DNA from: Ruditapes philippinarum
Lineage: Eukaryota
Direction: 5' to 3'
DNA length: 64,000 nt
Assembly (NCBI RefSeq): GCF_026571515.1
Contig: NW_026860085.1
Coordinates: 124,001-188,000, forward strand
The position numbers were made by a program, and so were the translations under genes. The notes under the pieces were generated by a model. It worked only from the letters and a program-made list of their open reading frames with translations, did not search any database and was not told the origin of the DNA. Position 1 is the first letter of the stretch, and every line of letters starts with the position of its first letter. Shown here one piece after another: positions 1 to 64,000 of this stretch.

Positions 1-231
1 GCCATGGAATAGCACTAATGTGTTACATTAATAGTTCTATGATAACAGCGTATGAACACATCTGCGGATGCGTGTAAAGTCGAATTGCCATCTTTTTCAT
101 GTTTAAATGTTGAATTATGCGTAAGGTTCTGCTTGGGAGGGGCGTGGAGGTAGCTTTCAAATACCACTACTGTTCAATCAAAAGGAGCCTGCAACATTTT
201 CAACTTTGTCGTTTTCGGCGTTCTTCAGTGG
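1..231. repeat. Unclassified dispersed repeat, copy 1 (runs off left edge)
   Basis: Colinear similarity to ~20463-20700, sharing catggaat, cgtatgaacacatctgcggatg, gtttaaatgttgaatt and ctgcaacattttcaa. Confidence 0.7.
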
Positions 232-1578
232 TAACTTTTGCCAAATGGTCCAAAAGCCAGCAATTACAGACCAATATCCCTTACTTGTATCTCCTCTTAA
301 TTAATGGAACATATTATAGTCTCCAACTTGGTGACCTATTTTGACAAGTACAGTATCCTCAGTCCCTATCAACATGGATTTCGGTCAAAACGTAGCTGCG
401 AAACTCAACTGCTGAGTTTCTCCCAAGAAGTATTTGACAACATAGACAGTGGACAACAGACGGACGTGATTGTGATGGATTTTTCAAAGGCCTTCGACAA
501 AGTCGACCATCACAAATTAATCCATAAGCTTAACAGAATGGGTGTTAACGAACAGGTATCCATCTGGGTCAGGTCATTTCTTCGCCACCGTAGCCAAAGG
601 GTTGCGGTGGAAGGTCAAATCTCCGACCAGCTACCAGTCTTATCCGGTGTCCCTCAGGGTTCAGTCCTAGGACCCTGTCTGTTCCTGGCATATATCAATG
701 ATTTGCCAGAAACTGTCAAAAGCCAAACCAGGTTATTTGCGGATGACACTATAGCTAGTCTATTTATATAGGACAGACTGACGCTGACAGACTACAGGAC
801 AACCTACATAAACTTGAAGTTTGGGAACGGGACTGGGCTATGGAGTTCAACCCAGACAAGTGTGAGGTGCTGAGGATCACCCGTAAAAAGAACCCCACCA
901 TCTTTCCATACACCCTTCATAATAAAACTCTCAAATCAGCAGAATATGCAAAGTACCTTGGAGTAACTTTCTCTAAAGACCTTAACTGGACACAGCATAT
1001 TAACCTCCAAGGCCAAAAATTCTCTAAGATTCATCCAGAGAAACGTCAAAACCCAAAACAGGCAACTCAAAACATCAGCCTATGTTACTTATGTCCGACC
1101 ACAATTAGAATACTGTTCCACCATATGGTACCCCTGGCAGAAACATTTAAGTCATAAGATTGAAAGTGTCCAACGAGCTGCGGCTAGATATGTCTGTAAT
1201 AATTTCGACAGTAGTGTAACCCAAATGCTAAATGAACTTGGGTGGCCTTCCCTCCCCAGATCCCCCAGTCCCGTACCCAATAGCATCTAAATTCCTACTT
1301 CCCTAGAACTCTCAGGTATTGGAATAGCCTTCCATATCAGGTCAAATTCAGTTCCAGCCTAGATGCCTTCAAGGATAGGTTGGCGACAGTCACCTTCTAG
1401 TCCCCACCCCAGTATGTTTTTAATCTTGCACTCTTTCTTTCATCCTGCACTTTTTTTTATCTGTGATCTTTATCTTTTAGTATGCACCTAATACTTTTAA
1501 CACATTTTTCCTGACAAGCGCCACCCAGTCATAGTCAGAATTGATTGTTCGGGAGTAACATGTAGATGTAGATGAAGA
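232..1578 (+). mobile_element. 5'-truncated, frameshifted non-LTR retrotransposon (CR1/jockey-group LINE), RT to 3' end
   Basis: NYRPISLTC, QHGFR, DFSKAFDKV, GVPQGSVLGP, LFADD, FNPDKC and KYLGV motifs across broken frames; short (tagatg)n tail at ~1562-1578. Confidence 0.92.
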
Positions 1579-2320
1579 TATACTGTATAACTAATTAAAA
1601 CCGAAATATAAGTCCTACTAGAAAAAGAAAAAAAAATAATAATGGAAAAACCAAATCAGAAAAATTAATGAAAATAACTAAATAAAAACTGTCTAAAATT
1701 TACCTATCTGAGACAAAAAAGTAATCCTTCCAAATAATCGGTAATTAATTTTTAAAAGCTTGTAGTAAACGAAAATACTTCAAACATAGTCGTACGTGGG
1801 GCTCGAACCTATGATCCCTGAGTTGAGAGAATTTTATTCCTTTAAAACTCTCTTTAAATTTTTTAACTTGGGTCAATTCTAGATATTTACAGAAATGTAG
1901 ATAAATGTTTTCTATGTCTGTGATATTAAGTACATGTACATGTACAACTTGATCTTAGGGCTGTGAAATATCAAAAATGTAGCATAGATAATTGACATGG
2001 TTTTTTTTTGTTTTTTTGGGGGGGTTTTCTAGTTAATTCAACAAACAAGGTCCAAAATGATAAAAAAAAGTCGAACGTTTCACTTTTGTATAGTATAAGT
2101 AACAGTAGTGTATTCATTAAACTGCCATAAATTTATACTGTACTGTATAGGCCCTTTTCATTTTGACAGACTATTTTCAGCATGTACATTTGCCTTTTCC
2201 GCAGAAAGGACCTTTTCGGTTATTGAGTGCTAGTTTATTAAGAAAGCGTTTGTCAACACTGATAAAACTTTAATATTTTTCTCAATTTTATGAAAACGTA
2301 AACGTAAGACAACAAACAAA

Positions 2321-5300
2321 ATGTCACACATAAGTCAGCAACGATTGATAGAAATGGAGGCGGAGATGGACAGGTATTAATATTTGTTATAACTTGAAAC
2401 AAACTAATAAAATTTGATGTCAGGTTAGCTCGTCCCATGGTCATCTCGTCCTCAAGCTCACCACTATTTAATCGCCCCTTTTAAATAGGTTTTTTGTAAG
2501 CCTACTGGACTTAGATTTGAACTAGAACAACACTAAATTGTAAAAATGGTTATAACTACAGGTGAAAGTAGTAGTCAGACACTACATCTCATGGACGTAC
2601 ATGTATGGATTTTGTACCAAACTGCACGCTACTGGCATGCGAGCAGTTCCCGTACAAAAATCATTGTTACTTAATCATTATTTTTTATTACGCTCACTCA
2701 CCAATAATTGAATGTTACACATCAATATTCGGCTCGTCACACAAATCATGGAAATTCCATCATGTTCTAAACATAGAATAACCCTTACTTATGAGGCCTC
2801 ATATGGGGTACCGAAATTATCCATTATTTTGTATGAAGAGAAGTAGTTCCCATACATAAAATCTAACCCATGATAATTATAAGATTTTATTATATCGGAC
2901 CTATTTTTCATTTACAATTGTTGAACAGACCATTCTCTAAGAGATAAATAGATGTAATTCAGGAAATAGAGCGTAGACTAAACGCGGGTATCTATTACCC
3001 GGTACCGTTACCCCAACGCATTCATATGCAGTAACATGCTTGTATGCATGATATTTTACGCATCAAAGCCATAAAATTATTATTTATAGTAATATTGGTC
3101 AACATTCTGATAATTAAACAATTTTTCATCTCATTGCCTACTTATTTGTAAACAGGTGGTATTAGTGGAAAACCCTTTAACAAGCCTCACGTGTAAGTAT
3201 TTTTGCGCATGCGCGCAAGGACGGAATCCCCCAGAGAAAACAAGGTCACGTTTTGACGACGCACAGGTGAAAGTGATTTAAAATGAGACTTTATATACGT
3301 ACTGCCGAACTGACAATTAGATTTTGTCTCGTTTATGTATCTGCTTGATTTGAAATGAATTTTTGAAGAATGCAAGTAAAAATCAAGCGTTTAAATGAAA
3401 AATACGGGTACTGCTTCTGTACGGGAACTGCTCGCATGCCAGTATAGGTTTATTAAAAAATATAATAAATTCTCCAGTATTTTGACTTATCCAAACATAA
3501 CCATACAGTACACATCTTTTTAATATGAAAAAGGCAAAGCCTCAAAGGGAGCTCGATTTTCTTTTACCATGAAATAGTTTAAAATAATCGTTCATTTTTA
3601 TTTGTCAATCGGTATTTTATACACTGCTTCCATTTATTCTGGTTCCTCCTTTCTATTATGGTTCCCATATAAGTGCGCAGGACACCAGTCTACGCTTCCG
3701 TTTCAGTGATTTTTCTACTTATATAACAGACTCCGAAAAAAGGCCTCTTCCCAATTGAAATTTTCTTTAAAATCATGCAGTTTTCCCAAAAATCTGAACT
3801 TAAACCAGCTTTTTTACTTCCCAAATCAGCAATTTTAGCGATAATTTTTCCCAAAATCAAGAGGCTCAGGCCTCTTCCCAATTAAGTGAGAAAAATCACT
3901 GCGTTTTCAATCAGAGTACATCAGCTTTCAGGGCCTTTTTACCTTCTATAACAGGGGCCGGTATAGGGCTGCTTCCCCAAAGAAAATTTCTTTAAAATCA
4001 TGCAGTTTTCCCCAAAAATTGAATTTACATCAAGTTTTTTCTTCCCCTTTTGCAAATATACCATGTAATTTTTCCCCAAAATTAAGGGCTGGGCTGCTTC
4101 CCCAACCTGTGAAAAAAGGCCCTGGCTTTTATCGTTATCTTGTAATTCGATAGTTGCGATGTGTCAATTCGATACTTTGGACGAAAGTTTTCAAAACCAT
4201 CACCTAGCAGGTACTCGCGTTACCATAAAGCTCGCTTTGCGAGCAGGCCCTTCGTGCCAGCTCGTCGAGATCGCTATAAAAGTTCCCGTAACCCAGATTT
4301 TACCCCCTATATTATCTTGCATTTTTGAGCATTTTGTGAAAAATGGCTGTTTTCATTGAAAAGCCTCCTGTTACAAGTTCAAATTGCTATGAAACTATAA
4401 AAAAATGTTTTCATACTGATCAAACTTGGCACAAATATAATGAACAACAAACCTCTATCAGATACTCAAGAGGAATGTGATCTAGGAGTTATTTTTTTTA
4501 AAAATCCTGAATTTAGCAAGCATATTTCTACAAAGATTAACAAGTCAAACTGTATCCTAGGTCTCATTATCAGGTCATTTGAGTATTTAGATGAGTATAC
4601 CTTTATTAAATTGTATACAGCATTGATTCGTCTGCATGTTGAATTTAGAAATGTTGTGTGGAATCAATACTTAATCAAAGATATATCAAGTCAAAAAAAA
4701 CTTCAACAAAGAGCAACAAAACTAGTTCCATCATTGAAATATCTAGTTCATACATTGACCGTTTAAACTGCCAAGTCTAACTCATGGTATATTAAGAGGG
4801 GATATGATTCAGACATTCAAAATTGTTACAGGCTTAGATGACTGTACTTTTGAAAAAATTTAGTTATTCGGTACCAACAAGAAGTCATGATTTAGTATGA
4901 AAAACTGTCATGTTTTGTATCATAATTATATCAATTTAATGGGGTTTTTTTTATACTTCTTTCAGATTTGAGCAAGAGATATTATCTGAACCATCTGCGA
5001 GTGACCTCCCACGTGTTGTAATTGGCTCTAATACATACCACCAGGTGTCGGCACAGTTGAAAATGCTTCGAGCTCAATCTGGAATGTCAATAGAAGAGAG
5101 GCAGAGAAAACAACAAGAAGTAAGTAATAGATTTGACTTACAGCTCAACTATTTCTTCCTGAATTTTGTGTTACTCATTAAAATTCATTCTGTTGTATAT
5201 TATGCATGGAAGCACTATTATCTTTTACACAAAGGTTTAATGTAAATTTTCTCAGCTACTGGTAATACTCAATATTATCATAGATTAAAGTTTGATTCAA

Positions 5301-8300
5301 GTTTGTTCTAGTTGTCATGGTGAAAAGTTTGACCCACAGTGTTACCATTTATCCACATATGTGCTTGTTTTGTGCATAAATTCCACCATTTACCTATAGA
5401 TATTTAAAGGGGGTTTTAAATTTTAGTAAATCAGGATAGATATTTCTATAGCTAAAACCATATTTTACGCACACAGGGATTTAAAATTGACAATTTTTCT
5501 GACCGGGGACCGAGCAACTGGGGGCTCAAGACAAGTACAGAAAACTATGAACAAAAAAACACAACATCAGGGAGAGTACGACGATGAAAAGATGACGGGG
5601 TTTATGCTGAAGGGGGGGCAAATACAGTATAGGTGGGTTAAAAATAATAAAGAAAAATACGCAAAATAGCAGACTTTTTGCACTGTTATCAGCTGAAACA
5701 GAAAGTTTTTTTTGGGGAAAATGAAAATTACATTACAAGTTAAGTACTACAGGTTATTAATTTCATTTTATTTTTAGTTTTTAAAAGGCAAAACTAATAA
5801 TAGAAAAAATTTCTTTTGGGGAAAAACTTATTTTGGTGGCAAAGGATATTACTTAAATGAAACAAAAATTCCTCTTTTTTTTCTTCTTTTCTCTTAACAA
5901 ATTTCTGTAATATAACTATTTCATGTACTAATCATCTATTTACAGTTGGCCGTCATGAACCACCAGCAAAGAAGCCAGCTTTAGATCTAATTTCCCGATC
6001 TTACAGCCCCCACCACCACCCTCCACCTGCAATGACTTCCACACCATCCTTCATGCCGCCACAGTACGGCACAGAGCCCCTCCTCCCCCACCCAACAGAC
6101 CTCCTATGGCAGGACCACCAAGAATGAGACCCCCACCACCACATGCACGACCTCCATTGGAGGCCCTATGGACCGGGTCCAATGGGACCTGGTCCCGGAT
6201 ATCATCACGGGCCGCCCAATGGGTCCAGGGCATATGGGCTGGGACCTGGGCCAGGACCTATGAGAGGTCCTCCTCCTATGGAATGAAAGACCAGGATTTG
6301 TATGCCAGGACCTCGCCCAACTTTGGTCACCCTTGGTCCTGGAATGTACGACACTTAAATCTCAAAAGGAGGAGAACATAAAAAAACAAAGACAAGGAAT
6401 GAAAAACCTAAATTTTATTTTTCCTTTTCCCCCTTTTAAAATGAAGAAAGGGAAAAAAGAAAAAAAAAAAAGAAAAAAAGAATGGATGAAGAAGGTTTCA
6501 AAAAGCTGGTTTATCAAATGGGTTTTTTAAATTTTTCATTTGAAATACATTATGAATTTTTTAAAAAAGAGTTAATATAATTCAAATTTATTTTAAACAA
6601 AACGCACGATTTCACAAAGAAAAATTTATACTTTTAATTTTTGCATTTTTAAAAAAAAAACACCAGACAAAAAGGAAAAAGTTATTTTTACACATTTAAT
6701 AGTTTTGTTTTTGTTGGGAACCAAACTTTTTAAGCACTCAAATCGTTCGAACAACCATACAACCCAATTTAAAAATTTCTTTCTCATGGAAAAAAGGCCC
6801 CTTTGGGGTTTTAAAACCCGCGGGCAGCAATCCTTAGATTACTAATCTGATGTGTTAACCACTTGGCGATGCTGCCACTCAATTATTTATAAGTTAAACA
6901 AAGTTAACCTTGTATAAACGTTGTATAGGTACATCAGAGAAGTCAACATCTGAGGAAAGTAAATCTGTATACACAGTGACGATGCCACCACCTATAAAAC
7001 CTCAACCTGAACCAGATGATGATCTACATGTAGCAGATATGGATATTGATAGTCAAATTATGTCAAATAAAAAGGAGAAGAAAGAAAAAAAGAAGAAATT
7101 TATACGTATGGCTGCAGGAACAACATGGGAGGATCCATCTCTTGGTGAATGGGACCCAGGTATATTGTTATACATGTGCTTATATTATTTTCAGAGCTTT
7201 CCTCTCTTGTATGCCAGTTTATTATACCAACTGTATAAATATAGGCGAGTTTGCATGTTAAGGCAATTTCTCACCCAGGGGCCCTCCTATTGCAGGGCGA
7301 CTTGGAGTGGGACCTCTTTTATCACCTCAAAATGATAAATGCTCTAGAGAATGGAATCAATCTATACTTATTTAGAAATTGATAATGCACCAAATATTTT
7401 ACCCGATTAGGCCCCAAAAAATTGTGATATGTTTACCTGACCCTAACTCTGACCTGATAAGTACATCCAATCCATTTGTTTTTTTATTCAAACAAAATTT
7501 ACTACCATTTAGTATGGTAACGCCCGAATCAGAATGTGTATGATACATACTTGTTTAATCATAACCCAGTGTAACAGAATTGACAGCTTAAACTGTTTTC
7601 TGTGTTTAAACAGTTAGAGATCACCATACTTTCAAGCATTTGGAAATTTACAATAATTATGCCATTTAGAGGGAGAATTATGTTACCCTGTCATCTTGCT
7701 GTCACACTGTCCATATGAAGACTGACTGACAAATCGCCATCCATGTCTAGTTATAAGAACTAAATCTACTTAGAAATATCAAATGAATTGTCATTTTACA
7801 ATTAAAAACTTCAGAAACAGACCAAACCACAACAAAATCTGTACCCAAAAGAAAACGAAACATCATACCCTTCCTTCTTTGGAGAGCAGTACAATTTATA
7901 TATTTAATGACGTAAAATTGACCAAAGTAGTGTCCGGTTGCAGTCTAACTAGACATTATACTGAATTCTATGAAATCTTCTAGCATCTTAGCTTGTCATA
8001 TTTAGGGTATTTCATACTCAAAGCAGGGCCAGGTTTTCTTTTCTGACGTCACCCACTACTGTTGAATAAATTCAGAACTTATATATTTTCACGAGATAAA
8101 TAGTTGTTCTATTAATGAACTTTATAAGGAAAATGTTTCTGTGTTTACACTGTACGAAATTATATTTAGACTTTGATATAATTTACTGTTTAAAAATTAA
8201 TCATCTATTAATTACATGTACTTAAATACATGTATATTAAACTATGTTAGCTCTATCATTTATCTGTCAAGTTGTTGTCTAATATTTAATTACTATTAAT

Positions 8301-9610
8301 TATTCTATGAAATGTGTTGGTAGCATTAAAAGTATCATATAGTCTGCATCACAGAAAAGTTTAGAGAAAAAATAATGTTTCATAGAAAAAAAAGTTGTGC
8401 TATATTATACTCTTTAATTTTCATTTACAGATGATTTTCGATTATTCTGTGGTGATCTTGGTAATGAGGTAACAGACGAAGTTCTAGCCAGGGCTTTCAG
8501 TAAATTTACCTCATTTGTAAAGGCAAAGGTAGTTCGAGATAAAAGGTCTAATAAAACTAAAGGATATGGTTTTGTGAGCTTTAAAGATCCAACAGATTAT
8601 GTTCGTGCAATGAGAGAAATGAATGGTAAGATATGATAAATGATATTAAGGGAAGGATAAACATTAGTCACATACACTGACCTTTATGATATTTAAAAAC
8701 AAATTTTGGTAACAGAAAATCAAAATTTGAGTTATAACTGAGTTATTATAGAATTCAAGCTAGATATATAAAGTTGTATATACATGCAAATAATATGCGA
8801 CAATATTTTGAATGCATGTCATTATATACCTCATGATGCAGTGGCGATTTTAAAATAAACCCCAAGAAATAAGAAATTTTACTGTCATATTGGGGTACCA
8901 TTTTGCATCTCATTTAAAAATGTGTTAGAATCCTTATCAGTACGATTATAGAAGAATTATGAGTGCCAATAATATTATAGTAAAATATATATTATAGTAG
9001 ATCTTTTTCCAATTACTTTTACATTTTCATTTTACTTTTTACAAATACATGTACTTATTATAAACTTATAAATGAAATATTGGGAAATATTAATGAAATA
9101 AAATGCTTATTTGTATTTTATGTATTTTCACTGTAAAAATTTATTTTTCACTGCAGTGAAACATATTTACCATATTTTCATTGGTGTCTTGCCAGATTTC
9201 TTTCTTCTTAATTCAGCCAGTACACAAAATTAAAAGGGAATTCTTCCTATTCATAAGGTTAAAAAAGAGAACAAGTATATAATAAAACAGTAAATTCAAA
9301 TTTTCTATTACCCGGTAATATGGGATTTAATTTCATCTTGTGGTATAAAAATGATCATATTTCACTTGTGGCTACCACTCGATGAAAATAAATCCTGTAT
9401 TTATAGAAGAAACTTGAATATCCTTTATTTATTTAGGAAACCAGCTGAGGATTCAAATGTTATCTTTCCTTTAATAAATTTGTTTTTTTATCTTCAGGTA
9501 AATATGTTGGGAACAGACCAATAAAACTGAGAAAAAGTAATTGGAAGGAGAGAAATATTGATATAGTGAAGAGGAAAGACAAGGAGAAAAAGAGACTAGG
9601 ATTAAAATGA
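2321..9610 (+). CDS. RBM42: RNA-binding protein 42 (RRM splicing factor), about 6 coding exons
   Basis: GT-AG exons: 2321-2373 (MSHISQQRLIEMEAEMDR), 4966-5119 (FEQEIL...), ~5946-6350 (Pro-rich, contains assembly indels, end uncertain), 6929-7159 (KKKKFIRMAAGTTWEDPSLGEWDP), 8431-8625 (DFRLFCGDLGNEVTDEVLARAF...KTKGYGFVSFKDPTDYVRAMREMNG), 9498-9610 (KYVGNRPIKLRKSNWKER...GLK*). Phases are compatible for the clean exons; AATAAA at ~9768. Confidence 0.95.
2632..3442. mobile_element. Non-autonomous DNA transposon (MITE) with TA target duplication, in RBM42 intron 1
   Basis: Perfect ~25-bp TIRs ctggcatgcgagcagttcccgtaca / tgtacgggaactgctcgcatgccag, with TA on both sides. Confidence 0.85.
3704..3901. 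mobile_element. MITE with CAG...CTG ends and 5-bp TSD (hAT5-like)
   Basis: TIR cagtgatttttct / agaaaaatcactg; direct repeat cgttt on both flanks; interior homologous to 3929-4124. Confidence 0.75.
3929..4124. mobile_element. Related MITE with CAG...CTG ends and 5-bp TSD (hAT5-like)
   Basis: TIR cagggccttttt / aaaaaggccctg; direct repeat gcttt on both flanks; shares tttctttaaaatcatgcagttttccc with 3704-3901. Confidence 0.75.
4430..4900 (+). mobile_element. Degenerate CR1-type LINE fragment (post-RT region)
   Basis: DLGVIF, ILGLIIRSFEYLD, LYTALIR, QQRATKLVP and RGDMIQTFKI motifs, with frameshifts. Confidence 0.8.
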
Positions 9611-10788
9611 TGAGACTTGTGAGAGGGATGTACATGTGAATAGTTTTATATACCACAACACTGATTGACGACCAAACATTTGAAATGAATTGTCCAGTCA
9701 GATATCGTCTTTCAGAAAGTGTTATCCTGACATATAGTGCTTTAGTCCTGGTGTTGATTAACTTTTGCAATAAATCTGTTTCCACTCATAAATAATTGGA
9801 AGCAATCATGGAAAACAAAAAATCTCTTTCATATACTTTTGCACCTTAATTATAAATGTGCAGTTTTGTTTAACAACAATAGATTTGTTAACTATGATCA
9901 TACTAAGAAGGTAGTATACAATAAGTTGAGAAGGATAGTTAGAATATGACTAGCTAGCCAACAAAAACACATTTCTCCTATACAGTCAGTATACTTGTTC
10001 TGAAATAACTTTTATATGTCTCATACTTTAGGACAATTTTTATTGTGAAGCCTGAGAAAATAAACAGAAGCACAAACATAAACACTTAGGTAAATAAAGA
10101 CTTGGTTCAAATTGATTCTGTTTTGAATGATAAATTGAAATGTTACCATTAAGGCTATTGGTACTTTGCGAAACGGAACGAAACGAAATGGAACGAGGGG
10201 CACCATATAGGGAAATTAAGAATTTAAGTATTCTAGAAATCTACAATTAATATCAGACATTTAGACAAGATAGTTTGTGAATCATGCAAACATTGGGACA
10301 TGGCAATATAAGTGGTAGTGTTCTTAAAAAGAATGCATAGACTGAATGCAGTGATTGAAGAATAAGAATGTAAAACACAAATTTTATCCGATCTTTTTTA
10401 AGGATTACAGACCCAATTGAGCCTGTACATGTATGTGAACAGCAATTATTGGTATTTTCTAGTGTAATGATGTCAGTGGATTATTAAACACTATCTAACG
10501 TGACAAATGTACTAAACATAGGTAATTAAAGAAAAACTGGAATCATTATGAAATGCTGTATGTAAATGTAGGTGTCCAAAATGATGCATACATTAAATAT
10601 ATTTGTTAATGAATTGTTCTTTTGTTAGTGTTTTTACCGTCTTTGAGTCTCTTAGTACATTTATATTGGCAACAATTAAAGCTACTCTCCCACACAAAAC
10701 AGGTCTAAAAACATCAACATATATGTTAAAAGTTATTAAATATGCATAATAGTAAAATTTGCAGTTTCCACAAGATATCTGTGACCTA

Positions 10789-11546
10789 AAGGCCTCAACA
10801 GACGGTAGGATTTTGAAGTACACCACCAATTAAAACTAAGATGTACAGACAAATCTTAATGTGTGAAGGCTACTATTTCTTGATTTCAGACACCTTATGT
10901 CTAGATGTAAGGGATGGGACATGTTCTATTTTGAAAATCTTGTCGTACTGATTTTTTCAGACCTCCCACAATGACAAGTAACAGATAACCAAATTATCTC
11001 CTGATAATGGGTGTAATGAATGAAATTCCAGAACAATTAGGGCTAAAAGGTAAACATAGTAGTAAGATGGGGTAAAAATGATGTTGAAAAACTCTTCAGG
11101 AGACCCAAAGTTGTGTTATGTTCGAATCCCAAATTATTCCGAAAATGATTATGTCATGGTATTGAATTGAATTGTTCTCTAATTATGGGAGGGGAGGTAG
11201 TTTGTAGGCGGCCAGATAGCTTAGTCAGTAGAGCCGCAGTAGGGTATTCCGAGGGTCCCAGGTTTGAGTCTCGTTCAGGCTTCACATTAAATAAATAAAT
11301 ATATATATATTTTTTTTTTTAATGGAGGTGTTTCAATCATTACTCATGGCGAAAAAAGTATTTAGTGAGTAAAGTATGTAAAGGATCAATGTCAAGGGAT
11401 CCTTTTTATGGGAAACCTCAGATGATTCTTACAGTGTAGAAAATTTTTAATACCGTCTGAATGCAAGTGTTGTATAGCTTTGAAAATTGTACATCTTATC
11501 TCTAATTAATGCTGTACAACTAAATCCTACCGTCTGTTGAGGCCTT
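10789..11546. mobile_element. Non-autonomous TIR element flanked by TA
   Basis: TIR aaggcctcaacagacggtaggattt / aaatcctaccgtctgttgaggcctt; contains a degenerate tRNA-like SINE head at ~11207-11290. Confidence 0.75.
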
Positions 11547-13296
11547 TAGGGTTGTCATGATTCACTGGACACAGATATAAACACCCCTATCATCAAGCCT
11601 GTTAACATGAAGCGAACAGGACAGTTTGATGCAGGTAGAACTTACAATATGTCAATTTGAAAACCTGATTTCAGAGATATGTCCTCTTTTTTTTCCTTTT
11701 GCCTCTTCTTGTAGACATAATTTTCTATGATATATTGTGCAGCTATCCTTTGCAGGATAAAAATCAAAGGGCTGCATGCTCTGTGGTATTTTCTGATCTT
11801 TCCTGTATAAGTTTATTTTTATATACTATTATTCATCTTACGCAGTGACTGCGTTTAACAGTTTGTGATTGATACATATGGAATTTTGCATGCCTAGAGT
11901 TGCATCAAAAATCATTTTTCATTTTTTATTACAGCCACACTTTATCCTTGCATATCGTGGCTATTTCCTTAAAAAACACTTCAAAAAAAAGTTGCCTCAA
12001 CAAGGATTTTAACCTTAGCCTCTCACACCTAAACGAGCGCGCTACCTCTGCACCACAGTGAAGTAATACGTATGTAGCGTGAATAAAAACAAATATATTG
12101 TAATTCTAAAATTTTGAGAATTTTCATTTCGTAATTTGTAATCCTTATTAAATTTCGAGGTATTTTGTTCACGATAAACCTGTTGTTAAACACTGATGAA
12201 AATAATTTAGCGAAAATCTTCTCGCCAAAACAGTCAGACATGTATATATTCCATTACTCGACAGTCTGATTTATTTGTGTACTATGCTCTGGAGTATTCG
12301 GGTAATCGACATAGCTAAAAATAGCGTTTTCATTAAGCTTTACGGAAATAGTCGAACATTTTCATTGGGTAAAAAAGATATTCATCCGAAAATTTGTGAT
12401 TTGTAAAACCTCATATTTCTATTGACTAATGTAAACTTTAAATGCACTGTAATTCGTTTAATGCCTACATTAAAAATTATTCTTTCTTTTAAATTGCTGG
12501 TTTTTAAGCAGTTTTGAGTGAGAACCTCTTTGCGTTGTTAGGTCTGTGAGGAAATTTTGTGTTAGACCGTGGATGTTAGCTATGTATTTACTGATCTTGC
12601 GATCAGAAAATACAAAAACTTAGCAAGCACGCAACCAACGAATCAACATGCAAATGGTTAACGGGTGTGTTTTTAATTTAAGTCACTATTTACATAATAA
12701 ATCATTGAAACAGTTTAAAATTTCAGCATAATAAACATTGCAAAAACTTAAGATGTTTTTTTGTCGGACACGACATGTAGTAATCATCTAGTTCCATACA
12801 AATGTGAGTTTGTGGTGAAATTCTATCTTTTTATAACATTTTATTTCAAAAACACCCCAACTACAACTATGTGAGGGAAAGTAGATTTAAACCTTAAATT
12901 GTCACCAGTATACCACAAGCCCAGTATATACATCTGTGCATTTTGATATTTATGTAAGGTATATTGGCTGCCATTTCCAACAAACACCTTTGAAGTTTCT
13001 GTATTTTCTGATCTAAAGCTAAACTGCAGATCCCCATCTGCTTACTTGTTTTTTCAGCATAAATTACCAGGCAGTGGCCTAGTAGTAAAAGTTTCTGCCT
13101 CTCAACTTAAGAATGGTTGGTTTTATTGTACGACATTGGTACTGGTTAGATACTAGAGACATTCTTTGAGCTACATGCTTTCTTTATATACCAATTACAT
13201 GTTGAATGAAATTATCTTGGACTTACTGGATTCACATTTATTGCTGTGGTTACAAGTGACACTTATAAAATTTACATGTGCAAAACATTGTCAACT

Positions 13297-13619
13297 ACAA
13301 GGGTTTTTGTCACAAAAACATATGTCTCCCAAATCTATGTATGGTCACTTATCAGGAGTCGTGTGAAGTTTCATTGAAATCCCACCGGCAGCTTGACTTG
13401 TGAAAGCACAACAAAAAATTTCTATTTTTAGCTCTGGCGGCCATTTTGTGCAGCGAAGGGGAATGTGCCTGTAATGTGCACAACTAGAGACAGTACTGAT
13501 CACTCCTGTAAAGTTTGGTTGAAATCCCACCAGTAGTTTGACCTGTGAAGGCTGGACAAGCTGAATACAGACAGATGGACAGAAGGCAACACGTCTCCTA
13601 AAATTTTGGGAGACATAAT
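13297..13619. mobile_element. Short Helentron-associated (HINE/pearl-like) element
   Basis: tatgtctccc near the left end and its inverse gggagacata at the right end; (cag/gac)-type microsatellite before a terminal hairpin (gtctcc...ggagac). Confidence 0.55.
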
Positions 13620-14340
13620 CAGGGTCGCCTGATTCAGAGTATTAAGCTCTACCTTTCGAGCTAACCGGACGGCTATTAAAGTGAGTCTTATTCAACAGTT
13701 TCTTGTTTACAGCACTGAAAACATTAGCCCCCCCCTTTCCTATTCATTGTTTGGTCCACTGCTTACAAAGTTACACAAACTAAAACCATTGTGTTCTTTT
13801 GTGTAAACCAGGTCAGACAGTGACTATGTATTAATTAGATTTTGTCCATTTGCATTAAACTGTTAACACTGGAAATGTTGGACAGTCCATTTGCTTGTAG
13901 TGTTGGATCAGAAGAAGAAATATTGCAGGGAGTTTGCTGCTGGTCTTGTGAAATACACTTTTACTATAAAATAGAATTTAAAAATGGTCTGTGTGTCCTC
14001 AAATCATTCTGTTCCAAAAGCAACATTGCCTGACAGGACTTAAATTCTACAACAAAGTTTAAACATACAAATACCTCATAAACAAAATATATCAAACACA
14101 TAATACTAGTTGTTTTTAAATTTATTTACTTACACAAAAGAATTCAAATCATCACTAAATTTGTCTATGAAACAAGCAAGTCAATAAATTTCAACATCTG
14201 AATTCTTTTTTACCATAAAAAACAATACTAATCAATTTAACCTTTTCACTTTTCCCTTTTTATCCTTTAAAAGTATTTCTTGCTGTCAAAATTCCTGAAA
14301 TGTTTAGTTTAAATAATGATCACTGGAACTATATATAATG

Positions 14341-17300
14341 TTATGTGTAAGAGATTTCTTTATGTACTGCATTAGGAACCTTCACTGGGTAACCAACATA
14401 TGATCTCTTGCCTATACACTCTCCAACGAAAAACCATAATATCACCTCAAACATTACAACTGTGTTTAGTGTTGCTTGCTGAAAATAAAAAAACATATAT
14501 ACATGTTTGTTTGTTTTGGGTTTTTACGTCACATCGACACAGTATAGGTCATATCACGACGTTCCAGCTTTACTGGTGGAGGAAGACCTCAGGTGCCCTT
14601 CCGTGCATTATTTCAGACACGAACGGGCACCTGTGTAGAACCACCGACGTTCCGTAAGCTAGCTGGATGGCTTCCTCACATGAAAGAATCCAAAGTCCCT
14701 GTTGGGATTTGAACCCACAGTGTTGAGGGGCAAGTGGTTTGAAGTAAACAACCTTAACTGCTCAGCCACGGACGCCCCTCTAAGTACATGTATAACAGTA
14801 TTTAAACTACTTTAAATATAGTAATTTAACATGCATGAACTCTTTAAAGTCACCTTAGAAACATTTAAGTTATATATCATAATCTCATCTGGATATGAAT
14901 TATTCTAGATGTGTCCCATTTTGTAGTCTGAGCAACTAAATTTCACCTTAAATTAAAATGATAATAAGATAAATATTTATGCAATAATAAATCAACATAC
15001 AATACTGTGAGGTCTTTCCACCTCCTTTTTTTGCCTTTCCAATCAAACTTGCAAACTCCCCAAATGCCTTTCAACTTCAGCAGGTGTTGGGGGTGCCAGT
15101 TCTACAACAGCATATTTCTTTACAATTGGCCACTTCTTTCCCATATAGTTTGAAGTCCCTGTTAAAAAAATTATAGGTTTTTTATTTGCAAATATAATGT
15201 ACATTTGTGTAATATTCAGAGTAATAACAGGTTTAGAGTTTTTCTATTAAGGGTAACATATGGAGTTTAGATAAAAACAATATTATTCAATTGAAATATT
15301 TTCTCTAAAACACTAAACACGCTGTAAGTATCTTTTTGTATGTGTGAATCTGCATGCAAGAAATAACTTAAGTACATCTGATTCTGAACTTCAGTCAGAC
15401 TGTCAGATTGTAAATTAATCCTTTTTCTACAAATTCACATACTTTCATTGATCAATAAAACTTTAAAATATCCATATGAACATGGAGCTAAATATATTTT
15501 TAAATGTCTGAAAATATTTGTGACTTAACTTTTTACAGGCTGGTCAAAATGCCCGATCGGGCATATGTCAATCATAAAATATCATATTTATAGAAAAGAA
15601 ATTAAGATATTTCTTTTAATCTTTGTTTGTTTATGAGAATAATATGTGAAATAAACAGAAAGAAAAATATTTGCCTACTGTCACTTTTGTGAAAATTATT
15701 TCCTCTTTATCATGTTTTTATAACACATAATTTTTGAAGTCCTTAAAAAGTATGTTACACATGCAAAGTGTTACACAAAATAGGTTAAACTAGAAATGTG
15801 TCCATAGGACACGGGTGCCCCCACCGCACCACTGTTCTGTCAATCTTATGACTCTAGGTCGAATATTTTTTGAAAACTAAAAATCTTTTCCTAAGTAAAG
15901 GGCAAGAACTTTACAAATACTGAATAAATTCACAAGCAAACCCCAAGGTGCATAAGTACACATGCTGACCAACATTCTTGTTAACTTTCAGGCCTACAAA
16001 ATAAATACTTTTTGAGCTATGCATGAACAAGTTGAAAATTGTAAATTTATACTACTGTAAGTCAAGGGCAATAACTGAAAAAAAACTGGAAAAAATCCAC
16101 ATGCAAAGTCCCAGGTTCATAGCTTCACAGTGATGTGAATCATTATTCCTGTAATTTAGTGATGTTGATCATTATTCCTGTAAAGTTGGTTGATTCTAAC
16201 TCAAGCACTCGAGGAACAAATAACAACATAATGAAACAGTTTTTACTAAGTCAAGGGAAATAACTCTACAAATACTGGATAAATCCACAAGCAAAACCCC
16301 AGGTGCAAAACTAAATATGCTGAGCAACCTTCCCGTAAGGTTAAATGACTCTATGTCAAATCCTTTTTGAGTTACATGTGACACAAGTTGAAAATTGCAA
16401 AAAATTTCTAAGTCAAGGGCAATAACTCTAAAAATACTAAAAATATCCAGACGAAAATACCCAGGTGCACAACTACACATGCTCATCAATATTCCTGTAA
16501 AGTTTCATGACTCTATGTCAAATCCTTTTGAGTTACATGCGACACAAGTTGAAAATTGCAAAATTTTACTAAGTCAAGGGCAATAACTCTAAAAATACTA
16601 AAAATATCCAGACGAAAATACCCAGGTGCACAACTACACATGCTGATCAACATTCCTGTAAAGTTTCATGACTCTAGGTCAAATCCTTTTTGAGTTACAT
16701 GCGACACAAGTTGAAAATTGCAAAATTTTACTAAGTCAAGGACAATAACTCTAAAAATACTAAAAATATCCAGAGGAAAATACCCAGGTGCACAATTTCA
16801 CATGCTGATCAACATTCCTGTAAAGTTTCATGACTCTTGGTCAAATACTTTTTGAGTTACATGCTACACAAAAGAGAACGGACGGACGGAAGGACGGACA
16901 AGGGTAAATCTAAATGCCCGCCACTAAAGTGGGGGCACAATAACTTTTTCTTGATCTAATTCATTGCGCCAACACCTGTCAGCATACATTTCATTCAGTT
17001 TTCAGAGAAAACTTAAAAGTATAATGTTCAGTGTCAAAGAATTCAATGTCAAAATATAAATGCCAGAAACTGAATATTTAATCTAAAAAAATAGAATAAA
17101 GGTACTGGCCAATAATCTAGAGCATAATGAAGTTGTTGGAAACATTTGTATTTAGAATTTTACATAACAATATAATTTTTATGAACTTCAAATATTTTGT
17201 TTCTAGAAAATGGGGAAATGGGAAATAATTCTTAGAAAGTGTTTTGGACACTGAACCTTGCATGCCTACTCATATTACAAATGTCCCTGTCTGAGTTTGG

Positions 17301-18160
17301 AATGGTGATAAGATGAATTGGACATAGAACTTTCTAATTCTGAAAGTAAAGTTTCTATCAATTTAGACATATAACTTGTTTTAACAATGACAGGCACAAA
17401 GTTTTAGAATTAAAGATAACCAAAGTATTTTTATTTTGATTAATATCAATTATCATAATAAATCTTTACTTTATTGAGACTTGATGGTATACGGTATTTT
17501 TTTCATATATGTAAAAATTGTTTTAAAACCAGTTTTATCGTTGTAGTAGATGTAAATAATAAAATATTTTGATAGAGTGTTTACAGGGATGTATCACATT
17601 GGGGGGCAGGATCTGACCCCAAGAGTTTGTGATTCTATGTCTTAAACCTGATTGAGCTAGCATTTTTAGCTGGCACAAATGTCCCAGATATAAGACAAAA
17701 GTATTAACATGAAAATGTGAAACAACAAATGTAAGGATCAAAATACAATAAATTCATAAAAGTAATCATTACCAGTAGTAATAATATAATTATGGGCCGA
17801 GTACGTACCGGGCCGAGATGACTCGGAGCCGAGTTAACCCGGATTCCTAAAAACGACTTGGCCAGAAAATACAAGCAAAAGACACACTTTAACTTGTAGA
17901 AAGCTATTTTCAATGGCAAGTCCCTAAAACTCCCTTACTAAAGTGGTTCACATTAGGTCAAGGCGACAAATCGGTCTCCTAAAATAACTTTATCGGAATT
18001 CTTACCCCACCCACTTGTAGTACATTGACCTTGGTTGCCAATACCGCACGAGAATGCGACATTCATAAATAATGTATTGTTTTATTGTACAAAACATTAA
18101 GTAACACATACTTGACACGCCATTTGACATTCGCACAGCCATACGCCCCACAAAGGCCAT
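14341..18160 (-). CDS. ATP5MG: Mitochondrial ATP synthase subunit g (ATP5L/ATP5MG), 3 exons
   Basis: Exons 18160-18112 (MAFVGRMAVRMSNGVS), 15158-15001 (KYAVVELAPPTPAEVE...WKDLTV; needs three 1-nt homopolymer corrections), 14478-14341 (QATLNTVVMFEVILWFFVGECIGKRSYVGYPV...*). VELxPPxPxE and WFxxGExIGKR...GY are subunit-g signatures. Not in the ORF track. Confidence 0.92.
14505..14778 (-). mobile_element. tRNA-derived SINE (Meta-SINE-like), in ATP5MG intron 2
   Basis: The minus strand carries A/B-box-like head, core tgtgaggaagccatccagct...caggtgcccgttcgtg...gaaataatgcacggaagggcacctgaggtcttcctccacca and an (aaac)n tail; second copy at 30160-30430. Confidence 0.85.
15788..16940. mobile_element. 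Helentron-associated (HINE/pearl-like) element with an internal ~161-162-bp tandem array
   Basis: Begins aactagaaatgtgtcc..ggacac; about 6 units with caagttgaaaattgc recurring at 16384, 16545 and 16707; (ggac)n microsatellite; terminal hairpin; subterminal IR tgcccccac / gtgggggca. Sister copy at 52855-53992. Confidence 0.85.
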
Positions 18161-19639
18161 GTTTTAGCTATTTTGTTGCTGTGCTTGATCCACAAATTTG
18201 TTCGGCAGCACCTTTCCGGCCTTCTACGTTATCGGCGAGGTGTTCCGAATGAAATTTATAACGATTCGTCCCACCGACACTTCGCATGGTAACGACTCGG
18301 CCTATGTTCTGTTTATGCATACTTAAAGAAGTTCGTATATTAAATTGGTTTAATTTTGGAACATGATATCGGTGCCCATGATAACGAATTAAATAGGAAA
18401 AAATCGGATTAGACAAGTAATATCATCGGGAACAAGACACTTCACTCATCCCTCAAGGCACTTTATTATTTGAACTCGCGCTCAGGCACTCCATCCCTCA
18501 AATTTTGAGGACAATTCATCCCACAAGAAACTTCACGACCTAAAATCAGTAAAACGCTTCATGCATCCATCACTAATGTAAGGGAAGGACCCTAAATTTT
18601 TGTCCAACCCTTTTGTCTGTAGATTATATTTATGCTTAACATAATATGATGTTAGATGTGTAAATTTATCATGTACAAAATATACAATAAAATTGTCACA
18701 GGGTAGAATAATTAACTTCAATTCATGGCGTAGGTTCGCAAAAATGTAATGAAGATAATACGAAGAAAAAGCCTGAATATATAAATGTATTATTATAATA
18801 CAAGCTTATTAAAAATACATAAATATACAACATGCAATTGAGCGATGCAAATAATAATCAATTTTTAATTAAAGTAATGAAATGTAAATAATCTTACCAC
18901 TGCGGCTCAATGAAGAAAGAAAATAACTTAGTAATAAGATATTTCCAAACAAATTCTATTAGATAAACATAAGAATAAATAGAATTTGCAAAATAAATAC
19001 ATTCAATATATCTATACTCGTAAGAGAATAAAGATAAAGTGACATAGAGAAGGAAAGTCTGCGGGAATTGGAAGAAAGGAAATGTAGCGTATTTTAATAG
19101 ACCTGTTAAAATCGATTAATTCTTGTGAGTGATAAATTAAATATTAAATATTGATATTTCTGTCTTGGTTTTTTCTCTTTTAAATCTTAAATGAACAATA
19201 ATTTTAAAAACCAATGTAAAACTTTCTCTCAAATCTCTTTCATACGATTGGACATACAAAAACAGTTCACAAAATTGCTCGAGAGACAGACATACACGAC
19301 AATCGACGCATGCGCGGACATTAAGTATACTTTTCCCGCGTCTAAAAGACGAATAGGGCCCGGCAAAATGAACAATTAATATAATCGTGACAAAATATTG
19401 TTAAACTAAAATGTATTTTCATGTTTCTTCACCATGCTTTTCTGTGAGTAGTTCATATAGTGAAGGGAAGTGAAGTGAGTAAAAACAGGGAAATTATACT
19501 TCTGTCTTCTTTTCGGATCTGTCTCAAAGTAATGCAGGGGTTGTCACGATGGAGAAGAACAAATTAAACAGATTTATGTGTACTTATTGCAGGACTATCA
19601 ACGTTAAATAGCCAGATCATGAGAAAATGAACGAAATTA

Positions 19640-20230
19640 AGACATTTCTACCCTAAATTTTGGTTCAACGATAAAATCTAAATAATTTTCAAATTCAAAT
19701 GAATGTTTAAATAAAGAATATGTATATAATCTAAACGAGTTATCAATTGGAGAATACCAACTTTGATAGAATATGACTAAAATTCGTTGTTTAATAATAC
19801 TAAATCTAAATGCACAGTAAACTGATTTTCCCACATAAAAAAACAAGCAGTCTGCCCTAAATTAAAATAGTCTTAATAGTATATGCCCATTCTATGTTTG
19901 GACCGACATGATGTCCCCACATATCTGCAGCATAATTTAATGTTGGTAAAACAAGCTATCAAATAAGCTTATCATTTGGGAATCTGGAAATTTCAACTGG
20001 TTACATACAATAAATAAACTATGTAACGAATAAGACGCATGTTGCGCACTATATCTTTCAGTGCTGTTCTAGTCTCCATTTCTAAAAAGATTCACACCTA
20101 AATATTTAAAAGATTCTACAATTTCAATTCTAGTGTTATACAAAAAAAAAACAACATAAGATGTATGTCTACCATTTTCAAAAATCATAACTTTTGCTTT
20201 AGACACTTTTAATTTCAGATTCCACATTTC
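19640..20230 (-). mobile_element. Degenerate LINE fragment (L2/CR1 group, post-RT region)
   Basis: WNLKLKVSKAKVMIF...IEIVESFKYLGV and a downstream NYAADMWG motif, with stops and frameshifts. Confidence 0.75.
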
Positions 20231-20339
20231 TTCTATTTGGCCCTTTTCAACTTGGGTGGTTCCACTATTCCTACTTAAATACTGTATAATCACCCTTAAG
20301 ATATGTTGTCTGCTTTATAAATTTGTCTTTTGACGTCTT

Positions 20340-20705
20340 GTCTGTGATATACAGGTTTCAGAACCCCAGATCCCCTTTCAAAATTCCATTTTATTTAGTT
20401 CCGCCGATTGTTTTCTGTTTAAGACACACGCATTCTTTTATTTGGGGACCATACGCCGCTTTACATGGAATTGAACTACTGTGTCACAGTGAAGTTTCCA
20501 AGATAACCACCGTATGAACACATCTGCGGATGTTTCTAAATCCAAAATTTCATTATTTTCGTGTTTAAATGTTGAATTTTGCTTAAGCCGGTGCTAGGAG
20601 GTATGGACGGTGACTTGCGCTTCTCAGTACCGTCCATGAACAGGCTTAATCAAACTGACCCTGCAACATTTTCAAAATTGCCGTGCCGGGTATTCTTTAG
20701 GGATT
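20340..20705. repeat. Unclassified dispersed repeat, copy 2
   Basis: Homologous to 1-231 over ~20463-20700; the left boundary is a guess. Confidence 0.65.
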
Positions 20706-21286
20706 CTGTCTTTCTCTATTTTTTATCTATTATCTTAAATGCAGAAGAATACCTATTCATTAATTAAAAGATAATTTATTAAGTGGGAAACAACCACACC
20801 TTTCGTCTTTAGATTCAACATAATCAACTCTACAACTCTAAACATTATATATGATGAAAAATTTACATGTAGAGTAAAATATCAGACACATAAATATATT
20901 TTGAATTAGATCTGGGTTGTTTTTCTCTTCTTTTAGTTAGAAAATAATTATTTTTCTAATATGGATTAAATTTCTACTTATCCCAGTAAAAGTAAGGAAC
21001 TTTTTTTTCTATTTTTTATATAAATTTTTACTACCTTATTGAACACGCATTTGCGGTATATCCATGTAACAGTCAACAAAATTTAATTTGTCATTTTGTA
21101 TAGTAGGGGAAATATAAACAGGCCTTTGGGCATTTTACACATGCTACAAAAACGAGGAAATTGACTTGAAAGGTGTGTTTTATTGAAGCTCAATTATCGA
21201 TTTTGATTAATAACTTTACGATTGTTATTGTTAGACACTTTTGTATACCAGAGTATTTAACATTGGATTATAAGGAAGAAATAAAA

Positions 21287-24200
21287 ATGAAATTTAATAG
21301 AAATTGCCTATTTTGTGTAATTTTAATCTTGACAATTTCCTTCAGTGAAGCTAGACATCTTAAGGGGAAAATATCGGATGCTGCCACGAGAATATCACAA
21401 TCTTTAAATCAACAAAGTATTATGCAATCCGGAAATGATAATTCTGTATTAAAAAGGAACAGTAATTCAGTCGTCGCAATATCACAAAATGACAGAAACA
21501 ACAAAACAAAGATGTCGTCGAAACCACAGCTTGGAGAATTTAAATCAATACCAAACATACTGCATGAACACTCCGAACAGCAAGATCGCGAGACAACTTT
21601 GTTAACTAAGAAACAAAGCGATCTAACCAAGGGTGGAACGGATTCTTTTGTCTCCAGTAACATTATTCAACATGTGAACCAGCATCATCCAAACGCAAGC
21701 AAAACAATAACAAATGCTATTGCTGTAAAAGAAAGAAATGGGGATAATACAAAAAGTATTGAATTTGAATCTAATACAAGCACAAACTCTCTTCGAAATA
21801 ATGAGCATCATGATTTGCACAAAGATAATAATATCAAACCAGGAGCAAAGACTCTAGGTTCAAGTGTTCAGTCTGTTTCGGAAAACGATGCTGTAGTTGT
21901 AGCTAAAGACGATTCAAAAAATCGTCTAAGACCAACAGTTACTGTTTTTATCGAGGAGAAAAATCCGAACGGCCACACTCAAAGAGTCATTGCAAGCAGT
22001 GGAGATGGTGTCATAAAGAGTAAAACTGTGCATGTCAACGATGAAACGTTAGATTCCAATGGAAGTGAAAGAGTTTCTCCTAATGATATACTTAACACTG
22101 CTGATTCATCAAATAAATTAGAAAACAATGAGGTATCCCCTAATGTGATACTGAATAATGATGCCACAACTAACATAATAGAGCACAGTGATGTCCAAGC
22201 TGATGTAATAGGACAAAGCGATGTCCCATCGAACCATATAGAACACAGTGGTGTCCCAGTTAATGGAGTAGAACACATCGATGTCCAAGCTAATGGAGTA
22301 GAACACAGCGTATTTCCATCTAATGTTATAGAACACAGTGATGTCCCAGCTAATGAAGTAGAAAGTAACGAAGTCCCAGCTAATGTTGATGAACACAGTG
22401 ATGACCTAACTGGTGTTGATGATGTTTTAGAAAAGGAAATCAAGCATACCGATAGCTTATCTGTTGATAAAGAACACAGCGATGTCTCAGCTAATTTACT
22501 TGTTACAGGAACCAATGTAGATTCAGCTAACATTATTGAAGACGGTGAAATTTCAGCTAATGCAGTTAATATCAATAAAGTTTCATCTGATATAAAAGTA
22601 CACGATAAAGACTCGTCTAGTGATAGAGAAAATAATGAAATTTCTTCTGACAAAATAAATAACAATGAAGTCCATGCTGATCAAATGAAAACTAACGAAG
22701 TGCTGCACGAAAACACGTTAAGGGAGGAGGATACAGGACATAAAGCTATGACAAGGAATGAAGCGATAAGTGAAAATTATGATTCGAAGATAACCCCCAC
22801 AATGGCAGTTTTGGATAACGCACATGACAATAAAATGCCTTTGAAAAACATAGTGGAACCAGCAGAAGCTAATGCTGACAATCTGCACAATGTTGACACT
22901 ACAGGTACCAGTATATGTATCACTAGTTGACTTTTTCTGGCTGTATTAATAACAGTATTTTGTTTATTTTCTTATACTGTAANNNNNNNNNNNNNNNNNN
23001 NNNNNNNNNNNNNNNNNNNNNNNNNNNNNNNNNNNNNNNNNNNNNNNNNNNNNNNNNNNNNNNNNNNNNNNNNNNNNNNNNNNNNNNNNNNNNNNNNNNN
23101 NNNNNNNNNNNNNNNNNNNNNNNNNNNNNNNNNNNNNNNNNNNNNNNNNNNNNNNNNNNNNNNNNNNNNNNNNNNNNNNNNNNNNNNNNNNNNNNNNNNN
23201 NNNNNNNNNNNNNNNNNNNNNNNNNNNNNNNNNNNNNNNNNNNNNNNNNNNNNNNNNNNNNNNNNNNNNNNNNNNNNNNNNNNNNNNNNNNNNNNNNNNN
23301 NNNNNNNNNNNNNNNNNNNNNNNNNNNNNNNNNNNNNNNNNNNNNNNNNNNNNNNNNNNNNNNNNNNNNNNNNNNNNNNNNNNNNNNNNNNNNNNNNNNN
23401 NNNNNNNNNNNNGCAAATATTTTTCACAAACCATACATACATACATATATACATACATACGTACGTACATACAAACACGCACGCATGCATGCATGCACGC
23501 ACGCACGCACGCACGCACGCACATACATACATACAAAACACATGTGCTTTCTTTAATTCACAAATAATTTTCGTTATGTTTTCAGGCAACGCTGTCAGAC
23601 ATATTTCAATACCTGAAACGACAGTGATAACAACAGAATCACCAACAGTAATGGCAACAACGTGGAGTAGATCTACAAAGATGACAACTCCTACAACACC
23701 TAAAATTGTGAACAAGAACCGGCCCACAGCTGCAGCGCCTACAGTGCGAAGACCAGAGGACGTAACACCGCTTGATATTTTTACTTCTGATATAAAATAT
23801 CAGAGGTTCCCTAGGCCAATGAGTCTAACAACTTTAAAGAACAAGGTAATTGAATAATAGGCACCTCTTTATTTAGAAACAGGACCATGATCTCTCTTTA
23901 GTTTAGTTTAAACAAAATTATTCTAGCTCGATTGCAAAACAATTTCTTGCAACTTATATTAATCACTTTCGTACTGGTGGCATATGAAGAAACGTGGATG
24001 TAGCCCGAGTAGGGCTCGAACTCATGATCCCTGGGTTGAGCGGCAGACACCTTAACCACGAGGCAACCGCTCCCCTCGTGGTCTCTCTTTCGACTCTGTT
24101 CATGGTTGTAAAAACTTCATGGCACGAATGATTATATTCACTGTTTGTAAAATTTAAACAACTTTTGTAAACTCCTTACCTTCTAGAAGTGACTGCTCTC

Positions 24201-27200
24201 AGATATAATAGCGTCATGCAGGAAAGTAGATGATTCGTCCGTGGAAAAAAATAACTTATATTCTTTTTAAGCTCTAATTGCTTTTTGCATGGAAATAAAT
24301 TCCATACAATACCTTTCACAAAATGATAGATTGTATTACTTCATAATAATATATTTTCTCATGAAATGATTTTTGCTTTCAGTGTTAGTTATTGACTCAT
24401 TCATAGATGAAAGTTAGTGTTGTTATATTTTGCTGGTCATTGATTCCAGCACTTGAAAAGTGTTGAAAAGTGAGTATCGCTCATGCCAGTATTCTTATTC
24501 ATAACAAATGTCTGAATCATCTTTTTTTATTAATCATTAAAACAGGTGCTTGGTAAACCGTTAAAGAAGCTGTACATTCTGGAGGAGTCGGAGAAGAAGT
24601 TGTTCCAACACGTGCGTCAGCTGGAGGCAATATATACAATAGAGGACGGAGAACTTTATGTTTCTTTTCTGTTTCGGTAAGACATTACTCCATTACTCAG
24701 ATCGTGAATTCTTTTTATATAGTTTTTCATGTTCTACATTTTAAATTTGGTGATTTAAAGCATGTAAGGGATATCATATTGAAATGAAGAGCAACTTAAA
24801 TCATCATGATTATGATATACCATCAATCTTTCTTACGAGTATAAAGCTACAATGAAATTTGTTTTCATAAACTTTATATAATGTTGTTCCTAACGGCTGA
24901 CTCGCAACAGAGTTATCATAAAGAATTATCTCTTATTATACATACGTAAACAGAACATAATATGCTGTTATTTGAAGAAGGGATTTCAATAAGGGACTGT
25001 GGCGCCGTTATATGTCGCAACGCCGCTTAATGTCGCACTTGCCGCTAAATGTCGCACCATTGACGCTAAATGTCGCAACCGCCGCTAAATGTCGCAAAAT
25101 CATTTGCCGTTAAATGTCGCAATGTTAACGTTTAATGTCGCACGAATTTCCCTTACCGTTAAATGTCGCAACACTACCGTTAAATGTCGCAAGATGTAAA
25201 TTCGTGTTAAAATCATGTTTAAAGTAGAATTATATTACTTTTTAACATTCTCTTTGTAATTGCCATTACACAAAAATTATCTTTGTCTTACTTGCTTTTT
25301 TTAGCGAACATAAATATCGAGGTTTTAAGCTACTATATAATGTAATCTTTAGGCTAGAAAGGATAATTGATACTTAATTCTCAATAGATAAGTATTTTTC
25401 TCTCGTTCAACATTTTCATTTGTAACCCTGATTGACAACAGATTAAACTTTAAGGTATTATGGTATTGTCACTCTCAGAATTTGGTTTAAGTAATTTCAT
25501 TTATTTTCTCAGAAGCAACAGAATTTACTTTAAACGTGGTTTAGTTGTTCACTATGATCATATGATGCAATATCAAAAGGGCAGATAATCCTAGTTATAT
25601 TTTTGCAAAGTTATTCCCCTTATTTTTCTAAGATGTTTTCGCCCTGATTAACCTTTTGGTTACGGCTTATTTAAAACATATTCACTTTAAACTTGAAATA
25701 TATGAAAGTACTAATGCATTTCTAAAGGACAGATGACCCTAAAAGGTACTTTTTCTAAAATATCTCCCTTTTTATATTTTCAAAAAAGAAACATCACAAA
25801 TATTCACTTCAAACGTGAAATATTGATTGTATATCAAGGCAATTTTTTTATTTCAACAGTAACGGCAATTACGTGAAAAAACACGGTCAATACGAAAATC
25901 AAAAAAAAATATGAGCGCTGTCACGACAAAACCAACATAATGGGTTTGCGACCAGCATGGATACAGACTAGCCTGCGCATCCGCATTGTCAAACTGATAG
26001 CGAACAGCATGGGTCCTGGTCAGACTGCGCAGATGCGCAGGCTGGTCTGGATTCATGCTGATCGCAAACCCATTATGTTGGTTTTGTCGTGACACGGCTC
26101 ATATCATGTAGTACTCCTTGGTCATGTAGTATTCGATCCGCAGTCGGGTGCTAGATATGAGCGAATTTTACGATTATATGCACCGGAATTTTTGTAAGCA
26201 GCCAGCCCGCATAGAGCGCGAGACTTGTAACCTCGACCTTGTTGGTTCTATTCCCGGGCTGGCCAACTCAAATTACTGATCAGTCTTTCGGATGATACTT
26301 TATGTACCGTGTATGGGTGCTAAAACAACTTGGCACGTTAAAGAAGGGGAAGCTTCTGGAATCGGGGCATATCTTTCTATATCTGTAATTGCGCTATCCT
26401 CCAAAATATAAAATGACGTGTACTCTTCTGGAGGACTCGCCCATATGGTCAACCGGTGGGGAGTATAAATAAACGCAAATTCACACATATTGTAACGACG
26501 TTGGTAGAACGTCATATAATGAGCGATATGCGAAAACTAAAGGTGATTGATTCCCATATAGGATAGTATCCCATATATAAAGGGCATAAACCACTCTCGG
26601 TGGTGAGCTAGCTTTTCACCAACAGGGTTTGTGTGCCTTAAAAACGTTACAATATTAAGCAGATGTCAAAGTTTAAATAAGTACACAAGATTTAGTACAT
26701 TTTACGATTTGTCAAACACTATTTACGCTTTGACATTGTTGCAAGTGATATTTTACTCGCCAAATCGCTTTATCCTATGAAAGATTCTCAGTAAATACCA
26801 TATAATAAGAATACAAATAATTGATTAAGCTCATATTGGCCTTGCTGTTTGGCTGAAGACAGCTAGCCGTTTTGGCCAGAGAATTTAGGCTTTTTATATC
26901 ATTGCTTTGCTGTAATGAAAATCTTAATCTGTAACGCTTCATGATAAATATTTCATTGAAATTAAATCTGACATTTTTCGAAAAACACAAGACATGAATT
27001 ATACTCGTACATATGTAACGACGATATTGGTTAGATATCTGTAACCACTTTTATGTTCGTTCTAAAATGCACATGTCGACTACGTCATAGTGAAGTTCAA
27101 ATGACCATAAATACAAACATACGCACAATAGTGTATTTATTTTAAGATAATTTTAAGAACTTTATTTTTCAAAACAAAAACAAATGGAACAGATGTGTAA

Positions 27201-30200
27201 AGAAAACATCTTGCAAGTTATCTACCTTCAAAATATGAAAAACATTTGTCAATAAATAAAGGCTGTAAAAGTGTAGAAATCTATTTTAGAACTGGTGACC
27301 TTGACCCAACTGAACCATAACTCCATCCAAAGGAGAAGACCTCAATTCCATGTTCCTACCAAATATAAAAGACATCTTTCAAAAGAATAATGTTAAAACA
27401 CCTGTAAACATGTAAAAATCTATTTTGGCATTGGTGACTTTGGCCTTTACCCACAGGACCCCCAATTAAACCCAAAGCAAGAGGACCCCCCTTGGCATGT
27501 TTGTATTAAACATGAAATACATAATCTTAACAATAAAAGCTTAATGAGCAAAAATGTTATAAAAAATTCACACCAGTGACCTTGACACTAGAGACCCTTT
27601 ACTCCATAAAAAATACACGGCCATTAATGGTTTTCACCTACCAGATATGGAAGATATCATTAAATAATTTTTTAAGATAAATCCAACTTACCGGAATAGG
27701 TTAACCATACAAGGTCCTATTTTCAAAGTGAAAAAAAAGGAATATAACTTGGGAAAATGGATGGCAATCATGAACTTTTTCTAAATAAGTAAGCTTTAGG
27801 CTATAAGACTACAAAGTTAAGTGCCCTCAAGGTAAAGGCGTTTTTTTTCTCCATAATCATGCATGTGTATGTGCTTTTGCACGACCTTTCATAGTGATTT
27901 TACTGTATTTTAAATTGTTTCCATATTTATAATATAAGTTTCTAACTTTAAGCTACTAGGCTGCCGACTCTAAGCTGTTAGATTGCCAACTTCAGGTTGC
28001 AAAGCTGGCATCGATAGGCTGTTAGGATGTTAGGCGACTTCCTCAGGATACTAGGCTACCAACGTTAGGTTAACAGGGCGTTAGGCAAACTCTTAAGGTC
28101 CAGGTCGTCAGCAATTTAGGCTTCCTCTTCCGACAGCGAGTCAATTTGCCTCCTCAGTCAACTAGGCCATCAGACTGCCACCTCAGGCAGCCTGTCTCCT
28201 CTGCCATTTTACAGACACAATTGTACTAAACTATTTACAGAACAATGTCAATTTTGCAGTTTCATTCAAATAGTAGACAATTGTATCAATATGTACAATG
28301 TACATGTACTTGTATAAGATCAGCTAAAAATCGAACGCAAATCAATATACATTTATTTACAAGATGAGTCTTATCGCCGCCTAAATTGTAGCGCAGTTCC
28401 ATATATAATAAATTCACTCGCTTTCAAATTGAGTAGGCAGATTTAATTAATATGATCCAACAATAAAACTTGAGTTCAACATAAAATTACATCTTGCGAC
28501 ATTTAACGGTAGTGTTGCGACATTTAACGGTAAGGGAAATTCGTGCGACATTTAACGTTAACATTGCGACATTTAACGTCAAATGATTTTGCGATATTTA
28601 GCGGCGGTTGCGACATTTAGCGTCAATGGTGCGACATTTAGCGGCAAGTGCGACATTTAGCGGCGTTGCGACATATAACGGCGCCACAGGGACCGACAGT
28701 TAAGCAAAGAGTTCGTCATTCTTTGAAATAAAATATAAATATATTATTCATACGACCATTTTGGAAGCATTCTTTTTCAAAATTTAAACAATAATTGTAT
28801 GAAATCCAGGCAAAAGCCTATAACGAAATTAGAATACTAACATAGATCAGATGGGGCTCTTAAAGCTACAGTCTCACTTACATCCCGGCAGAGCCCCGGC
28901 AGAGCCCCGGCAGAGCCCCGGTAGACGTCCGGGGTGATCCGGGAACGACCGGGGTACGACCGGGAACAACCGGGGTACATCCGTAACTCTGCCGGCAACG
29001 TCCTGGATGATCCGGGATGATCCGGGAACATCCGGCATTCGACCCAGGATGGAATAAAATATTTAATATCACCGGGGTGTTCCGGGATGATCCGGGAAGG
29101 TATAGCTTTGCCGGCTTCATCCTTTGCTCTGCTGGGAACGACCGGGGTTATACCGGGAAAGCACCGTAGCTCTGCCGGCACAAACCGGGGATGATCCAGG
29201 GTATGATATAGCCGGTAGAGCTACAATAGTGCTACGGTAGAGCCCCGGTATATGCCGTCAGAGCCCCGGTAACTACAGGCAGAGCCCCGGAGGATAAAGG
29301 TAGAGCTACGGTTGATCCCGGTAGAGCCCCGGCAAAGCCCGGATCATTTCAAAAGAATAACGACAATTTGCGATGATTGTACTTGTTTGTATTAAAAGTC
29401 TTCCCATTTCCCTTCTATCCAGTATGGCATAAGGATTTTTCAGAAAATCATCATGAATTACTATTCTGGAACAATAGATATTATATTAAATAAAAATTAT
29501 GTATCAATGTTATCATTTTCGGGCGTTTTCAATCCACCGGGGTTCTACCGGGGCTCTGCCTGGATCGTCCTGGGCTCTGCCGGGGCTCTGCCGGGGCTCT
29601 GCCGGGGCTCTGCCTGGATCGACCTGGGCTCTGTCTGGGTCAACCGGGGCTCTTCCGGCGTCATCCGGGAACAACTGGAGAAGCACCGGCATGAACCGTA
29701 GCTTCACCTGGGCTCTGCCTGGATGATCCGGAGCGCATCCTGGGTGGTTAGTAGGGAACTACCGTAGTGCTGCCGGTGTAAGTGTGACCGCAACAATAAT
29801 TTCATCCCGGATCGTCCCGGATCATCCCGGTAACTTACCGGGATGGTCCTGGGCTCTGCCGGGAGTAAGTGAGACCGAGGCTTAAATCAGAAAGATAAAC
29901 AAAACAATAAAATAGACTAAAAATGAATTGAAAATCGTAATCTTAAGATATTTTGCGCACATGTTATTGGTCTAGACCTACATCAAATGGAACATTAATC
30001 TCGATTAAAAATATTTCCAGTCCGTCGTGTAAAAACACAACGGAGTCCCTTTTAATGCAGAATTTTATAAGCAAGTAAATATAATTCATGCGCTTTGTCT
30101 AAATCCTTTTCTGTGACAATGCCAATGTATGTTGACTGATTTTATAAGACAGTTCCATTGGCGCGATTTGGGTGGTTACGGTCGTTGATTTAAAAAAAAC

Positions 30201-32901
30201 AATTGCCCCTCATCGCAGTTGGTTTGAATCCCGACAGGGATTTTGCATTCTTTCATGTGAGGAAGTTATCTAGCTAGCTTACATAACCTTGGTTGTTCAT
30301 CTCAGGTGCCCGTTCATGCCCGAAATAATGCAAGGGAGAGCACCTGAGATCTTCATCCGCCAGTAAAGCTGAGAAGTCGCCATATGACCTATAATGTGTT
30401 GGTGCGACTTAAAACCCAACTAAAAATAAATACTAGAGAAAATAAAAGGAAACGAAAACTTGAAACAGCACATTTGGATAAATCATTTCTTTTACTTCTT
30501 TATTTTCATAGATTTATATACTCAAGAAAATGCCAAGAAATCAAGAAATTTAAAATGGGAAATCTTGTTGGAAACACAGATATTGCAATGTTTGAAAAAG
30601 GTAAACCAAGCATTTATTACACGGATATATATCCAGTCTTCGTTTTTGAATTTGAAAAATGAACATGTCAAGCTATTAATGAATACATAAATGTTTTTAT
30701 CTTATAAATTTTATTTCTGAAAGAATATATAAGATGCTGCAAAATGTAGAAATGATTGTTCAAACAACACATAGACGCTTGAATTTTTCAATCAATTTCC
30801 TGATACAATGAGTTTGTCCGGTGGATTTGCTTTTTTTTAATTGGAACAATCCATTCTTATATGTAATCATATATCTATATAGGTTGTTCAATATAAAATG
30901 CGAAATTTAACTAGACTACATGTATATACACAAAAAAGAATTTGGTCAGACTGTACTTTACCTGAATGTTTGGTAGGCAAACACATTGTTTATGATCCGA
31001 ATAAAATATTGAAATATTTAATAGATTTATATGGTGGCATATTTCTGCCACCAGATAACCTGATAACTATCTAGTTAGTTATCAGGTTAACTAGTTGCGT
31101 AACTACTTAACCTCTTAATTAACTAGTTAGGTATCAGGTTAACTAGTTACGTAACTAGTTAACCTCTTAATTAACTAGTTAGGTATCAGGTTAACTAGTT
31201 ACCTAACTAGTTAACCTCTTAATTAACTAGTTAGGTATCAGGCTATCTGGTGGCAGAAATATGCCACCATAGATTTATTATAATGTTACTGTTATTTAAT
31301 ATATTAAACACATTTAAATGTTTAGTACGTCCTCTTTACAAATGGAAAATTCATAGAGCGATAGTTTCAAGGTGGCGCGATAGCTCAGTTGGTTAGACCA
31401 CTGACTGTCACTCCTGAGGTTCCGGGTTCGATCCTGGGTAACACCCTTGGGATTTTTCAGAGACACTTTCAGTGTTTCCCACCTACCTAGAGGTTTACTG
31501 GTAAGAAACCCAGGTAATCCTCGCATGTATCAGTGCTATACACTGGGCATGTAAAAGAACCAGGGGGTCTTTTCAATAAGAGCTAGGGATTGGTTCCCGG
31601 ACTCCATTGTATCTCATAGCTGTCTCTAGAGTCTGGTGAGGTAAGGATCCTACTGGAAATAAGTGCTTGCACTTTCGTAGGTTATCCTTGACCGCCCGGT
31701 CTAAAGAAAATCAATATCGATCAATCAATCAATAGTATATTCGTGTGTTATAGTTCTTTAAACCTGCTGCTACCCATGCGACCGGTGCAGACTGCAGACC
31801 AATATCATCTGGCACATTAATTGGGTCTGAGCATGGTCTGTACTGTTCGCTATTCAGTTAGTAAACATTTTGAAATTTAACCAGAAATGTTGTCCAGATT
31901 GAAAGATATACGTGTTCATTTAAGATATACAGTATAGCGGAAAAAGTACTTTATTTGATTTATATCTATTATTACATTCTGTATTTCTATATAAAATGTG
32001 ATGGGTTACATGAATTGAAAATTAAAACATTAATTATGATACTTTTTTGTATTACACAGAAATGGATGATGGGAAAACGGAGCGTATAATGTTTTTCTCA
32101 GAGCGCCCTGAAGACTATGTATTCTTTATGTCCTGCACGGATATGAAGACGTCACCATACGCGTGTAGAGATTCTTATTATGTCACATTAGATACAACAC
32201 ATGACCCACCAAATCAGTTTCCGTGGGCCGATGCAGCAAATGAACTAGAGTCCAAACTTAGCATAACTTTTGAGGATCCGAGATTTATTTTCAACTTCGT
32301 ACTCTTGCGTAAGTTTTTTTTTCATTGTATGTTAATCAATTTGTGAAACGTCTGTGTAATAGATGGAAATTATGTTGCATACATAGATTTTAACTTCTTG
32401 TTTGTATTTTCTATGCAATACTTTTGCAGAAACTTGTATTCTGGAACCATTTTGGAAGAAAAAACTGTGTTACTAACGTCTCAACCACATGAAACTGCAT
32501 GTCCTTGCCTTTCACAATGCTCTGTGATTTTGTTTCCATTATTCATAATTTTCGTTATATGTAAGCGTTATCAGCTAAATCTAAATTGTATTTCAACATA
32601 AACTAGTATGGAAATGATTTTAATGATATTTACCTTCTATGATAAAAGAAATCAACAAAGCTTAGAAAAATCCTAATCAAATATTGCTATATACAGAATC
32701 CTGTTTTAATTGTTTGAGGAAGTTTCTGAAATATATTTTACATTTATAAGATATATCTATGGTACTTTATACACGTGCTTACATTTTGTTGACAACTTTG
32801 TGAAAGGCTTTAAAATACAACGATGCTATTTGTTTGCTGTAATTGCACTGTTAGATTCATATTTCTTTAATTTTATTGCAGCTTGTGCTAGAAGGTCATG
32901 A
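21287..32901 (+). CDS. Secreted ~788-aa protein: signal peptide, N/S/D/E/H-rich repeats, Thr-rich linker, divergent lipocalin (RBP4/ApoD-like) C-terminal domain
   Basis: GT-AG exons 21287-22904, 23586-23845, 24546-24676, 30512-30600, 32060-32308, 32882-32901 total 2367 nt, in frame with phases 1,0,2,1,1. N-terminus MKFNRNCLFCVILILTISFSEA. C-terminus ...DYVFFMSCTDMKTSPYACRDSYYVTL...LLPCARRS*. The gap in intron 1 could hide an extra exon. Confidence 0.8.
22070..22700 (+). repeat. Coding 30-bp (10-aa) degenerate tandem repeat, consensus ~[IV]EHSDVPAN[VG]
   Basis: IEHSDVQADV IGQSDVPSNH IEHSGVPVNG VEHIDVQANG VEHSVFPSNV IEHSDVPANE VESNEVPANV. Confidence 0.85.
22983..23412. other. Assembly gap (N run)
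   Basis: Run of n. Confidence 1.
23432..23535. repeat. Compound (CATA)n/(CACG)n microsatellite
   Basis: Directly visible next to the gap. Confidence 0.95.
23940..24075 (-). mobile_element. tRNA-derived SINE fragment
   Basis: Minus strand ggggagcggttgcctcgtggttaaggtgtctgcc...gagttcgagccc (A/B boxes); related heads at ~1790-1830 (-), ~13070 (+) and ~60365 (+). Confidence 0.6.
25913..26100. mobile_element. Palindromic MITE with GAG...CTC ends and 4-bp TSD atat (Sola2-like), nested
   Basis: Long IR arms (gacaaaaccaacataatgggtttgcga...tcgcaaacccattatgttggttttgtc); internally deleted relative of 47621-47855. Confidence 0.85.
26198..26530 (+). mobile_element. Degenerate tRNA-derived SINE (Deu/Nin-domain-like), nested
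   Basis: tRNA-like head (gacttgtaacct...ggttctattcccgggctggc) followed by ctttcggatga...ttggcacgttaaagaa. Confidence 0.5.
28864..29882. mobile_element. GC-rich non-autonomous PIF/Harbinger-like element
   Basis: TAA on both flanks; imperfect TIR agctacagtctcacttac.. / ..gtaagtgagaccgaggct; 11-bp subrepeats (ccggcagagcc) inverted between the two arms around an AT-rich centre. Confidence 0.75.
30160..30430 (+). mobile_element. tRNA-derived SINE (Meta-SINE-like), degenerate copy
   Basis: Reverse-complement homologue of 14505-14778. Confidence 0.8.
31030..31271. mobile_element. MITE with TATGG...CCATA ends and 6-bp TSD (IS3EU-like)
   Basis: TIR tatggtggcatatttctgccaccagata / tatctggtggcagaaatatgccaccata; TSD gattta; interior of ~55-bp self-palindromic tandem units. 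Confidence 0.8.
31371..31733 (+). mobile_element. tRNA-derived SINE (Asp-like head)
   Basis: A box tagctcagttgg, B box ggttcgatcc, broken acceptor stem, gcatgtaaaagaacc core, (tcaa)n tail. Confidence 0.8.
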
Positions 32902-34576
32902 TGGAGCTGACAAACTGAGATAATAATGATGCCAAATGTTCTCTGGAACAAATTTGAGAACTCATGTGTACATGTAAAATCTGTGATGAATAATATATCT
33001 AATGTAACTGATGAATCAGAGAAATACGACAATAGTATTTAGGGTTATGTAATAAAAACAGATCATCTGAATAATTGTTATAAAAGGTGCTGTAATTGAC
33101 ACAGACACGGATGGGGAATCATCTGAATAAATATTATAAAGGACGCTGCAACTAACATATAGACACGGAGTGGCAAGGAAAATAATGTATAGATCAATAT
33201 TTTACATGCCCATTCTAAGGCGGTGCTCCCGGTTTCTCCTTCTTTGTTTTGTTTCTTTTTTTTGTCTTCATTACCACACACCTTGCCCTGTCTTTGTGTA
33301 TTTTACTTGGAGAGTGTAGTCTTGGTTGTCTTTGATAACTTATGAGGCGGAGATGAAACATTCCCAAGTTAAACATCATCTCGCGGTGAATATCTTCCAA
33401 TTAAACAAAACAAGTTTAACTAGTGAAATATCAAACTTCGGAGTCAATCGGGTGTTCTAAGATTTATTACATTTAACCCAATGTGTCATATACTCATTAA
33501 TGCTATATGGAGGATTTTTTTTTTTTTTTTTTTTTGGAGCCCGTCGAGTATTTTGTATTTATAAACACTGTTGTCCATGACTTACTGAGACAGTTCTTGT
33601 AACTTATTCAGCGTTCTTACTAATGTCTAGTCGAAATGGTAGCCTTAATTGATAATGTAGGTTGTTAGGAAATGGTTGATGAAAAGTATATATTGACAAA
33701 CAATTATAATGTGTTTCCATTATTTGCTGTTTCTTCTATGTACATAAATGTTTTATCGACTTTTTCCTCTGTTGAACACTTTAACCCTCCAACATCAACT
33801 GCAGCCGTTGTTGGAAAGTTTCTGGAACACGAAAGTAAAAAAAAAACGGGTATTAGTTTGAGTGATATTTACTGTATTACACGACTTCTATTTCCCATTT
33901 TATTATGTCTTTTAACATAACAATGAGCGTTAATATATATTGCAACCGGTTGAGAAGCAATATATTGTACCAGTAATTGTAGAAAATTAATATACATATG
34001 TAAACCATTGTTGTATTTAAAAAGGTTTCTTTACAAAACATTTTCTAAAACCACAACATAAAATGACCGTGATTGTCATAAAAAATAGTGAAAAATGGCT
34101 GGTGTCTCTCAAAACCAATCTCATATTGCAAGAACTTGTTGCCTAACCCATTTGCATTTTGATATATACTCATTATTTGTATAATATGTTTTTAAACATG
34201 TATTTAATGCAATGAAATATGTTTAAACTAAAAAACTTAAAACGCTATAAATGTGAAATAAAATAAGATTGTTGCATTAACGAAAGATGCATATATCACG
34301 TTGTAAACGACTTACTAGTTCCTCCCTGTGGTCAGTCTGTCAGGGTGTATAATTCTGAAATAAAGCGTTAATCAAAGGCATGTGTTTTATAATCAAGGTT
34401 CATATACATGAAGGTTTATATTGAACCTTAATTAGCGCTGTTTTCATGCATTCATATATACAAATGTAAAATCAGAAATACCTTACATAAACTGATAAAT
34501 TGTATAGAAATATCTAAATAGTTTCTAAAATATAAAGAAGATAATGTAATTCCTATCCCCGACATTAACAAATCAT

Positions 34577-37500
34577 CTATTTACATTCCTCTAACGATAT
34601 ACCCGACCTGTTGGGGAAATACAAAATATAGATGAAACTCTGAATGTGACGGGTATACCAGTTATATTGACAAAACGATGGTTCGTTGAGATTGTATACT
34701 TATACATGACAGCTAACGTTTTTCTTGTCTTTAATAAGTAGCAGAGAATTTCTCATTTCACCGATGTATTCTAACTGTAACAAAACATTACAAAAATATT
34801 TAATTGTATTATGACTTAGGAGATAGTCTGACTAGATTTGCAACAAAAAGAAAGAAAAGATGAAGTATCTCAACTTACAAATGACAGTTTGGTGACGTCT
34901 TGATATAAACAATGCCATTTCTCACTATAAACGCTTGCAGGTTTGGACACGTGCCATCAACAGCTGTTGTACCACTCGATGTTTGTATTTCAAACAAGTT
35001 GCTGTAAATGATTTTCGGAAATTCTCTTTTAGCGATATCATTTAAGTCTAGTCGGAAATTATATTTCCGACTGAATGTACATGTACAATATCGTAAATAG
35101 CTCTATGCAAAATATGTAAATCTGAACAGAATTATATGTAAGAAAAAACACAATAATATATCACGATGAGAGAAAAGGAAAACAAACATATATCTTCTTA
35201 CGATGCTCCTTTTCCCTGACTGTTTGGCCCCGTACCCCTTTTTCAACTGCTTTTGGCAAATTCTTAAATTAACAGACCCTACCAACTTTTATAAACATGA
35301 ATTTGAATATCCCTTACTTTATAACAATAAATAACAAAGATAATGGTATAGGTCATATTTTGTAATTCACATTAATATGGTGCATATAAATTACAACTTT
35401 GCTCACATTGTGCAACATGTAATAACAATCAATAATGTTTTCTATTAAAGACGGTGCTAGCGGGTGCTTTAACTGTCTTTAAAGATCCTGTAATACAATT
35501 TTTTTATGGTTTTATATCATAAATATGATGCTCAAGTTAAGATTTATCAATTTTGTAAGTTCCAAAAAGCATTATTTATAATGATATTACCGAATTTAAC
35601 AGTTCATGTAAATAAAGAGAGGTAATAAAAGCTTTATTTTTTATAAAGTCTAATTCAATTGTTTCAATAAGAAATGAATGCATATATTTTAATGATTAAA
35701 TATAATATGTACAAATATTTGTAGTACATATTTTACATATTCTTCGATGTCTGAAAACTGTTTTATAAGCATAAATTTATACATATATATAATTTCACTT
35801 GGTATACAACCTCAATTAAAACGTAAAGGATCTTTAATTTATCATGATGATCATATAGCCTTTGAACATTTACAATTCTTGGTTGTCATTATCCTAGAAA
35901 TGTTTTTTAAGAATTTAACTGATATCAAGAAGTCCATACGTATCATATTTGATTCTATCTACAAATATGATGTTTAAAAGAAACCTGCCCCGTTAAATCA
36001 ACGTTAAGATGAAACCTGCAGAATTGTTGTTGTTGTGTTTGCGAATTTGTTCATAAAAGACAATGAAACGAGCAATTGCTGACATTAATGTCCTCCACCA
36101 AGTTACAGCGACTTGAACAGTACACTTTATTCATATTTAATTGGAATAGGTGATCCGGACGGATCAACCAAATGTTACAAGAAAATTATGTAAAAAAGGT
36201 ACATTTCAGTTTTATTGTTTTGTAAAATTATAATAAAAGATAATGGTATAATTACATTTTTTTTCAAAATTATGATTTTTGAAGACGTTACTTACAACTG
36301 ACAGTTCATCTCAACATCAAAGATAACTTTATTGCCTTCAATACGGAACGGAAAACGTGCACATGGTCCATGCTGTATTCCTTCAGGAACTTCAGGTTGT
36401 TCACCACCATCTGGTCCTGCCATTCCTTCACCCATTTCATACTGAGAACCAATGCTGCTTGGAATATCTACATCGGGCTGATCACTTCCAGTTTCAACTC
36501 CTGAAGTACTTTTGTTATATGGGCTACTGCCGCCAGAAGCAATGCTTGAACTTTGTGTTTTGACTATAGGATTAGTTTTACCTTGACTAGCATTTTCATT
36601 TGAGCCTTTACTTGATGTCCCCTTTGCGCTAGCATTCGAACTAGCTGATAATCCCCTAACTGTTTTGACATTTACTTGCTGACCAGTTTCTAAGCCGGAA
36701 TTAGCTGGTTTATTACCATAACTAGCCTCTAAGCTTTGTGGTTTTGAACTTGCTTTGGTATCAGAGTTTGATGGTTTACCCGCTGATCCATCATAGACGT
36801 CAATTGGTATATTCTGAGATACTGTATCTACACCAGTAGATGTTTCCTTTGATTCAGCAACGGTACTAGATGATTCATTCATAGACCAATTACTATAGCC
36901 TTTAGACTGATCATATGATCTTATTTCAGGGACAGTTAATTGTTTACTAGATGTAGCGGGCTTGGCTAGTTTGGTTGATTTTTTGGGAACCCCAGGCCTA
37001 AAAACCTTAGATGATAAATAATTTTCCCATTTCTGAGCTAGGGGAACTAGTATTTTGGTTTTCCCTACCCCATTAAACTGACCTTTTTGACTGATTTTTT
37101 AACTCGATCCTTTTAGACCGATCATATGATTCCATTTCGGAGCCAGATAATTGCTCAGAAGCTGTAGTGACTGAACTATTGGACGTTTTGGTAGACTCCA
37201 CACTTGATTGGTTGGATTCCGATTTGGGAGCAGTTAACTGTTCGCTAGTTACCGCCTCTTTCGAGTTTATACTTGATTCTGTGTCGTTATAAGTTTGCTC
37301 GACTTTAGAAGCAGATTGTTGCGCACTTGATCCATTATTTTTACCAAATTGTATTTGGCTAGATCCGGTTTTGGAGACAAGTGTATTTGAATTAGATTTA
37401 GATTTAATTGTTACTATATTTGGTTGTATATCATAGTTTGTGGCTTGTCCGCCTAATAAAGTATTAGGTTGTCCTGACTGTACAGGTAAAGTCGGTACAT

Positions 37501-38542
37501 CATATGATCCCGGGCTTGTGTTATTGGATTGATTGCCTGTCTCTGTTTCGTAAGAAGTATGTTTATCTCCAATACCAGCTTCAGAGGCAGTTGACATAAC
37601 ACCACTTTCAGCTTCAGTTTCTGTTGTATTTACTTCCGATTTAACTACAGCACTTGCTGCTTTTACTTCAGAAGTCACCGCTGGACTCATTTTTGATTTG
37701 GGATCAGTTAATTTTTTAGAAGAAATGGATTCAGAACTACCTTTAGTATAACCGGTGCCTGTGGCAGGTTTATTCGAAGACTCAGCAACGTAGTTGATTT
37801 GTTTCCCAGATTGACTGACATTATTTGCCGTAATTCCATCTTCTGCATAATTTATTTCTCCAGTAACAGAACTAGAGACATCAGGAGTGCCAGAATCTTG
37901 TACACCTGTACTTGATACCTTGTTAATTACTCTAGCAAACACAACACTGTTCACTGAAAATTACATCGATACATGGTGATAATTGTCCAATTAAGCGAAT
38001 ATGACAAATATTACAAAGTCATTCTAAACATGATTAAGAATTCCTTAAACAAGTATTTTTGAATAATTTTTAAACATTTTGCTATTATTTAAAAGTCAAA
38101 TAGTAGATTTCCAATTTACTGAACTTTTCTATAAATATATTCAAAATTATATACCTAAATGTGATACTAAATCAATCTGTTCGTCCAATGTCTCGTGGTC
38201 TACCTTTTTAATTTTTCTTGGCTATATTTACAGTTATGTCATTTTCAAATCTAAACAAGTATCATGCAAACAATATTTTTTCCACATTTATTTTGACCGT
38301 TTAAAAACTATGGTAAATTTTTAAAAATTTTCCATAAAAATTTTCCCCTTTTCAAAAATATATACACATAAACTTATTCTGGGGTTTTTATTGTGTGGGG
38401 TTTTTCAAACCTTTAAAAATATTTTCAGTATAGGGTTTTGCTTTTATTTATTTAAATAAATAAAAGTATTTTTTAAAAATAGTTTTACCCAGCAACAATT
38501 GAACAAGTTTAAAACCTTGTTTAAAAAATCCACCCGGGCCAT
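34577..38542 (-). CDS. Gene A: secreted Ser/Thr/Gly/Asn-rich protein with two C-terminal C-x19/20-C modules (distant paralog of B and C)
   Basis: Large exon 37953-36296 (broken by a noisy patch ~36950-37100) ending GPCARFPFRIEGNKVIFDVEMNCQ(L), phase 2. Probable small exons 36015-35985 and ~35262-35202. Clean 123-nt exon 35001-34879 (NLFEIQ...GTCPNLQAFIVRNGIVYIKTSPNCH). Candidate last exon 34607-34577. Signal exon ~38542-38489 lies in poor-quality sequence. Ends uncertain. Confidence 0.65.
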
Positions 38543-39739
38543 CGTGTTTTTTCTAAAAAGTAAAAAACACAAGAAACAATGGTTTTGTTCAAAGTAATTT
38601 TCCCTTTTTTTTTTAAAATATATTGATATGTTTTAAATATTTTCTAAAAAGAGGCGGAGCCAGTGTCACGTTGAAATCATGCAGAGATACATCAGATGAA
38701 ATAGATAAATAAAATATACTTGCATCTGTCAAGAAAAGTAAAATGCCTTTGTAAGATGGCATTTTATTTATGACACGACTTCAAAGGAGTTTTGCAGTTT
38801 GTTCAATTATCTTTACAATTAACACAATTTGTGATCATTTTTATAATACAATTAAGTAATGTTGTAATATGGACTCGGCACTTTTGGTCCGTTCCTGCAT
38901 TTTTTTTTTACATTTTATGTATTTACAAAGTCAAGGTTGGCATGTTTTGAATAACGTTTTGAATGACAAACGTTAGATATTGTTACTTAACGGCATGCTG
39001 TACATCTATAAATAGATGATGTCCTTACACCATCTTTAAGATGCCATTTTAGAAATTATACCATTTTTAAATTCATAAACAAATGAATAAGAGGAAAGTA
39101 AGTTAAAATTTATGTTTGTGACCTTTAATTTAGAAATGTGCCAAAAAACCCTAATTAATCTCTCAGTTACGCGACATTTTCAAAATTACATATGACATGT
39201 TTTAAAACATTACAACATTCAAAAGTATTGTCACTTACTATCATTCATCACGTATTTATAGTGTAAAATTACAATGCTCTGCATGAAGTCGTGTCCAATA
39301 TATGCTACTTAACTGTATTAATTTGTCAAAAATGACTTAATCGTTGATTTTAAGACTTTATTTTCATCACAGATTACGTGTCTTAAAATCACAAACAAGA
39401 TTATCTTGCACGACGTAAGTAGAACAACGTAAAGCAATGATAATAGTAAAGGTAAGTTTACCCTCATTATTCATGCACATACATGTACGTGTATTGTTAC
39501 AATGTTTATCATGTTTATATAATATAATAATAAATTATGAAGAGATTTCATTGTAATTTTGCGGAATTTTCTTTGAATTAATAGGTTCCAAAATCAATCA
39601 AATGAACACTGTGTTTTCCTGAACATATTAGCTAATGAATAAAATAGACCGTAAATACGAACATGAACATATCATCCTGCATTAATTATGACAGTAATGT
39701 TAGTTAAAACAATGAAAACAGAATATTGCATTCTATGTC

Positions 39740-39950
39740 ATGAACTTTATAGATAAATGTGATACAATATGTTGTGGACAATCTATATTCGGTTTAACCT
39801 GTTTTTGAACTGTATACTTATAAATGTGATACAATCTGATGTTTAGGTAAATGTAATAAAATCTATATTAGGTTTAATCTGTTCATTAAATGTATAGATG
39901 AATGTGACACACTGTCCGTCAGGCTGAACCTGTTCATGAACAACTGTAGA
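39740..39950. repeat. Degenerate short tandem repeat
   Basis: Recurrent aaatgtgatacaat and ggtttaacctgtt...gaac motifs. Confidence 0.5.
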
Positions 39951-40778
39951 CCAGCAGACCATTGTTGTATCTCTAAGTCTAGTCCGCTTTACTATGAAAG
40001 GTAACCATAACAATTATACTGGTTTTCTCCCTTCGAATGTATTCTCTTGTTTCTTGTTGCGTTTTTGTTTCAAGAATAAGGTAAATTATATAAAAATGCA
40101 TGCGTTCCGCTGTTTATACCGCCAGTAACAAGGGCAGCAATGGAAATCAGGATTCATTCTCTTTTTTGTGTTAACGTTGATACTGCGTTGCAAGACATGG
40201 TCAATACTCGTGATTGTATTTTATTTAATAATCTTATATTTTATGATTACGATCTTTTGTGATCATGTGGTATTTGTTTCCGGTAAAATTGGGACACAAT
40301 TAATGGTTTTTGATAATGTTTTGTAATATCTTTCAATATTTGAATAGTAAATATAAACCATTGACCAGGCAAATATTTTTATATTCTAATTGTACATTTT
40401 TTTCAAATGTATAGCCCTTCTACTAAGAAATCGTGACACATTTTTGCATTTACATCATAAATATTGTCGCATTAAAAAAACTTCACAACACTATTTCAGG
40501 AGATAAGCTACTTCTGCAACACAGCTCACAATTGAAGCAAGGTTGCCTTATGCTGAAAGTTTAATTGGAACATTGGCTCGAGTCCTATATGGATCATAAC
40601 CATGTTTAGATGAAAGCAGGATCGTTGAGAAATTTTAGTTTACTATCGAGCATAAATAAATAATGTAAAATCTTAATAACAACAAGGTAAAATTTGTTTT
40701 ATTTTAATAACATTAATTCAAAATACAACATGAAAAAATATGGAATTATATACAACAAGAAAGCTCACTTCTCTCAAC

Positions 40779-43700
40779 TTAACGCCGTTGAACCTTCTCT
40801 GACTTTATTATAGGCTGTCTGAAAACAACAAACAATGATTTATGACAAAATCATCTTAAAAAAACAAAACCTAACAATGTTTCTTAACTTAGATATATGT
40901 ATTTATTTGTTTTATGGTAAATTTTAGTCCAAAGTAATTGTAACACCATTGATCAACATTGTGTTGGGCAGATATTACCGAAAATTAAAATAGATATCTA
41001 GATAATTTAATTTCTCTGTAAGTGTTGTCGCTTTGCAAAATTCATAAAGCTACTTTTAAAAAATCATTGGTTACTCTATTCAGTAAAGCTAAAAAAGCAA
41101 TACTATACGGTTAATCAGTAACTCTGTCTATACTCAGTTTGGTTCTACAATACCACTTACCTCCCCTTGCTCTTTTTGTTCCGTCGTTGTATGGTCCTGT
41201 CAGAGATAAATAATATCGTAGATAAATCTTACATGTGATTTCCGGTTATACTGTTAATTAGTCACAAAAAGATTATAATTATATCAGTAAAAATATAATA
41301 ATTATGTAAAAACAGATTTGTTACTAATTTTCAAACGGTAATTGCATAGCAACTACCTAGCAATATACATGCACATATGAAAATAAGTGCGTTAGATGAA
41401 ATTATGCTTAATAATATCTGCCATATATTTGGATCGGAATATCGGTCCCGAGGTGACCGCCCATGGGCGGGTGACCGAGGGACGGATATTCCGATCCGAA
41501 CTGCAAACATATGTCAGATATTTTTTCTTGCATATTCTACCATATTCCATTATATTTTAAATTCTTTATCTTTAATTTCAATGGAAATTTATATCATTAC
41601 AACCGTAACTTTTTTCTTACAACAGCGTATGAATTACACAACTTCATTCATAACGGTAAAATGACGTCATCCTAAGCGTGCCATTGTACAGCACGCGACT
41701 CATCTGGCACCCCCCATGCCAGATGAAATTTCCGGCATGGGTAAACCTAACGGAAACGCCAGTCTGATATGCAAGAAAAATCTGTCTTATGTAACTAATG
41801 ATATACTAGGTATATCCAACAAATTAAAACCTTATGTTATACTTATTAAATAAGCCGACCTCATGTGAAATGTCAACTATAATATTAATTAAAACACTAC
41901 TGTAAATCCGACGTGTATTTCCGTTCGTCCTACATCTCTCCTTGTCATATATATTTTTTTATATTTTAAATATGCATTTCATATGTGGCTGTTGCACTAT
42001 GAATACGTAAACAAATAAACAAATTGGAAACGTAAACCATTGTTATAACAGGTTTTTATTTCTCGATTGAGTCTCAGCTGTGGAGACAATCATGTACATA
42101 TATGTATCACGAATTCAAACACAATCAATTATTCTCTTATTCTTTGTTGTACATTCAAAGAGCCTACAACTAATTGCATCATTTTTGTATCTTTATTTTT
42201 TAAAATTACTTTTACTGGAGAGGAATTGATATAAGTATTGTTTTACTTGTTTTCCAATCCAGTCTGAATTACACTGTTGTGAAATGTTTGTAAATGTTAT
42301 TTTATGTAAAACTTATTGAATAAGTATTTTTTTATATAGAAGTTTAAACTAAACTAAATTGAACAGGAATTTTTAAGAGGAAAGCATTAAATGACAATTA
42401 TCAAACATGGGTATGATACAGCGTTAAGAAAGATATTATAATAACTTACATGATACAGTCACCTGTCCGTATAGTATATGTCCCCCTTCCTGATCTCTTA
42501 GCAACAACTTCCCCACACATATCAACCTCTCGACCTGGTGTAGGACCAACTGATACACGTCTTTCTATATATCTTGATAAACAATAAAAGCTATTATTAT
42601 ATATCTAATAAATCTAACCAATTCATAATCTGCATTTGTACCTCGTGACCGTCCAATATATTCCCGCATTGGATCAAAAAATAATTATTTTCATATTTGA
42701 CGGCTGGGTACATGTGCACTAAACGATGCTCTAACAGATGAGTTGTGGTTTTGGTTGTTATACTGAACGTGTTGGTGATGGTGGTAGTGGTTTTGTTGCT
42801 GATAATGGTGGTGGTATGGATGATGACATCGGTGGTGGTTTTATTGGGGATAATGATGATGTAATTTCAAATTAAACGAAAGATATAAAATAAAAAGGTT
42901 ATTATACTTTTTACTGTACAATACGGAATATATTTGGACTCGGCTCGTCCAACGTGACTTTTCAAACTGTGTACTCGCCCAAATATATTTCCATACTGTA
43001 CAGTAAAATGTATAATAACATATAAATAAATTTTCTAATAAATTCTAGGGTTTCCCAAAGATTCTATGGTACATGGAGGGAATTTGATCTTTTTTTTCCA
43101 TTTGGCTCATGAGTCTGGATTCCAACAAAACGGACAATGCCATTCACTATATATTTGCCTAAAATCAGTAATTTTCTGTAATAAGACTTATCCTCGACGT
43201 GTAGTTCTAGAAACTTAAAAAAAAGATAATTATGTACATGTATTTACCTTTCTCTTTCCACTTCAGCCTTTTCCCCACTTTTACTTTTCTTCTTTGTCTC
43301 TGATTTTCCTTCCTTTGATTTTTTTTCTTTTTTGCCTTGTTTATCCTTTGTCTCTGATTTTCCTTCCTTTGATTTTTTTTCTTTTTTGCCTTGTTTATCC
43401 TTTGAAGTTCCCTTTATAGCTCCCTTATCCTTAGATGATTTAGCGAGGTACACGGTTCTAAAACAATGAAAGTTCACACCATTTGGTTAGTGACATTTCA
43501 ATACAATGTTTGCTGATACAAAAACTTTTACCCGAAACCTGCTGGCACCGGAAGTGACTAAGTTTTGTCACCAATATATAGCGTCAGGCCATCCTGAACA
43601 TACGCAAACAAGTAGTTCCAAAAATGGAAACTGACCGAGTCCATTACGTAAATATAGCAAAAAGAGGTTATACCGGTTGATTTTGTCCAAATATTGTTAC

Positions 43701-45526
43701 AAGAACTGTCCATGCTTATAAAGATTTTGACAGGTTATATGCCCGTATATAAACGGTTGTTTGGAAATATAACCCGAGTTGTTATATAACCTTTGATTTA
43801 CAGTCATATGACCTCTCATAAATTTTTGTAACGAATTTATAATACAGCAATCTTTTTTAGAGAAAAAAAAGATATCTTCATAAATTGACAGCAGCCGTAT
43901 AAACCTATAAAAACGTCATGATTATCCAATGAAAAGCGACGTTACAAACGTAAAGTATTATAAGACAAAACATGTATATACAGGTATCAAGGCATGCAAT
44001 ATTGCAGCTTGCGCTCCAATATGTACAAAACAAGTTAATCTTTATATCTACTTTTTAAAAAGTTATCATATTTTGATTTACTTAAGACATTTACATACTT
44101 AAAATCAAACAAAGTCCAACCTATCAACCTGTATCAATATGATGAATACTCGAATTTAAAATAATATATTAAATAAAATGTTTATAATGGTGATACTAGT
44201 ACATTTGAGAAACAGAGTGAGAGAGTCATTGCTTGCCTTAAAGTAAAATACCTGTCAACTTACATCATAGTAAATAGTTTTTCAAGAATTTTGAATTTTA
44301 GTAGTTACTTACATAAGACATTCTTTTTCGTCCAGTGTGAAGGTCACTGTTTCACTTAACTGATTGTATTTACCGACAGGACAGGGCGATATGGGTGTTG
44401 CTGTTGTAACGGTAGATGTCGCTTTGGTCGTTGCCCCGCTTGTTGTTGCTTTAACAGGTGCTTTGGTAGTTGTTGCTTTAACAGGTGCTTTTGTAGAAGT
44501 TGCTTTAACAGGAGCTTTGGTAGTTGTCGCTTTAACCGGTGACGCTGTAGAAGTTGCTTTGACCGGTGACCCTGTGGATGTGACTTTAACAGGAGCTCCA
44601 GTAGATGTGACTTTGACAGGTGCCCCGGTAGAAGTTGCTTTAACAGGTGCTTTGGTAGTTGTCGCTTTAACCGGTGACGCTGTAGAAGTTGCTTTGGCCG
44701 GTGACCCTGTGGATGTGACTTTAACAGGAGCTCCAGTAGATGTGACTTTGACAGGTGCCCCGGTAGATGTGACTTTGACAGGTGCCCCGGTAGATGTGAC
44801 TTTGACAGGTGCCCCGGTAGATGTGACTTTGACAGGTGCCCCGGTAGAAGTGGCTTTTACAGGTGCCCCAGTAGAGGTGGCTTTTACAGGTGCCCCAGTA
44901 GATGTGACTTTCACAGGTGCCCCGGTAGATGTGGCTTTTACAGGTGCTCTGGTAGATGTAACTTTCACAGGTGCCCCGGTAGATGTGACTTTTACAGGTG
45001 CCCCGGTAGATGTGACTTTGACAGGTGCTCCGGTAGATGTAACTTTCACAGGTGCCCCGGTAGATGTGACTTTTACAGGTGCTCCGGTAGATGTAACTTT
45101 CACAGGTGCCCCAGTAGATGTGACTTTGACAGGTGTCCCTGTAGATGTGACTTTTACAGGGGTTGTAGGAGATGACTTGGTAGGTGACGCTGACGTTCCA
45201 GCAGCCGAGCCAGGCGCTATTTTTTGAGTAGCTTCTTTTTGTCCTGTTGTTAAATGTGTGACAACTGAAAAACAATAAAAAAATATCAGCCCCAACTGTC
45301 TCAGCTCTAAAAATGAATATAAGCTTAGAGTTAAAACAACAAAAATGTTTGCAGAATAATCAGTTCTATCTTAAGATTATTTAAAGAATTTAAATTTCGA
45401 AAACAGTAAACGTGCATTTTTCTAGTATTCTTTTAATATCAGATAATATATTCAAACTGTATAAATCAAACGTTTACCAAAAAGTCCAAACACCATAAGA
45501 CACATATAACTTGCTGTTTTCGTCAT
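40779..45526 (-). CDS. Gene B: secreted 469-aa protein with a (PVKVTSTGA)n mucin-like block, Lys-rich exon and two C-x19/20-C modules
   Basis: GT-AG exons 45526-45478 (MTKTASYMCLMVFGLF), 45264-44313, 43457-43248, 42572-42450 (YIERRVSVGPTPGREVDMC...GDCI), 41196-41161, 40818-40779 (QPIIKSEKVQRR*). Total 1410 nt, in frame, phases 1,2,2,2,2; AATAAA on the minus strand near 40700. Confidence 0.88.
41410..41780. repeat. Hairpin-forming non-autonomous element (possibly Crypton-type)
   Basis: IR aatatctg.cat...ggatcggaatatc / gatattccgatcc...atgtcagatatt, plus ttttcttgcatat...atatgcaagaaaa. Confidence 0.5.
44440..45165 (-). repeat. Coding 27-bp minisatellite (~27 units)
   Basis: Visible directly; 135-bp higher-order duplication (tagttgtcgc at 44521 and 44656). 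Confidence 0.95.
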
Positions 45527-47507
45527 TTTATTTTCCAACTTTCTTGAGTGCTTCCACGCAGTAAATACAACATAATGTTTTATTCGTTTGTTTTTGTACT
45601 ACTGAGAGCGCGTAATTCCGGGATCTGATTTACATATTTTTAAAATATAAATTTACATAAATGTCACTGTTTTTATAGAAATTTAAGAAATATGAATAAT
45701 AAAATGCTATAAACTTGTTTATAAGTGTCACATTGGTGGTTCTCTTTTCAAATCACTAGTTTTTATTGTTGTTGTTGCTGCTGCTGCTGCTGTTGTTGTT
45801 GTTGTTATACCTTGCGTGAGCTAAGCATGTTACACCATATATGTACATGAACTCTTTTTCTCAGGTTTGTAAATGAAACATAATTTCCACCGTACAGCCA
45901 AAAATTGATAAAATGTTTTGATGCAGACGTAGACAAATAACGTTATTCTATATATAAATCATAAACACTGTTTAGCATAACTATTTTGACATGTGCTCTC
46001 ATGTGCACAAAATCTGGTTGACAATAGAATCCAGTTTTGACCAGTTCTAAAAACGCTATCAAAATATGAAAATATGAATACAAGGTATAGTGGACCATTA
46101 ATCTATAATGTCGAATCATGAAGAAAATGGTTGGCGAGGTCCCTTACGAAATGTACTGCAGCATTTTTAACCCCATGACACACGAGCATAATAGAATTTT
46201 CTGGGATTTTTGTACACTTTTTGGTTACAAAGTGTTGCTTTGTGATTTCATTTTTTTTTTTTTTTTATTTCTTGTGTTTTTTCTTAATTGCTGATAGTGA
46301 TCGAAAAAAATGTAATGTGATTTTATGTAATGATCTAATATGTAATCCTAACTTTTAGTTGTTTGCGCATTGAGTGCATAATCTTTAGTTGAATAGTAAA
46401 AAATAGTTAACATCCGTTTTCTTTGGAAGTTACTGCATTGGATTAATTGTGTGTCAAAATGGAACAAGCAGACGGTAAAAGCATGCAACAAAGGATTATT
46501 TAACGAATTTTATCAGTGAAACATGACAGGTGTCGTAGACAGAATGATGCGGGATACCATCGTAATTTCGTTAATGCACATTGTCAAAAACCATGTGATA
46601 CAGTAGAATCATATTTCACAGATCATAACCGCATAAATGGGTTTGTGTTTTTATTTTCATATGAAACACAGCTTATTGTATGTTTATGACTGGTAGATAT
46701 CAAAATTTCCTTTAAGAATTAAAGGAAAATAACTTATCAGGTTCACTTACAACTTGCAATGTGAGGACAGTTGAGTTATTGCTACTCTTGGTTCAATTTT
46801 GTTGCAGTTACATTTAGTTGAAAATTTCAGATCAATACAGTTTTTGTTTGGGGTAAGAAAATAAATAACGCATGGGTTTGTGATAAACGGTAAAATATCA
46901 TCCCTTGTAAAATTATTACTAAGATCTCAGGTAACAGTATTTATCTCGGGATGATATTTTACCGATACCCAAAAACACATGTCTTATTTATATAATATTA
47001 CTTATTGACTATAAATGCTATTTTCTTTTCAATTAAACAGTACGTGTGATTTTGATATAGATAAACATTGTGAAAAATGTTATCAAGATATGGAACGTGT
47101 TATAAACAAATTTTTCTTTGACGACAAGCGTATGGTTCATCTCACTTTTACTTCGAATGGACAACAATTGTTATGTCACATGATTTCTTATAAGACTGAT
47201 AATTATGCAAAAGTAACATGAATGGTGTATATATCTGTAACAATATGCTGTCATTACATATTTGATTGCTGCCGTTGCCATACATTTTATATATTTCTTT
47301 TGACATTTTTTTATTACATTTCATTTTGCCAGTTGGTTTACACTTAAACCATGTGCCCATGAACTTAAAGAACAACAAGGCGAGATTAGATTATAAAGTA
47401 AAACATTTATTTTTGTAAAGACGAGACAACAATTTTATGTACATTTTTTTGTATAAATTTGGATTTATATACAGTTAATTATCATATTGGTAAACAGGCG
47501 ATTTCCC

Positions 47508-50500
47508 TTAAACAGGTGGATTTGTCTCGGTCCTGATCATTGGAACAGATGATCTGAAAAAAGAAAAAGACATTTTAAACGTTTTATCATGAGTATCATA
47601 CTAATGGATCAGATACATTTGAGCCGCGTCATGACAAAACCAACATAATGGGTTTGCGACCAGCATGGATCCAGACCAGCCTGCGTATCCGCGCAGTCTG
47701 ATCAGGATCCATGCTGTTCGCTTACCAACTCTATTACAAGTAGAGAAACTGATAGCGAACAGCATGGATCCTGATCAGACTGCGCGGATGCGCAGGCTGG
47801 TCTGGAGCCATGCTGTTCGCAAACCCATTATGTTGGTTTTGTCGTGACGCGGCTCATTTGTTTTCTGATATACTTTTTATGAGCATTGTGTTGTTTTCGA
47901 TCTATTTCACTACTCAAATATTTTGCAAACATACTTTATTATCGCATGTTACTTTGTGCTGTTAAAATAAAAGGTCTTTCGTATAATATAATAAAACCAT
48001 GTTATTGTTTTGCTTTATGGAAAAAGAGTTATACTTTTTCAGGATATCTGCCCCTTATAAATGTTTTACGAATAAAAATATGAGCATCTTACTGTGTATA
48101 ATTAAACAAACGATTCTAACGTTTTCATTGTTTTATAAGGAATGCAATATGTTGTTTTCCCCTCAATGTCGTCATGCAAAACAGCCTACGTAACTGTTAT
48201 AAAGTGTAAATTGTAACATGACGTATTCAATGTATCATGAATAACATATATAAAATTATTTACCCATTTTTGCCCTTCTTTGGTTTCTTCACGTACCTGT
48301 ATGAAATAAAAATGTACATTTATATGGTGACATAATGCTGTATATTTGTTAAACACAAGAAACAATGTTTGCAGTGGCTTACACATTATAATGTAAGCTA
48401 AGAAATAAATTCAAAACATGCTGCGGTATTGTAACTTGCTAGAATCGTTGCATTTGTATTGGCTACAAACATAATTAAAAAAAAAACACCGATTTTTTTA
48501 TAGAAGAGCTTAACTAAACTTACAGACGGGCGGTTCATTAACTAAATGCTTTGATTATATATCTTAAATTAACTTTCCTTTGAACAAAAATATTTTCATA
48601 CACCTGAGCCGTGCAAAACAGTTTAACATTAACATAACTATTAAAATGATATATTCACAATTGCTGAAGCTAATGCTAGTATAATTATAAACATGTCAAA
48701 TTCTTCATAAAATCATACAACCAAAACACTTAGCTAACTAAAAATACGGCTGCTTCGTGTTCCAGTTTAATGCCAAATGATTTATCATTTAACAACAAGG
48801 TTATAAATTAACTGTGAGACAACAATTTTTTTATGGTCCTCAAAATATTTTTTTCAATGGTTTTCCTGTTTTAGATAAAATAAATACTTACATGACACAA
48901 TTTCCGGCTTGGATAGAGTAAACATCTTTGCTATATTTGCTGACTTGTACATCGGCACACATGTCAACATCACGTCCTGGGATTGGACCGATAGATACGG
49001 ATTTTTCTATTAACCTGAGATAAATTAGTTAAAGTTTTATATTCATTATTTCCACATTTCTAATATTTGGAAGACATAACAATAAGACTAGTTTTCAACA
49101 ATAGATTAACTCCTTGTCATGTAGCATTATATTTGGTTTAAAATAGCATAAATGCTATACAAAGTATACTATGTTTCTTAAATGAAATGAAAATAATAAA
49201 AGATATAAGAAATTATGATCGAGTATTAGATCTATTAGATAACAAACATAATAACTGCAAAGAATGTAAATTTGAAACCTTCAGATAAAACCTGATAATA
49301 CCATTCCAATGGTATATCTATTGCAAAGAAGACTTTGTAAATTCATGATGAATTGCGAATGAATAAACATATATAACCAAAAAAGACAGTAAATGATTGA
49401 TAGTAAAATATTACGATTTACCTCTCTCCTTGCTCTATTGGTTCTACTTGTTCCGCACTTTTGCCTTTAGGATTTTTTTCTTTCTTTGCCTTTTTCGGCT
49501 CCTTTCCTTTCTTTGCTTTTTTCGGCTCCTTTTCTTTCTTTGCCTTTTTCGCTTTCTGTATTTTCTTTCCTTTAGGTGGTTTTGAAAGATAAACAGTTCT
49601 GAAGTAGATAAGGTGTGCTATAAATATATATATCAAATAAGTCATCAAAAGACACAAATAAAATGGAGTGTCTTTTCAGCATACATTTGAATAATATCAT
49701 ATACTTAATACAATCTACTGTCAATCAAACACATCCAATTTCCCACATCCGTACAGAAGATCAAAACATAAGTTAAAATGAATTACGATTGGTGTTATTC
49801 TATAACAAACCATCAAATTATGAACAAACGTGCGTATATATTTGACCTAAATACTTGAAATGTATTACATCATATAGATATTGACAATTATTCTGTGATC
49901 GCTAAAGCTTTCACTTAATTAGAAAAGATCGCTTTCGGAATATGTTTGCGAGTTAAGAAGAAAAAGCAAAAAAAATGTTGCTTACATTTGGCATTCTCTT
50001 TCATCAAGTATGAAGGTGACTGTATCTGTAATATCGTTATATTGTCCATCGGGACATGGTACGCTTGCGCGTTCTGCAGCCGCTGTCGTCTGCGTGTCAG
50101 CAGATGCCGCTGTGGTTTCTGTACTGGTTCCGGTAGTCTGTGTGGCGCTTGGTGTTGTTGCAGCCTGGGTACTAGAAGACGTCGCCGCTGTCTGGGTGCT
50201 GGACGAACTTGCTGTTGATTGTGCACCAGTACTTGCTGCCGTTGATTGTGCACCAGCATTTGCTGCCGTTGATTGTGTACCAGTATTTGTTTGTGTTGAT
50301 TGTGTACCAGTATTTGCTTGTGTTGATTGTGCACCAGCATTGGCTGCTGTAGATTGGGTTTCGGAAGAAGTCTGTGTGGATTGTGTAATTGTGGCCTGTG
50401 TAGTTTGTGCGTTTTCCTGAGTTGTAACTTGTGCAAATGTAGATCTAGTAAACACTGAAAGAAAGAAGAAAAAAACTCCAGACAATGCACGTTGTACTTT

Positions 50501-50840
50501 CCAATGTTTAGAAAAATATAGTTATATTACATGTAATATTATTCTAAATACTTTAGCGTAATGCAACAATAAAACAGCATATATGTTTAAAACATCTATA
50601 TAAATATATGTACAAAATAAAAATGTTGTAACGTCGAAATGTTGAAATATACGTTATCTATCATGAAAAGTTTTGATCTACTTTGTTCAACATCCTAGTC
50701 TTTTATGTAGAATGTTATGATAATCCTTGTATTTAATAAAAAAAAAACAATTCAAACTTATTTTTATAACATATAAATATTTTACCTAAGAGTCCAATTA
50801 TCAAGAAGCCGGTATTTGACATTGTCTTGAAGATTGTCAT
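47508..50840 (-). CDS. Gene C: secreted 300-aa paralog of B with Thr/Ala/Gln-rich block, Lys-rich exon and two C-x19/20-C modules
   Basis: GT-AG exons 50840-50786 (MTIFKTMSNTGFLIIGLL), 50454-49986 (...PCPDGQYNDITDTVTFILDERECQ), 49598-49422 (TVYLSKPPKGKK...), 49014-48892 (LIEKSVSIGPIPGRDVDMC...GNCV), 48296-48264, 47553-47508 (SSVPMIRTETNPPV*). Total 903 nt, in frame, same phases as B. Confidence 0.88.
47621..47855. mobile_element. Palindromic MITE with GAG...CTC ends and 4-bp TSD attt (Sola2-like)
   Basis: ~100-bp IR arms; attt on both flanks; lies in the last intron of gene C. Confidence 0.88.
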
Positions 50841-51978
50841 TTTCTGTACCTCTGTCTTTCTGTGTGTTCGCAGTGATAGTACTGTTTTATCGTTCAAACA
50901 ACCCTATTTGTACCTTTTAGGTAAGCCCGGAAGGTCATTACCTACGCAACCTTTGACCTCAATCTAATTATCATATTAATAAATATGAACATTGTTGGCA
51001 TGCATTACGCGCGCGAATGTTGAAATCTGCATGAGATGAGGTATTTCTTTATTTATGAGTCACTGTTGAAAACATTGTTGTTTACAGAATGATAGTCCAG
51101 CAAGTATGACTTGTTGGTCGTTAAACTGGGACATGTCAATTAATCACAATGTTTGTACAAGTAAACAACAATATTTGTTATTACAAAATTCTATGTATAG
51201 AAGACAGATTATGACGTGTGTCAAAAGATGGATTTATGAAAACATAACAATCGTTAATCAATCTATGAGATATTTGTAGAGGACTTTATTTTCAATTTTA
51301 ATACACTGACACCATATAAATTTTAATTAAGTTAAATATAACATTCAATAATTATAACTTCAGTGAATTTTCTTTTACGAATACATTTGTATTAGTAATT
51401 ACTGTTGTTGTTTTTTGTTTGTTTTGTTTTGTTATTGTTGTTGTGTTTTTCCATTAGAAAACACACGCTACAAATACTCAAATATTTAATAAGCAGGTGG
51501 TGCCGTTTGCTTGAAATCTGTGATTTTTCTTTTTTTCTTTTCTTTAAACAATTCGGGACTACAAATAATTGCTAAACTCTATGAAATATTAAAGTCAATA
51601 AAATGGTCCAATTAAATGAGTTGTCTTTTGATAAAAAATTATTCTTGGTCATAAATGTACCACACCCTCGTGCTATGGTTTCTGACAAGGTATGCCATCA
51701 TTAAAACAGTTAAGGTTTTTCGTTCTTTTATATTTTTTTAATTTATTTTGCTTCTCCCGAGCTTTTTTCTCAGATCAACCTAAGGTACTAGCACTTGTTT
51801 TTTATATACTCAAAAGTTTTTTTAATGTTTTTTCTGTGTCTGATTTTCTTTTCTTACTTTTATTTTGACATTGTACTTTTATATTGTCATACCATATAGC
51901 GTCTTGCTCATGATATCACCTGTATAACAATAAACATACATTGTACAGGTGTATGTTTGTCCTCAATGCACTATTTAA

Positions 51979-52322
51979 AGGCACATGAAGCCTTAGAAAT
52001 AAATACATTTTTTCTTTATAAATGGCAAGCATGTGTTTAATACTGTTTTATAATGCATTTAAGGCGTGTTATATTACTTATCACCTCGATAAGGAGCGCT
52101 AAAAGTGAAATATGGCATAAAGGCAGCACAATGTAAACAAAACGGTATTTTGACTTCCATACAAAAAAAAACTAAACCACTAGAACTGCACTAAATGCCC
52201 GAACACAAAAGAAGCAAAAGTTACTTCAGTTTTATACCCAATGAAACTATAAAAAGATACAATCTTAAAGTGGTTTTGAGAAATAGAAGTGATATCATTT
52301 TGGGTGCTTACTGCATGGGTCT
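51979..52322. mobile_element. Possible old MITE with TTAA flanks (Kolobok-like)
   Basis: Imperfect IR ttaa|aggcacatgaag ... ctgcatgggtct|ttaa. Confidence 0.4.
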
Positions 52323-52854
52323 TTAATCTTGCAATGATGAAATTTTGGTCTTTCCGGAAACAAGGATTTCTAGACTTTATGGCCAGGTCTTATAGACTTT
52401 AAGTTTAAATTACTGTATACTGGTAAACGCCATGACTGTATTTTCTGTATATATGTTGTTTAAAGGATTGACTGTAAATATGTATATATTATTATTAATT
52501 ATGCAGATGAGATGGAAATGTAAATATTATGAAGTCAACTGTATATCATCCCATTCCACGTTAGAGGTGAAAAAGCCCAGGGCAGGATAGTAGCAATTTG
52601 TCAACGATTTTTTATTTTATTTTTTAAAGAAAACAATAGTACAAATACAAATGTATTTATTATCATAATTTCTAATTACGATTATTTTGAAATCTACCTT
52701 GTTTTGTCCTCGTTTTCATACACTTAAATTTACGATATCTCGTCATAAAAAACAAGTATATAACATTTCGTTTCTCCAGACTCATTTTTCCATCATGAAT
52801 GTTGATTAAGTTAAATTAAATTATTAAATATAATTTGTAATTGAATTAAGTTGA

Positions 52855-53992
52855 AACTAGAAATGTGTCCAAAGGACACAGGTGCCCACACACTCCACCA
52901 ATTTGTCAATCTTATGTCTCTAGGTCAAATTTATTTTTTGGCTACATGTGCCCAAGTTGAAAACTAGAAATATTTTATTAAATAAAGGGCAAATACCACA
53001 AATACTGAATAAATCCACAAGAAAACCCCAAGGTGCATAAGTACACATGCTGACCAACATTCTTGTAAACTTTCAGGCCTACAGGTCATAAACTTTTTGA
53101 GTTACGTGCAACACAAGTTAAATATTGTAAATTTTTACTAAGTCAAGGGCAATAACTCTAATACAATATTAAAAATACCCACACGAAAATACCCAGGTGC
53201 GCAACTACACATGCTGAGCAACATTCTTGTAAGGTTTCATGACTCTAGGTCAAATACCTTTTTAGTTACGTGCGACACAAGTTGAAAATTGGAATTTTTT
53301 ACTAATTCAAGGGCAATAACTTTAAAAATACTAAAGATATCCACACGAAAATACCCATGTGCACAACTACACATGCTGAGCAACATTCTTGTAAGGTTTC
53401 ATGACTCTAGGTCAAATACTTTTCTAGTTACGTGCGACACAAGTTGAAAATTGCAAATATTCACTAAGTCAAGCGCAATAACTCTAAAAATGCTAAATAT
53501 GTCCACACGAAAATATCCTGGTGCATAACTACACATGCTGAGCAACATTCTTGTAAGGTTGCATGCTTCTAGGACAAATACTTTTTTAGTTACGTGCGAC
53601 ACAAGTTGAAAATTGGAATTTTTTACTAATTCAAGGGCAATAACTCTAAAAAAACTAAATATATACACACGAAATTACCCAGGTGCACAACTACACATGC
53701 TGATCAACAATCCTTTAGTATTCATGACTCTAGGTCAATTACTTTTTGAGCTACGTGCGACACAAAAAGGGAACGGACGGATGGACGTTCCAACATTTTG
53801 GGTTTAGGGGCTATTTTCTTTGTTATTTTCTTTGTTTTCTTAAGGGCTACTAGCCCATAAACCCTTTGATCACGGAATGAACCTATTGCTCTCTTTTGTT
53901 CTCTTTACATTTACATAGCCCCTAAGCTCGGATGGACGGACAGACGGACGGACATGGGTAAATCTAAATGCCTCCCCATAGTGGGGTCACAA
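52855..53992. mobile_element. Second Helentron-associated element with ~162-bp tandem array
   Basis: Same termini, repeat unit and (ggac)n tail as 15788-16940; carries a ~140-bp insertion within the ggac tract. Confidence 0.85.
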
Positions 53993-56737
53993 AAATGAGG
54001 TAACAAGTTTGTCTAACATTCACTCAAGGTTTTCCCTAATTTTGGAAAATCATACGGCAAAATATAGGTAAAAAACGAAAGCGCCTGAAACAATTTTTTT
54101 TTATTCTTCTGATGTAATTTATTGAACGAAGCTCTTAAACATGAACCGCGAAAACATGGGAAAAAGGTTAATAAACTGAACGAAACAGTCAAAAAGATTA
54201 ACTCGCCAAAACAGTTATTCAACAATTTTTAATAAAAATGGGCGAAATTAACGCACTGAAAAACAATTATTAAAGAATATTTGCACAAACTGAAAGGAAC
54301 TATTAATAAGTGTTAAATACGAGGAGGACAGTTTTTAGGGAGTTAAAATTTGAACGGAAGAGAACTGTAAGAATCGAACGCTTCAGTTTAATTTACTGTA
54401 AATGGTACCGAACTAAAAGATGCAGCTCGACACATATAATTATTTTAGCAGGTGTCGCTGCAGCAACAACAACGTTAATTATGACGTTTCGAAATCATTT
54501 TAGTTTTTAAAATCATTTTAGTTTTTATTCTTTTTTCTTTTTTTAATTTCATATTCTGTTTGTGAACTTTTGCATTTAAAACTTTGTTTTGATGTTAAAT
54601 GTTGAAAGCTTGAGGCACATCGTCGCGTGTGGTTTGCCTGAAGTGACATATGTTACAAGGAAGTATGGTAATGAACCTGATATGCACATGGAAATTAATT
54701 TAAATTCATAAAAATTCAAATTCGGTTAAAACCAGTTAGGGCAAAATAAATAACCAGCTTTTTCAAGGCTACAAAAAATGTGTAATTTAGAATAACATGA
54801 GCTGACGTTATTTAACGCGACGTTAATATATAACGCCAACGTAATATTTGACAAGGGTTGTCTTTATTTTAAAATCTAACGTAAAGAGGAATAAGTCGTC
54901 TTGACATAGTATATTTAAACATTACTTGTAAAATTACGTAACAACGATTTTATTTCTAAATACATGTATATATAGATAGAAAGCTCGTAATTTAATGTAA
55001 GCGTTATTTATGCATGAAAATTAGTCTACAACTTGTTTATTATCTTTTTTAAAAACACACACAAATAATTCCTTTATTTTGACAACTGATTTCAAACATT
55101 TTGATTTTTTCTTCATTTCGAAATACTCATTACATAAAGTCTAATATAAATATATAAGAAAGAAAAGTTGGACTAACATATATGTATACATGGTGAAAGT
55201 TATATATAAGACATGTTATCTAAACAATATATCAACGTACGTAAATGCAAAAACGCACAAAAACGTATAAAACTTCGTTAAACGTTCCTACGTACGTATT
55301 AGATGTCCTGTAAGTAGGTCACAATGCAACAAACTGTATAATAGAGGTCGTTATTAAAGTATGTTATTTTTGTTTTCCCGCGATTTTATGAATGGGGACA
55401 TTACTTCATTACGCTCTTAGATAATTACACAATTTGAATATCGAGTTTATATGACAAAAAGAAAAAGACAAAAACAAGAAGATAGATTGTATCTAAAACA
55501 AATCCATAAAAAAGAAAGTTTTCCATGAATTTGTAAAGCAAAAAAAAATTAGATTACTTAGAACCTATGCAATGTTTATCTCTTTAAAATTGAACAATTC
55601 AATTCTAAATAAAACATAAAGATAATTACTTCTGATCTGAATACATAAATTGTAAATCTATCAGTTAAGAACAGTTTAGATTGATATATATCTATAACCA
55701 TAACCCGAATAAAGTACAAAATGTTAAAATTTATGACTTCAATTGTCTTTAAATGATTACAAAATGTATAAGTTACATTGTAAATGGCGTACTGTGGAAT
55801 TTTAATGTGTTTTCGTAGAGAAAATAATCCGCTAAAAATGACATATTACCCCTGTCAACCGCACATTACCAGTGACCATTTCAAGAGAATGACCGCGCAC
55901 TGGATACAATTGATCTCTTTTTTATGTGTTTCACTAATGAACGCTCGTAATGCTATAGAGCACGTGACCTCTTGATCAGGAAAGCACGAGAGCGTTGATA
56001 CGTATGACAACTTTTCGTTTAAAGTCAAACAACAACAAAATTTAACTTTTCAAGTTTATTTATTTCTTTGTAATAAAATATGTCACTGACATTTTCATAA
56101 ATATCACAAAATACGAAACAACGCAAAATCTTAAACCATAAAATGTTAAATTTTTTTTTACAAAGGTCATTGAGAATCTTTGTGGTATATTAAATGAAAT
56201 AAATATATTTTAATTAACAATTTACCTTACAAAAACATAAAACATAAATGATTTGTGTCTGCGTGAAAAAAAGCCTCTGATTAATTCATACCATTATCAT
56301 GGTTATGAACTTATAACGCAACGAAAAAAAGCCAACGAAAGTCCAACAAAAGTACAAAAAAACATAAATCGTGCTTGTACCTTTAGAGGGAAGCATTAAT
56401 ACACCCTAGTCATGTTTTATAAAGTGATTTGGGAAATCAACAAAAAAAATGGAAGGAAATGTATAAATGATGTTAACACGTCTATTTGTGATGTTACGAA
56501 ATGACAATAATGATATTGATGGACGACCAAGTTAATAAAGAAAAAAAATAATGATATTATGAGGTAAATAAATATTTAAACGTCCAGCGTTTACTTGAGA
56601 AAAAAACATACAAAAATAAAGCAACGAAATCTCTCCATGACTATAACGTGAATGTACATTCATGAACAATAATAATTTATCAATAAATACCACGACACAA
56701 TCTTGAAATTGTCCTAGTGTCTAGAACTAATATTTGT

Positions 56738-59091
56738 TCACGAAGCTTGCAGTTTCTTATTCTTTCTGGCTAACCGTCGGGATTTCCTTGACCCTTTCTT
56801 TGAGTTTGAACTTGGCTCTACAAATGGCGTTAATAGATCTGAGAAAAGTGCATTAATTAAAGTGTCAAACTTTCTCAACTTATTAACTGTGTTCTTGTCC
56901 ATCGACTGGCCGTCATTAACGGCATTTAGCCAGGATTTGGTGTTAAAGTACATTTTGTCCAAGTCTTTATCAATGACATCGAAAATATTGTTGTCTTTAA
57001 GCATTCCTATTTGATCCTGTCCAAGTGGCACTTCTTTTAATTTATTCAACCTTGTATTCTTGGAATTGCGTTTTGGTTTAGAATTGTCACCAAAACCAAG
57101 TTGACTGTTCCACCAATTTAAAGATTCGGCGTCGTCGCCAGTCATCCAGAAATTCCAATCATCATCGAAGTCATCACTGTCATCACTGTCAGAGTCATCA
57201 TCGTTTTCCAGAAAATTCCAAAAGTCGTCAAATTCAAAATCGTCGTCTGGAAAGAAGGGAAAGAATCCAGGTGGCGTAGTTGCTGGAACGGATGATGACG
57301 TCATTGGGGATGAAGTAGTTGACGCCTGTGATGTAGTTGATGATGTTAACGGCTGCTGCGTTGTCGGTGCGTTGGTAGTAGGATTTTGTGTAGTTGGATT
57401 GTTTGTTGTTAATGATTCTGTTGTTATGGTTTCCGTTGTTTGCCTTGTCGTTGACGAGGTATCCGTGGTTGTCGGCATCTCAGTGGTTGTTGTCGTTTTA
57501 GTTACAGGATCTGTTGTTACAGCTACATCAGATGTTGTCGCGGCAGGTGTTGGAATTTCTGTTGTTGATGGAATATCTGTAGTTGTTGTGGAAATTTGTG
57601 TCGTCGTCATGGGCACCTGCGTTGTCGGAATATTTGTTGTTGTTGTCGTTGTTGGTATTTCTGTAGTTGTCGTAGGCACATACTTTGTTGTTGTGGGAAT
57701 CTGCGTTGTTGTTGTCGTAGTAGGTAATTGTGTTGTTGTTGTTGTTGTGTCGGTAGTTGAGTTGTTGTTGTCGTTGTGGGAAATTGTGTTGTTGTTGTTG
57801 TTGTTGGTAGTTGCGTTGTTGTTGTTGTGGTAGGTAATTGTGTTGTTGTTGTTGTTGTTGGTAATTGCGTTGTTGTTGTTGGCATCTGCGTTGTTGTTGT
57901 TGGAAATTGTGTTGTAGTAGTAGTAGTTGGAATCTGCGTTGTTGTTGTTGTTGTTGTAGTTGGACTTTGCGTCGTTGTTGTTAAAGGAATATCTGTTGTT
58001 GTTGTTGGAGCTACTGTAGTTGTTGTTGTTGTAGTATCATCGATTTCTGTAGTGACACTGTTAGTTGTTGTGGCTGTACCATCAGTGGTTGTATGCCACG
58101 GGAAAGTCGGAATCTCAAACGTTATATCGCCATTCAGTTTAATCGGTGTAGTGGTTTCCTGCGTCGTTTTCGGGGTAGGAAACTCTGGTATTGGGAATCT
58201 TATATCTCCTCTAGCAACAGATGGCGTTTCTGTGACAGTACTGAACTCGCCGACTGGTATACCTCCACCGTTTGAGACAGGATCTGGTTTAATGTTGGTA
58301 TTTTGCGGTCGTCTGCGACCAACGAAAGTTTCCAGGTCGATAAGATTCTGTTTATTTATGCTAATCGGTATTCCTTCAACACGTGGAGGTATTGTAGCTG
58401 CATAACTACACGAAATACATAATATACCTGAAATACAAAAAATATTTACATACATTAATTTACAGGTAAATGTCAGTAAGGCGGTACAATGTTTTAAAAA
58501 TAATGATCATCGCGACGTTGACAAACGTTTATTTATTATCTAAAGCTAGTCGTGAGGATTTTTTTTTTTTTTATTTTTTTGCTTTCATTCGCTCACATCT
58601 TGGAAAAAAACCTTTTTATTTTTAACGTAACAATATTCTTTAAATATAGATATTCTCCGGTAAACTATTAAAGAGCTACAACAGTAGATAAAATTGATTT
58701 ACATTAAAGATCCCTAGATACACAAAATCATGTTTTATTTCTTACGATAGAATATACCAGTATAAAGAAGAGGTTTTTTTTTTATCACAATATTCAAAAC
58801 GAGTATAAAGCCATTTTTTTATTTGAACGGTTCGATCAAGTTGTGTGTTTATTCGTCTTAATATTTTCAATATCTTTATCNNNNNNNNNNNNNNNNNNNN
58901 NNNNNNNNNNNNNNNNNNNNNNNNNNNNNNNNNNNNNNNNNNNNNNNNNNNNNNNNNNNNNNNNNNNNNNNNNNNNNNNNNNNNNNNNNNNNNNNNNNNN
59001 NNNNNNNNNNNGTTTTTTAACTTAAATTTGGTTTTCAAAATTGTGTACATAAATAATATCACTTACCAATTAATACTCGAAATATCTGCAT
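56738..59091 (-). CDS. Gene D: secreted Thr-rich mucin-like protein with an Asp/aromatic block and basic tail, 2 exons
   Basis: Exon 1 59091-59067 (MQIFRVLI) splices in phase 1 to exon 2 from 58427 (GILCISCSYA|ATIPP...). Poly-Thr repeats contain a frameshift near 57750 (probable assembly indel), followed by FFPDDDFEFDDFWNFLENDDDSDSDD...KSRRLARKNKKLQAS*. Confidence 0.82.
58881..59011. other. Assembly gap (N run)
   Basis: Run of n inside the gene D intron. Confidence 1.
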
Positions 59092-59139
59092 TGTTTTGTA
59101 TGGAAGGCTTTTGTTCCTTTCTTGTGCCTTTAGTTGTAA

Positions 59140-59182
59140 TGTAATGATACTAATGGTGAAGATATCACGTCTTATATATACA
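59140..59182 (-). promoter_or_regulatory. Candidate TATA box plus initiator for gene D
   Basis: Minus-strand TATATATAAG about 30 nt upstream of an Inr-like TCATT, which lies ~55 nt before the ATG. Confidence 0.5.
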
Positions 59183-59552
59183 AAAAGGGCGCGCTATTTT
59201 TATGATTTTTATATCGTGTCTTCTCATTGACTCCCACAGGTCATTAATCAGACTAATTAGAAATTTGTGTATGAAAAATTGACATTTATGACGAGCCACG
59301 CGCAAAATTTTGGACCGAGGTCATCCGTTGGTGATTTTCGTGTCACTGTAGTGAACAAATATTCGATAATTGACTGACTACGTTCCTATGACCACTTTAA
59401 CATACGGTAAAAAGAGAAAGGGGAAAGCTAGTGATGATTAAGTTGCTTTAACTCCATTTTGTTTTGATATACTGGTGGATTTTAATATACAATAACCACT
59501 ATGAATGTAAGGCCACATGCACTGTATAACTATTATCTGTGTGATGCACACT

Positions 59553-59746
59553 TCTACAATTGTGAAAACGCGATTGGACGATGAAACAATAGTGAAAACG
59601 ACATGATACGATGAGACGATGGTGAACACGAGATGGTGCGGTGATGAAAATACGATGACAAGATGATATAATCGTTATAGCATATCGAGATTTCACCATC
59701 GTATTTTCATCATCGTTCCAGCGAATGTCCGCACGGAACACCGTAG
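59553..59746. repeat. Degenerate MITE remnant with (acgatg)-type subrepeats and a TACGG-type right end
   Basis: Repeated acgatg/catcgt in inverted arrangement, ending gaacaccgta. Confidence 0.45.
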
Positions 59747-61855
59747 TCAGATCAGTTCACAGTTACCAACAGTGAGAAAAGGTATTTGTTGAGGAGAAGG
59801 ATGGGGATTGGTAGATGACTTGATGATGACGTGTTAACCGACCGTAAAATATTGCTTTCACCATACACCTATTAATAACAAATACAATCTAAAATCTTAT
59901 ACATACTTGCCATTGTTTTTCACTTATTTTATGAACTTTTCATAACTAAAGTATGTGAGTTTATATTTTTTACGCAAAAACTTTGTCAGGCCCCTAAAAA
60001 AATGACGTGATCGAAATATGACGAATTTAGAAAAAATAAACAAACAAATAATACGGCACAGTATTATTATTTACAACAAATATATCATATGATATGGTAA
60101 ATGTAAGTAATATCGATTTATAGCCAGTAATTCACCAAATCAATTATTAGACTATTTAATTAAAATGTACATCTACTCTTTAAGATGTTTAAAAGTTCAA
60201 AAAAGAATTTTAAATAAGTTTTATTTAATAAGACATATTTTTAGATATTGGCGAGCTATCAACAATGCAGTACAAAGATCTATCGTCTGTAAAAATTCTT
60301 ATATAATTTGATAATAATATCCAAACTCAGTTGTGACATATTTCTGAAAATAAGTATTATTGAAGGAGGTGGCTTAGTGGTTAAGGTGTCTGCCTCCAAC
60401 TGGGGATCGAACGTATAGTGGTGCGATACTTTTTTAAGCGAACCATATTGCGCTATAACGTTCAGTAGAACTACTAGTACATGTATTTCATAGAAACAAA
60501 TTTTAATCACATTGTATAAATGTTTTGTATTGTGAAAAAATCTGGAATGTTTAAATGTTGTTTAGCATGGGTTTTATTTTAGATTGATTTTAGTTATAGA
60601 TTCTTCACCGGTATTCTGCATGCAATTTACATGTAATACTATAGTTCATTACTTAATCAAGTACAATATAGCTGCCCGTTATCAGTTTTGCCGAGGGATA
60701 TAAGCCCCTGAACCTGAATAAATATTTCATAACTTAAGTCTGGAAGGAATACAGATATATAAATAAATTTTCTGTTTATTGTTGATCGCGTCGGTGGGAC
60801 ATTAACTAACGAAAGGGGTCAATTTTTAACGTTTTAATTTGATCAAAATCCATTGAAAAAAATGACCCATAGGTCAATTTTTAACGGGGTAAAAATTTAT
60901 TGTTACACCTCACTTAATCAACTATTTGTCCAAGTTAATAATATTTTATTATTTCGTTAACTTTAAGTATCAGAACGTTTTGTAGAACAAATAACTATAT
61001 GAATTTAATTTGTTTATGTTACTTTAAACTCTTTACGCATCTTAAAACCTAACCTTGGAGTTTAATAAGGTTTTGTTTCAAACATTCTTTACCGATTAAC
61101 TAAGGCATGTCTTCTTTAAACACACAAATAAAAATATCATCATTGTCTGACAGAAAAACAAGCAGCCGGTATCACGCAATAATTTATTTAGGGAAATACC
61201 TCCTATATCAAATACATTATTTGCTAGTATATGTCTTTCTTTAGGTAGATCCAAATTATAAAATATATTAAACCATCAGGCGAAAAAACCAACAATCGCG
61301 GCTATTATCCATTTACCAGTTTAATAGATCAAACTACACACAGTGTCCACCAACTTATTTATCAATTAATATCAAATTTCTCCAATTAGGTATACACGTT
61401 CCAAAAACGCGATTCTGAAAACAAATACTGTTTTCAAAGTATAAACACTAATTAGAAACCAAGCCACTAAGCCGCTGGTCCGTACCTAGTCTATTGTTCC
61501 GAGACCGTACCAACTGAAGTTCGATACTCCACGGGTATTTTAAGCCAGTTAACAATGTTTGCATTGTTTTATGTATGTGTTTACTTTAAACAAAAGATCA
61601 TCTAGGGAATATCATAAACAATTTTTTTAATATAGTTGTATTTAAAGTTGGGTAGACATACCTGTAACGCATTTTAAAATGACGAGAACATGTCTTTGTG
61701 AATTGGAATTTGTTCTTATGACACGGACAGTAATGCATTTTGATAGATAAGATGAATATTAAAGCAGACGTAATATTCACTGGAGTATTCTTTATGTATT
61801 CTTTATCTACATGGAGTTAAATATGTGCAAATAATTTCGTAACCATTACTAGTAC

Positions 61856-64000
61856 ATGGGTTTAGCACAGTCGAAAATGGCACCTCAAACACCACCGACG
61901 TCTAAGACTCAACACTCAGTGACCACAAAGACTCACGTCTCCCATCCGACGTCAAAAACACCGACACATCCTGTAGCGAAGACGCCAATTCATTCAGGAT
62001 CGAAAACTCCGACGTCAAAACCCGGTTCTAGAAATGGTTTACCTCCAGCGCCCCAGCTTACTGTGATAAAATACAGCATCGATATTGATGTACTGAAATG
62101 TCCCGTGTGTCTGGAAGTGTTTAAATCACCGAGAGTAATATCGTGTGGTCATTCCTTATGTGTGGAATGTCTAAACTCTATCATCTTATATACAGAATCA
62201 TCAAAAATTAAAGACTATTTCCAGTGTCCAGTGTGTCATAAAAACACCAAACCACGAGATATACGTGCAATTCGCCAAAAATGGGCACATCAGTTCCCGG
62301 TTAATTCTGTAATATTGCGTATGTTACGAAATGCCACTGTAAAGAACACAACAGATAATGGTGTACACAAAGCGTTTTGTGAAGTTTGTCTTGTAAACAA
62401 TCAAACACGGCCAACAACTTCCTACTGTAACAGCTGCTTGGAACATCAGTGTGAAGTGTGTGCCGGACATCACAAAATACGCGAAGAAACGAGGGATCAT
62501 GACGTCATTACCTTTGTCGTAAAAGAGGAACCGACTGAAAAAGTAGAACACGTCACTAAACCGGAAGTACAACGCAAACACCGTGCACATAGGAACATCC
62601 ATGGCGATGAAAATGACCGACGAGTTAAATTTGATGCGTTGCGTGACGGGCGTTTGGTACCGTTAAGTCCAGCAGTGGTAGCCCAGACTGTTACGACGGC
62701 AGATGGTTTTACAGAGAAAAATATCGTCAAGTTAGGTTTCTTTAACGGGAACGCGCCAAATGACTCAGCAACTTCTGACTTTCGGGCAGTAACATTCCTC
62801 ACAAACAATAAAATCGTGGTGGCTGATCATGCAAACAAAAAACTGAAGTTGTTTGACATTTCGCATAAAACTCGAGTGGAACTTATCACAGATTTAAACA
62901 TCCGCGCGGACCCAAGTCACATGTGTCGGGTGGATGAAAACACTGTAGCTGTAACCACTGAAAGAGCTAATGTTTTTCACATACGTCTGTTTACAATAAG
63001 GGACAAAATATTTCATTTTGTTCACCGTACTGTAGATAGCGTGCCTCTAGGAGTGAGCTATATAGATAATACTTTCGTTTGTTCATTTCTAGAACACCAA
63101 GCTTTATCTAAATATCGTCTTACAAAAGCACAACAGCGTAAGGTCGGCATAATAGCCCATGATCGCTCAGGAAACGACCTGTTTCACCACCCCGGGGCTA
63201 TGACCTTGGGAACTTGGGAGGGTATGCCTGTAATCTATATCGCGGATGAAACCGAGTACGGTGTCACCGTAAATGCAATTGATCTTCATGGTGACAAAAA
63301 GTCGTCAGTTTTCTTTGAATGTGCGTTTCCAAAGCCAAAAAGCGCAAAGAAAACGTCTAGCGGAACGTCTAAATCCGGACGTACAAATAGAACACGGAGT
63401 TCTTCTAGAGCACCTAGAAAAGAAGACGCTTCTGATACTATAACTGAAAATACACGGTCAGTCTATAAAAGTCAGAATACTAAAGATGTAAGGGGTAGTG
63501 AAAGGAAGTCTACAAGTCATTCAAGAGACAACCCCGCCGAGCGACTTAGTGGTCGTCATACATTCAGACGTGTAGACGACTTCGGTCGGACAGTAGTTGA
63601 ACGTCGTGGTGGTAGAGAAATTGAACGTCCATCTATGCCATCGGCATTGAAAAGTGAGCTGTCAATTGACCTAAATAAACTGACACGAGATGACGACTTG
63701 AATGAAACTATCGGGAAAACAGCGAGCAGAAGGTCTGCCACAATTGAGAGTAAAGCAGTGGCGAGAGCTCAAAAGAAACCGGTCGGCAAAGTTCTACCGC
63801 AAACGAATGGCTCAAACTCAAAAGCGTCTGATAAAGCCTCCAGCGACAACCCAGAATCTACAATAAATTTAAACTCAACGATAACATCAAATTCCACTGT
63901 TGGAACTGTAACATTTGCAGCTCCACCGAAACTTGTGTATCGGGCAGACAGTATTGCTGTCGACCACGGTGGTAACATTTACGTCTGCATGTCCAGCTGT
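61856..64000 (+). CDS. TRIM-like E3 ubiquitin ligase: RING (C3HC4), single B-box, NHL-like propeller; partial at right edge
   Basis: One frame of >=715 codons (absent from the ORF track because no stop is reached): CPVCLEVFKSPRVISCGHSLCVECL...FQCPVC; WAHQFPVN; CEVC...YCNSCLEHQCEVCAGHH...H; IVVADHANKKLKLFD; IAVDHGGNIYVC. Confidence 0.9.
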   Translation, partial: MGLAQSKMAPQTPPTSKTQHSVTTKTHVSHPTSKTPTHPVAKTPIHSGSKTPTSKPGSRNGLPPAPQLTVIKYSIDIDVLKCPVCLEVFKSPRVISCGHSLCVECLNSIILYTESSKIKDYFQCPVCHKNTKPRDIRAIRQKWAHQFPVNSVILRMLRNATVKNTTDNGVHKAFCEVCLVNNQTRPTTSYCNSCLEHQCEVCAGHHKIREETRDHDVITFVVKEEPTEKVEHVTKPEVQRKHRAHRNIHGDENDRRVKFDALRDGRLVPLSPAVVAQTVTTADGFTEKNIVKLGFFNGNAPNDSATSDFRAVTFLTNNKIVVADHANKKLKLFDISHKTRVELITDLNIRADPSHMCRVDENTVAVTTERANVFHIRLFTIRDKIFHFVHRTVDSVPLGVSYIDNTFVCSFLEHQALSKYRLTKAQQRKVGIIAHDRSGNDLFHHPGAMTLGTWEGMPVIYIADETEYGVTVNAIDLHGDKKSSVFFECAFPKPKSAKKTSSGTSKSGRTNRTRSSSRAPRKEDASDTITENTRSVYKSQNTKDVRGSERKSTSHSRDNPAERLSGRHTFRRVDDFGRTVVERRGGREIERPSMPSALKSELSIDLNKLTRDDDLNETIGKTASRRSATIESKAVARAQKKPVGKVLPQTNGSNSKASDKASSDNPESTINLNSTITSNSTVGTVTFAAPPKLVYRADSIAVDHGGNIYVCMSSC

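What the first reader, a model, noticed from the sequence alone, without database searches (positions are those of the whole stretch)
34577..50840. Tandem three-gene family with an unrecognised duplicated C-x19/20-C module fixed to a phase-2 intron
Seen: genes A, B and C have very different N-terminal low-complexity blocks, but each ends in two Cys pairs. Spacings are A 19/20 (CARFPFRIEGNKVIFDVEMNC, CPNLQAFIVRNGIVYIKTSPNC), B 20/19 (CPVGKYNQLSETVTFTLDEKEC, CGEVVAKRSGRGTYTIRTGDC) and C 20/19 (CPDGQYNDITDTVTFILDEREC, CADVQVSKYSKDVYSIQAGNC). In all six cases a phase-2 intron falls in the second codon after the last Cys. The second module sits on an exon of exactly 123 nt in all three genes. In B and C each module is followed by a short beta-like strand, a Lys-rich loop and another strand. 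Inference: a small disulfide-pinned beta domain arose by internal exon duplication and then gene triplication, and each copy carries a different disordered 'material' tail. I cannot match it to a known domain such as chitin-binding type 2, EGF, WAP, Kunitz or VWC, so it may define an undescribed family of secreted structural proteins.
Basis: partly seen in the sequence, partly recalled or inferred. Interest (0 to 1): 0.82.

Follow-up and report, generated by a model that had tools for sequence, protein, structure and literature searches.

The report
Clam mucin-like genes, undescribed Cys-hairpin module
Three neighbouring genes of the Manila clam encode secreted mucin-like proteins that each end in two small cysteine-bracketed units matching no known domain, a real but species-restricted family whose function is untested.

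Summary
All six C-x19/20-C motifs lie on the minus strand where stated. Each is followed by 5 nt and GTAAG, a phase-2 donor. The second motif sits on a 123-nt exon in all three genes. This pattern occurs exactly six times in the window, against 0.045 expected.

The genome is Ruditapes philippinarum. Gene C is RefSeq XP_060606489.1 ("mucin-2-like", 300 aa). A 974-nt Logan contig encodes a 97% identical 302-aa protein, so C's junctions have indirect transcript support.

B and C share one six-exon plan: signal peptide, 27-nt-repeat Ser/Thr-rich exon ending in module 1, Lys-rich exon, 123-nt module-2 exon, a 33/36-nt mini-exon and a short last exon. B and C are old paralogues under purifying selection. 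A shares only the Cys spacing and the exon/intron plan, with no detectable sequence similarity.

Nothing matched in Pfam, PDB sequences, the ESM Atlas or a profile search of 1.84 billion proteins. AlphaFold models are of low confidence.

Best reading: a lineage-restricted secreted mucin-like family. Its conserved cationic C-terminal end is probably built from disulfide-stapled beta-hairpin-plus-strand units. Internal duplication and a structural role remain inferences.

The parts
50786..50840 (-). Gene C exon 1: ATG and first part of the signal peptide, phase-1 donor
   Evidence: Matches the N-terminus of P0001.
49986..50454 (-). Gene C exon 2: end of the signal peptide, Thr/Ala/Ser/Gln-rich mucin-like part (27-nt repeats at 50210-50356), module C1 at 49991-50056, phase-2 GTAAGC donor
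   Evidence: Protein P0001.
49422..49598 (-). Gene C exon 3 (177 nt, phase 2-2): TVYL strand followed by a loop that is 49% Lys (27-nt repeats)
48892..49014 (-). Gene C exon 4 (123 nt, phase 2-2): a strand, the GPxPGRxVDM motif, and module C2 at 48897-48959
48264..48296 (-). Gene C exon 5 (33-nt mini-exon, phase 2-2): YV strand plus basic stretch
   Evidence: Present in P0001 and P0005.
47508..47553 (-). Gene C exon 6: last 14 codons and the stop
   Evidence: Present in P0001.
45478..45526 (-). Gene B exon 1: ATG and first part of the signal peptide, phase-1 donor (inferred)
   Evidence: Same plan as C.
44313..45264 (-). Gene B exon 2: 26 copies of a 27-nt (9-aa) Pro/Thr/Ser/Val/Lys repeat at 44449-45160, module B1 at 44318-44383, phase-2 GTAAGT donor
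43248..43457 (-). Gene B exon 3 (210 nt, phase 2-2): TVYL strand plus Lys-rich loop (54-nt unit x2.1, 100% identical)
42450..42572 (-). Gene B exon 4 (123 nt, phase 2-2): module B2 at 42455-42517
   Evidence: AlphaFold of this exon gives three strands.
41161..41196 (-). Gene B exon 5 (36-nt mini-exon, phase 2-2, GTAAGT donor), inferred counterpart of C exon 5
40779..40818 (-). Gene B exon 6 (inferred): 12 codons and the stop. Its P-I-I-K-S-E matches P-M-I-R-T-E in C. AATAAA lies at 40703.
   Evidence: The frame closes at the stop.
38720..38762 (-). Gene A candidate first exon (tentative): ATG and a hydrophobic start, phase-1 but weak GTATAT donor
   Evidence: Not confirmed.
37083..37953 (-). 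Gene A large Ser-rich exon: phase-1 acceptor as in B and C, phase-2 donor, followed by an 85-nt intron
36296..36997 (-). Gene A Ser/Gly-rich exon ending in module A1 (36301-36363), phase-2 GTAAGT donor
   Evidence: The relative P0006 is 96% identical over the last 52 aa against 82% upstream.
34879..35001 (-). Gene A 123-nt exon (phase 2-2) with module A2 (34884-34949)
   Evidence: 90% aa identity to the second copy on contig C602.
34316..34354 (-). Gene A candidate 39-nt mini-exon (phase 2-2, GTAAGT donor), counterpart of the B and C mini-exons. The last exon of A is unresolved.
   Evidence: 36/39 nt identical to C602 (2 synonymous, 1 non-synonymous change) against about 77% in the intron just upstream.

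Best explanation
The region holds a small, lineage-restricted tandem family (A, B, C, all on the minus strand) in Ruditapes philippinarum. The genes encode secreted mucin-like proteins.

Each protein has a signal peptide split by a phase-1 intron. A long, fast-evolving Ser/Thr-rich part follows, tandemly repeated in B and C and probably O-glycosylated. The C-terminal end is conserved and built from two units. Each unit is a roughly 20-residue beta-hairpin bracketed by two Cys. The turn lies exactly in the middle: 8-3-8 residues in the x19 modules and 9-2-9 in the x20 modules. That geometry puts the two Cys opposite each other, where a disulfide can staple the hairpin. After the second Cys comes one residue, then a hydrophobic residue whose codon is split by a phase-2 intron, then a short third strand.

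In B and C the strands are separated by poly-Lys loops that are themselves expanding 27/54-nt repeats. This gives a C-terminal part with pI about 9.6, joined in gene C to an acidic/neutral Ser/Thr-rich part (pI about 4).

I infer that the hairpin-plus-strand units pack into a small beta sheet. This sheet would be the only folded part. Together with the Lys loops it would act as the attachment or cross-linking end of the glycoprotein, binding anionic partners electrostatically. Candidate partners are acidic secreted proteins encoded next door, sulfated glycans, or mineral and chitin surfaces.

Shown: the genes, their exon plan, secretion signals, conservation of the modules, and absence of a known domain. 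Inferred: disulfide pairing, fold, glycosylation and role.
For: - Motifs and phase-2 donors are verified, and the pattern is far above chance: 6 observed against 0.045 expected.
- C is an annotated protein (XP_060606489.1). An independent 974-nt Logan contig encodes a 97% identical full-length 302-aa protein. It can only be spliced, because the gene spans 3.3 kb.
- B and C have the same six-exon plan with every phase matching and the frames closing. Modules are 58% and 45% identical. dN is 0.29-0.41 with saturated dS.
- For A, the module region is 96% conserved against 82% in the low-complexity part in the relative P0006 (Fisher p = 0.011). Exons are conserved above introns against contig C602.
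- The split codon after each module encodes F, L, I, M, I and M.
- The mature C protein has exactly 4 Cys. The C-terminal part has pI 9.6 and the loop is 49% Lys.
- AlphaFold places strands on the hairpin arms and the flanking strands.
- No known family was found.
Against: - Both structure models are of low confidence (pLDDT 34 and 57), and module 1 was not modelled as a hairpin.
- There is no sequence similarity between module types or between A and B/C.
- There are no expression, tissue, glycosylation or disulfide data.
- B is absent from the protein collections, so its expression is unproven.
- The four Cys could pair differently or between molecules.
Confidence: 0.55

Rival explanations
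1. The Cys pairs do not define a folded domain. They are free or intermolecular cross-linking points, as in the cysteine-bearing ends of polymerising mucins. The region between them is largely disordered.
For: AlphaFold confidence is low throughout. The protein is mostly low-complexity. There are only four Cys.
Against: The positions around the Cys, the central turns and the alternating hydrophobic pattern are conserved between B and C under purifying selection. The symmetrical 8-3-8 and 9-2-9 geometry recurs in six very different sequences.
Confidence: 0.2
2. The C-terminal region is a very divergent member of an already described small extracellular beta domain. Sequence methods miss it because the Lys-rich loops interrupt it.
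For: The searches were limited. The profile search used only the 40-aa module-2 exon. The word search cannot even link B to C. No confident model was available for a fold search.
Against: Pfam on the whole spliced protein at E up to 10 gave only low-complexity noise. PDB sequence and Atlas searches gave nothing. As far as I recall those domains, two C-x19/20-C pairs do not fit the Cys patterns of EGF, WAP, Kunitz, VWC, chitin-binding type 2, sushi or ZP-N. This was not tested here beyond Pfam.
Confidence: 0.12
3. Gene A is unrelated to B and C. Its two C-x19/20-C motifs in front of phase-2 donors are coincidence or convergence.
For: hhalign finds no similarity. A lacks the Lys-rich exon. The order of x19 and x20 is reversed, and the 123 nt are partitioned differently.
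Against: The expected number of such motifs is 0.045 per window, yet A carries two, directly beside B and C and on the same strand. A also has the phase-1 intron in the signal-peptide region, phase-2 introns only thereafter, a 123-nt exon, a 39-nt mini-exon and a hydrophobic split codon.
Confidence: 0.08
4. The proteins are precursors that are cut in the basic stretches to release disulfide-stapled hairpin peptides.
For: Lys/Arg-rich stretches flank the modules in B and C. Single-disulfide beta-hairpin peptides exist in marine invertebrates (own knowledge).
Against: A has no basic loops. Module 1 of B and C is acidic rather than cationic. No classical dibasic sites directly flank the modules. 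The large mucin-like part is unexplained by this reading.
Confidence: 0.05

Closest known systems
Secreted gel-forming mucins (MUC2 type). NCBI names gene C 'mucin-2-like'.
   Same: Signal peptide. A long tandem-repeat Pro/Thr/Ser region encoded on one large exon. Cysteines confined to the non-repeat end.
   Different: No VWD, C8, TIL, CysD or C-terminal cystine-knot domains (Pfam negative). Only 4 Cys. Only 300 aa (gene C; B is about 470 aa by its exon lengths). The name reflects composition only.
Mollusc lineage-restricted secreted proteins with repetitive low-complexity domains, for example the lysine-rich matrix proteins (KRMP) of pearl oysters (PMC4498902)
   Same: Small secreted proteins with a Lys-rich basic region and a modular build. 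They evolve fast and are restricted to a lineage (for KRMP).
   Different: KRMPs are about 100 aa with a Gly/Tyr-rich domain and no mucin-like repeat. The clam proteins have no Gly/Tyr domain. No shell-proteome evidence was found here.
Single-disulfide beta-hairpin peptides such as arenicin or tachyplesin-like peptides (own knowledge, not tested)
   Same: A beta-hairpin whose two ends are tied by one disulfide.
   Different: Those are free cationic peptides of about 20 aa. Here the hairpins are embedded in a larger protein, are followed by a third strand and are partly acidic. This is a resemblance in how it works only, not membership.

Membership tests
Gel-forming mucin (MUC2-like) | VWD-C8-TIL assemblies and a C-terminal cystine knot | tested here: not met
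   Pfam at E up to 10 on all exons and on whole P0001 and P0005 found none.
Gel-forming mucin (MUC2-like) | Tandem-repeat Pro/Thr/Ser domain behind a signal peptide | tested here: met
   27-nt repeats: x26.4 in B and x5.4 in C. Thr 30% and Ser 17% in C. Signal peptides were read from the sequence.
   No Pfam hit of any kind to the C-terminal region.
   Only 4 Cys in the whole mature C protein, as two x19/20 pairs 79 residues apart. The family Cys numbers are from my own knowledge.
KRMP (lysine-rich matrix proteins) | Lys-rich region followed by a Gly/Tyr-rich region, about 100 aa in total | tested here: not met
   No Gly/Tyr-rich region in P0001. KRMP definition from PMC4498902.
Proposed new family (A, B, C) | C-x19/20-C, one residue, then a hydrophobic codon split by a phase-2 intron, twice per gene, the second on a 123-nt exon | tested here: met
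Proposed new family (A, B, C) | Detectable sequence or profile similarity among all members and between the two modules | tested here: not met
   Only B1-C1 (58%) and B2-C2 (45%) are similar. A against B/C, and module 1 against module 2, give hhalign probability below 1%.
Proposed new family (A, B, C) | Common fold with intramolecular hairpin disulfides | tested here: inconclusive
   AlphaFold pLDDT 34 for the whole protein and 57 for the exon. Strand positions fit, but confidence is too low.

The most novel reading that the evidence does not exclude
The hairpin-plus-strand unit (Cys, symmetrical beta-hairpin, Cys, one residue, a hydrophobic residue split by a phase-2 intron, a third strand) would be a previously undescribed extracellular mini-domain. 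It is carried on symmetrical phase 2-2 exons, so it can be duplicated and shuffled. It would tolerate large poly-Lys loop insertions between its strands. The clam would use it as the folded cationic anchor of mucin-like proteins, which co-assemble by charge with the acidic secreted proteins encoded in the same gene cluster to form a secreted material.
Probability: 0.22. Interest if true: 0.6.

Novelty: new variant of a known kind. Interest (0 to 1): 0.4.

Why it matters
Molluscs make mucus, shell matrix, periostracum and adhesives from fast-evolving secreted proteins that are restricted to single lineages. For most of these proteins the only informative part is a small conserved module. Here such a module is defined precisely by Cys geometry and by a strict exon and intron-phase plan. 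It is under purifying selection while the rest of the protein changes freely. This gives a concrete target for expression, disulfide mapping and structure work, and a search key for related clams. It is also a clear case in which gene structure carries a signal of kinship after sequence similarity has vanished. With no data on tissue or function, and with the family seen in one species only, it is of moderate rather than high interest.

Tried and rejected
RNA evidence
No read-level confirmation of junctions was possible.
The DNA and sample of the transcript-like contig behind P0005 and of the JGI contig behind P0006 could not be fetched.

Database searches
- The word-based search with the B module-1 region found nothing. 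It missed even paralogue C, so this blank means little.
- The search with the C-terminal half of P0001 was swamped by Lys-rich words: 8000 candidates, and only C and its allele P0005 were returned.
- Hits P0002-P0004 of the profile search are internally repetitive, unrelated proteins, rejected by eye.
- Two metagenome scans, one with the A2 alignment and one with P0006, found nothing. A first attempt failed because the query was too short.
- Cluster look-ups for P0005 and P0006 gave no accession or sample.
- Literature searches found nothing on these genes.

Own genome
- Profile and protein searches found no further members. The only extra hit was a short second copy of the 3' part of gene A on contig C602. 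It carries a 1-nt insertion before the second Cys of module A1. It is either a haplotig with an assembly error or a decayed copy.

Structure
- No fold search was run, because both models were below usable confidence.

- Joined spliced models of A and B were not built, searched or folded. They were handled exon by exon, by reference. Only C was used as a whole protein, through its database id P0001.

Unresolved
- The terminal exon of A.
- The candidate first exon of A at 38762-38720, which is tentative.
Full report
**Check of the observation.** In each case the second Cys codon is followed by one codon, two more bases and then GTAAG, which is a phase-2 donor in the second codon after the Cys. 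The exon carrying the second module is 123 nt with AG and GT borders in all three genes. I counted the DNA pattern TGY, 19 or 20 sense codons, TGY, 5 nt, GTAAG on both strands of the window. Two hundred block shuffles gave a mean of 0.045 and never more than one. A looser pattern (16-24 codons, weaker donors) added one hit, at 26240 on the + strand. It sits in a 30-codon open frame, and 0.35 hits are expected, so I treat it as chance.

**Organism and gene C.** A profile of the B and C module-2 exons (alignment A1) was searched against 1.84 billion representative proteins. It returned one true hit, P0001 (E = 1e-22). P0001 is XP_060606489.1, "mucin-2-like" of Ruditapes philippinarum. It is the product of gene C, with exactly the exon junctions I had derived from the DNA. 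The other three hits are internally repetitive, unrelated proteins. A second protein, P0005 (302 aa, 97% identical over the full length), comes from a Logan contig of only 974 nt. Gene C spans 3.3 kb in the genome, so that contig must be a spliced transcript. This is indirect transcript support for all five junctions of C. Direct read evidence could not be obtained.

**Gene models.**
- C has six exons: 50840-50786, 50454-49986, 49598-49422, 49014-48892, 48296-48264 and 47553-47508.
- B has the same plan: 45526-45478, 45264-44313, 43457-43248, 42572-42450, 41196-41161 and 40818-40779.
- All borders are canonical. The first intron is phase 1, inside the signal peptide. All later introns are phase 2, and both reading frames close at a stop.
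- The last two exons of B are inferred from their likeness to C. These are a 36-nt against a 33-nt mini-exon with a short hydrophobic start and a basic tail, and a last exon with P-I-I-K-S-E against P-M-I-R-T-E.
- A has a phase-1 acceptor at 37953 and a Ser-rich exon running to 37083. An 85-nt phase-2 intron follows, then exon 36997-36296 ending in module A1, and then the 123-nt exon 35001-34879.
- No Lys-rich exon lies between the A modules.
- Downstream, a 39-nt phase 2-2 mini-exon at 34354-34316 with a GTAAGT donor is the likely continuation. It is 36/39 nt identical to the second copy on contig C602, with two synonymous changes and one non-synonymous change. The intron just upstream is about 77% identical.
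- The last exon of A is unresolved. Its first exon, candidate 38762-38720, is tentative.

**What the proteins look like.** The mature C protein has a Thr/Ala/Ser/Gln-rich part of pI about 4. Its C-terminal 150 residues have pI 9.6, and their central loop is 49% Lys. There are exactly four Cys. The large exon of B holds 26 copies of a 27-nt repeat and that of C holds five. The Lys-rich exons are themselves 27-nt or 54-nt repeats, and in B two units are 100% identical. The low-complexity parts are thus still expanding, while the modules are unique sequence.

**Geometry of the modules.** In all six modules the turn-forming residues lie exactly in the middle. The arrangement is 8-3-8 in the x19 modules and 9-2-9 in the x20 modules, read directly. 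This places the two Cys opposite each other at the open end of a hairpin. The codon split by the intron encodes F, L, I, M, I and M. A short beta-type stretch follows it.

**Selection and kinship.**
- B and C are clear paralogues. Module 1 is 58% identical and the module-2 exon 45%. dN is 0.29 and 0.41, and dS is saturated. The duplication is therefore old and the modules are under purifying selection.
- For A, the only database relative is P0006, a 197-aa open frame on a 1242-nt JGI contig that ends at the same donor. It is 82% identical over the low-complexity part and 96% over the last 52 residues around module A1 (Fisher p = 0.011).
- Contig C602 of the same assembly carries a second copy of the 3' part of A. 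Its exons are 90-97% identical at the protein level and its introns about 84% at the DNA level. It has a 1-nt insertion before the second Cys of A1, so it is either a haplotig with an error or a decayed copy.
- Profile comparison finds no similarity between A and B/C, or between module 1 and module 2 (probability below 1%).
- The kinship of A, and the idea of an internal duplication, therefore rest on structure-level characters. These are the Cys spacing, the intron position and phase, the 123-nt exon, the mini-exon, the hydrophobic split codon, and in C the likeness of the stretch after module 1 to the stretch after module 2.
- With 0.045 such motifs expected per window, two in gene A beside B and C are very unlikely to be coincidence.
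- One nuance concerns the 123 nt. They are partitioned as 52+66+5 in A and 55+63+5 in B and C. The order of x19 and x20 is also reversed in A.

**Known families.**
- Pfam finds nothing for any exon or for the whole spliced C protein at E up to 10.
- PDB sequences give nothing.
- The ESM Atlas holds the protein but offers no related cluster.
- The clam's own 1.4-Gb genome holds no further member apart from C602.
- The NCBI name "mucin-2-like" reflects composition only.
- The blanks have limits. The large profile search used one 40-aa exon. The word search cannot link even B to C. No mollusc genomes other than this one could be searched. Given the saturated dS between B and C, relatives in other venerid clams are to be expected and may simply be too divergent to detect.

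**Structure.**
- AlphaFold on P0001, with the allele and the B exons as separate rows, gave pLDDT 34. It placed strands on the stretch after module 1, the stretch before module 2, both arms of module 2, the stretch after it, and the last exon.
- The 40-aa B exon alone gave pLDDT 57, with three strands and the turn at G-R-G.
- This fits the hairpin-plus-strand picture but is too weak to count as evidence. It is also too weak for a fold search, so none was run.

**Interpretation.** The best reading is a lineage-restricted tandem family of secreted mucin-like proteins. Their conserved cationic C-terminal end is made of two disulfide-stapled hairpin-plus-strand units, and it serves as the folded attachment or cross-linking end of a glycosylated brush. 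The window holds further secreted low-complexity genes: an acidic one at 23586-32901 and a Thr-rich one with an acidic tail at 56738-58455, which has no Cys module. This fits a secretory gene cluster, but it does not prove co-function. The rival readings are listed with their odds. They are intermolecular cross-linking without a fold, a divergent known domain, an unrelated gene A, and a peptide precursor. Function, tissue, glycosylation and disulfide pairing remain inferences.

**Verdict.** The finding is a real family with an undescribed module. It has been seen in one species only and has no functional data, so it is of moderate interest.

Noticed in passing
G000 contig C602 (locus L004, 1-2878): A short contig carries a second copy of the 3' part of gene A: module A1, the 123-nt exon and the 39-nt mini-exon. 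Exons are 90-97% identical at the protein level and introns about 84% at the DNA level. There is a 1-nt insertion just before the second Cys codon of module A1. It is either a haplotig with an assembly error or a decaying duplicate.
   Followed up: partly
window 56738-58455 (-): A further mucin-like gene. It has a signal-peptide-like start, long Thr/Pro repeats, and an acidic Asp/Phe/Trp-rich tail followed by a basic tail. The two long open frames overlap at 57607-57679 in different frames, which points to an intron or a frameshift. It has no C-x19/20-C module.
   Followed up: partly
window 43292-43404 and 49476-49573 (-): The Lys-rich exons of B and C are themselves tandem repeats of 54 and 27 nt. 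The two B units are 100% identical, so the basic loops are still expanding. They share the 27-nt period of the mucin-like repeats in the same genes.
   Followed up: no
window 36998-37082 (-): An 85-nt GT..AG interval joins the two long Ser-rich open frames of gene A in phase 2. It is read here as a very short intron, but an assembly frameshift cannot be excluded without reads.
   Followed up: partly
window 21173-22930 (+): A 585-codon open frame encodes another secreted-looking low-complexity protein. It has a hydrophobic stretch near the start, and is rich in Asn/Ser/Asp/Glu/His with repeated 'EHSDV'-like units. It ends at the assembly gap at 22983-23412.
   Followed up: no
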